A DNA stretch of 32,000 bases from Methylophaga frappieri (GTDB taxonomy: Bacteria > Pseudomonadota > Gammaproteobacteria > Nitrosococcales > Methylophagaceae), in the NCBI RefSeq assembly GCF_000260965.1, contig NC_017856.1, positions 420,001 to 452,000 on the forward strand. Reading direction: 5' to 3'. A program made the translations under genes and the position numbers. Position 1 is the first letter of the stretch. Each line of letters opens with the position of its first letter. Shown here piece by piece: positions 1 through 32,000 of the stretch. The notes under the pieces were generated by a model. It searched no databases and was not told the DNA's origin. It saw only the letters and a program-made list of their open reading frames with translations.

Positions 1-569
1 GTATCCTGATGACGCTTATCTCCACGCAGCGCAAGTAATTGCCAGTAGAGGCAGTCTAATACTGCAGATTGCAAGAGCAACGAGTGCTCAACACCATCCT
101 GAATTAACGATGCTACCCTAGATGCCGCCGCTGAGCCACGTTGACATTGAGAGGCACTTTTAATGAAAAAAGCTAAATCCGCATCAAAGTTTAAACCCGA
201 CAGTTCTTCACCAGCCAACTCATATAAAAGCTGGGGACTAATCATCAATTCAAGATTGAGCAAATTTTCACAGTGTTCGGTGTGAAAAATTTCGCCATCA
301 GAAAAGCCCATATTGACATGGCCTTGCTCACAGAGCAGTGAAACATCTTTAACTTTTGCCGCATATTTGCCAGATAACAGACAATTAAGGTGAATGTATT
401 CGTTATCGCCTTGAGCCGGCTCGTCATCAGCATGTTCAGGTGTCTCGAAGGCGGACGTGACACAGGCGATTAAACCCGGCTGAACTTCCAACATTCGGGT
501 TTGAAAACCACCATCCTGAATCGGTGATATTTCCTTATCTGCAAACGATTGCGATGCATTAGAACGCAT
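1..569 (-). CDS. AraC-family transcriptional regulator, N-terminal (ligand-binding) part. The gene runs off the window edge, so the C-terminal HTH is not visible.
   Basis: It is missing from the ORF track because it has no stop in the window. My hand translation of the minus frame from ATG 569..567 stays open to position 1: MRSNASQSFADKEISPIQDGGFQTRMLEVQPGLIACV...NEYIHLNCLLSGKY...LLLQSAVLDCLYWQLLALRGDKRHQD. This resembles the N-terminal halves of PchR-like AraC regulators. The listed 245..463 ORF is in a different frame and looks spurious. Confidence 0.45.
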   Translation of the reverse strand, partial: MRSNASQSFADKEISPIQDGGFQTRMLEVQPGLIACVTSAFETPEHADDEPAQGDNEYIHLNCLLSGKYAAKVKDVSLLCEQGHVNMGFSDGEIFHTEHCENLLNLELMISPQLLYELAGEELSGLNFDADLAFFIKSASQCQRGSAAASRVASLIQDGVEHSLLLQSAVLDCLYWQLLALRGDKRHQD

Positions 570-708
570 ACTCTTACCTCAATTTGTCAATACTCTGCCA
601 GCAGAAACATACCGACAGCGTTAACCTGGGCAAGCAACCATAAATATGATACAATATATCATAAAAGGCGCGTGATAAAGCTATCTTATCCGCTTTCTTT
701 CGTTGATG

Positions 709-727
709 CAAATAAGATTCATTATCA
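709..727. promoter_or_regulatory. Fur-box-like site in the divergent AraC/ettA intergenic region
   Basis: gcaaataagattcattatc matches the 19-bp Fur consensus GATAATGATAATCATTATC at 14/19 positions by hand alignment. It lies about 140 nt upstream of the AraC-type gene start. Confidence 0.3.
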
Positions 728-819
728 ATAAAGACGGGTTTCAATAATTAAAAATGGGGTTCGCAATCAACGCCCAGCATCGGTAAAATCTGCCCATCAT
801 TACCGTAACGGAGCCAGCC

Positions 820-2478
820 ATGGCACAGTATGTCTATAGCATGAATCGGGTGGGCAAAATTGTTCCGCCTAAACGCGAAATCCTCAAAGATATTTCTCTT
901 TCTTTTTTTCCTGGCGCCAAAATTGGCGTATTAGGCTTGAATGGTGCCGGTAAATCTTCCCTACTTCGGATCATGGCAGGTGTCGATACCGATTACATTG
1001 GCGAAGCACGGCCAATGCCGGATATCAAGGTTGGTTATCTGCCGCAAGAACCCGAGCTTGATGAATCCAAAACGGTCCGCGAAATCGTCGAAGAGTCTGT
1101 TTCAGATGTGAAAGAGGCATTGGCTGAACTGGATGCGGTTTATGCCGCTTACGCTGAGCCGGATGCAGACTTTGACGCCCTGGCCAAAAAACAGGCCGAA
1201 CTGGAAAACCTGATTACTGCCAAGGACGGACATAATCTGGAAAATGCATTGGAACGGGCAGCCGATGCGCTGCGCCTGCCTGCCTGGGATAGCAAAGTCA
1301 GTGTCTTGTCTGGTGGTGAACGCCGCCGCGTCGCCCTCTGTCGATTATTACTTGATAACCCGGACATGCTCTTATTAGATGAACCGACCAACCATCTGGA
1401 TGCCGAGTCAATTGCCTGGATAGAGCGATTTTTGCAGGAGTATCCTGGTACCGTGGTGGCGATTACCCACGATCGTTATTTTCTTGATAACGCGGCAGGC
1501 TGGATTCTCGAACTGGATCGCGGTCGGGGTATTCCTTATGAAGGGAATTACTCTTCTTGGCTGGAGCAAAAAGAAAAACGACTCGAGCAAGAAGCCAAAG
1601 AAGAAGCGTCGCATCGAAAAGCAATTCAAGCAGAGTTGGAATGGGTACGCCAAGGTGCCAAAGGCCGCCAGACCAAGTCGAAAGCGCGCATGAAACAATT
1701 TGAAGAAATGAATTCTCGTGAGTTTCAAAAACGTAATGAAACGCAGGAAATTTATATCCCGCCAGGTCCTCGCTTAGGTGACAAAGTCATTGAGTTGAAT
1801 AATGTGACCAAGTCGTACGGCGACAAATTGTTGTTTGAAAACCTGAATTTATCCATTCCAGCCGGGGCAATTGTTGGCATTATTGGTCCAAATGGTGCGG
1901 GTAAATCCACTCTGTTCCGTATGATCTCTGGCGAGGAAAAACCAGATGCGGGTGATATCGACATCGGCAGCACAGTCCAATTAGCCTACGTCAACCAGTC
2001 TCGCGACCTGGATGGCAGTAAAACGGTATTCGAAGAAATTTCAGATGGCAGCGATATGATTCAGGTTGGTAACTATCAAACGCCTTCGCGCGCTTACTGT
2101 GGCCGTTTTAATTTCAAAGGATCGGATCAGCAAAAGCACGTTAAGGATTTGTCTGGCGGTGAACGTAACCGATTGCACATGGCCAAATTGTTGAAGGAAG
2201 GTGGCAACGTTTTGTTACTCGACGAACCAACCAACGATTTGGATATTGAAACGCTTCGCGCACTTGAAGAAGCTTTACTGGCGTTCCCGGGTTCGGCCGT
2301 AGTCATATCACATGATCGCTGGTTCCTAGATCGAATCTGCACTCATATTCTGGCTTATGAAGGCGATTCCAATGTTGTTTTCTTTGAAGGCAACTATGCC
2401 GAATATGCCGACGACTATCGGAAACGCTATGGTAAAGATCATCAGCCAGAGCGGATTAAATATCGACGCCTGAACTGA
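820..2478 (+). CDS. ettA: Energy-dependent translational throttle protein EttA (ABC-F ATPase)
   Basis: 552 aa with two ABC cassettes: Walker A GLNGAGKS and GPNGAGKS, signature LSGGERRR and LSGGERNR. The N-terminus MAQYVYSMNRVGKIVPPKREILKDISLSFFPGAKIGVLG is typical of EttA/YjjK. Confidence 0.95.
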   Translation: MAQYVYSMNRVGKIVPPKREILKDISLSFFPGAKIGVLGLNGAGKSSLLRIMAGVDTDYIGEARPMPDIKVGYLPQEPELDESKTVREIVEESVSDVKEALAELDAVYAAYAEPDADFDALAKKQAELENLITAKDGHNLENALERAADALRLPAWDSKVSVLSGGERRRVALCRLLLDNPDMLLLDEPTNHLDAESIAWIERFLQEYPGTVVAITHDRYFLDNAAGWILELDRGRGIPYEGNYSSWLEQKEKRLEQEAKEEASHRKAIQAELEWVRQGAKGRQTKSKARMKQFEEMNSREFQKRNETQEIYIPPGPRLGDKVIELNNVTKSYGDKLLFENLNLSIPAGAIVGIIGPNGAGKSTLFRMISGEEKPDAGDIDIGSTVQLAYVNQSRDLDGSKTVFEEISDGSDMIQVGNYQTPSRAYCGRFNFKGSDQQKHVKDLSGGERNRLHMAKLLKEGGNVLLLDEPTNDLDIETLRALEEALLAFPGSAVVISHDRWFLDRICTHILAYEGDSNVVFFEGNYAEYADDYRKRYGKDHQPERIKYRRLN

Positions 2479-2492
2479 ACCCGTTTGCGCCT

Positions 2493-2533
2493 GCACCTGC
2501 CGTATCCTTCTAAATACAGGATACGGCAGGTGC
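2493..2533 (+). terminator. Perfect 16-bp stem hairpin 15 nt after the ettA stop, with no U-tract
   Basis: gcacctgccgtatcct (2493-2508), a 9-nt loop, then aggatacggcaggtgc (2518-2533). It is followed by caaaag rather than a T-run, so it may be a factor-dependent or atypical terminator, or an RNA-stabilising hairpin. Confidence 0.45.
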
Positions 2534-2716
2534 CAAAAGCGGCTTATACCAAGCAGCTAACCTACCTGATTCCCCCTTCACAGCTTTGCGCCAAATCATA
2601 TCAAGCATTGTTCTGGACGATTGTTCAGGAATGCCATACTACCAACGAATCAACAGCCAAACCGGTTTTGCCTGTCTTTTATCAATATCAGCATGGCATT
2701 TCACCGAGCAATGTCA

Positions 2717-2752
2717 GTGCACCTAAATGTACCTTGATTCATTTAGGTGCAC
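2717..2752. repeat. Perfect 13-bp inverted repeat (hairpin or operator)
   Basis: GTGCACCTAAATG (2717-2729), 10-nt spacer, CATTTAGGTGCAC (2740-2752). There is no flanking T-run on either strand. Confidence 0.5.
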
Positions 2753-2880
2753 GTTCTCAAAATACATATTTTATAACACACTGTTTTTATTGAATTATTT
2801 TTTTGGCACTGATTATGCATTATTTAAATTGTAGTTTTCAGTAGCATGTTGTTCTCTCTCTCTCGCTGCGTGCTGAGCTT

Positions 2881-2912
2881 GGGGTAAATCTTCGGATTTA
2901 CCCCTTTTTTTT
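2881..2912 (+). terminator. Canonical rho-independent terminator, plus strand only, with no annotated gene immediately upstream
   Basis: GGGGTAAATC (2881-2890), TTCG loop, GATTTACCCC (2895-2904), then T x8 (2905-2912). On the minus strand the run precedes the stem, so the element is orientation-specific. Confidence 0.75.
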
Positions 2913-3001
2913 GAGATACACATACTGATTTTGTGATTACAGCAAGGCGGTACGATTATTGCGTTAAGGTAATACAGCCCATTCGGAATACCGTGAATAC
3001 T

Positions 3002-4762
3002 ATGGATGTTACTGCACAGCAAATACAATCATTTCTCACTATGCATCAATTGCCTAGCGAGTATTCGGAACGCATTAAACGGTGGTTTTCTCACCTTGCA
3101 GAAGATTTATTTTCGCACCAAATTAGTGCAAAAAGACCTTTCCTTGTTGGACTGCATGGTGCACAAGGATCGGGCAAAAGCACCTTAGCGGCCTGCCTCG
3201 TCCATCTATTGAAAGAAGTCTGTCAATGCCAAGCTATTACCATCTCACTGGATGACTTTTATCTCACTAAACAACAAAGAGCACAGCTAGGCAACCAAGT
3301 TCATCCCCTTCTCTCGACCCGAGGTGTTCCTGGCACACATGATTTAGCTCTAGCAAAAAAAACATTATTTGCTCTTAAATCTGGACAATTACCCGTTGCA
3401 TTACCTGCCTTTAATAAAGCGATTGATGATCGATATTCAGAAACAGCATGGCAAGTCGTGAACCAACAACCCGACATTATTATTTTTGAGGGATGGTGTC
3501 TTGGGGCAACGCCACAAGCGTTGTCTGAGCTTGAGCAACCAATTAATACCTTGGAATCCACAGAGGATGTCGATGCCACTTGGCGTCGATATGTCAATGA
3601 GCAGCTAGTTGAATATCAAGATCTGTTTCAATTGGTTGATTATTGGCTAATGTTAAAAGCACCCGATTTTGATTGCATCTATGCCTGGCGACGTCAGCAA
3701 GAACAAGCCTTAGCAGCCAGACAAGACGATGACCATGTTGATAACTCGATTATGAATGATGTGGAATTAGCACGCTTTATCCAGTTTTACCAACGCTTAA
3801 CAGAGCATTGCTTAAAAACGTTACCCAATAAAATGCACGCGATTATCGAGCTAGATTCGCAAAGAGAAATTATTCAGATGATTAAACAAACTCCAAACCG
3901 CCCTAATCCACTTTTAATTTTTACTGATTTAGACGGTAGCCTGCTCGACCATCATACTTATCGACATGACGATGCGACCCCCATGCTAGTGAGCCTGGAA
4001 CAACGTGGAATACCCGTTATTCCAGTGAGTAGTAAAACGCGTTCAGAAATCGAACATTTACGATTCGGTTTAAAAAATACACACCCGTTTATCAGCGAAA
4101 ACGGCGCTGCTGTGTTTATCCCAATTGGTTACTTTCCAGAACAACCTGAACAAACGACGATTGAGGGGCACTTCTGGCAAAAGCGGTTCGTCGCGAACCG
4201 ATCGCATTGGCAAGCCATAATTGGTTCAGTTAAATCCGCCTTTTCGGGCGACTACATCAGCTTTAGTGATGCTGGCATTGACGGCATTATGAAATTGACC
4301 GGGCTGGATGTGTATGCGGCCGCCCGCGCTGCTCACCGTGATTTCAGCGAAGTGATTGCCTGGCAAGGCAGCCCCGCCAGACAAAAAGAATTTAGAGATG
4401 CCCTTATTCAAGCCGGTGCGAATGTCTTACAAGGTGGACGTTTTATGCATGTCAGCGGCACTTGCGATAAGGGTCAGGCACTTCGTTGGCTAAGTCAGCA
4501 ATATCAATATTATCTACCTGAAAAAACATGGCAAACACTCGCCATTGGCGACAGTCAAAATGATATTGCCATGCTACAGACAGCTGACATTGGCCTTGTT
4601 ATTCCTTCACCCGTACATGCTCTACCAGAAATACCGAATCAATCCCGGTTATTCGTTGCACCGCAAAGTGGCCCTGCTGGTTGGGCGGCTGGAGTAGCGA
4701 AGATCCTTTCAAACCTTTCCCATTCCACAGCAATGGATGCACAGGAGCTTTCATATGGCTGA
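3002..4762 (+). CDS. Bifunctional fusion protein: GLYK-type D-glycerate 3-kinase (N-terminal) and MpgP/YedP-family HAD phosphatase (C-terminal, probably glucosyl-3-phosphoglycerate phosphatase)
   Basis: Kinase half: P-loop GLHGAQGSGKST, LDDFYLT, RGVPGTHD, IIIFEGWCLG, IYAWRRQQE, as in plant/cyanobacterial glycerate 3-kinase. Phosphatase half starts near nt 3905: LLIFTDLDGSLLD, VIPVSSKTRSE, ISENGA, GDSQNDIAML, collinear with E. coli YedP / mannosyl-3-phosphoglycerate phosphatase. The ORF track begins at GTG 2933; I prefer ATG 3002 (MDVTAQQIQ), but the start is uncertain. Confidence 0.8.
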   Translation: MDVTAQQIQSFLTMHQLPSEYSERIKRWFSHLAEDLFSHQISAKRPFLVGLHGAQGSGKSTLAACLVHLLKEVCQCQAITISLDDFYLTKQQRAQLGNQVHPLLSTRGVPGTHDLALAKKTLFALKSGQLPVALPAFNKAIDDRYSETAWQVVNQQPDIIIFEGWCLGATPQALSELEQPINTLESTEDVDATWRRYVNEQLVEYQDLFQLVDYWLMLKAPDFDCIYAWRRQQEQALAARQDDDHVDNSIMNDVELARFIQFYQRLTEHCLKTLPNKMHAIIELDSQREIIQMIKQTPNRPNPLLIFTDLDGSLLDHHTYRHDDATPMLVSLEQRGIPVIPVSSKTRSEIEHLRFGLKNTHPFISENGAAVFIPIGYFPEQPEQTTIEGHFWQKRFVANRSHWQAIIGSVKSAFSGDYISFSDAGIDGIMKLTGLDVYAAARAAHRDFSEVIAWQGSPARQKEFRDALIQAGANVLQGGRFMHVSGTCDKGQALRWLSQQYQYYLPEKTWQTLAIGDSQNDIAMLQTADIGLVIPSPVHALPEIPNQSRLFVAPQSGPAGWAAGVAKILSNLSHSTAMDAQELSYG

Positions 4763-5978
4763 TTTTCACCAAAATGGCATTATCACTACATTACATAATC
4801 TGACGCACCGGCATCAGGCTGATTTAGAGCAGGATTTATTACGCTTTAGCCAACAACGTCCATTAGGGCTACTACTCCCCTCTTTGTATTCCGAATTGGA
4901 GGGTGCCGCTTTACCAGACATTATTCGGCAATTAAAAACGGTGCCTTATCTGTCGGAAATCGTCATTGGCTTAGACCGAGCAGATAAGTCCCAATATCAA
5001 TCGGCATTGCAATTTTTTGGTGAACTGCCGCAACACCACCGGGTTCTCTGGAATGATGGCCCAAGATTACGCGCAATTGATGCTGAACTTCAGGCACTAG
5101 ATCTGGCACCTCGGGAAGCCGGCAAGGGTCGTAACGTCTGGTATTGCATGGGCTATATTCTTGCGTCAGGTAAGGCTGAGTCAGTCGCATTACATGATTG
5201 CGATATTGTGACCTACAGCACCGAGATGTTGGCAAGACTGATTTATCCCGTTGCAAACCCAACATTTAATTACGAATTTTGCAAAGGCTATTATGCCCGG
5301 GTAGCAGGAGGACGGCTCAATGGTCGGGTAAATCGCCTACTCATCACGCCTTTGCTACGTGCTTTAAAGGCGGTGATGGGATCCAATGACTATTTGGATT
5401 ACATGGATAGCTTCCGATATGCCCTCTCTGGCGAGTTTTCTTTTCGTCGGGATGTGTTGACCGATTTACGTATTCCGAGTGACTGGGGATTAGAAATTGG
5501 TGTGTTATCAGAAATGCACCGGAATTATGCTAATAATCGACTTTGTCAGGTCGATATTGCCGACATTTATGACCATAAACATCAAGACTTATCCGCTGAG
5601 GATCCCAAAGCTGGGCTCTCAAAAATGTCCATTGATATTGCCAAGGCTTTATTTCGCAAACTGGCAACAAAAGGGGTCGTTTTTACCCCTGAGCATTTTC
5701 GCAGTATCAAAGCCAGCTATTATCGTATCGCCCTCGATTTTGTTGAAACGTATCGCAATGATGCGCTGATGAACGGCCTTCGCTTTGATATTCATGAAGA
5801 AGAAGCCTCAGTTGAGACATTTGCCGCCAATATCATGTCTGCGGGTCAGGTATTTTTGGAGAATCCGATGGAAACCCCTTTTATTCCAAGCTGGAGTCGT
5901 GTGCAAAGCGCACTACCCGATATTTTTGAACGTCTTTATGCAGCGGTTGAAGCAGACCACGAGGAATTTTCTGGATGA
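4755..5978 (+). CDS. gpgS: Glucosyl-3-phosphoglycerate synthase-like retaining glycosyltransferase (GpgS; MpgS cannot be excluded)
   Basis: The N-terminal MADFHQNGIITTLHNL motif and the DxD-like HDCDIV are as I recall them for GpgS-type enzymes. AGGAG at 4742-4746 sits 8 nt before ATG 4755, which is why I prefer that start over 4737. The gene overlaps the upstream gene by 8 nt. Confidence 0.75.
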   Translation: MADFHQNGIITTLHNLTHRHQADLEQDLLRFSQQRPLGLLLPSLYSELEGAALPDIIRQLKTVPYLSEIVIGLDRADKSQYQSALQFFGELPQHHRVLWNDGPRLRAIDAELQALDLAPREAGKGRNVWYCMGYILASGKAESVALHDCDIVTYSTEMLARLIYPVANPTFNYEFCKGYYARVAGGRLNGRVNRLLITPLLRALKAVMGSNDYLDYMDSFRYALSGEFSFRRDVLTDLRIPSDWGLEIGVLSEMHRNYANNRLCQVDIADIYDHKHQDLSAEDPKAGLSKMSIDIAKALFRKLATKGVVFTPEHFRSIKASYYRIALDFVETYRNDALMNGLRFDIHEEEASVETFAANIMSAGQVFLENPMETPFIPSWSRVQSALPDIFERLYAAVEADHEEFSG

Positions 5979-7726
5979 ATGTTGCCGAAATTCCGCCACT
6001 CCTCCAGATTTGTCGACAACACCTCAATACGGTTTACAGTGGTATTTTAGAAGAGTCCGAACGTCATCAATTAGCCGATGACTTACTGGAGATCATGCGG
6101 CTGACGGCAGATTGCCCGCTCACACCAGCCGATCAAAACAAGTGGCAAGCTGATGACATCGCCGTCATCACCTACGGCAACAGTATTTTGGCCGAAGGTG
6201 AACCGCCGCTGCAAACCCTAAAACGGTTTGCCGACGACTACTTAAAATCCAGCACAAATACGCTGCATATCCTGCCTTTCTTTCCATTTTGTAGCGATGA
6301 CGGTTTCGCCGTTCAGGATTTTACCGCTGTAAACCCAGCCTTGGGAGACTGGAACGATATTCAAGAACTTGCCAAGGCATGGCGATTAATGGCCGATCTG
6401 GTCATTAATCACGCCTCAACTGAAAGCCAATGGTTTCAAAACTTTATTGCTGGCAGCGGTGAAGGTCATGACTATTTTTATACTGTTTCGGCAGATCAAC
6501 CGGGCCTGGATGCGGTGGTGCGACCTCGTGTCAGTCCGTTGTTAAGGCCGACCGAAACAGCTAACGGTCTGCAACAGGTCTGGTGTACGTTCAGTCATAC
6601 GCAAGCTGATTTGGATTTTCGGCGGCCATCAGTACTGAAAACCTTTGTCCGCATCATACGATTTTATCTCGATCAAGGTATTCGTCTGTTCCGACTGGAT
6701 GCGGTCGCATTTTTGTGGAAACAGGCCGGTACTAATTGTCTCAATTTGCCAGAAACCCACGAAATCGTTCGATTATTGCGTCTGCTGACAGAGCAAGCAC
6801 AACCCGATACCGTGATCATCACGGAAACCAATATCCCTAATCGTGAAAATCTCAGCTATTTTGGTAATGGCAATGAAGCTCATTGGATATACAACTTTTC
6901 TCTGCCGCCACTCTTGTTGAATACGCTAATGACGGGCGAGTGTAATTACCTTCGTCAGTGGTTGATGAGTATGCCGCCTGCCCGTCATGGGACAACCTAT
7001 TTTAATTTTATTGCTTCTCATGATGGTATTGGTTTACGACCGGCTGAGGGGTTACTCACTGATGCGGAGCTTGCAGCCTTAATCAGCACCATGCAAAGTT
7101 TTGGTGGCGAAGTTTCTTGGCGCGCAACGGCCAATGGCATCAAAAAACCTTATGAAATTAATATCGCTTTATTTGATGCGATGCAAGGGACGCTGAAAGG
7201 GCCTGACACATGGCAAATCCCCCGCTTTATATGCGCTCACGGCATCATGCTCGCTTTAGAAGGTATTCCCGCTTTCTATTTACACAGTTTATTAGCCACA
7301 AGTAACGATTATCAGCGCGTTGAAGATAAAGGCCATGCACGTGCAATTAATCGACATCAATGGCAGGACACTCAATTAAGAGACTATCTTGATAGCCCTG
7401 AAAATGTGCATGCACAGGTATATCGGCAATTAACCAGACTGATTCAACTGCGCCGAAAACAACCCGCCTTTCATCCGAATGCAACGCAGTATACGTTGCA
7501 ACTTGGCAGTCACTTATTCGGTTTCTGGCGTCAAAGCCTCTGCCGCCAGCAGAGTATTTTTTGTGTGTTTAATATCACCGATACCACTCAGTCCTTAGCG
7601 GTACATGATCTCAATCTGGTGATTACTGACAGCTGGCGTGATCTGGTCAGCGGTCAAGTCCTTGCCAATCAGCAAGAATCAATTCCACTCGCCCCCTATC
7701 AAATGCTCTGGCTAAGCAATCACTAG
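5975..7726 (+). CDS. GH13 subfamily 18 (sucrose-phosphorylase family) enzyme, a candidate glucosylglycerate phosphorylase
   Basis: Collinear with sucrose phosphorylase: HILPFFPF.SDDGFAVQDF..V.P.LG.W.DI, VINHAS, nucleophile region FRLDAVAF, acid/base ITETN, and ASHDGIG. The start overlaps the gpgS stop as ATGA. Confidence 0.85.
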   Translation: MNVAEIPPLLQICRQHLNTVYSGILEESERHQLADDLLEIMRLTADCPLTPADQNKWQADDIAVITYGNSILAEGEPPLQTLKRFADDYLKSSTNTLHILPFFPFCSDDGFAVQDFTAVNPALGDWNDIQELAKAWRLMADLVINHASTESQWFQNFIAGSGEGHDYFYTVSADQPGLDAVVRPRVSPLLRPTETANGLQQVWCTFSHTQADLDFRRPSVLKTFVRIIRFYLDQGIRLFRLDAVAFLWKQAGTNCLNLPETHEIVRLLRLLTEQAQPDTVIITETNIPNRENLSYFGNGNEAHWIYNFSLPPLLLNTLMTGECNYLRQWLMSMPPARHGTTYFNFIASHDGIGLRPAEGLLTDAELAALISTMQSFGGEVSWRATANGIKKPYEINIALFDAMQGTLKGPDTWQIPRFICAHGIMLALEGIPAFYLHSLLATSNDYQRVEDKGHARAINRHQWQDTQLRDYLDSPENVHAQVYRQLTRLIQLRRKQPAFHPNATQYTLQLGSHLFGFWRQSLCRQQSIFCVFNITDTTQSLAVHDLNLVITDSWRDLVSGQVLANQQESIPLAPYQMLWLSNH

Positions 7727-7796
7727 CTGACGCCAGACGGTAACCATGATAGGTTAACTTTGAACTAATTAAGCTAAATCAACGAGGATAGTTTCC

Positions 7797-8648
7797 ATGA
7801 CTAAAACGGTAAAAATCCGCAAATGTCTCTTCCCGGTTGCCGGTTACGGTACCCGGTTTCTACCTGCGACCAAGGCCATGCCGAAAGAAATGTTGCCTAT
7901 CGTGAATAAACCCTTGATTCAATATGGTGTTGAAGAAGCCATGGAAGCTGATTTATCGCAGATGGGTTTTATTACAGGACGCGGTAAGCGGGCTATCGCA
8001 GACCATTTTGATACCAGCTATGAATTAGAGCATCAGATTCGCGGCACCAGCAAAGAAAAGCACCTTGAAGATATACGTCATGTCATGGATACCTGTGACT
8101 TTATGTTTATTCGCCAGCGGGAAATGCTTGGACTTGGCCATGCCATTTTAAGTGGTGAGCCCATGATCGGCCCTGAAGATTTTGCCGTTATTTTGGCTGA
8201 TGATCTCTGTGCACCGCCGACGGATGGCAGCGAACGTGCACTCAGCCAATTAGTCGACCTCTATGCAAAACAGGGCTGTACCGTTATCGCCATTGAGGAA
8301 GTGCCGCCGGAAAATACGGGGAGTTATGGTGTTATTTCCGGTGAAGAAATTGAACCGGGGGTGTTTCGTGTCACCGATATGGTGGAAAAACCCAAACCCG
8401 AAGATGCGCCGAGCAATTTGGCCATCATCGGACGCTATGTGTTTACAAATGATATCTTTGATTACATTCGGAAGACCCCGCCGGGCGCTAACGGCGAAGT
8501 CCAGATTACCGATGCCTTGAAAGTCATGGCTCAAGAAAAACCTGTGTTGGCGTTGAAGTTTAAGGGACAGCGATTTGACTGTGGCAGTATTGGCGGTTTT
8601 GTTCAAGCCACCAATTATTATTATCAAACCGATTATCTGGATAAGTAA
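7797..8648 (+). CDS. galU: UTP--glucose-1-phosphate uridylyltransferase
   Basis: KCLFPVAGYGTRFLPATKAMPKEMLPIVNKPLIQYGVEEA is the classic GalU N-terminus. Length 283 aa; GAGGA ribosome-binding site upstream. Confidence 0.93.
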   Translation: MTKTVKIRKCLFPVAGYGTRFLPATKAMPKEMLPIVNKPLIQYGVEEAMEADLSQMGFITGRGKRAIADHFDTSYELEHQIRGTSKEKHLEDIRHVMDTCDFMFIRQREMLGLGHAILSGEPMIGPEDFAVILADDLCAPPTDGSERALSQLVDLYAKQGCTVIAIEEVPPENTGSYGVISGEEIEPGVFRVTDMVEKPKPEDAPSNLAIIGRYVFTNDIFDYIRKTPPGANGEVQITDALKVMAQEKPVLALKFKGQRFDCGSIGGFVQATNYYYQTDYLDK

Positions 8649-8663
8649 TCTGAGTCCGCCTGA

Positions 8664-9200
8664 TTGATTTTATCTGTGATGACACAGCCGGAAAATTTCA
8701 CCCAAGACGCACTTACCTCTCAAGCCAATGTCCTAGAAGCATTGCTTAAACAATGGCATGAGGCCATCGAGCATGAGAGCAGTGTGTCTGTTTTTTTAAT
8801 TAAAATAGATGCTTATGAGGAGATTGAAAAAAAAGCCGCGTGTACCCGAAAGATTTTGCACAAAATCAATCAGCTATTGAACCGGCAAGACGATCATCTC
8901 TGCCATTTCAACCGCAACATGATAATGTTTATCACGTCAGAACTCTCCTATAGGCAGGCCTGCCAATTCGCTGAGCGAATTCAAGCATCAATTGTGTCGC
9001 TGGGCTTGCAACAACAGATAAATCAAACCGCATCTGCTGGCATCACTCTCAGTATCGGCCATGTCACCTATTCTCCTCAACGCGAAGATACGGTTGGCAT
9101 ATTGGATATTCTCAGTGCGGCAGTTCGGTATTGTCAGGAGGCCAGCAAAGCTGGTGGTAACCGATGTCAAACTCGATTGCACACGACGGTGCTGCGTTAA
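8664..9200 (+). CDS. Stand-alone degenerate GGDEF-domain protein (A-site lost, RxxD I-site retained)
   Basis: The GGDEF fold pattern is visible: VFLIKIDAYEEI (in place of the DxFK..ND region), RQDDHLCHFNRNMIMFI (aligns to RxxD-x5-GGDEF), ITLSIGHV, and AVRYCQEASKAGGNRC (in place of AD.ALY.AK..GRN). The track start is TTG 8664; ATG 8679 (MTQPENF) is an alternative. Confidence 0.65.
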   Translation: MILSVMTQPENFTQDALTSQANVLEALLKQWHEAIEHESSVSVFLIKIDAYEEIEKKAACTRKILHKINQLLNRQDDHLCHFNRNMIMFITSELSYRQACQFAERIQASIVSLGLQQQINQTASAGITLSIGHVTYSPQREDTVGILDILSAAVRYCQEASKAGGNRCQTRLHTTVLR

Positions 9201-9271
9201 CGTTGACAGTAGAATTGGCTCGACTGGAATGCTATATTATGCGCTGACTACACAATGCAGAGGCATCTGTC

Positions 9272-9379
9272 ATGTTAAAAAAACTTGATAAATTTTTGAT
9301 TGAAAAGTTTCCTCATATTATTTTGACCTTTACCGTGTTCTGGTTATCGCTGGTCGCTTGGGGACTGTTTAATTCCTAA
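9272..9379 (+). CDS. Possible 35-aa single-pass membrane peptide
   Basis: Below the ORF-track cutoff, found by eye: MLKKLDKFLIEKFPHIILTFTVFWLSLVAWGLFNS. GAGG lies 8 nt upstream of the ATG, the C-terminal half is hydrophobic, and a terminator-like hairpin follows directly. Confidence 0.3.
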   Translation: MLKKLDKFLIEKFPHIILTFTVFWLSLVAWGLFNS

Positions 9380-9403
9380 GTGTCATTCGACATACCAAGC
9401 ATC

Positions 9404-9431
9404 AAAAAAACCGGTTTTTACCGGTTTTTTT
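9404..9431 (+). terminator. A/T-flanked CCGG hairpin, a likely (bidirectional) terminator ending the glucosylglycerate operon
   Basis: AAAAAAACCGG (9404-9414), loop TTTTTA, CCGGTTTTTTT (9421-9431). Confidence 0.5.
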
Positions 9432-9650
9432 CGTTTCACTGAGCAGCAATACCCACCAGGACACCCCGTTTGTGCTGCAAATGTTCCAGTACAAATAGGC
9501 TCAAATAGTCTTAAAATCAATAATACCTATGAAATAAAGGTTGGCTTGAGTTGCGTTGTCATGATGGATGTCGTTGATAGGTCATGGGTCGCTATTTCGA
9601 TACAATCATATTGTTTGTCTACACCCACCGCCATGAATGAATAACTGACT

Positions 9651-11378
9651 ATGAATCCATTGGAACAGCATCAACTTGCTTTGTCACTAAATTTACCTGA
9701 GACCATCATGGCCAGCCGGTTAGCACAATGGTTATCCACTGGGGGCTTTCAATACCCAGCTGATGAGGATCTTTTTCAGATCAATCGTGAGAACGTCTCG
9801 CAGCAGCACCAGTTATTGCTGAAAGCATGGCTTTTATTTCATCAAAATTTATTAATCGATGCGGGTATCCCCGCGTTTAAAAGTGCAGAAATTGATCAAA
9901 TCGAATATCAAGAAAATGGTCGATTAAGAATAACGATTAGCCTGTTTTCCTTCATCGAATTCCGAAACCTTTTCGTCAATGCCTTATCGCAATGCTTCAC
10001 TTTTATTTTAAAAATGAATGCGACACCTTATTCGCTTGAGGCATTTGACGATCTTGGCAAACGCGTTGAACAACAACTCTATCAGCCACTAAAAAAGGTC
10101 AGTAATGCGGGCTTATCGAATATTCCCATTCTTCAATACGCCTATGAACACCATATCCCTATGCAATATTTTGGTGCCGGTTTGTATCAATTAGGTTGGG
10201 GAGCGAACGCACATTGGTTGAAAGCCAGTAGCACGGAAGAAGATAGTGCAATTGGGGCTAAATTAAGCGGCTATAAACATTTTAGTGCTCAACGGCTAAA
10301 AAGTTTAGGCCTCCCCGCCGCACAGAATGCGTTGGTAAAAACCATTGAACAAGCAGCCGAGTTCGCTGATGAAATTGGCTACCCTGTCGTCGTTAAGCCA
10401 GAACAAGGCAATCGCGGAGAAGGCGTGGTCAAAGATATCACTACGGTGACTCAGCTCAAGCGAGCATTTGAATATAGCAAAAGCTTTAATGAACTAGTCT
10501 TAATCGAAAAACAGGTCACAGGATCTTGTTACCGGTTTTTTGTCTATAAAAACGACGTTATTTACATTAACGGTAATCTGCCAAGAAAGCTTGTCGGCAA
10601 TGGTGAAGCCAATATCGCTGAACTGATTGAAGCCGACACCCGTTATCAAATGACTCGAAAACACTGGCAACGCGACCCCACTATCCCACTTGATACAGAA
10701 ACGCACGATTGTCTCCGTGACCAGAATTTAACCTTGCAAAGTGTGCCTGAGAAGCATCAATCCATCGCGATTCGAAAAATCGGCTCAATGCAATGGGGTA
10801 CTGAGGATGCACCTGCCGTTTGTGATGCTCACCGCGATAATATCGCACTTGCCATTGCGGCGGCAAAAGCCATGAATTTAGCAACGGCGGGGGTAGATAT
10901 GATTATTGAGGATGTGACGCGCTCTTGGCTTGAACAGACGGTTATCGTCAATGAAATCAACTCTTCACCAATGATCGGCGTGAGTAAAGCCTCACTTGAT
11001 GCGCTACCCAAACTGATGCGGTTAATGTTGCCTAATCAGGGGCGTATTCCTGTCACCGTATTTTTAGGAAAAGAGGCCGCATTTGACGCAGCCAGAAAGG
11101 CACAGCAAGCAGCGATAGAAAACAATATTGCCTGCTATCTAACCTCACATCAAACGACGCTCTCCCCAGATCAAAACAGCACCCCAATGACCTTTGAAAC
11201 CGTGTCTCAGCGTGTTAACGCGCTTATGCAGATGCCTAGCGTAGCCGCTTTGATTATCGTGGTTGAGTCCGATTCAGTACTAGAAGAGAAATGGCCAGTT
11301 GACCAGATCGATGAGTTAGTCGTAGTGGATAACGTAAATCAGGCTGTTGAGGATTTTTTTCGGTCACTGTGTAGATGA
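9651..11378 (+). CDS. Cyanophycin-synthetase-like ATP-grasp ligase: CphA-type N domain plus G domain, with a truncated and degenerate M (Mur-ligase-like) remnant
   Basis: ATP-grasp motifs YPVVVKPEQGNRGEGV, VLIEKQVTGSCYRFFV and VIVNEINSSPMIG. The preceding segment (IPILQYAYEHHIPMQYFGAGLYQLGWGANAHWLKASSTEEDSAIGAKLSGYKHFSAQRLKSLGLPAAQ) is collinear with the CphA N/G junction. After the grasp domain, GRIPVTVFLGKEAAF occupies the position of the CphA/Mur P-loop (RIPI.AVTGTNGKTT), and only about 110 aa follow. Confidence 0.75.
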   Translation: MNPLEQHQLALSLNLPETIMASRLAQWLSTGGFQYPADEDLFQINRENVSQQHQLLLKAWLLFHQNLLIDAGIPAFKSAEIDQIEYQENGRLRITISLFSFIEFRNLFVNALSQCFTFILKMNATPYSLEAFDDLGKRVEQQLYQPLKKVSNAGLSNIPILQYAYEHHIPMQYFGAGLYQLGWGANAHWLKASSTEEDSAIGAKLSGYKHFSAQRLKSLGLPAAQNALVKTIEQAAEFADEIGYPVVVKPEQGNRGEGVVKDITTVTQLKRAFEYSKSFNELVLIEKQVTGSCYRFFVYKNDVIYINGNLPRKLVGNGEANIAELIEADTRYQMTRKHWQRDPTIPLDTETHDCLRDQNLTLQSVPEKHQSIAIRKIGSMQWGTEDAPAVCDAHRDNIALAIAAAKAMNLATAGVDMIIEDVTRSWLEQTVIVNEINSSPMIGVSKASLDALPKLMRLMLPNQGRIPVTVFLGKEAAFDAARKAQQAAIENNIACYLTSHQTTLSPDQNSTPMTFETVSQRVNALMQMPSVAALIIVVESDSVLEEKWPVDQIDELVVVDNVNQAVEDFFRSLCR

Positions 11379-12880
11379 CTATGTCGCTCAATTTTTCGCT
11401 CGAAGACAGTCAACGTTTCGTCACCGAGGTCTTGGATCATTACGCAATAACCCAGCCCGATACCATTGCGATTGAAAATGACAACCTTGCTATCAGCTAT
11501 CAGAAACTTAAACAATTAGTGAATGATTGGCAACAAGCACTTGAACAAGCCAATTTACCCAAAGGTCTCTGTATCGGCTTGCGTTTCCACAGTCAAATTG
11601 GCCATCTAATTTGTCACCTTGCTTTACTTAAGCAAAATATCACGCAGGTGATAATCGACCCCCACGATCCCGTCCAACTTCAACAAAATACCGTGATGAC
11701 GTTGGCTATTGACCTGATCCTGCAAGAAACCGCTGAAAACCAACAACAACTTGGTTGTGCCATTCATTCAATTGAAAGCTTGCCCGATAGTCCGCAGTTT
11801 CAAGTTAGCGCAAAGCCCTATTCTCAGGATAGCGTGCTGGTGTTCAGTGGTTCTGGTACCACCTCAAGCCCCAAACATTTTGCTTTTACCTCGACGCAAT
11901 ATGCTGCCATGCTAAAACGCGGTTTAGATGCATGGGTGATAAAGAATCAAGAACGTTACTTTTGCTACTCTCGACTCAACTTTGTTTTTCCACAAAGACA
12001 GGCCTTGTTGTGCTTATCCGTCGGGGCATGCCTTGTTTTATCGGCTAAGCCGATACCAGACCTCATTCAATTTGTCAGAAAACGTCAGGTCGAACATTTG
12101 CTATTGACCGCGAATCAGGCACAGCAGTTTATACTTAACAGCCCCAGCTTAAAAACACCAACTGAAGATCTCGTCCTACCGCATTTAAAAAGTCTGCAGC
12201 TATCCAGCTCGTTAATCAAACAACGTTTACGTAGCACCATAATGGCAAAAGTGACACAACAGCTTTACATTCTTTACGGTGCAAATGAGTTCGGCATTAT
12301 TTCTATGGCCTACCCCGAACAAGTTGCTAACCAGCCAGGAACTGTTGGCGAGGTGCTGCCCAACGTGACCGTGCAAATCATGCATGATGGGGAAAAAACA
12401 TCTCAGCCGGGTGCAATCAGAGTAACAGGTGCGAATATGATCCAGGGCTATGTGGCCGATCCCACAGCAAGCCAAAAAAGCTTTCCAGATGGCGAGTGCT
12501 ATCTGCCAAACGACACAGGATTTTTTACAGCGGATGGCCAATTAATCATTGAAGGTCGAAGCGATGATGCCATCCTTTACACTGGTGTAAATCTCTATCC
12601 AAGGGCACTGGAAGAAGTTCTGGAAGCTCACCCCGCGGTGACAGAAGCCGCGGTCTTTCCCATTTCATTGCCAGATCAGGATGACATCCCCGTTGCTGCG
12701 GTTGAGGTGAACCAGCCCATTGAAGTCAAACTACTGTTAAGTTTTTGTCAAAATCAATTAGGCTGGAAGCGGCCCCAACATATTTTCATCATTGATCAAC
12801 TGCCACGAAATCGCGCTGGCAAGGTGTTGAAAAGACAATTAAAAGAGATGGTTGAGTCAAAGATTCGAGTTCGATCTTAA
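11375..12880 (+). CDS. Stand-alone adenylate-forming enzyme (ANL superfamily: acyl/aminoacyl-AMP ligase)
   Basis: Core motifs: FSGSGTTSSPKHF (divergent A3 P-loop), YGANEFG (A5), LPNDTGFFTADGQLIIEGRSDD (A7/A8), PRNRAGKVLKRQL (A10 lysine). The start overlaps the upstream stop as ATGA. No carrier-protein, condensation or thioesterase gene is nearby. Confidence 0.8.
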   Translation: MTMSLNFSLEDSQRFVTEVLDHYAITQPDTIAIENDNLAISYQKLKQLVNDWQQALEQANLPKGLCIGLRFHSQIGHLICHLALLKQNITQVIIDPHDPVQLQQNTVMTLAIDLILQETAENQQQLGCAIHSIESLPDSPQFQVSAKPYSQDSVLVFSGSGTTSSPKHFAFTSTQYAAMLKRGLDAWVIKNQERYFCYSRLNFVFPQRQALLCLSVGACLVLSAKPIPDLIQFVRKRQVEHLLLTANQAQQFILNSPSLKTPTEDLVLPHLKSLQLSSSLIKQRLRSTIMAKVTQQLYILYGANEFGIISMAYPEQVANQPGTVGEVLPNVTVQIMHDGEKTSQPGAIRVTGANMIQGYVADPTASQKSFPDGECYLPNDTGFFTADGQLIIEGRSDDAILYTGVNLYPRALEEVLEAHPAVTEAAVFPISLPDQDDIPVAAVEVNQPIEVKLLLSFCQNQLGWKRPQHIFIIDQLPRNRAGKVLKRQLKEMVESKIRVRS

Positions 12881-12949
12881 AAAGCGCACTTCATATTGTC
12901 ATCTACCCACTCGTTTTTTGCCGTTTATCTTTGCCAGAAAACGATCATC

Positions 12950-14287
12950 TCAAGCCGATACTTTATGAAATACCGCAATGGATTCCACATGACCGGTGTG
13001 GGGAAACATATCCATGACCCCCGCCGCTGATAATTGATAGCCATATTGCTGGACCAACTCGCCGGCATCTCTTGCAAGGGTTGCCGGGTTGCAAGAGACA
13101 TACACCAGCAACTCGGCCCCCAAATCCGCTAATTGACCTAATACTTCAAATGCACCGCTACGTGGCGGATCAAGCAGAATTTTATTAAACCCGGCTTTGG
13201 CCCACGGGTAATCTGCGAGGCGTGTCTGCGTCAGATCTGCTTGCTCAAATAACGCATTACTCAAATGATTTAATTGTGCATTTCGGCGTGCATGAGCAAC
13301 CAATGAAGCATCGCCCTCGACCCCGATTACCTCCGCAGCACGTTTTGCTAATGGCAAGGTGAAATTGCCGAGACCGCAAAATAAATCCAAGATCCGGTCA
13401 GACTGATTAACGTCCAGTAAAGACATCGCCAGCGGAATCATTTTTTCATTAATACCGGCATTGACCTGCGTGAAATCACCTGGCGCAAAATCTAATCTTA
13501 AACCGGGCTCAGGGGCATAATGCAATTGAGGAGACAATGGCCACAAAGGACTTACCGTATCCGGGCCACCAGATTGTTGATATATCCAAAGATTTTGTTG
13601 CTCGCCAAAGGCAATGAGTTTTTGTTGATCACCTTTTGATAACGGATCCAGATTTCTAAATACCAGTGCTGTATGGGTGTGATCCATCGCCACTTCTATC
13701 TGCGCAATACGCTGATAAGCATCCAGCGAGGCAATCAAATCAGCCAGATCATGCAATCGCAGGCCAACTCTGGGATCCAGCACTTCACATTGCTGCAGCT
13801 CTGCGACAAAGGGCGACGCCTTTTCCCGAAAACCGACCAGCACTTTTTGTTTTTTATGGACATACTTGACTCCAAGTCGTGCTTTTCGGCGGTATCCCCA
13901 TAATGGCCCGGTCAACGGTGATAGCCAATGTTCAGGCGCCAGCTGACCGAAATGATGTAATTGTTCTGCCAATGTTTGTTGTTTTAGCGCCAGTTGCGCC
14001 GCCGGTTCCATATGCATCAAACTGCAACCACCACAGACACCAAAATGTTGGCAGCGAGGTTTGACGCGTTTTGATGAAGCTAAATGTACGGCATCGATTT
14101 TGGCTTCATCATATTTACTATGATGACGGGTGTAATAAAAGCTGACCTCTTCGCCCGCCAAAGCCCCATCGACAAAGACCGTTTTCCCTTCAACTCTGGC
14201 GATACCTCGACCATCATGCGCCAAACCCTCAATGTGCGCGGTGATACGCTCCTGTGAAACCTTTTGTCGTCGCTGTCTGCGCGCCAT
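12950..14287 (-). CDS. rlmD: 23S rRNA (uracil1939-C5)-methyltransferase RlmD (RumA)
   Basis: TRAM-like N-terminus, Fe-S cysteine cluster CQHFGVCGGCSLMHM, SAM motif LDLFCGLGNFTLPLA, and C-terminal catalytic VSCNP. Confidence 0.92.
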   Translation of the reverse strand: MARRQRRQKVSQERITAHIEGLAHDGRGIARVEGKTVFVDGALAGEEVSFYYTRHHSKYDEAKIDAVHLASSKRVKPRCQHFGVCGGCSLMHMEPAAQLALKQQTLAEQLHHFGQLAPEHWLSPLTGPLWGYRRKARLGVKYVHKKQKVLVGFREKASPFVAELQQCEVLDPRVGLRLHDLADLIASLDAYQRIAQIEVAMDHTHTALVFRNLDPLSKGDQQKLIAFGEQQNLWIYQQSGGPDTVSPLWPLSPQLHYAPEPGLRLDFAPGDFTQVNAGINEKMIPLAMSLLDVNQSDRILDLFCGLGNFTLPLAKRAAEVIGVEGDASLVAHARRNAQLNHLSNALFEQADLTQTRLADYPWAKAGFNKILLDPPRSGAFEVLGQLADLGAELLVYVSCNPATLARDAGELVQQYGYQLSAAGVMDMFPHTGHVESIAVFHKVSA

Positions 14288-14302
14288 ATTTTTTCCTGCA
14301 AA

Positions 14303-14337
14303 TAAAAAAGTCCGGCCACGAGGAACGCAACCGGACT
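14303..14337 (-). terminator. Weak intrinsic terminator after ydbL
   Basis: On the minus strand: AGTCCGG, 15-nt loop, CCGGACT, then TTTTTTAT. The stem is short, so confidence is low. Confidence 0.4.
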
Positions 14338-14352
14338 CGAATTAACTCAATG

Positions 14353-14946
14353 TTACTTTTGTTGCCAGCTGCCACCTTGCTGATACCACCAGCCCTGTGC
14401 CGCATTACTCACCCAGCGTCTGGCAAAAGTTTCTTGAATATCACTTTGCCACTCCGGGTGTCCATTAGCTCGGGCTATTTCCGCATAAAGGGCGTTTCTA
14501 TCCTGATTTTCAGCGGCAATTAAGCCATTGATGGTATTACGATCTTTCAAGGCCACGGCTTTTGCATCACGCAACGTAATGAGGCCATCTTGTGTTAACC
14601 CTATCGCGCCACTGTGATAAAACGGTTCTAATTGCGCGTGTCTTGCCTTCATTTTGTCTTGAAGCGCGGTAATCGCAGGAGAGTTAATATTAATGTCAGC
14701 TTGCGCCATTGCCGGTGAAACCAGCCAATTCAGCATTTTCATGGCCACTGGCATAGTCGAAGCTGATGAGGATGACGGACTTAGGGGCGGCTCAACAGCC
14801 TGACCGGGCTGTTTTCCCCAGACATCTTCGATAATCCGATCGGCGGCTTCTTCAGCGGCGGCGGCCGGGAAATAAATATTAATGGTGACACAGGATGCCA
14901 GCAATAAAGCCAGCATACTACTCGAATAAGCGCGTAATCTTTGCAT
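14353..14946 (-). CDS. ydbL: YdbL-like (DUF1318) protein with an N-terminal lipoprotein extension
   Basis: The C-terminal half (AIGLTQDGLITLRD...ENQDRNALYAEIARANG...WVSNAAQGWWYQQGGSWQQK) matches my recollection of DUF1318/YdbL. The N-terminus has a lipobox, LLLASC (Cys19). Confidence 0.65.
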   Translation of the reverse strand: MQRLRAYSSSMLALLLASCVTINIYFPAAAAEEAADRIIEDVWGKQPGQAVEPPLSPSSSSASTMPVAMKMLNWLVSPAMAQADININSPAITALQDKMKARHAQLEPFYHSGAIGLTQDGLITLRDAKAVALKDRNTINGLIAAENQDRNALYAEIARANGHPEWQSDIQETFARRWVSNAAQGWWYQQGGSWQQK

Positions 14947-14956
14947 CGTTACATCC

Positions 14957-17017
14957 TTACTGAATCACAGGTCCTTCACTATTACGAACCGCCTGTAGAC
15001 GATTCAACAAATCCGGCCAATCCACCTGCCGGGTAAAACCACGAACATTAATCCACGGCGGTAAGCCCCCCGCTTTGACAATATAATACCCTTGTTCGTC
15101 TGTTTCGACGCCGTTCATTTTACAAACCTGATTTTGTAAACGACAGCTTAAACCCAGTTTTTCATAGGAAAAGTCTTCAAATACGCTTAGAAAACTCCGT
15201 GATAATGCGCCACTGGCCCCGCCACCAATCTGAGTCAGATTATCGACCGCACGCTGAGATATTCGACGCTTTCCAGGGTTGGACTCTGGTGTCATCAAAG
15301 CGGCATCAAAAGCGACGGGTTGCCAGTCTGACAAACGCAAATCATGAACATAACCAGCCAGTCTCCCAGTAATACGCCCAAATTCGAATACTTGCGTGAT
15401 CATTTCCAGATCAAGCTGCTGAAAATCAATATTCGCCGTTAATTGTGGCAAACTGCCAAAAGGGGACTGAAGCCGTAAATCCCGAATAATCGTCCGGCCA
15501 TCAAACACATTCACCTGCAGCGCGCCATCAACCTCTATTTGCTGGTTCGCATAGCGCACCTCAGGAATCACGCCAGCCAATTTACCTTGCATTTCAGGCC
15601 AGCCTAGCGCGGTTGTCAAGGGTGCCATTGATATCGGAGTCAATTCACCTGAAAATTGCCAATGATTTTGCTGCGTAGATTGATCGTAAACAAAGTGGTC
15701 AATTTGCAGCGCGCCATCAAATAGCGGTAAGACCAAGGGCGATGTTAACTGAATTTCTTGGTTGCTCACGATGGCTGATAGTTGACTTTCCCCTATCGGG
15801 ATCGGCCCGATAGCCGCACTTTGCCAACGCAACTCTACTGGCGATAATTGACCTGTATTTTGCCAGCCAACCTGCCCAGACAGACTTTGCATAGCAAATC
15901 TGTCCTGCTTATCCTGTATATCAAGGTCATCTAATTGAGCCGCAATCTCAATCTGTTCGGGTTGCCATTGCACTTTTCCTGAAATAGCACCATCCAGTTC
16001 TAACTGTCCAGCAGCACTTCCCGTTAGAAAAGGTTGTATCCACCATTGATAAAGCGCCGCTAAATTCAAGCTTTGCCAATCCATCTCGGCATCAATCAAG
16101 GCATTATCTTGAAAACCCAGCTGCCCCGCCACGGTTAAAACGTCCTGCTGCAGGACATTCACTTCTGCAGAATTAATCTCTTTGGCAGCAAAATCAAACA
16201 TGGTATTGCTACTTAAGGATAACGGCGCTTCAGAAAAATCCAAAAACACGGGCGCAAAATAGGTCTGTCCTTCAGATAACATCAGGTCAGTTTGAATCTG
16301 TAACTTGGTGTCCGTGGTTTCCGTTGCATCCATTTCAAGTTGAAATACCAATGCCTCACCGACTTGATTACCGCTTTCATCACTAAAATGAACGGATTCC
16401 CCGTTGAGCTGCATGTCCAATGCAAGCAGTCTCGTCTCTTGGCCTTGTATGGCCGCTTGTAACTTAACTGTTCCAGAAGGCTGCCAGCGCTTCACCGTTT
16501 CGACAATATCAGGAACAAGCCCTTGCGCCATGTCTAAGACTGCCGCAATTCCAATTTCGTCCCCAACAAGATTCAGTTGCCATTGACCTGCTTGTGATTG
16601 AACATCAACATCAACCCTGCCATTACCGATACGAATCGCTTTCAGGTTAATGTCGTAGTGCTGTGCAGCGAGATTAAAGCTAAAATCACTGCTAAGTTTT
16701 TGCACGCCTAAGACAGTATGCTCAAATGCCAAATCGCCATTATCACAGTGCCAATACTCTGCGGCGTAACGCCAATTTGCACAGTTTAAGGCGAGATTTT
16801 TAAGCGATTGTCCGGCGAGTTGTAATTGGTCCAGTTCAACCTGTAATAATAAACGCTGATCAACGATTTCAAAGCCGACTGAGAGACCTTGCAGACTGCC
16901 TTCAGGCAAAGCCAGAGATTCAAGTTGTATTTGAATAGTATCAATCGCTTTAGCTGGCAAAGCGCTTAAGCCCAGCAATAAAATGACGCTCAGAAGTCGG
17001 CACAGACCTGACGTCAT
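14957..17017 (-). CDS. ydbH: YdbH-like AsmA-family protein (putative intermembrane lipid-transfer bridge)
   Basis: 686 aa with a signal/anchor N-terminus and a long repetitive beta-rich body. The C-terminal block ISQRAVDNLTQIGGG...GYYIVKAGGLPPWINVRGF resembles the DctA-YdbH domain. It sits directly upstream of the ydbL homologue, as in the E. coli ydbH-ynbE-ydbL operon. Confidence 0.65.
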   Translation of the reverse strand: MTSGLCRLLSVILLLGLSALPAKAIDTIQIQLESLALPEGSLQGLSVGFEIVDQRLLLQVELDQLQLAGQSLKNLALNCANWRYAAEYWHCDNGDLAFEHTVLGVQKLSSDFSFNLAAQHYDINLKAIRIGNGRVDVDVQSQAGQWQLNLVGDEIGIAAVLDMAQGLVPDIVETVKRWQPSGTVKLQAAIQGQETRLLALDMQLNGESVHFSDESGNQVGEALVFQLEMDATETTDTKLQIQTDLMLSEGQTYFAPVFLDFSEAPLSLSSNTMFDFAAKEINSAEVNVLQQDVLTVAGQLGFQDNALIDAEMDWQSLNLAALYQWWIQPFLTGSAAGQLELDGAISGKVQWQPEQIEIAAQLDDLDIQDKQDRFAMQSLSGQVGWQNTGQLSPVELRWQSAAIGPIPIGESQLSAIVSNQEIQLTSPLVLPLFDGALQIDHFVYDQSTQQNHWQFSGELTPISMAPLTTALGWPEMQGKLAGVIPEVRYANQQIEVDGALQVNVFDGRTIIRDLRLQSPFGSLPQLTANIDFQQLDLEMITQVFEFGRITGRLAGYVHDLRLSDWQPVAFDAALMTPESNPGKRRISQRAVDNLTQIGGGASGALSRSFLSVFEDFSYEKLGLSCRLQNQVCKMNGVETDEQGYYIVKAGGLPPWINVRGFTRQVDWPDLLNRLQAVRNSEGPVIQ

Positions 17018-17904
17018 CAGACCGCCGGAAACACACCCGTTGATAAGTAACGGTCACCCCGATCACAAATGATACAGACAATAACCGCATTGTTAACGGT
17101 CTCGGAAAGCTGCAATGCTGCCGCCACACTACCTCCAGAGGAAACACCAGCAAAGATACCCTCTTCACTGGCCAGACGTCGCATTACCGTTTCCGCTGTC
17201 TGCTGATCCACGTCCCATATTTTATCAACTCGCTCTGATTCATAAATCTCAGGCAAATAGGCGGGCGACCAGCGACGAATGCCTGGAATACTAGCCCCTT
17301 CGGTCGGTTGCACACCAATAATCTGCACGTTTTGGTCCTGTGTTTTCAGATACCGTGATACGCCCATGATGGTACCAGTCGTGCCCATTGCACTCACAAA
17401 ATGCGTCACCTGACCTTGCGTGTCACGCCAGATTTCCGGTCCGGTCGTTTCAAAATGGGCCAGAGGATTATCAAAATTCGCAAACTGATTAAGCACTTTA
17501 CCTTTGCCTTCAGCCTGCATGTTCAGCGCCAAATCACGAGCGGTTTCCATACCATCAACCAGCCTGAGTTCAGCACCGTAAGCACGCATGGATGCCCGAC
17601 GTTCTTCAGACATGTTCTCAGGCATAATCAATACCATTTTGTAGCCAAGTATGGCGGCAACCATGGCCAGTGCAATGCCTGTATTGCCACTGGTTGCTTC
17701 AATCAAGGTATCCCCAGGCGTAATATCACCACGGGCTTGGGCCCGCCGAATCATGCTTAAAACGGGCCTATCTTTGACCGAGCCCGCTGGATTGTTACCT
17801 TCCAGTTTGGCCAGAATAAGATTGGTTGTCTCGCCCGGCAATCGTTGTAACCTGACCAGAGGCGTATTACCAATACAGGCTTCAATGGTTTGAAAATCCA
17901 TCAT
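17017..17904 (-). CDS. cysM: Cysteine synthase B (O-acetylserine sulfhydrylase B)
   Basis: IGNTPLVRLQRL...LAKLEGNNPAGSVKDRP (PLP lysine) and SGNTGIALA. Length 295 aa, typical of CysM. Confidence 0.88.
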   Translation of the reverse strand: MMDFQTIEACIGNTPLVRLQRLPGETTNLILAKLEGNNPAGSVKDRPVLSMIRRAQARGDITPGDTLIEATSGNTGIALAMVAAILGYKMVLIMPENMSEERRASMRAYGAELRLVDGMETARDLALNMQAEGKGKVLNQFANFDNPLAHFETTGPEIWRDTQGQVTHFVSAMGTTGTIMGVSRYLKTQDQNVQIIGVQPTEGASIPGIRRWSPAYLPEIYESERVDKIWDVDQQTAETVMRRLASEEGIFAGVSSGGSVAAALQLSETVNNAVIVCIICDRGDRYLSTGVFPAV

Positions 17905-18287
17905 CCATCACCTGACAAAATCACATAAGCGCCAGCGTAATCCCCATCATCTGTCAGGCTGATAAAGCTTTGTGATACCTGGTATTGCTCACACAAAACC
18001 AGAGCCTGCTCAGTAAACTGCAATAAAGGCTTTCCCGCTGCGTCGTTGGCAACCTGAATATGGCGCAGGCTTAAACCGTGACGAAATCCACTGCCAAAAG
18101 CCTTGGCTACCGCCTCTTTGGCTGCAAAGCGTTTCGCCAAAAAAGCAATGGGGTTCGCTGCGTTTTTATAACCCAGATATTCTTGGTCACCAAGAATTTT
18201 AGCGGCGGCTCGATCACCATGCCTTTGCAGCAAACGCTGAATTCTTGGCACCCAAACCAAATCGGTACCAATCCCGATAATCTTCAT
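17901..18287 (-). CDS. acpS: Holo-[acyl-carrier-protein] synthase
   Basis: [11 protein letters not shown]...[11 protein letters not shown], 128 aa, positioned after pdxJ as in E. coli. Confidence 0.9.
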
Positions 18288-19012
18288 CGTTGAACTTCAC
18301 GAATGAGGCGTTTCATTTCACCAACGGCACCCTGCAAACCGGTAAACAAGGCACGACTGATAATCGCATGTCCAATATTTAACTCGACCAATCCAGGTAT
18401 GGCAGCAATGGGTTGGACATTAAAGTAATTCAAGCCATGTCCGGCATTGACTTGCAAACCCAGCTTTTGCGCATAATCTGCCGCATCGGCCAGTTTCTTT
18501 AATTCGACACGCTGCTGTGCTGGCGTTGTTGCTTCCGCATATCGCCCTGTATGCAGCTCAATGACGGGGGCATTGCAATCTGTAGCGGCATCAATTTGTC
18601 TTTTATCTGGATCGATAAATAATGAAACGGTTATGCCCACTTCCGCCAATTGCGCGCAAGCAGCATGAATTTTGCTGCTTTGGCTGACCACATCAAGGCC
18701 ACCTTCTGTCGTCAGCTCTTCTCGACTTTCTGGCACTAAACAACAATCTGCCGGCCGCAGCTCTGTTGCAATTGCCAGCATTTCTGTTGTGACGGCCATT
18801 TCCAGATTCATTTTTGTCTGTAAAACATCAGCCAGAATCCTGACATCCCGATCTTGAATATGACGCCGATCTTCGCGCAAATGCAGGGTGATACTGTCTG
18901 CGCCAGCCTGTTCGGCGTCGATTGCGGCTTGAACCGGATCCGGGTATCTACCCCCTCTCGCTTGGCGCAGTGTGGCAACATGGTCAATATTCACACCCAG
19001 ATAAATACTCAT
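18284..19012 (-). CDS. pdxJ: Pyridoxine 5'-phosphate synthase
   Basis: [47 protein letters not shown]. Confidence 0.95.
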
Positions 19013-19743
19013 GTATCTCCTTCCTGGTTACGGTTATTTCGTTGATATTGTTGCATTTGCACAAATAGCTGACGGCTTTTAAGTGGCTTACCATCCAGCA
19101 CATAATTTAGCACGGTCCGCATCAGCCACTTACAATCTGATAACCCTCTTACGTCTAATTGCTGTTGTTCACGCAGCTGTATCAGGCTTTGGCCCTGTAA
19201 CGTTCGCATACCAGCTTGAGGTTCAGGCAGTCTCTGTAACGTTTGCTGCGCATTGAGGTAGTACAAATTGGTCGCTTCAACAGGCTGACCATCGGTATCG
19301 TAATGCAAGTCCACACCATAGCCTAAAATCGTCAATAATTGACTTTCAAACTGGCGCAAGCTGTTCTCCAGCTGTTCGCCTAGGGCAAGAGCTTGCAATG
19401 TGTGTTCGTATAGCTGAAAAATTTCCGGTTCTGGATGCCCAGGCCGTAAGAGATAAATCAGCAGCTCATTCACATACAAACCATAAAAACTGGCATCACC
19501 TGTCAAACGAAATGCCGGTTGCATTGATTCAGATTTTGCTAATGTCTGTAATTCACCGCGGCCAAACCAGCTCAGCCAAATCGGCTGAAACAGTTGTAAC
19601 GATGTTTGAGTTCGGCGTTTTTGCTGACGAACGCCTTTGGCAACCAGACTCAACCTGCCAGCTTGTAACGAAAACACATCCAAGAGCAGGCTGGTTTCCC
19701 GGTAAGCACGTTGATGCAAAATATAAGCAGGTGACAGATCCAC
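19009..19743 (-). CDS. recO: DNA repair protein RecO
   Basis: [20 protein letters not shown], 244 aa, in the conserved era-recO-pdxJ context. Confidence 0.9.
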
Positions 19744-19751
19744 GCTTTACA

Positions 19752-20657
19752 TCAAAGATCGTCGTTATAGCCAAGGTTTCGGAGCATACGTTCGTTATCT
19801 GACCAACCTTCCCTGACTTTGACCCAAAGCTGTAAAAAGACTTTATTGCCAAACAACGTTTCCATCTCTTCGCGCGCGTCCTTGCCGACCTGCTTCAATA
19901 ACTCACCCTTTTTGCCAATGACGATGGATTTTTGACCACTTCGTTCTACATAAATGACTGCACTGATATCAAGTAAGCCATCCACATCCTTAAACTGTTC
20001 CACCTCAACTGTCAGCGAATAGGGTAACTCCTGACCAAGGTGTCGAAATAACTTCTCCCGAATCAATTCAGCCGCGAGAAAACGGCTGCTACGGTCAGTT
20101 AAATGCTCCGGATCATAAATCAGTTCGCCTTGCGGCAAATAATGTTCCAAGGTTGACTCAAGCGACTCAATATTCATGCCTTTACGTGCTGACACGGGCA
20201 CCACATCGGCAAAATCAAAACGCTGGCTAAGTTGCTCAATCTGTGGCAAAAGCGCCGCCTTGTCGTTGATTTTGTCGACTTTATTCAAAACCAGTACCAC
20301 CGGCGCAACCGCACTGCGTTGTAACCGGTTTAATACCGCCTCATCTTCATCAGTCCAACTCAGACTATCCACCATAAAAATAACCACATCAACATCGTCG
20401 ATAGAGGCGGCGGCGGCTCGATTCATATAGCGATTCATCGCTCGCTTACCATCACTGTGTAATCCCGGGGTATCAACATAAATCAGCTGTGCTGTTTCGG
20501 TAGTCTTAATACCCAGCACCCGGTGGCGCGTTGTTTGCGGCCGACGCGAGGTAATACATAACTTTTGCCCCAGGATACGGTTAATGAGTGTTGACTTGCC
20601 GACATTGGGTCGACCAATAACGGCAACATAACCGCTGCGAAATGTTGTGTCGTTCAC
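19752..20657 (-). CDS. era: GTPase Era
   Basis: G1 GRPNVGKST, G3 DTPG, G4 NKVD, and a C-terminal KH domain. Length 301 aa. Confidence 0.95.
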   Translation of the reverse strand: MNDTTFRSGYVAVIGRPNVGKSTLINRILGQKLCITSRRPQTTRHRVLGIKTTETAQLIYVDTPGLHSDGKRAMNRYMNRAAAASIDDVDVVIFMVDSLSWTDEDEAVLNRLQRSAVAPVVLVLNKVDKINDKAALLPQIEQLSQRFDFADVVPVSARKGMNIESLESTLEHYLPQGELIYDPEHLTDRSSRFLAAELIREKLFRHLGQELPYSLTVEVEQFKDVDGLLDISAVIYVERSGQKSIVIGKKGELLKQVGKDAREEMETLFGNKVFLQLWVKVREGWSDNERMLRNLGYNDDL

Positions 20658-21337
20658 ACTTTCCCTTCTATTAAGATGAGTACCCGCTCGGCTGCTCGTT
20701 TTTCCGCTTTTCGATGACTACTGCCTTGCGCGACAACGACTTTATCAAGCAAACCAACCTGACAAGAAGCTTCAAACACGGGCTGTGTCTGATCTGATTT
20801 GATTTCTTTGACGCTATATATGGGAAGCGGCAACTTGCGGCTTTGCAAAAGCTCTTGCAAGCGTGTCTTGGGATCTTTGACCGTCTCATTGACGTCAATG
20901 CTATCTAATCGCTCTTGATATAAGCGCAGTATTAGTGATTTTGCGACTGCAAAACCTTTATCCAGATAGACCGCACCAAAAATAGCCTCGACGGCATCGG
21001 CCAAAATGGACTCACGCCGAAACCCGCCACTTTTCAGTTCACCAGGCCCTAACACCAATACTTCACCCAAAGCGAGTTCGCGACCGAGTTCAGCCAGAGT
21101 TTCACCACGAACCAGGGCCGCCCGCAATCGACTTAGTTTGCCTTCTTTAATGCCGGTAAACCTGGCATAGAGTGCTTCGGCAATAACCAGGCTCAAAATG
21201 GCATCACCTAAAAACTCAAGACGTTCATTATTTTTTACATCGGCACTTCGATGTGTCAGTGCTTGTTGTAGTAGCGTGGCGTCAGAAAAAGAGATGTTGA
21301 GTTGCTCACACAGCTGCCGTTGTTTTAATGCGGTCAT
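20654..21337 (-). CDS. rnc: Ribonuclease III
   Basis: Signature NERLEFLGDAIL, with a C-terminal dsRBD (GSSHRKAEKRAAERVL). Confidence 0.95.
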   Translation of the reverse strand: MTALKQRQLCEQLNISFSDATLLQQALTHRSADVKNNERLEFLGDAILSLVIAEALYARFTGIKEGKLSRLRAALVRGETLAELGRELALGEVLVLGPGELKSGGFRRESILADAVEAIFGAVYLDKGFAVAKSLILRLYQERLDSIDVNETVKDPKTRLQELLQSRKLPLPIYSVKEIKSDQTQPVFEASCQVGLLDKVVVAQGSSHRKAEKRAAERVLILIEGKV

Positions 21338-21723
21338 CTCACTGTCCGAACGCTGGGTTCGACATCAACTTCTTCAACAAAATGTCCAACCAGACTGATA
21401 TGGGCAATAAAACTTTTTCGCACCTCATAATCAATTTTGATTCGAGTCACATAAGCGCCATTACGGCCTCGTCCCAACTCAATATTCTCTTCTTTAACGC
21501 TGCTGATGTAGCCGGTATTAAAACGCCGTTGCAGCAACGTCATTACTTGCTGCTTGGTTAGATCGTTATTTTTTAATTCCGTTTCCATGGATTTCATGAT
21601 TTGCAGTACACCGTAGTATTCCTGATACATCGGCACCAGACGCATGGCCAGCGTGGCAAAAAAACCAATGAGTCCCAGCACCAGAACCCAACCAATTAAC
21701 GTCATGCCCTGCTGTTTTTTCAT
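21334..21723 (-). CDS. DUF4845-type small membrane protein (the conserved gene between lepB and rnc)
   Basis: MKKQQGMTLIGWVLVLGLIGFFATLAMRLVPMYQEYYGV. I trimmed the track ORF (to 21774) back to ATG 21723, because the longer form would overlap the lepB 3' end by 41 nt. Confidence 0.75.
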   Translation of the reverse strand: MKKQQGMTLIGWVLVLGLIGFFATLAMRLVPMYQEYYGVLQIMKSMETELKNNDLTKQQVMTLLQRRFNTGYISSVKEENIELGRGRNGAYVTRIKIDYEVRKSFIAHISLVGHFVEEVDVEPSVRTVR

Positions 21724-21733
21724 GTGTCTGTCC

Positions 21734-22495
21734 TCAATTGATACTGCGCCCCAACCGTGACCAGATGATGCCACCTTTTTCCCAGTCCCAACTCATCCAG
21801 ATAACAAATGCCTTACCCACCAGGTTTGCTTCAGGAACCGTACCCCAGCGGCGGCTGTCATTACTGCGATCCCGATTATCCCCCAGCACAAAATAATGGC
21901 CTTCCGGCACAATCATTTCGCCTTCCGCCGAGCCTGACGCCGGATCAATGGCAATCAAGTGCGTGGTATCCGTCAGCTTTTCCTCGTAAACCTGCATTTG
22001 CGGTTCCAACTGTTCGTCAATGACAGAAACCGCACTCGCAACTTCCAAGTCAACCGGCTTACGATTGATATACAGTTTTTTGTTGAAGTAGCCTATCCGA
22101 TCGCCGGGCAACCCCACCACCCGCTTAATGTAATCAATTGAAGGTTCTTCTGGAAAACGAAACACAATGACATCACCCCGTTCGGGCGAACCTGAATCAA
22201 AAAATTTGGTATTCAGTACTGGCAGCCGCAGTCCATAAGAAAATTTGTTAACCAGAATAAAGTCACCGACATGTAAAGTCGGCAACATGGATCCAGATGG
22301 AATACGGAATGGCTCAGCTACGAAAGAACGAATCACCAGCACCGCTAATATGATTGGAAAAAAAGAACGGGCATATTCAACCACGGCAGGCTCTTTGCCA
22401 TCAGCACTACGTATTCTGGCAAACACCAGTTTATCAACTAACCAAATCAGGCCCGTGATAACAACCAGTAACACCATTATTGCTGGAAAACTCAC
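21734..22495 (-). CDS. lepB: Signal peptidase I
   Basis: PSGSMLPTL (catalytic Ser), YIKRVVGLPGD (catalytic Lys), GDNRDRSNDSR. Confidence 0.93.
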   Translation of the reverse strand: MSFPAIMVLLVVITGLIWLVDKLVFARIRSADGKEPAVVEYARSFFPIILAVLVIRSFVAEPFRIPSGSMLPTLHVGDFILVNKFSYGLRLPVLNTKFFDSGSPERGDVIVFRFPEEPSIDYIKRVVGLPGDRIGYFNKKLYINRKPVDLEVASAVSVIDEQLEPQMQVYEEKLTDTTHLIAIDPASGSAEGEMIVPEGHYFVLGDNRDRSNDSRRWGTVPEANLVGKAFVIWMSWDWEKGGIIWSRLGRSIN

Positions 22496-22510
22496 TCCGA
22501 TACTCCTTTG

Positions 22511-24307
22511 CTAGGATTTCTTGGACAATTGTAATACCGCCAAGAAAGCTTCCTGAGGCACATCAACTTTGCCAACGGACTTCATACGTTTTTTACCGGC
22601 TTTTTGTTTTTCGAGCAATTTTCGTTTTCGAGAAACATCGCCACCATAACACTTTGCCAATACATTCTTGCGCATGGCTTTCACTGTCGATCTGGCAATA
22701 ATATGCCCACCAATCGCCGCCTGAATCGCTACATCAAACATTTGTCGCGGTATCAGCTCCTGCATTTTCTCAACCAGCAGCCGTCCCCTCGAAACGCTGT
22801 CACTACGATGTACGATCATCGCCAGCGCATCGACTTTTTCACCATTAATTAACACATCCAGCTTAACCAGATCGGCTGGCTGAAAGCGGATAAAGTGATA
22901 ATCCAATGAGGCATAACCACGACTAACCGATTTGATGCGATCAAAAAAGTCGATAACGACCTCATTCATCGGCAGTTCATAAGTTAGCGCGACCGTTTTC
23001 TGCAAATACTGCATGGCTTTTTGAACGCCACGTTTTTCGACACATAAGGTAATCACCGCACCAAGGTGCTCTTGTGGCACCAAAATATCTGCGGCCACGA
23101 TTGGCTCACGGATTTCATCGACCGCACCCGGGTCTGGTAAGGCTGCTGGGTTTTCGACTTTCAGCGTTTCGCCTTTTCTTGTGGTGACCTCGAACACTAC
23201 GGTGGGCGCCGTGGTAATCAGGTCTAAATTGTATTCCCGCTCAAGCCGCTCCTGAATGATTTCCATGTGTAATAAACCAAGGAAACCACATCGAAAACCA
23301 AAGCCCAGCGCCTGGGAGTTTTCCGGTTCATAAAACAACGACGCGTCATTCAACCGTAATTTTCCAAGTGCATCACGAAACGCATCATAGTCATCACTGC
23401 TCACCGGAAACATACCGGCATAGACTTGCGGTGTTACTGATTTAAAGCCTGGCAGCATTTTGTCAGCGCCGTGATGGGCATGTGTCAGTGTGTCACCAAC
23501 TGGCGCACCATCAATTTCTTTGACGCCGGAAATCACATAACCCACTTCACCACAATGCAAGGCATTACGTTTGCTTCGTTTAGGCGTAAAAACACCGACT
23601 TCATCAACCTGATATTCTTGTCCAGTCGACATCACCCGAATTTTATCTTTGGTCGTCAGTTTTCCCTGTTTGATGCGAACTAATGAAATGACCCCAACAT
23701 AGCTGTCAAACCAAGAATCAATGATCAGCGCTTGCAAGGCGCTATCGGGTTCGCCTTTAGGCGGCGGCACTCTGGCAACCAGAGTTTCCAGTAAGTCTTC
23801 AATACCCAGGCCGTTCTTCGCACTGCATCGAACCGCATCCATGGCATCGACACCGATAATATCTTCAATTTCCTGTGCAACCATATCCGGCTCGGCTGAC
23901 GGCAAATCAATCTTGTTCAACACGGGAATGACTTCCAGACCCAGATCTATCGCGGTATAGCAATTGGCAACACTTTGCGCCTCAACACCTTGCGCAGCAT
24001 CCACCACCAGCAGGGCGCCCTCACATGCCGCTAAAGAACGAGACACTTCGTAGGTAAAGTCAACATGGCCGGGGGTATCAATGAAATTCAAATGATAAGT
24101 TTCACCATCGCGTGCTTTATAGTCTAAGGAAACGCTTTGAGCTTTGATGGTAATGCCCCGCTCGCGCTCGATATCCATTGAATCCAGCACCTGTTGTGAC
24201 ATTTCCCGGTCAGATAAACCACCACAAATCTGGATAAAACGATCGGCAATCGTCGATTTACCGTGATCGATGTGAGCGATAATTGAGAAATTTCGGATAT
24301 TTTTCAT
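22511..24307 (-). CDS. lepA: Elongation factor 4 (LepA)
   Basis: [32 protein letters not shown], and the LepA-specific C-terminal region. Length 598 aa. Confidence 0.97.
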
Positions 24308-24480
24308 TCAGGTCGTATTCTGCCAGCACTTAATCCAGTCAAGAGACCATCAGACAAGCTTTTTAGCCCATCAAACTCTCCTGACCAGTCGCAATAAAAA
24401 TTGCTCTGCATTATACGCATTTAGCGTCGTGAAAACGACAACTGTGTTTGTTTGTAGCCTATTTGCCACAGGTTATAAAT

Positions 24481-24520
24481 AAAAAAGCCGCTACAGCGTG
24501 CGGACACACGCTGTAGCGGC
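24481..24520 (-). terminator. Rho-independent terminator after the TonB-dependent receptor gene
   Basis: Perfect 14-bp stem GCCGCTACAGCGTG / CACGCTGTAGCGGC with a 6-nt loop, followed on the minus strand by TTTTTT. Confidence 0.75.
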
Positions 24521-24532
24521 CGAGAGCTTTTT

Positions 24533-26512
24533 TTAGAACTGCCAGGCAACACTCAAACGAATGTCACGCCCTGGTTCGTTATAACCACGAATAAGGCCAT
24601 ATCCTGGGATATGCGTCAGGTCAGCAACACTGGCATGATCCAGATAGTTTTTATCAAAGACATTGCGAACAGTGAGGCCGATACGAATATCTTCGCTAAC
24701 GGCTGGCTGCCATTGAACATATAAATCATGGATACCATAACCTGGCTGATCAAACTCAAAACCGGGTTCATAGAGATCAACTTCAGGTGACTTGATACCT
24801 TCACGCCCTTTAACAAAACGCGCGTTCCAGCCAAAGTTCCATTGTGAATTCAGACGGTAATCCAGCTGTGTAATTAACGTATCACGAACCATATTGGCGA
24901 TACCGGCATGATCGTAGGCATTCGCATCATAACCATCAATTTCAGCATCGTTGTAGTGATAACTCACCCGTGCCATCAGGTTATCCCAGCGACGACCCAA
25001 CTCTAAAATCACACCATCAGATTCCAGGTCACCAATGTTTTCAAAGATTTGATCATAGTCATTATCTAACACGACATCATCAATATTACTTTGATAAACC
25101 TTTGCAGAACCAAACCAGGTTCTAGACTCATAGGCGACACCAAATTCGACGTTTTCCGCATCTTCTGGTTTCAAGTTAGGGTCAACACTGGTGAAGCCAA
25201 CTTTGAATGCATCCTGCGCTTGTGGGCCTTTAAACGCTTCAGCATAAGATGCAAAAGCGCTCCAATTTTCGGTGAAATGATAATTCAGACCGATATTATG
25301 GCTGACTTCACTTTCGTCAAACGAGGTGTTACCAAAATCATTGTCGAATTCATAATCGTCGTAACGAAGACCAGCACTTAACAACAAATCATCTGTCAGC
25401 TGGATATCGTCTTGAATATAAACGCCTTTGACTTTTGAATCATCAGTCGCATCTTCACCATCACCATTGGCAACAGTTTCATCTTCACGATAGTCGACAC
25501 CGTAAGTGATTTTGTGCATGCCCACCAACGAGGTGTTACGCAAGTCAAAACCTTTGCTTTCACCACTACCAACGAACGTACCAAAACGGGCTGTTGTTTG
25601 AGTCAGATCGGTTTCCGTATTGTAGACCGTCAATGACAGATCTAGGTAAGGATTATCAATCGGGTTCAGATTGTAATTCAGCGTCACCGTTTCACGCTCA
25701 GAATCGATCGGGGCCAGCATATTACGTGGCGTGATCACACCCCAGTTTGCCCGTTGCAGACGATTGCCTTCGTCTTCCCGTTTCTCATAACTCAAACGTA
25801 AAGTCTGACTTTCAGTAAGCTTACCCACCACTTTAGCGAACAAATAATCCTGATCAGTTCTGGTGCCCTCAACTTCATTGCCATCACCGTCTTCATAATT
25901 ATCAAAGTCGGCTTGTGTGTAAGAAACCATGGCACTCCAGTCATCAGTCAACCGACCAAACAAACTGGTATTGGTTTTAAAGCTGTCGGTGTTGCTGGAA
26001 AACATGCCTTTGACCAGCCCGCCAAAATCTTCTCCCGGACGAAGCATATCTTCCGGATCTTTAGTGACGAATTTGACGGAACCCCCTAAGGCGCCAGGAC
26101 CGGACAGAGCATTACCCGCGCCCGCATTCACTTCAACTTGCTTGAGCAGTTCTGGTTCAATACTGATACGGCCAGCATGGTGGAACAAGCGGGTGGCTTG
26201 CTGTGCCCCATCAATCGTAATATTCAGCAATTGATCTTCAACGCCACGAATATAGAGTTTTTGGCCAATATCGGCACCACCACTCACTGTCACTTCCGGT
26301 GACTGGCTGAACAAGTCTTCCAGATCATTTGCCTGAAGCTTTTCAATTTGCGCGGCATCAACACTATTTAATTCAGGCGTAATCGTGTTACCGGTAACCT
26401 GAATCCGACCTAGCTCAACAGATTCAGCCAATGCCGTTTGCGCTGCCATCGCACTAACCAGCGCAACAGAAAGCACAGTCGGGCGACTGATAGAATGTAG
26501 TTTTTTGCTCAC
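24533..26512 (-). CDS. TonB-dependent outer-membrane receptor (substrate unknown)
   Basis: Signal peptide, TonB-box-like region (ELGRIQVTG), plug motifs (IRGV, ITIDG), a barrel, and the terminal ...RLSVAWQF with C-terminal Phe. GTG start with a GAGG ribosome-binding site. Confidence 0.9.
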   Translation of the reverse strand: MSKKLHSISRPTVLSVALVSAMAAQTALAESVELGRIQVTGNTITPELNSVDAAQIEKLQANDLEDLFSQSPEVTVSGGADIGQKLYIRGVEDQLLNITIDGAQQATRLFHHAGRISIEPELLKQVEVNAGAGNALSGPGALGGSVKFVTKDPEDMLRPGEDFGGLVKGMFSSNTDSFKTNTSLFGRLTDDWSAMVSYTQADFDNYEDGDGNEVEGTRTDQDYLFAKVVGKLTESQTLRLSYEKREDEGNRLQRANWGVITPRNMLAPIDSERETVTLNYNLNPIDNPYLDLSLTVYNTETDLTQTTARFGTFVGSGESKGFDLRNTSLVGMHKITYGVDYREDETVANGDGEDATDDSKVKGVYIQDDIQLTDDLLLSAGLRYDDYEFDNDFGNTSFDESEVSHNIGLNYHFTENWSAFASYAEAFKGPQAQDAFKVGFTSVDPNLKPEDAENVEFGVAYESRTWFGSAKVYQSNIDDVVLDNDYDQIFENIGDLESDGVILELGRRWDNLMARVSYHYNDAEIDGYDANAYDHAGIANMVRDTLITQLDYRLNSQWNFGWNARFVKGREGIKSPEVDLYEPGFEFDQPGYGIHDLYVQWQPAVSEDIRIGLTVRNVFDKNYLDHASVADLTHIPGYGLIRGYNEPGRDIRLSVAWQF

Positions 26513-26622
26513 AGCAACCTCGCTAAATAAAAATCATTATTAATTAAAACCGTGACGCATTCTAATTTGCGTCAGCATTTAATGAAATGAAAATTACAAA
26601 TGTTACATTTCTGTCACAAAAA

Positions 26623-27984
26623 TTAATTTTGTTTCACATAAACAACAGGCAATGGCAATGTCACCGTGATCTGTAAACCTTGAGAAGCGATGTTGCTCGC
26701 GTAAATGCGCCCACCCAGTGCTTCAACTTGTCGCTTAGCCAACGACAAACCGATACCAAACCCTTTGTAAGTCGACTGGTTTTGACGTTTGAGCCTGAAA
26801 AACGGCTTAAAAATATCCTCCAGATGCTTTTCTGCCACACCCGGCCCTTGATCGGTGATCAAAATCAGATATTCAGTCTCGGCTTGTCGCAACTGCACCG
26901 ACACCGTACCGCCTTCTGGTGTGTGGTAAAGAGCATTGCGCAACACATTCTCGATGGCGTGCCCGAGCACCCTGTCGCTACAGTGGGAAACTGGCGCATA
27001 GTCAGGAATAGTTAACGCAATTTCTCGTGTTGGAAACTCAAATCGCGCATCTTCGACCACACTGTCAATAAGTTCAGTGAGATCCATCTCATCAGTTTGC
27101 AGCTGAGGTGACTCACCATCAAGCCATGCCAAGGTCAATGTATCTTCAACCATTCTGCGCATTTGCTGCACCTCAGTGCGGATGCGGTCCAACGCCTGGA
27201 TATGCTCTTTATTGTTTTCTGTCTGGCCTAATGCCAGTTCAATTCGTGTCAGAATCGTACGCATCTCATGCGACAAATCGGCTGTCAGATGGCGTTGATT
27301 CTGGATCAAGCGACCAATATGCTCTGCCATGCTGTCAAAGGTTTCTGCCAAAGTTGCAATCTCATCGCTACGATTGCCCAGCCGGGGCTTTAACCTGATG
27401 CTAAAATCTCCCTCGGCAACCTGTTTTGCTGCATGTTGAAGTTGCCTAAGTGGCTGCATGACATGCCGATAAATAACAATACTGATCAGGCTCATGAGTA
27501 ATATCGGCAAAAATATCTGCATCAATACGCTGGTGGCTGGCCAATATGTTCCTGGACGCATATGTTGCGGCAATAAAATCAAAAAATGCGTGTTGCCATC
27601 TTCGAAAGTCACATCCATGACGGGATTTTCCTTGAAATACAAATGTATTTTCCAACTGACATCCCGTCCGAGAGTAAATCGCTCTTTATAACTTGGTAAA
27701 AGCGTCGTGCCTGCAATTGGCGTTAAATCTGACTCAACCACCGCCACCCAGGTTTGCTCTTCATCACTTACACGCGCTAAAAATTGCGTGAGTGTTGCCA
27801 TATCGCCTTGCTGATAATACTGTTCTGCCTCTCTGGCATAGTCGCGTAGGGTCTGTTGGTGGAGCGGACTGATAAAGCTCATTTTCTGCTCGGTATGGAC
27901 AATCAGCCAGTGTGCCACCATCATCAAGGAAATACTGCCCAACACAATCAACGCAAACAGCTTCCAAAATAAGCGTTTTTTCAT
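26623..27984 (-). CDS. Two-component sensor histidine kinase (2 TM segments, periplasmic loop, HAMP, HisKA, HATPase_c)
   Basis: H-box LTADLSHEMRTILT, N-box NALYHTP, G-boxes DQGPGV and GFGIGLS. Two hydrophobic segments flank a loop of about 130 aa. The gene overlaps the regulator gene by 4 nt. Confidence 0.9.
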   Translation of the reverse strand: MKKRLFWKLFALIVLGSISLMMVAHWLIVHTEQKMSFISPLHQQTLRDYAREAEQYYQQGDMATLTQFLARVSDEEQTWVAVVESDLTPIAGTTLLPSYKERFTLGRDVSWKIHLYFKENPVMDVTFEDGNTHFLILLPQHMRPGTYWPATSVLMQIFLPILLMSLISIVIYRHVMQPLRQLQHAAKQVAEGDFSIRLKPRLGNRSDEIATLAETFDSMAEHIGRLIQNQRHLTADLSHEMRTILTRIELALGQTENNKEHIQALDRIRTEVQQMRRMVEDTLTLAWLDGESPQLQTDEMDLTELIDSVVEDARFEFPTREIALTIPDYAPVSHCSDRVLGHAIENVLRNALYHTPEGGTVSVQLRQAETEYLILITDQGPGVAEKHLEDIFKPFFRLKRQNQSTYKGFGIGLSLAKRQVEALGGRIYASNIASQGLQITVTLPLPVVYVKQN

Positions 27985-28664
27985 TGCAAACAGTACCCAG
28001 TACCATGGATAGTCTGTAATTGGCCGGCAGGCATACCTGCTGCCACCAGCTTCCGTCTGATACGACTGATGTGCATATCCAGACTGCGGTCATAACGGCT
28101 GAATTCTTTTTTAAGCACCATACGATATAACGCCGGTTTACTTAATGGCTGGCCATCTTGTGCAACCAAAGCCCATAAAATGTTGAACTGAACGCTGGTC
28201 AGTTTAACGTGCTGCTCCTGATAGAGGACGGTCTGAGGATGTTTTATCAAACGCAGTGCCCCCGAAGTTAAGCTGGCAACATCTGTTTTGGTTTGGAGGT
28301 TGGCACAGCGTCTTAATATAGCCTCGATTCTTAATCGTAACTCTATAAAATTAAATGGTTTAATAAGATAATCATCCGCACCATTTTTTAACCCCAGAAT
28401 CCGCTCTGAGTCCGCATCTCGCGCTGAAATAACGATAACCGGCTTATCAGATTGCTGACGAATTTGCTCAAGCACGCCGTGGCCAGACACATCCGGCAAG
28501 TTCAAATCAAGCAATATCAAATCGATTGGGTGAGAATCCAAGAGCTCACTAACCGGTGATGCATCAAATGCTTGCCAGACGGTGAAACCCGCCTCATTCA
28601 ACATGTCTTTGAGCTGTGTATTTAGCGTCAAATCATCTTCGATAATAAGTATGTTTGGATTCAT
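27981..28664 (-). CDS. OmpR-family response regulator
   Basis: Receiver domain (ILIIEDD, LILLDLNLPD, phospho-acceptor Asp) plus a winged-helix C-terminus (LTSVQFNILWAL...IHGTGYCLQ). Confidence 0.92.
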   Translation of the reverse strand: MNPNILIIEDDLTLNTQLKDMLNEAGFTVWQAFDASPVSELLDSHPIDLILLDLNLPDVSGHGVLEQIRQQSDKPVIVISARDADSERILGLKNGADDYLIKPFNFIELRLRIEAILRRCANLQTKTDVASLTSGALRLIKHPQTVLYQEQHVKLTSVQFNILWALVAQDGQPLSKPALYRMVLKKEFSRYDRSLDMHISRIRRKLVAAGMPAGQLQTIHGTGYCLQ

Positions 28665-28682
28665 GGCGTGATAGCGCGGCCA

Positions 28683-28701
28683 AATAATGATAATGATTAT
28701 T
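28683..28701. promoter_or_regulatory. Fur box upstream of the response-regulator operon
   Basis: aATAATGATAATgATTATt matches GATAATGATAATCATTATC at 16/19 by hand alignment. It lies 19-37 nt upstream of the regulator ATG (28664), downstream of the mucD terminator. Confidence 0.6.
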
Positions 28702-28736
28702 ATTTATATTAAACCAGTCTCACGACAAAAAAAAGC

Positions 28737-28770
28737 GGGGAATCAACCGTGATCCCCCGCTACGTTTAAT
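28737..28770 (-). terminator. Rho-independent terminator after mucD/degP
   Basis: On the minus strand: GCGGGGGATC..GATTCCCCGC, an imperfect GC-rich stem, followed by TTTTTTTT. Confidence 0.7.
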
Positions 28771-28787
28771 GCTGGTTTGCAATTATT

Positions 28788-30221
28788 TTAATCTGGAATA
28801 CGAATCGCCAGAAACTGTGCCGCACCATTACGCTGAACCAGAACTGGTACAGATTTTCCGGCCGGCAATGCTTCCGCAATTTCGACAAACTGCTCGGCAC
28901 TTTCAATCTTTACATTATTCAGACTCAGGATAATGTCCTGTTGTTGAATACCTGCTTTGGCAACGGGACCCGATTCCAATTTAAATACGATCACGCCCCC
29001 TTCAACCTCCGCTTGTTTACGCTGTTCAGCCGTTAAATCAATGACTTCCACCGCCAAACGATCGTCGGTAAAACGCCCCGTCATTTTATTTGACTGCCCC
29101 ACTGCGGCTAGTTGTTCATCTTCTGGTAATTCTTCAATGACTACAGCGATAGACTGACGTTTGTTTTGACGCATGATTTCAACCGTCGTTTTTTGACCAA
29201 CCGCCGTACGTCCTACTATTGGCGGCAAATCTGATGATGTTTCGACTGTTTTACCATCAAAAGTCAGAATAATATCACCCGCTTCAAAACCCGCTTTCGC
29301 TGCCGGGCTATCAGGCACAACCCGAGATACCAAAGCGCCACGCGGTTTTCTAAGGCCAAATGATTCTGCTAATTCACGGGTCACATCCTGAATAACGACA
29401 CCCAGCCAGCCTCGACTGACATATCCCTGATCCTTGATTTGATCCACCACATTCATGACAACATCCATCGGAATCGCAAAAGATAACCCCATGAAACCAC
29501 CGGTACGGCTATATATTTGCGAGTTAATACCAATGACTTCACCATCAAGGTTAAATAATGGCCCACCTGAATTACCTGGATTAATGGCAACATCCGTCTG
29601 AATAAATGGCACATAACTGTCGCTTGGCAAGCTTCGACCCAACGCACTGACAATGCCAGCTGTTGCCGAATAATCAAAACCAAATGGAGACCCAATTGCC
29701 AAGACCCATTCGCCAACTTTCATATCCATCGAGTCACCCAACTTGACGGCTTTCAGATTCAAGCCTTGCGGGTCGACCTTGAGTAGCGCCACATCGCTAC
29801 GTTCATCACTTCCCAAAAGCTCAGCCGTCAATTCCGTTCGATCACTGAACCGAACGACAATTTCGTCAGCATCCTTAATAACGTGATGGTTGGTCAGAAT
29901 AAAACCATCTTCAGACAAAACAAACCCCGAACCGAGCGAGTTAGCCTGAGGCGGTTGCGGTTGTCCTGGTTGACCAAAAAAACGTTTGAAAAAATCATCA
30001 AATGGCGTGCCTTCCGGGATTTCCATACCTGGTGGCAAAGATGGCATGCCATTCATACTGCGATCTTCCTGGTTATTCTTGGTGCTGATATTGACAACGG
30101 CATCCGCATTCTCTTCAACGAGTTCGGTGAATTCCGGCAAGTTACGTGCCTGTACCTGTAAACTCATCATTAACCAAGCCATAGCAAGACTGAAAATAGC
30201 CCAGGATTTCGTTCGTATCAT
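28788..30221 (-). CDS. mucD: Periplasmic serine endoprotease, DegP/MucD (HtrA) family, with two PDZ domains
   Basis: Catalytic triad contexts TNHHV, DVALLK, GNSGGPL. Two PDZ-like regions. Positioned after rseC, as in Pseudomonas algU-mucABCD. Confidence 0.92.
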   Translation of the reverse strand: MIRTKSWAIFSLAMAWLMMSLQVQARNLPEFTELVEENADAVVNISTKNNQEDRSMNGMPSLPPGMEIPEGTPFDDFFKRFFGQPGQPQPPQANSLGSGFVLSEDGFILTNHHVIKDADEIVVRFSDRTELTAELLGSDERSDVALLKVDPQGLNLKAVKLGDSMDMKVGEWVLAIGSPFGFDYSATAGIVSALGRSLPSDSYVPFIQTDVAINPGNSGGPLFNLDGEVIGINSQIYSRTGGFMGLSFAIPMDVVMNVVDQIKDQGYVSRGWLGVVIQDVTRELAESFGLRKPRGALVSRVVPDSPAAKAGFEAGDIILTFDGKTVETSSDLPPIVGRTAVGQKTTVEIMRQNKRQSIAVVIEELPEDEQLAAVGQSNKMTGRFTDDRLAVEVIDLTAEQRKQAEVEGGVIVFKLESGPVAKAGIQQQDIILSLNNVKIESAEQFVEIAEALPAGKSVPVLVQRNGAAQFLAIRIPD

Positions 30222-30643
30222 ATTTCTTCCTCTTTCATTTTCATCGCGATAACCGCGTTTTGCTTCTTAAGACTATTTGCCACCCAATAAAAACCGACAA
30301 ACAGTCCTATCCCACCCGTTAGCGTCTGCACGAGATCAGGCCAGCCTAGCCATCGACTGAGACCCGCCCCGACAAACATTGCCAACAGGGGCAACAAATA
30401 CATTAAAAATGCCCCATTTAATAAAGCCTGTTCAGGAATTGCCACCGTAACTTGCTGACCAATCCGAACTGACCCGGTGTATGGGACAGCAATTCTATTA
30501 AAACGTTTGCCAACATGGTTAGCTAGCAGGCCTGTTCCACATCCTTGTCGAACCTGACAGCCACCACAGGTCGTCTGGCGCTGTGCTTCAACCCAGACCT
30601 GATTTCTTTCAACAGCAATCACCGTTGCTGCTTGTTCAATCAC
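30218..30643 (-). CDS. rseC: SoxR-reducing system / sigma-E regulatory protein RseC (MucC)
   Basis: N-terminal cysteine cluster TTCGGCQVRQGCG, then two TM helices. Length 141 aa. 4-nt overlaps with both neighbouring genes. Confidence 0.85.
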   Translation of the reverse strand: MIEQAATVIAVERNQVWVEAQRQTTCGGCQVRQGCGTGLLANHVGKRFNRIAVPYTGSVRIGQQVTVAIPEQALLNGAFLMYLLPLLAMFVGAGLSRWLGWPDLVQTLTGGIGLFVGFYWVANSLKKQNAVIAMKMKEEEI

Positions 30644-31620
30644 GGTGCGGTTCCAGACAATTGGAATGTGATGTTTGTACCAATTTTTTCAACTGTGTGA
30701 GCAGGGACTTCACCAACAACCGTCACAAAGTGGGCATGAATAATTTTGCCATAGGCATTCATCGCCCCAACATTTGAAACGCCAAGAAGGTGCGCTGGTC
30801 GAGAGCGGGTTTTTTCAATAAAAACGGAAACTGCACTCAAACCATCACTATAGACACGTTGCTCTACATAAGCGCCATTGTTAGCACGTAACCGATTCTG
30901 TGCTGCAACCAGACTGAATCCCTCTGGCAACCAATTTGCTTGCCAGTTTGAAATCAGTTTATCGGAACTGGTATCCAAGGGCGTACCCGGTTCTGATTGA
31001 TACCAAATCATCTCATGGCCACCGGTTTGCGCTTTAAATTGGTGATCTTCGATAGGTGTTTGCGTATCAATTGATGAAAAAGAAAAAGTTTCCAACACCG
31101 CTTTCGTTTCAGACAACAGCTCTGACTTAAGCAGTAAATCGGTTTCGATATCCACCCACATACGATAGCCATATCGGTAATCATCAACCGGCGTAATGGC
31201 TAAAACCTGACTTTGTCGGCCGGCAACCCGCTCAATATCCCCCAATGTAACCTCGTAAAAAGGCGTGGCAGAGCGTAGTCTGCGGGGTAAATCGCTTGGA
31301 AAGCCTTGACCTAATGGACGTCTGCTGACATTAACCTGCTCGACCTCAGGATTGATACAGGTAACCATATCGTTAGAGCGAATTACCTCTCTGGCAGCGC
31401 CATTCAAAGAAATAAGTCGTTCCATTTCACCCAACTCATTGTTGCGGTGATATATCTGTACAGACTGTATGGCGCTATCATTGTGGTAAGTGAATACGCC
31501 TTGGTAGGTTAGCTCTTTTCCTGCTCGCGTCATGCGTTCGAGCAAATCAATCGCATCACTGCTTGACCAAGCCAATCCTGGCATCAAAAAAAATAGTGTG
31601 AAAGCCAGGGTCCTCAACAT
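30640..31620 (-). CDS. rseB: Sigma-E regulatory protein RseB (MucB)
   Basis: 326 aa with a signal peptide, followed by the LLERM...YQGVFTY pattern typical of the MucB/RseB N-domain. Flanked by rseA and rseC. Confidence 0.9.
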   Translation of the reverse strand: MLRTLAFTLFFLMPGLAWSSSDAIDLLERMTRAGKELTYQGVFTYHNDSAIQSVQIYHRNNELGEMERLISLNGAAREVIRSNDMVTCINPEVEQVNVSRRPLGQGFPSDLPRRLRSATPFYEVTLGDIERVAGRQSQVLAITPVDDYRYGYRMWVDIETDLLLKSELLSETKAVLETFSFSSIDTQTPIEDHQFKAQTGGHEMIWYQSEPGTPLDTSSDKLISNWQANWLPEGFSLVAAQNRLRANNGAYVEQRVYSDGLSAVSVFIEKTRSRPAHLLGVSNVGAMNAYGKIIHAHFVTVVGEVPAHTVEKIGTNITFQLSGTAP

Positions 31621-31622
31621 CG

Positions 31623-32000
31623 TTACTGCTCCGCCCCGTAGGAAACAACACGACCGTATGAAAACATACCTGCACCACCAGCGTATTCATTGTGATCAAC
31701 CAAATAATGATTCAATCGATCTTCTACTTCAGGCGCTTCAACTATCCAGCGATTGACTCTGACCACAGGCGATGTGCTGGCAGTTTGTGGCGCGGACTCG
31801 ACTGCTGCTACCGGCATCGATTGAAATCCAGTTTGGATACTGGGCTGCATTACGCCGACTACCGCCAAAGCTCCCACTGACGCTGCAACAGCGAGACCAG
31901 CGGCTTGTTTCCAGACTTTGGCCGGAAAGCGAATAATATTAGATTGATGACGACGCTCAGATTGGCTATAGACCGGTTCATTCGCGAGTTGCGCAGACAG
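31623..32000 (-). CDS. rseA: Anti-sigma-E factor RseA (MucA), C-terminal part; the gene runs off the window edge
   Basis: My hand translation upstream of the listed 84-aa ORF stays open to nt 32000: LSAQLANEPVYSQSERRHQSNIIRFPAKVWKQAAGLAVAASVGALAVVGVMQP... This gives a TM anchor followed by a periplasmic tail, immediately upstream of rseB. Confidence 0.8.
   Translation of the reverse strand: MSAQLANEPVYSQSERRHQSNIIRFPAKVWKQAAGLAVAASVGALAVVGVMQPSIQTGFQSMPVAAVESAPQTASTSPVVRVNRWIVEAPEVEDRLNHYLVDHNEYAGGAGMFSYGRVVSYGAEQ

Follow-up and report, generated by a model that had tools for sequence, protein, structure and literature searches.

A Methylophaga gene cluster predicted to make and recycle glucosylglycerate

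Clusters that join synthesis and phosphorolysis of a solute

Glucosylglycerate phosphorylase (GGaP) was reportedly discovered, by Franceus, Pinel and Desmet in 2017, through the genes associated with its own. [quoted passage not shown] The locus described here lies in a window of 32,000 nucleotides from the marine methylotroph Methylophaga frappieri. It resembles those clusters in that a GH13_18 GGaP with TETN and the loop-A Glu is found near glycerate kinase, GpgS and GpgP, and the same role can be proposed for it. It differs in that its kinase, of the P-loop GLYK type, forms one protein with GpgP, and in having a housekeeping galU, a degenerate GGDEF gene and a 35-aa peptide gene downstream and a sigma-54-type promoter upstream. 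Our literature search, whose reach did not extend to the 2017 GGaP paper, returned no paper on a GLYK-GpgP fusion.

The idea of a make-and-recycle loop is not new and has already been published (PMC7178133; bioRxiv 10.1101/2024.05.01.591941). In the latter, the GG metabolism operon of Prochlorococcus is drawn with a recycling branch and GG is tied to nitrogen-poor conditions. As in our locus, genes for synthesis and recycling (GG to glucose-1-phosphate and 3-phosphoglycerate) lie together (see also Klahn et al. 2010). In contrast to our locus, a putative transporter gene is immediately adjacent, and the figure legend appears to give ADP-glucose as the sugar donor.

The glucosylglycerol system of Marinobacter (PMC10873239) also has a compatible-solute synthase gene adjoining that of the GH13_18 phosphorylase of the same solute, and a fusion in the synthesis arm. 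This phosphorylase, GGoP, is inhibited by rising salt, which provides a precedent for an enzyme-level switch. However, the solute is glucosylglycerol, the loop-A motif is VGAIYQ, absent from the GGaP described here, and the fusion (GG-phosphate phosphatase/synthase) joins two synthetic steps, whereas ours joins a synthetic and a salvage step. In the E. coli ycjM-ycjV operon, YcjM is a characterised GGaP that shares both GGaP fingerprints with our enzyme, but the operon is purely catabolic, contains an ABC transporter and lacks GpgS and GpgP.

Genes of the cluster and their predicted products

Positions 3002-8648 of the window contain four co-directional genes, encoding the GLYK-GpgP fusion, GpgS, the GH13_18 phosphorylase and GalU (Table 1). 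The initial annotation had read them as adjacent glucosylglycerate genes, which is borne out by the open reading frames, junctions and family assignments. As it described, genes 1 and 2 overlap by 8 nt (ATGGCTGA), GpgS and GGaP overlap by ATGA (5975-5978), and 70 nt separate GGaP from galU. Its 16-nt gap between galU and the GGDEF-like gene has to be corrected to 15 nt, counted to TTG 8664, or to 30 nt with ATG 8679, from which ten orthologues align. Genes 2-4 have good Shine-Dalgarno sites: the GpgS ATG lies 8 nt downstream of AGGAG, and GAGGA stands 9 nt upstream of the GGaP start and 8 nt upstream of that of galU. EttA, an unsupported open reading frame and an ATP-grasp/ANL enzyme pair are the neighbours of the cluster.

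Table 1. Features of the cluster (window positions)
Feature	Position	Strand	Basis or remarks
Candidate enhancer (UAS)	2717..2760	+	Inverted repeat with GCACC and GGTGC, 45-90 nt upstream of sRNA promoter
Sigma-54-type promoter of upstream sRNA, TGGCAC-N5-ATGCA	2804..2819	+	Conservation (alignment A2)
sRNA-like transcript, ~83 nt	2830..2912	+	Stem 1 with CU-rich apical loop, terminator hairpin 2881-2904, U8 tract
Sigma-54-type promoter of glucosylglycerate operon, CGGTACGATTATTGCGTT	2948..2965	+	GG 2949-2950, GC 2961-2962
GLYK-GpgP fusion, 586 aa	3002..4762	+	N-terminal P-loop D-glycerate 3-kinase; C-terminal HAD-IIB glucosyl/mannosyl-3-phosphoglycerate phosphatase (predicted)
Glucosyl-3-phosphoglycerate synthase GpgS, 407 aa	4755..5978	+	NF040724, structure match, orthologues
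GH13_18 glucosylglycerate phosphorylase GGaP, 583 aa	5975..7726	+	TETN and PYEIN; YcjM similarity
Extended -10-like element TGaTAGGTT, candidate galU promoter	7747..7755	+	Conserved in GGaP-galU spacer
UTP-glucose-1-phosphate uridylyltransferase GalU, 283 aa	7797..8648	+	TIGR01099
Stand-alone degenerate GGDEF-domain protein, 173 aa (178 aa from TTG 8664)	8679..9200	+	Pfam GGDEF
35-aa hydrophobic peptide gene	9272..9379	+	Conserved at same position in relatives
Terminator-like 12-bp hairpin closing the cluster	9404..9431	+	-15.1 kcal/mol, z -4.1

The start of the fusion protein is backed by orthologue N-termini in alignment A1, where no variation is seen in the Walker A loop, the DDFY motif or HAD motifs I-IV. 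Fused homologues number 529. Among solved structures, the N-terminal half best matches GLYK 7xpc (E 2.5e-22) and 6ckg. Its GLYK domain is single-copy in a genome that is 100% complete and in which no class I or class II glycerate kinase was found, leaving it as the sole glycerate kinase candidate. The C-terminal half scores 206.9 against TIGR01486 (cut-off 164.75) and matches structures of YedP (1xvi) and MpgP. These matches agree with the glycerate 3-kinase and HAD phosphatase halves predicted by the initial annotation. Whether an MpgP-family phosphatase acts on the glucosyl or the mannosyl substrate cannot be assigned from sequence.

The longest reading frame of gene 2 begins at 4737; orthologues and the NF040724 match favour 4755. 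The product aligns over its full length with NF040724 (GpgS_Meth; E 7e-109, 364 bits, under the 700-bit equivalog cut-off), matches mycobacterial GpgS structures weakly and has zero Pfam matches at the default threshold. Two GpgS models are its only family matches, with no mannosyl-3-phosphoglycerate synthase family among them, which points to a GpgS and not an MpgS, as first proposed. Its orthologues, 68-89% identical, lie in every case downstream of a fusion gene.

The phosphorylase carries both fingerprints defined for GGaP, TETN and PYEIN (PMC7178133; PMC10608839), and E. coli YcjM matches it over the full length (37% identity, 392 bits), against at most 172 bits for non-GGaP GH13 structures. 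The initial annotation had read this enzyme as acting on GG and named its acceptor-site residues as a check; the two fingerprints and the difference in bit score indicate a GGaP and not the sucrose or glucosylglycerol phosphorylase type.

GalU exceeds the TIGR01099 cut-off (381.6 against 326.8). The GGDEF-like protein exceeds that of Pfam GGDEF (39.9 against 23.8); it has NRNMI in place of GG(D/E)EF and retains RxxD at the canonical I-site spacing. Among 400 Gammaproteobacteria sampled, its orthologues occur only in this genus, and its gene is directly 3' of galU in 9/9 loci examined. Searches of the 35-aa peptide against Pfam and NCBIfam gave no match; six relatives in the genus have it with 71-83% identity, and its conservation exceeds that of the GGDEF-like gene. 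The hairpin that closes the cluster folds better than every one of 200 shuffles.

Promoters and transcription units

The motif CGGTAYGA-N4-TTGCRT precedes the operon in 28/28 genus genomes, invariant except for a CTGCAT variant in four. In the window its first base lies 54 nt before the start codon of the fusion gene; the spacing is similar in the other genomes, and the DNA around it has diverged. In other marine Gammaproteobacteria, 25 of 68 loci have a motif of this type ahead of their fusion gene, compared with 1.8% of random windows. Sigma-54-like matches with one mismatch occur in the window at the chance rate and the motif alone is not rare; the case for this promoter rests on its conservation, among related genomes that are not independent. 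A single rpoN is present in the genome, along with six strong enhancer-binding proteins.

A second sigma-54-type promoter, in which GCA of the -24 and TGC of the -12 are invariant in 25/25 genomes while the flanks vary (alignment A2), would drive an sRNA-like transcript, whose 5' end we infer from the promoter position. Of 37 genus genomes, 31 contain a single copy of this element, and wherever both can be placed it precedes the fusion gene in the same orientation. Its terminator stem (-16.2 kcal/mol, z -3.5) has five pairs with compensatory changes. It matched no Rfam family, and its pairing to the operon start regions, tested as a possible post-transcriptional switch, gave a negative result. 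GTGCA-type repeats at the position of the candidate enhancer are kept in 20 genus genomes, and in the M. frappieri genome the glnA sigma-54 promoter is preceded by a GCACC-N5-GGTGC site, built from the two pentamers of the enhancer. We presume that the enhancer may bind NtrC.

The single operon of the initial annotation is consistent with the gene overlaps and with the GGaP-galU spacer, which contains no terminator and folds no better than shuffles. However, within this spacer CATGnTAnnTT is kept in 9 genus genomes while the remainder has diverged, and galU probably has its own promoter at the conserved -10-like element, so that there may be two overlapping units. Besides, galU is the sole copy in its genome and single-copy in 26 of the 29 genus genomes where it was found (own genome counted). 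As the only gene of its kind in the genome, and probably with a promoter of its own, galU serves housekeeping and shares the locus without being a dedicated recycling enzyme; a dedicated role finds little support in the position of a gene that has no second copy. The place initially given to GalU in the loop is thus kept as to the identity of the enzyme and lost as to dedication.

We give slightly less than an even chance to the further proposal that galU, the GGDEF-like gene and the peptide gene make up a housekeeping unit that is transcribed from its own promoter and merely abuts the glucosylglycerate genes, the fit of galU to the loop chemistry being incidental in that any cell needs GalU. 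Along with the copy number and the spacer element, this is favoured by genome G017, where the glucosylglycerate genes are deleted and galU, the GGDEF-like gene and the peptide are retained, and by the occurrence of galU after GGaP in Methylophaga only (2 of the 68 loci holding GpgS and GGaP). On the other hand, GGaP and galU adjoin, in the order GGaP-galU-GGDEF-like gene, in 9/9 genus loci that extend upstream of galU, and GGaP and galU also adjoin in G006 by coordinates. Read-through from the sigma-54 promoter across the terminator-free spacer would boost UDP-glucose supply just when the synthase is induced, and in three genus genomes another galU lies a few kb off, which would be expected if the copy in the operon is free to specialise.

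Proposed pathway and alternatives

According to these assignments, the locus is probably the glucosylglycerate operon of Methylophaga, for making and recycling the stress solute GG. GpgS would couple an NDP-glucose, likely UDP-glucose because galU is adjacent, to 3-phosphoglycerate, and the HAD half would strip the phosphate to give GG. In recycling, if net flux runs that way, GGaP would phosphorolyse GG to glucose-1-phosphate and D-glycerate, the GLYK half would convert glycerate to 3-phosphoglycerate, and GalU would convert glucose-1-phosphate to UDP-glucose. Every enzyme assignment holds at the sequence level and the five reactions close on paper, as in the loop first proposed.

It is improbable that the cluster is mainly catabolic, consuming GG from cyanobacteria and feeding glycolysis through GGaP and GLYK, as in the E. 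coli operon, where YcjM adjoins an ABC transporter; Prochlorococcus and heterotrophs have been suggested to exchange GG (bioRxiv 10.1101/2024.05.01.591941). A Pfam/family search of the neighbours found no transporter gene in or beside our cluster, and the purely synthetic GpgS and GpgP show translational coupling to GGaP and accompany it in 56/56 loci. Even less probable is that GGaP works in vivo as a second, cheaper route to GG, in one step from glucose-1-phosphate and glycerate: phosphate in cells is normally far above glucose-1-phosphate, the fused kinase removes glycerate, which argues for flux away from it, and the cluster encodes no glycerate-producing enzyme. The reaction is nevertheless reversible and is employed for in vitro synthesis (PMC11009771). 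Least probable of all is mannosylglycerate or another glycosylglycerate as the product, with transferase and phosphatase acting on mannosyl substrates and the GH13 enzyme on a different one: the phosphatase half scores highest against models named mannosyl-3-phosphoglycerate phosphatase and GpgS stays under its equivalog cut-off, but the family matches of the transferase, the fingerprints and full-length YcjM resemblance of the phosphorylase, and the glucose chemistry of the adjacent galU all oppose it.

For an operon that makes and recycles GG, transcription would most likely start at the conserved sigma-54 promoter and require an activator, nitrogen limitation via NtrC being our leading guess for the signal. 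Since both arms would be co-expressed, the size of the GG pool would depend on the balance at the enzyme level. Judging from its sister enzyme, glucosylglycerol phosphorylase, futile cycling would most likely be curbed by salt acting on the phosphorylase as an inhibitor, which could be the post-transcriptional switch suggested in the initial annotation. Ectoine is the osmolyte reported for Methylophaga (PMC1224877), which speaks against the proposed role of the locus. ectC is present in this genome, so GG would be a secondary solute.

The order fusion, GpgS, GGaP was kept in 56/56 loci judged, all from other species and holding the fusion gene with at least 3.2 kb of downstream sequence, and the arrangement is not due to chance. 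Conserved and common in marine Gammaproteobacteria, the trio forms a module for making and retrieving GG.

Enzymes and layout of the gene cluster

Judged from its genes, the locus is a well-supported candidate for a module of glucosylglycerate synthesis and recycling. Four ORFs sharing one direction lie within 3002-8648: a kinase-phosphatase fusion (GLYK and GpgP), GpgS, a GH13_18 phosphorylase (GGaP) and galU. The initial annotation had proposed a closed loop encoded by tightly joined genes, and direct reading bears out most of its junctions. The first two genes overlap by 8 nt, ATG 4755 lying within the final codons of the fusion gene (ATGGCTGA), GpgS and GGaP share an ATGA overlap at 5975-5978, and a 70-nt spacer precedes galU ATG 7797. 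AGGAG sits 8 nt 5' of ATG 4755, and GAGGA is found 9 nt 5' of the GGaP start and 8 nt 5' of the galU start. The gap after galU, given as 16 nt, is instead 15 nt to TTG 8664; ten orthologues of the following GGDEF-like gene align from ATG 8679, which makes it 30 nt. ATG 3002 is the true start of the fusion gene, since orthologues start at the identical residue in our protein alignment of fusion homologues.

Residues 1-293 of the fusion have the D-glycerate 3-kinases 7xpc (E 2.5e-22) and 6ckg (E 2.1e-21) as their top matches among solved structures, with uridine and pantothenate kinases far below. They display the P-loop kinase fold, the GxxGxGK(S/T) motif and the DDFY block of class III (plant/cyanobacterial type) GLYK, a family from which the predicted product is 3-phosphoglycerate and not 2-phosphoglycerate. 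Residues 294-586 find YedP and MpgP among solved structures and score 206.9 against TIGR01486 (HAD-IIB MPGP subfamily, cut-off 164.75). We thus predict a phosphatase of MpgP/GpgP type, a family-level membership that spans glucosyl and mannosyl substrates. All 14 diverse homologues of the alignment keep unchanged the P-loop, the DDFY block and, in each of HAD motifs I-IV, the core residues (from DLDGSLL, SSKT, the catalytic Lys and GDSQND). A search of the 100% complete genome (2,697,465 + 47,825 bp) for glycerate kinases of class I and class II (PF02595, PF05161) found none, and the GLYK domain occurs there in one copy only. The fused kinase would therefore be the sole route from glycerate to phosphoglycerate, which suits a dedicated role in salvage.

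The second gene product is predicted to be a GpgS homologue sharing the architecture of NF040724, with which it aligns end to end (positions 2-402 of 402, E 7e-109); its 364 bits lie below the 700-bit cut-off of this narrow equivalog (Methanococcoides type). Two GpgS models are its only NCBIfam matches, and it has none in Pfam. The alternative of a mannosyl-3-phosphoglycerate synthase, which the initial annotation had considered, finds no match to any such family in either collection.

The clade of the third enzyme, which is GH13_18-like and carries a C-terminal domain of amylosucrase type, was assigned by motifs and bit-score contrasts. The fingerprints of GGaP are (T/S)ETN and a loop-A Glu (PMC7178133), written as TETN and PYELN in PMC10608839. 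The acid/base position, which lies at the tip of beta-strand 5, reads ITETN in this enzyme, aligned to ITETN of E. coli YcjM, whereas non-GGaP GH13_18 structures differ there. In loop A, where other clades have Gln, it has PYEIN, identical in YcjM; the aligned counterparts are YQVN in 7qqi and the AIYQL motif in the glucosylglycerol phosphorylase 7xdq. Both fingerprints are therefore common to this enzyme and YcjM, which is annotated and characterised as a glucosylglycerate phosphorylase and is 37% identical to it over the full length (392 bits). The best non-GGaP GH13 structures reach at most 172 bits, including 7xdq from Marinobacter, whose VGAIYQ motif our enzyme lacks. RLDAVAF, TETN and SHDGIG line up with the equivalent blocks of GH13_18 structures and of YcjM; we take them, following established GH13 knowledge, to provide the nucleophile Asp, the acid/base Glu and the transition-state Asp. 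The acceptor-site comparison that the initial annotation had recommended consequently points to the GGaP type, and we predict a glucosylglycerate phosphorylase (EC 2.4.1.352, GH13_18), a class defined by strict phosphorolysis of 2-O-alpha-D-glucosyl-D-glycerate and inactivity on sucrose. Outside the window, a second GH13 gene (a 653-aa ORF, 30% identical to GGaP) likely encodes a sucrose-pathway enzyme of amylosucrase or TreS type.

The fusion has 529 detected homologues, with relatives in at least 503 stretches of a one-genome-per-species collection, and synteny was counted in the best 80 of these loci. GpgS and then GGaP follow the fusion in all 56 that span the complete fusion plus 3.2 kb or more beyond it (from Methylophaga, Alteromonas, Pseudoalteromonas, Marinobacter, Colwellia, Zhongshania, Paraglaciecola, Halieaceae and others). 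In eleven further loci of the 80, the phosphatase is unfused and accompanied by GpgS and GGaP. Among the same 80, galU lies 3' of GGaP in Methylophaga only. Literature searches for a GLYK-GpgP fusion found no paper, the primary 2017 article on GGaP lying outside the searchable text.

Features of the locus and of related loci (window coordinates unless another sequence is named)
Feature	Sequence	Coordinates	Remarks
orf102	window	2485-2793	102 aa
sRNA element	window	2796-2915	~120 nt, ~83-nt transcript encoded; upstream of fusion, co-oriented
Operon sigma-54-type promoter (predicted)	window	2948-2965	GG-N10-GC geometry and TTGC -12 block
GGDEF-like gene	window	8679-9200 (+)	3' of galU
35-aa hydrophobic peptide gene	window	9272-9379	MLKKLDKFL...; between GGDEF-like gene and terminator
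12-bp hairpin	window	9404-9431	cluster end
ATP-grasp/ANL gene pair	window	9651-12880	
Deletion variant	L092 (G017:C266)	8164-10414	sRNA element, ~100-codon C-terminal fusion remnant, galU, GGDEF-like gene, peptide
CDF (cation-efflux) gene	L112, a Methylophaga locus	1647-2576	between sRNA element and fusion
Two galU copies	L001, a Methylophaga locus	5834-6664 and 14775-15614	
Second GH13 gene	G000:C1	237759-239270	

Predicted promoters and the upstream sRNA-like element

Alignment of the DNA 5' of the fusion gene revealed two conserved blocks. One is a promoter motif, beginning in the window 54 nt 5' of the fusion ATG and similarly spaced in other genomes: CGGTAYGA-N4-TTGCRT is present in 28/28 Methylophaga genomes, invariant except for CTGCAT in four, amid diverged surrounding DNA. 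Of 68 loci from other families, 25 carry a motif of this type in the 200 nt preceding the fusion, compared with 1.8% of random 200-nt windows, an enrichment whose nominal p-value overstates the case because kin are not independent. The lineages concerned include Marinobacter, Zhongshania, Halieaceae, Reinekea and Catenovulum. Pseudoalteromonas shows a variant of the TGGTCTAC type, and no such motif was found upstream of the fusion in Alteromonas.

The other block is an sRNA-like element, present once per genome in 31 of 37 Methylophaga genomes and keeping its position and orientation in every locus where both it and the fusion could be placed. Its promoter, TGGCAY-N5-ATGCW, is invariant in the 25 genomes aligned, the encoded transcript has an invariant stem that closes a CU-rich loop at its apex, and five pairs of the terminator stem carry compensatory changes. 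Rfam gave no match (best AniS, 17 bits, E 2.8). We propose the element as a candidate new sigma-54-dependent sRNA. In one 76%-complete genome (G017), a deletion extends from just past the element into the fusion, as far as about codon 474, and no GGaP was found elsewhere in that incomplete genome.

Both promoters are predicted to be sigma-54-dependent, judged against a consensus in which GG and GC lie 10 nt apart within TGGCAC-N5-TTGCW: the motifs are conserved across species, and the genome encodes a single rpoN alongside six strong enhancer-binding proteins as activators. Conserved GTGCA-type repeats lie upstream of the sRNA element. Their pentamers GCACC and GGTGC also form a GCACC-N5-GGTGC site before the genome's glnA sigma-54 promoter, which adjoins a glnA-linked activator gene. 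Control of the operon would thus be sigma-54-dependent and possibly NtrC-dependent, NtrC being the activator that we infer. Such control would fit the reported link of glucosylglycerate to nitrogen-poor conditions (Klahn et al. 2010, as cited in bioRxiv 10.1101/2024.05.01.591941). The open reading frame orf102 overlaps the NtrC-like repeats, belongs to no family and lacks an orthologue in every relative; in all probability it is not a gene.

The role of the element was approached through duplex energies between its CU-rich loop region and 5305 start regions of the genome. They give no support to a post-transcriptional switch acting through the start regions of the operon: pairing to the fusion start is not notable (-12.8 kcal/mol versus a genome mean of -17.2), and the starts of GpgS, GGaP, galU and the GGDEF-like gene rank 2246-4802 of 5305. 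A general cis leader or attenuator is unlikely, because in one Methylophaga clade a cation-efflux gene separates the element from the operon. In that clade the operon sigma-54 motif still lies directly upstream of the fusion.

galU and the downstream genes

The galU product scores 381.6 against TIGR01099 (cut-off 326.8) over its full length, and no further galU was found in the genome; the gene is single-copy in 26 of the 29 Methylophaga genomes where it was found, this one included. As the genome's only copy, it must serve envelope synthesis too. The idea of enzymes dedicated to the loop therefore suits the fused kinase and fails for galU. Three Methylophaga genomes (G009, G044, G046) have two galU copies 3-9 kb apart, and in locus L001 one copy follows GGaP, with the other ~4 kb 5' of the fusion. 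The arrangement resembles a duplication, after which the galU within the operon could take on a dedicated role.

The spacer between GGaP and galU contains a conserved CATGnTAnnTT, resembling an extended -10, from which we infer a second promoter that would allow galU expression while the sigma-54 promoter is off. Folding gave no terminator-like structure in this spacer. A sigma-70 consensus scan returned fewer sites than shuffles and no informative one.

The order GGaP-galU-GGDEF-like gene is kept in 9/9 Methylophaga loci that extend upstream of galU. The GGDEF-like protein (173 aa) is predicted to have the fold of the family and not to be a cyclase: NRNMI aligns to GGEEF of solved cyclases, and its orthologues carry NRKKI, SRKKI or NRKQ(I/V) at the GG(D/E)EF position. 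The I-site RxxD is kept at I-site spacing in this protein and in all ten orthologues. Among 400 sampled Gammaproteobacteria this protein family is confined to the genus. The peptide gene that follows matches no family, and with 71-83% identity in six relatives it is conserved better than the GGDEF-like gene. Beyond the terminator, two genes that overlap with ATGA-type coupling form a separate unit, one encoding a cyanophycin-synthetase-like ATP-grasp protein and the other an ANL adenylating enzyme.

The proposed glucosylglycerate cycle and its possible control

With every enzyme assigned by sequence, the five-reaction loop of the initial annotation closes on paper. UDP-glucose and 3-phosphoglycerate would give glucosyl-3-phosphoglycerate and then glucosylglycerate; phosphorolysis would release glucose-1-phosphate and glycerate, which would return to UDP-glucose and 3-phosphoglycerate. 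Each turn would cost one ATP and one UTP (to UDP and pyrophosphate). This reading is sound and not new. GGaP owes its discovery to such genes adjoining those for glycerate kinase, GpgS and GpgP (PMC7178133), the enzyme has been proposed to regulate glucosylglycerate levels (PMC7178133; PMC11009771), and a Prochlorococcus operon has been drawn with genes recycling glucosylglycerate to glucose-1-phosphate and 3-phosphoglycerate (bioRxiv 10.1101/2024.05.01.591941). In Marinobacter, the analogous glucosylglycerol system has a fused synthase/phosphatase and a GH13_18 phosphorylase that rising salt inhibits (PMC10873239). That inhibition is a precedent for braking the futile cycle at the level of an enzyme.

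Under nitrogen scarcity, glucosylglycerate is used as an anionic solute that contains no nitrogen. Literature searches for it in Methylophaga returned nothing specific. Since ectoine is the osmolyte reported for the genus (PMC1224877) and ectC is present in the genome, glucosylglycerate would be a secondary solute.

A wider reading, which we consider rather improbable, makes the Methylophaga cycle a nitrogen-gated device. An NtrC-type activator would fire two tandem sigma-54 promoters, one for the ~83-nt sRNA and one for the operon, and the genus-specific GGDEF-like protein, with its I-site kept, would act as a c-di-GMP receptor partitioning UDP-glucose between glucosylglycerate and envelope/exopolysaccharide synthesis. 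If this were true, the receptor would supply the enzyme-level switch predicted by the initial annotation. A candidate sigma-54-dependent sRNA and a candidate degenerate GGDEF receptor are by-products of the locus.

How the glucosylglycerate pool is set and retrieved is a mechanism that reviews still call unverified. Our results extend current views and overturn none, adding the widely distributed fusion, a conserved sigma-54 promoter and neighbours specific to Methylophaga. By the Rosetta-stone argument, the joining of a salvage kinase to the enzyme of the last synthetic step suggests that synthesis and phosphorolytic recycling act as one unit, and this fusion spans hundreds of marine Gammaproteobacteria. 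The sigma-54 promoter, together with possible NtrC-like sites, offers a regulatory handle by which the pathway would be linked mechanistically to nitrogen limitation, and the methylotroph host, compact and culturable, is suited to the question of the futile cycle.

What the first reader, a model, noticed from the sequence alone, without database searches (positions are those of the whole stretch)
9651..12880. CphA-derived ATP-grasp ligase translationally coupled to a stand-alone adenylating enzyme: candidate uncharacterised peptide or poly-amino-acid ligase system
What the sequence shows:
- The 575-aa protein is collinear with the N domain and G (ATP-grasp) domain of cyanophycin synthetase. 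Its grasp motifs look intact: VVVKPEQGNRGEGV, IEKQVTGSCYRFFV, NEINSSP.
- It lacks a functional M (Mur-ligase-like) domain, which is the module that attaches Arg to the Asp side chain in CphA1.
- Its stop overlaps the start of a 501-aa ANL adenylate-forming enzyme (ATGA at 11375-11378). That enzyme keeps the key catalytic positions: an A7 Asp at the expected spacing before GR.DD, and the A10 GK lysine.
- No carrier protein, condensation domain, thioesterase or CoA-utilising partner is nearby.
- The pair is bounded upstream by a terminator-like hairpin and about 220 nt of spacer, and downstream by the convergent rlmD. It therefore looks like a self-contained two-gene unit.

Interpretation: two independent carboxylate-activating chemistries (acyl-phosphate and acyl-adenylate) in one coupled cassette suggest assembly of a small peptide/amide or a modified poly-amino-acid. 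The ANL enzyme may functionally replace the lost M domain. I do not recognise this pairing as a described pathway. Its position beside a compatible-solute operon raises the possibility of a nitrogen-containing osmolyte or storage compound.
Basis: partly seen in the sequence, partly recalled or inferred. Interest (0 to 1): 0.8.

Follow-up and report, generated by a model that had tools for sequence, protein, structure and literature searches.

The report
Cyanophycin-synthetase-like ligase paired with adenylating enzyme
Two overlapping genes in Methylophaga frappieri encode a cyanophycin-synthetase look-alike that cannot make cyanophycin, plus an adenylate-forming enzyme; in many other bacteria the same two enzymes are fused into one protein, so they very likely build an unknown amide-linked compound together.

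Summary
The window holds a 575-aa CphA-like ATP-grasp gene (9651-11378) and a 501-aa ANL gene (11375-12880) that overlap by ATGA. A strong hairpin lies upstream and a convergent rlmD-like gene downstream.

The 575-aa protein is not a broken cphA. It belongs to a large family conserved along its full length, with at least 150 clusters at 50% identity. Its architecture is that of CphA2: an N domain, a G domain and a short dead remnant of the M domain. The ATP, Mg and acyl-phosphate residues are invariant. The residues that recognise Asp and Arg in CphA1 and CphA2 are replaced, and the M-domain P-loop is gone. The database name "cyanophycin synthetase" is therefore almost certainly wrong.

The link to the ANL enzyme is real but not obligatory:
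- An ANL is fused or adjacent in 15 of 52 family loci, against about 2% expected by chance.
- At least 39 of the 150 best family representatives are ANL-grasp fusions, always with the ANL at the N terminus.

Pairs of a stand-alone ANL amide-bond synthetase and an ATP-grasp ligase are already known (dapdiamide, cystargolide, belactosin, E-64), so the chemical logic is not new. The CphA-type scaffold and the widespread fusion are undescribed. The product is unknown. The best guess is a small N-acyl pseudopeptide, and a cyanophycin-like polymer is not excluded. The osmolyte link is not supported.

The parts
9404..9431 (+). Terminator-like hairpin (12-bp stem, U-rich 3' side) that closes the upstream unit and separates it from the cassette by about 220 nt
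   Evidence: RNA fold gives -15.2 kcal/mol, z = -7.1, and 0 of 200 shuffles fold as well. Sequence read. The simple consensus scan missed it because the stem is A/U-rich.
9651..11378 (+). Gene for the 575-aa CphA-like ATP-grasp ligase (N domain, G domain, dead M remnant). Identical to a Methylophaga frappieri protein annotated 'cyanophycin synthetase'.
   Evidence: ORF. 100% identical public protein P0001. Family conserved over its full length. Profile hit to CphA1 and CphA2 structures. AF2 model with pLDDT 92 and Foldseek hits to CphA1/CphA2.
9651..10094 (+). N domain (about aa 1-148). It has the CphA N-domain fold but lacks the Cx19HxxEH zinc motif.
   Evidence: Foldseek alignments span the whole model, about 600 columns. 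No sequence-profile hit. The motif described in PMC9262961 is absent from the sequence.
10095..11036 (+). G (ATP-grasp) domain (about aa 149-462). The catalytic set K209, K249, E286, R295, E435 and N437 is intact. The CphA Asp/Arg-recognition residues are replaced.
   Evidence: NCBIfam matches aa 147-444 to CphA model positions 152-451 at 199 bits against a cut-off of 877. Residue map made by hmmalign, with residue roles taken from PMC9427784.
11037..11375 (+). [quoted passage not shown]
   Evidence: GRIPVTVFLGKEAAFD aligns to CphA1 GRIPILSVTGTNGKTT. K499 to A477, T500 to F478, T522 to H500, E558 to V537.
11375..11378 (+). ATGA stop/start overlap (translational coupling). An alternative ANL start lies at 11381.
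   Evidence: Sequence. The same 4-nt overlaps occur in L001 (GTGA) and L033 (ATGA). The public annotation uses the second ATG.
11375..12880 (+). Gene for the 501-aa stand-alone ANL (class I adenylate-forming) enzyme of a distinct subfamily
   Evidence: PF00501 at 100 bits and PF13193 at 42 bits; no NCBIfam equivalog reaches its cut-off. Motifs A3, A5, A7, A8 and A10 are conserved. AF2 model with pLDDT 90.7, nearest to MenE and to the amide-bond synthetase McbA.

Best explanation
The cassette is the split form of a widespread, uncharacterised two-ligase system that forms amide bonds without an NRPS and without a carrier protein.

Proposed mechanism:
1. The ANL enzyme adenylates a carboxylic acid, using ATP to give AMP and PPi. 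It then passes the acyl group directly to an amine, most likely the amino group of an amino acid. The product is an N-acyl compound with a free carboxylate. The acid is probably not an alpha-amino acid.
2. The CphA-like enzyme phosphorylates a carboxylate, using ATP to give ADP and Pi, with its intact G-domain machinery. The carboxylate is most plausibly the one on the ANL product. It then couples an amino acid or amine to it, once or a few times.
3. The N domain and the dead M remnant serve as scaffold and oligomerisation elements, as they do in CphA2.

The product is a small N-acyl pseudopeptide of unknown identity, not cyanophycin.

What is shown: both enzymes are intact; their genes are linked and fused in many lineages; the cyanophycin-specific residues are absent.
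What is inferred: the order of the steps, direct amine attack by the ANL rather than CoA, the number of additions by the G domain, and the nature of the substrates.
For: Both enzymes look active:
- The grasp residues K209, K249, R295, R375, E435 and N437 are invariant in 32 of 32 family members.
- The ANL motifs A3, A5, A7, A8 and A10 are at least 90% conserved in 43 linked ANLs.
- Both AF2 models are confident.

Functional linkage:
- An ANL is fused or adjacent in 15 of 52 family loci, against 1 of 36 loci of a sister CphA-like group (Fisher p = 0.0016). About 2% is expected from the background ANL density.
- In the exhaustive search, 49 of the best 150 representatives are at least 889 aa long with the grasp part in the C-terminal half. 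Of the 43 scanned, 39 carry PF00501.
- 4-nt start/stop overlaps occur in three loci.
- The only family-level ANL found in the metagenome scan has a grasp gene directly downstream.

Order of steps: all fusions place the ANL at the N terminus and the grasp part at the C terminus. NCBIfam places the matching ATP-grasp module at the C-terminal end of GshF and of the NAGGN synthetase Ngg. From my own knowledge of those two enzymes, the N-terminal module makes the first bond and the grasp module then extends the new free carboxylate.

Carrier-free logic:
- The window holds no PP-binding, C or TE domain.
- None was recurrent among 182 neighbouring ORFs.
- The structurally closest proteins include the amide-bond synthetase McbA (TM 0.82).
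- Known precedents pair an ANL amide-bond synthetase with an ATP-grasp ligase.

Small molecule rather than polymer:
- Related clusters carry several ANLs and several grasp paralogues.
- They also carry tailoring enzymes: 2OG oxygenases, OCD, GNAT, methyltransferases and GT4.
- Sister sub-clades swap the ANL for an OCD enzyme.
Against: - No substrate or product is known for any member.
- Retention of the CphA N domain and the shallow, polymer-type scaffold could instead mean an oligomer or polymer substrate.
- The ANL cannot be told apart from a CoA ligase by sequence or fold. MenE matches as well as McbA.
- The linkage is not obligatory. About 70% of family loci have no ANL within 10 kb, and one 38%-identical ANL has no grasp nearby.
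- The gene order here (grasp, then ANL) is the reverse of the fusion order.
- No exporter, regulator or precursor-supply gene belongs to the Methylophaga cassette.
Confidence: 0.5

Rival explanations
1. The system makes a new cyanophycin-like branched or capped poly-amino-acid. The G domain iteratively extends a peptide backbone at its C terminus, as in CphA1 and CphA2. The ANL takes over the job of the lost M domain, adenylating side-chain carboxylates to attach an amine or amino acid, or else it makes the primer or cap.
For: - The whole N-G-M' scaffold of a polymerase is retained, and the fold matches CphA1 and CphA2 over about 600 columns.
- The residue that holds the C-terminal carboxylate of the chain (R309, here R295) is invariant.
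- The ANL is physically fused to the scaffold in a quarter or more of the family, as the M domain is in CphA1.
- Tandem and double-grasp fusions exist.
Against: - Residues that bind the Arg-decorated polymer and the incoming Asp are not kept: E215, H267, R323, N394 and R458.
- The N-domain primer-generating zinc motif is absent.
- No depolymerase (cyanophycinase-like) gene is in the window.
- Clusters with many ligases and tailoring enzymes look like stepwise assembly.
- The ANL is fused at the opposite end from where the M domain sits.
Confidence: 0.2
2. The pair modifies a macromolecule rather than making a free metabolite. Candidates are amino-acylation or amidation of a surface glycan or uronic acid, or a RimK-like addition to a protein C terminus.
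For: - GT4 glycosyltransferases occur in 5 of 11 ANL-linked loci, and methyltransferases in 4.
- Marinomonas has GT9-grasp-ANL with a PIG-L gene nearby.
- L013 has GT-ANL and ANL-PIG-L fusion proteins.
- Two family members are fused to LicD.
Against: - The Methylophaga cassette has no glycosyltransferase, flippase or polysaccharide gene in its transcription unit.
- Both proteins lack signal peptides or membrane segments in the models.
- The GT association is found in a minority of loci.
Confidence: 0.15
3. The two genes are only neighbours. The ANL is an ordinary acyl-CoA ligase of lipid or aromatic-acid metabolism, and the grasp enzyme works alone.
For: - Most family loci lack an ANL.
- One ANL relative stands alone.
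- The best NCBIfam matches of the ANL are CoA ligases.
Against: - The fusions and the roughly 14-fold enrichment of adjacency argue against chance.
- 4-nt overlaps are conserved in three loci.
- The ANL reaches no equivalog cut-off.
- The linked ANLs share unusual motif variants: YGxNE, P(G/N)D and PRNxxGK.
Confidence: 0.08
4. The protein is a genuine cyanophycin synthetase, a CphA2-type beta-Asp-Arg polymerase, as the public annotation says.
For: - The database name.
- The best profile and structure matches are CphA1 and CphA2.
- The CphA2-like architecture. D348 and R375 match two of the four CphA2 residues needed for activity.
Against: - It scores 194-199 bits against curated cut-offs of 850-877.
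- N393/N394 becomes S and S395/S396 becomes Q or a variable residue; H267 becomes R, R458 becomes G, and E215 is not kept.
- No cphA1 or cyanophycinase gene is in the window.
- The family branches apart from true CphA1 in the tree.
- PMC10206079 describes CphA2 as a cyanobacterial enzyme.
Confidence: 0.05

Closest known systems
Cyanophycin synthetase 2 (CphA2; PDB 7ta5, 8fxh/8fxi)
   Same: - Three-part architecture: N domain, ATP-grasp G domain, and a truncated inactive M domain.
- A single active site.
- Similar length (about 580-640 aa).
- The fold matches over the whole chain (Foldseek E = 3e-31, TM 0.54-0.59).
- The ATP-grasp catalytic residues, plus D362 and R389 equivalents, are kept.
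   Different: - The N393 and S395 equivalents are replaced, as are H267 and R458.
- The family is not cyanobacterial.
- No cyanophycin metabolism genes lie nearby.
- It is linked or fused to an ANL enzyme, which CphA2 is not.
- Sequence identity is only about 20%.
Cyanophycin synthetase 1 (CphA1; PDB 7wac, 7lg5, 7lgm, 7lgn)
   Same: - Best sequence-profile match (E = 6e-91) and best structural match (E = 3e-35).
- N and G domains are collinear.
- The chemistry is the same: a carboxylate is phosphorylated and an amine then attacks.
   Different: - No functional M domain: the P-loop and Mg ligands are lost, and about 300 residues are missing.
- No N-domain zinc motif.
- The residues that recognise Asp and the Arg-decorated polymer are replaced.
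- It scores far below the curated cut-offs.
Bifunctional enzymes ending in a CphA-type ATP-grasp module: GshF (PDB 3ln6/3ln7) and the NAGGN synthetase Ngg (TIGR03103)
   Same: - They are the next-closest relatives of the G domain (116 and 93 bits; Foldseek E = 1e-22).
- NCBIfam places the matching ATP-grasp module at the C-terminal end of both proteins, the same order as the ANL-grasp fusions.
- From my own knowledge, the N-terminal module makes the first bond and the products are small peptides, one of them an osmolyte.
   Different: - The partner module here is an ANL enzyme, not glutamate-cysteine ligase or a GNAT.
- This family keeps the CphA N domain and the M remnant, which GshF and Ngg lack.
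- Curated cut-offs are not reached.
NRPS-independent pairs of a stand-alone ANL amide-bond synthetase and an ATP-grasp ligase: dapdiamide DdaG/DdaF, cystargolide CysC/CysD, belactosin BelV/BelU, E-64 Cp1D/Cp1B (PMC12568646, PMC11427300)
   Same: - One acyl-adenylate enzyme and one acyl-phosphate enzyme each make one amide bond of a pseudopeptide.
- No carrier protein or condensation domain is needed.
- A 2OG oxygenase is often present in the cluster. This is also seen next to relatives of this family.
   Different: - No homology of this ANL to DdaG, CysC or CfaL was shown here.
- The two enzymes are not reported as natural fusions in those pathways.
- The product here is unknown.

Membership tests
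Cyanophycin synthetase 1 (CphA1) | Full Mur-ligase-like M domain with an ATP P-loop (GTNGKT; K499, T500) and Mg ligands (T522, E558) | tested here: not met
   The protein ends about 110 residues into the M domain. K499 to A477, T500 to F478, T522 to H500, E558 to V537; the same holds in 24-26 of 32 family members.
Cyanophycin synthetase 1 (CphA1) | G-domain residues that bind the incoming Asp and the Arg-decorated chain (H267, R323, N394, S396, R458, E215') | tested here: not met
   H267 to R255, R323 to N309, N394 to S379, S396 to Q381, R458 to G443, E215 to K204. Residue roles are from PMC9427784.
Cyanophycin synthetase 1 (CphA1) | Reaches the curated equivalog score (TIGR02068 at 850 bits; NF010623 at 877 bits) | tested here: not met
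   194 and 199 bits, covering the G domain only.
Cyanophycin synthetase 1 (CphA1) | N-domain Cx19HxxEH metallopeptidase motif (present in 83% of CphA1) | tested here: not met
   No HxxEH in residues 1-150 (sequence). Motif described in PMC9262961. It is also absent from CphA2 and from 17% of CphA1, so this is a weak criterion.
Cyanophycin synthetase 1 (CphA1) | Usually clustered with a cyanophycinase gene | tested here: not met
   No peptidase S51 or cyanophycinase in the 32-kb window. The rest of the genome was not available.
Cyanophycin synthetase 2 (CphA2) | Architecture of N domain, G domain and a truncated inactive M domain | tested here: met
   Profile alignment runs into the M domain. 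Foldseek to 8fxi and 7ta5 over 559-606 columns. Dead P-loop.
Cyanophycin synthetase 2 (CphA2) | [quoted passage not shown] | tested here: not met
   D348 and R375 are kept. The N393 equivalent is S379 (S in 26 of 32) and the S395 equivalent is Q381 (variable). Roles are from PMC10273328.
Cyanophycin synthetase 2 (CphA2) | Polymerises beta-Asp-Arg into cyanophycin | not testable with these tools
   Needs an enzyme assay.
ATP-grasp superfamily | ATP-binding lysines, hinge Glu, catalytic Arg and the Mg-binding E-x-N | tested here: met
   K209, K249, R295, E435 and N437 are invariant in 32 of 32, and E286 in 31 of 32. Pfam ATP-grasp families are above their cut-offs.
ANL (class I adenylate-forming) superfamily | PF00501 plus PF13193, and core motifs A3 (P-loop), A5, A7 Asp, A8 hinge and A10 Lys | tested here: met
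   100 and 42 bits against cut-offs of 29.9 and 24.5. SGSGTTSSPK, YGANE, D380, GRSDD and G482-K483 are at least 90% conserved in 43 linked ANLs. Complete two-lobe model.
Named acyl-CoA ligases (MenE, FadD types, malonyl- and oxalyl-CoA synthetases) | Reaches a curated equivalog cut-off | tested here: not met
   The best hit is 161 bits against a cut-off of 476. MenE scores 129 against 330.
NRPS-type amino-acid adenylation domain | A4 Asp (PheA D235) that binds the alpha-amino group; TIGR01733 cut-off | tested here: not met
   118 bits against 317. The position 13 residues before the conserved Gly of 'VGA' is V204 and is variable in the family. The register was set by hand against 4CL and PheA, so confidence is moderate.
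Amide-bond synthetases (McbA, CfaL, CysC, DdaG) | The acyl-adenylate is attacked directly by an amine, without CoA or a carrier protein | not testable with these tools
   This is a functional definition. McbA (6sq8) gives the highest TM-score (0.82), but CoA ligases such as MenE match equally well. The absence of a carrier protein in the window is consistent with it.

The most novel reading that the evidence does not exclude
The ANL + CphA-like pair, and its widespread single-chain fusion, is a third kind of cyanophycin-type synthetase. It would make a previously unseen non-ribosomal poly-amino-acid. [quoted passage not shown] Such a polymer would be present across Proteobacteria, Chlorobi and other phyla.
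Probability: 0.2. Interest if true: 0.85.

Novelty: new variant of a known kind. Interest (0 to 1): 0.6.

Why it matters
A large family of proteins, found in many phyla and often labelled "cyanophycin synthetase", does not have the residues needed to make cyanophycin. At least 150 clusters at 50% identity belong to it. It is tied to a distinct adenylate-forming enzyme, and a quarter or more of the family is fused to that enzyme in one roughly 1,100-aa chain.

- **Annotation:** the finding corrects a systematic naming error.
- **Enzyme discovery:** it defines a compact two-enzyme (or one-fusion) amide-forming system that needs no carrier protein. That makes it attractive as a biocatalyst, as McbA, CfaL, CysC/CysD and Cp1B/Cp1D have been.
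- **Chemistry:** it points to an unknown metabolite or polymer made by marine and environmental bacteria.
- **Testability:** the system is small enough to test directly. Cultured strains carry each form. The split form is in Methylophaga frappieri and Marinomonas fungiae, the fusion in Jhaorihella thermophila DSM 23413, and the 2OG-oxygenase-linked form in Stutzerimonas stutzeri V81 and Oceanisphaera marina.

Tried and rejected
- **Frameshifted or truncated cphA:** rejected. 32 relatives of 566-648 aa align end to end, and the ANL start follows at once.
- **Defence system:** no PADLOC hits.
- **Plasmid search (tblastn):** found only true cphA genes at 24-35% identity and no family member.
- **Metagenome scan seeded with the ANL alignment:** the back-translated motifs were too generic. 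79 of the 80 loci were ordinary ANLs scoring about 100-260 bits, with no grasp nearby. They were useful only as a negative control.
- **Net charge and pI of the family against CphA1, as a hint to substrate charge:** uninformative. The window's own clade is as acidic as CphA1 and the rest is near neutral.
- **Sigma-70 promoter scan of the 220-nt spacer:** no match above chance. The consensus terminator scan missed the A/U-rich hairpin, which was confirmed by folding instead.
- **Fold search of the ANL to separate amide synthetase from CoA ligase:** not discriminating.
- **Literature searches** for 'cyanophycin synthetase-like', for CphA plus AMP-binding fusions, and for 'CphA3' found nothing relevant. 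CphA3 is an Aeromonas beta-lactamase.
- **A universal third partner gene:** none found. 2OG oxygenase, GT4, methyltransferase, OCD and GNAT each occur in a minority of loci.

Full report
**1. What is in the sequence**

The window holds two co-directional ORFs, 9651..11378 (575 aa) and 11375..12880 (501 aa). The junction reads gtagATGActATG, so the stop of the first gene overlaps an ATG of the second. The public annotation of the identical Methylophaga frappieri proteins calls them "cyanophycin synthetase" and "class I adenylate-forming enzyme family protein". It starts the second protein two codons later, giving 499 aa. Either start leaves the genes tightly coupled.

Upstream, a 12-bp hairpin at 9404-9431 (-15.2 kcal/mol, z = -7.1) is followed by about 220 nt of spacer. 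Downstream lies a convergent TRAM + U5-methyltransferase (rlmD-like) gene. G+C content is unremarkable.

The rest of the window divides as follows:
- Upstream is a glucosylglycerate operon. It holds a kinase-GpgP fusion, GpgS, a GH13_18 phosphorylase and GalU, followed by a small stand-alone GGDEF-domain gene.
- Downstream is housekeeping: acpS, pdxJ, recO, era, rnc, lepB, lepA and rse genes.
- No carrier protein, condensation domain, thioesterase or cyanophycinase is present.

**2. The 575-aa protein is an intact member of a distinct CphA-like family**

Curated profiles match only residues 147-444, to positions 152-451 of the cyanophycin synthetase models. The score is 194-199 bits against cut-offs of 850-877. 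The next hits are the NAGGN synthetase Ngg and GshF.

A search of 5.8 billion proteins found relatives of 566-648 aa at 60% down to 23% identity. They align from end to end. The ORF is therefore not a truncated or frameshifted cphA.

A profile of these 32 sequences hits CphA1 structures at E = 6e-91. The alignment runs from CphA1 residue 119 to 575, which is into the M domain. CphA2 structures score about 1e-77 to 1e-80.

An AlphaFold2 model (pLDDT 92.1, pTM 0.88) aligns over about 600 columns with CphA1 (7wae, 7lgm, 7lgn; E = 1e-35 to 1e-30; TM up to 0.67). It aligns similarly with CphA2 (8fxi, 7ta5; E = 3e-31). GshF and D-Ala-D-Ala ligases follow.

The architecture is therefore N domain + G domain + truncated M remnant.

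**3. Residue-level test against cyanophycin synthetases**

I used the roles assigned in the TeCphA1 and StCphA2 structures (PMC9427784, PMC10273328) and an hmmalign mapping.

Residues kept:

| TeCphA1 | This protein | Conservation in 32 family members |
|---|---|---|
| K220 | K209 | 32/32 |
| K261 | K249 | 32/32 |
| E300 | E286 | 31/32 |
| R309 | R295 | 32/32 |
| D363 | D348 | 31/32 |
| R390 | R375 | 32/32 |
| E450 | E435 | 32/32 |
| N452 | N437 | 32/32 |

Residues specific to cyanophycin chemistry that are replaced:

| TeCphA1 | This protein | Note |
|---|---|---|
| H267 | R255 | R in 29/32 |
| R269 | E257 | E in 28/32 |
| E215' | K204 | variable in the family |
| R323 | N309 | in the window's own clade; R in 24 of the 32 family members |
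| N394 | S379 | S in 26/32 |
| S396 | Q381 | variable |
| G456 / R458 | M441 / G443 | G443 in 30/32 |

M-domain residues lost: K499 to A477, T500 to F478, T522 to H500 and E558 to V537. The N-domain Cx19HxxEH zinc motif (PMC9262961) is also absent.

The conclusion is that this is an active ATP-grasp ligase on a CphA scaffold. Neither CphA1 nor CphA2 specificity is retained. An NJ tree places the family apart from true CphA1. It also sits apart from a second, ANL-free group of CphA-like proteins of 600-700 aa.

**4. The ANL enzyme**

- PF00501 and PF13193 are clearly met, but no NCBIfam equivalog is reached.
- The motifs are present: A3 (SGSGTTSSPK), A5 (YGANE), A7 (P-N-D380), A8 (GRSDD...G.N.YP) and A10 (PRNRAG-K483). 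They are at least 90% conserved over 43 ANLs that are fused or adjacent to family members.
- Those ANLs share unusual variants: YGxNE, P(G/N)D and PRNxxGK.
- The position equivalent to the NRPS alpha-amino-binding Asp is V204 and is variable in the family. I set that register by hand. It suggests an acid other than an alpha-amino acid.
- The AF2 model is complete and confident (pLDDT 90.7). Its nearest structures are MenE and the amide-bond synthetase McbA (TM 0.82), followed by aryl-acid adenylating enzymes. This does not separate a CoA ligase from an amide synthetase.

**5. Do the two genes belong together?**

Neighbourhoods in the window's own clade:
- L001 (58% identity) has the grasp gene followed by two ANLs, the first overlapping by GTGA.
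- Marinomonas fungiae has GT9-grasp-ANL.
- The sister sub-clade P0006/P0007 carries an OCD/mu-crystallin gene in the same downstream slot.
- One locus has a second grasp paralogue downstream.

A scan of one genome per GTDB species, added to the earlier loci, gave 88 distinct loci:
- Among the 52 loci that score as family members, an ANL is fused in 8, adjacent in 7, and within 1-2.5 kb in 3.
- Among 36 sister-group loci, an ANL is fused or adjacent in 1 (Fisher p = 0.0016).
- The background ANL density in the same flanks predicts about 2% by chance.
- All fusions have a full ANL at the N terminus followed by the full N-G-M' protein.

An exhaustive phmmer search of 1.84 billion representatives gave 1,244 hits at E <= 1e-30, and the best 150 all have E < 1e-68. 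Of those 150, 49 are at least 889 aa long with the grasp part in the C-terminal half. Of the 43 scanned, 39 carry PF00501 and 38 carry PF13193.

In the reverse direction:
- The ANLs closest to the window's are next to a grasp gene in the window, L001, L012, L013 and L096.
- P0130, at 38% identity, stands alone.

The linkage is therefore strong and ancient, seen in two clades as both fusions and overlaps, but it is not obligatory.

**6. Other recurring neighbours**

No third partner is universal.
- Among 74 same-strand neighbours, the commonest families were 2OG-Fe(II) oxygenases (5), GT4 (4), OCD (3), methyltransferases (3) and GNAT (3).
- Around 11 ANL-linked loci, GT4 occurs in 5 and methyltransferases in 4.
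- Some clusters are large. L008 has an ANL, an ANL-grasp fusion, GT4, a methyltransferase, two more grasp paralogues and a Mur-ligase-like protein.
- L013 has five ANLs, including GT-ANL and ANL-PIG-L fusions, plus a full-length CphA1-like protein.
- No carrier protein was recurrent.
- The glucosylglycerate genes beside the Methylophaga cassette were not seen in the related loci whose neighbourhoods were read, nor in the neighbour censuses.

**7. Most likely mechanism**

What is shown: there are two intact ATP-dependent carboxylate-activating enzymes, genetically coupled and frequently fused, without a carrier protein, and without cyanophycin specificity.

What is inferred:
- NCBIfam places the matching ATP-grasp module at the C-terminal end of GshF and Ngg. 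From my own knowledge of those enzymes, the N-terminal module makes the first bond and the C-terminal grasp module extends the free carboxylate.
- The known amide-bond-synthetase + ATP-grasp pairs are DdaG/DdaF, CysC/CysD, BelV/BelU and Cp1B/Cp1D (PMC12568646, PMC11427300).
- By analogy with both, the ANL most likely N-acylates an amine or amino acid through an acyl-adenylate.
- The CphA-like G domain then phosphorylates the resulting free carboxylate and adds one or a few amino acids.
- The result would be a small N-acyl pseudopeptide.

The presence of several ligases and tailoring enzymes in related clusters favours stepwise small-molecule assembly (confidence about 0.5).

The main rival is a cyanophycin-like polymer in which the ANL replaces the M domain or primes or caps the chain (about 0.2). 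It lacks specific support. Other rivals are macromolecule or glycan modification (about 0.15), mere neighbours (about 0.08) and a true cyanophycin synthetase (about 0.05).

**8. Novelty and verdict**

The chemical logic of an acyl-adenylate ligase paired with an acyl-phosphate ligase, without an NRPS, is known. So is the N-G-dead-M architecture (CphA2). What appears undescribed is a separate, widespread CphA-derived family with altered specificity residues that is coupled, and often fused, to its own ANL subfamily. I found no paper on it, and curated libraries do not name it.

I rate it a new variant of a known kind, with interest 0.6. It is a solid, directly testable lead for enzyme and metabolite discovery, and it corrects an annotation. 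The surprise would be high only if the product turns out to be a new biopolymer.

Noticed in passing
window 2933-8648 (+): A glucosylglycerate compatible-solute operon. It holds a 609-aa fusion of a nucleotide-kinase-like domain with a mannosyl/glucosyl-3-phosphoglycerate phosphatase, then GpgS (NF040724, 364 bits, below its cut-off of 700), a GH13_18 sucrose-phosphorylase-like enzyme (probably a glucosylglycerate phosphorylase) and GalU. The kinase-phosphatase fusion is unusual.
   Followed up: partly
window 8664-9200 (+): A 178-aa stand-alone GGDEF-domain protein with a TTG start. Where the GG(D/E)EF signature is expected the sequence reads NMIMF, so it is probably catalytically inactive.
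   Followed up: no
window 9273-9380 (+) and 9404-9431: A 35-aa hydrophobic ORF (MLKKLDKFLIEKFPHIILTFTVFWLSLVAWGLFNS) lies directly before the strong A/U-rich hairpin. It may be a small membrane peptide or a chance ORF.
   Followed up: no
window 14353-17017 (-): A DUF1318 (YdbL-like) gene next to a 686-aa ORF with no Pfam or NCBIfam hit. It may be a YdbH/AsmA-like envelope protein.
   Followed up: no
L013 (MAG GCA_029935855.1), 3022-18245: A large cluster with five ANLs of the Methylophaga type. These include a glycosyltransferase(DXD)-ANL fusion and an ANL-PIG-L deacetylase fusion. The cluster also has a 593-aa CphA-like protein, two SDRs and a full-length 883-aa CphA1-like protein. It suggests acylation of a deacetylated amino sugar.
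   Followed up: partly
P0225, P0227 (about 1,120 aa) and two other family members: Tandem double CphA-like grasp fusions, and two family members carrying a LicD (phosphocholine/sugar-phosphate transferase) domain.
   Followed up: no
L006 2953-3957 and L095 4047-4298: In the sister sub-clade (P0004, P0006, P0007), an ornithine-cyclodeaminase/mu-crystallin gene occupies the slot held by the ANL in Methylophaga, overlapping or directly following the grasp gene. The two copies are 74% identical. L006 continues with a TPR-GNAT gene and SapC.
   Followed up: partly
L062-L092 (e.g. Pseudidiomarina homiensis L065, Halomonas lysinitropha L078, Chlorobiaceae L081 with three tandem copies): A second, separate group of CphA-like proteins of 600-700 aa. 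They score about 390-460 bits against the family profile and show no ANL association. This group also appears uncharacterised.
   Followed up: no
L001, L006, L093, L095 flanks: DUF4160/DUF2442 gene pairs, SapC and 2OG-FeII_Oxy_5 genes recur next to loci of the window's own clade. In the Pseudomonas, Stutzerimonas and Oceanisphaera clade, a PKHD/YbiX-type Fe(II) dioxygenase lies directly upstream of the grasp gene.
   Followed up: partly
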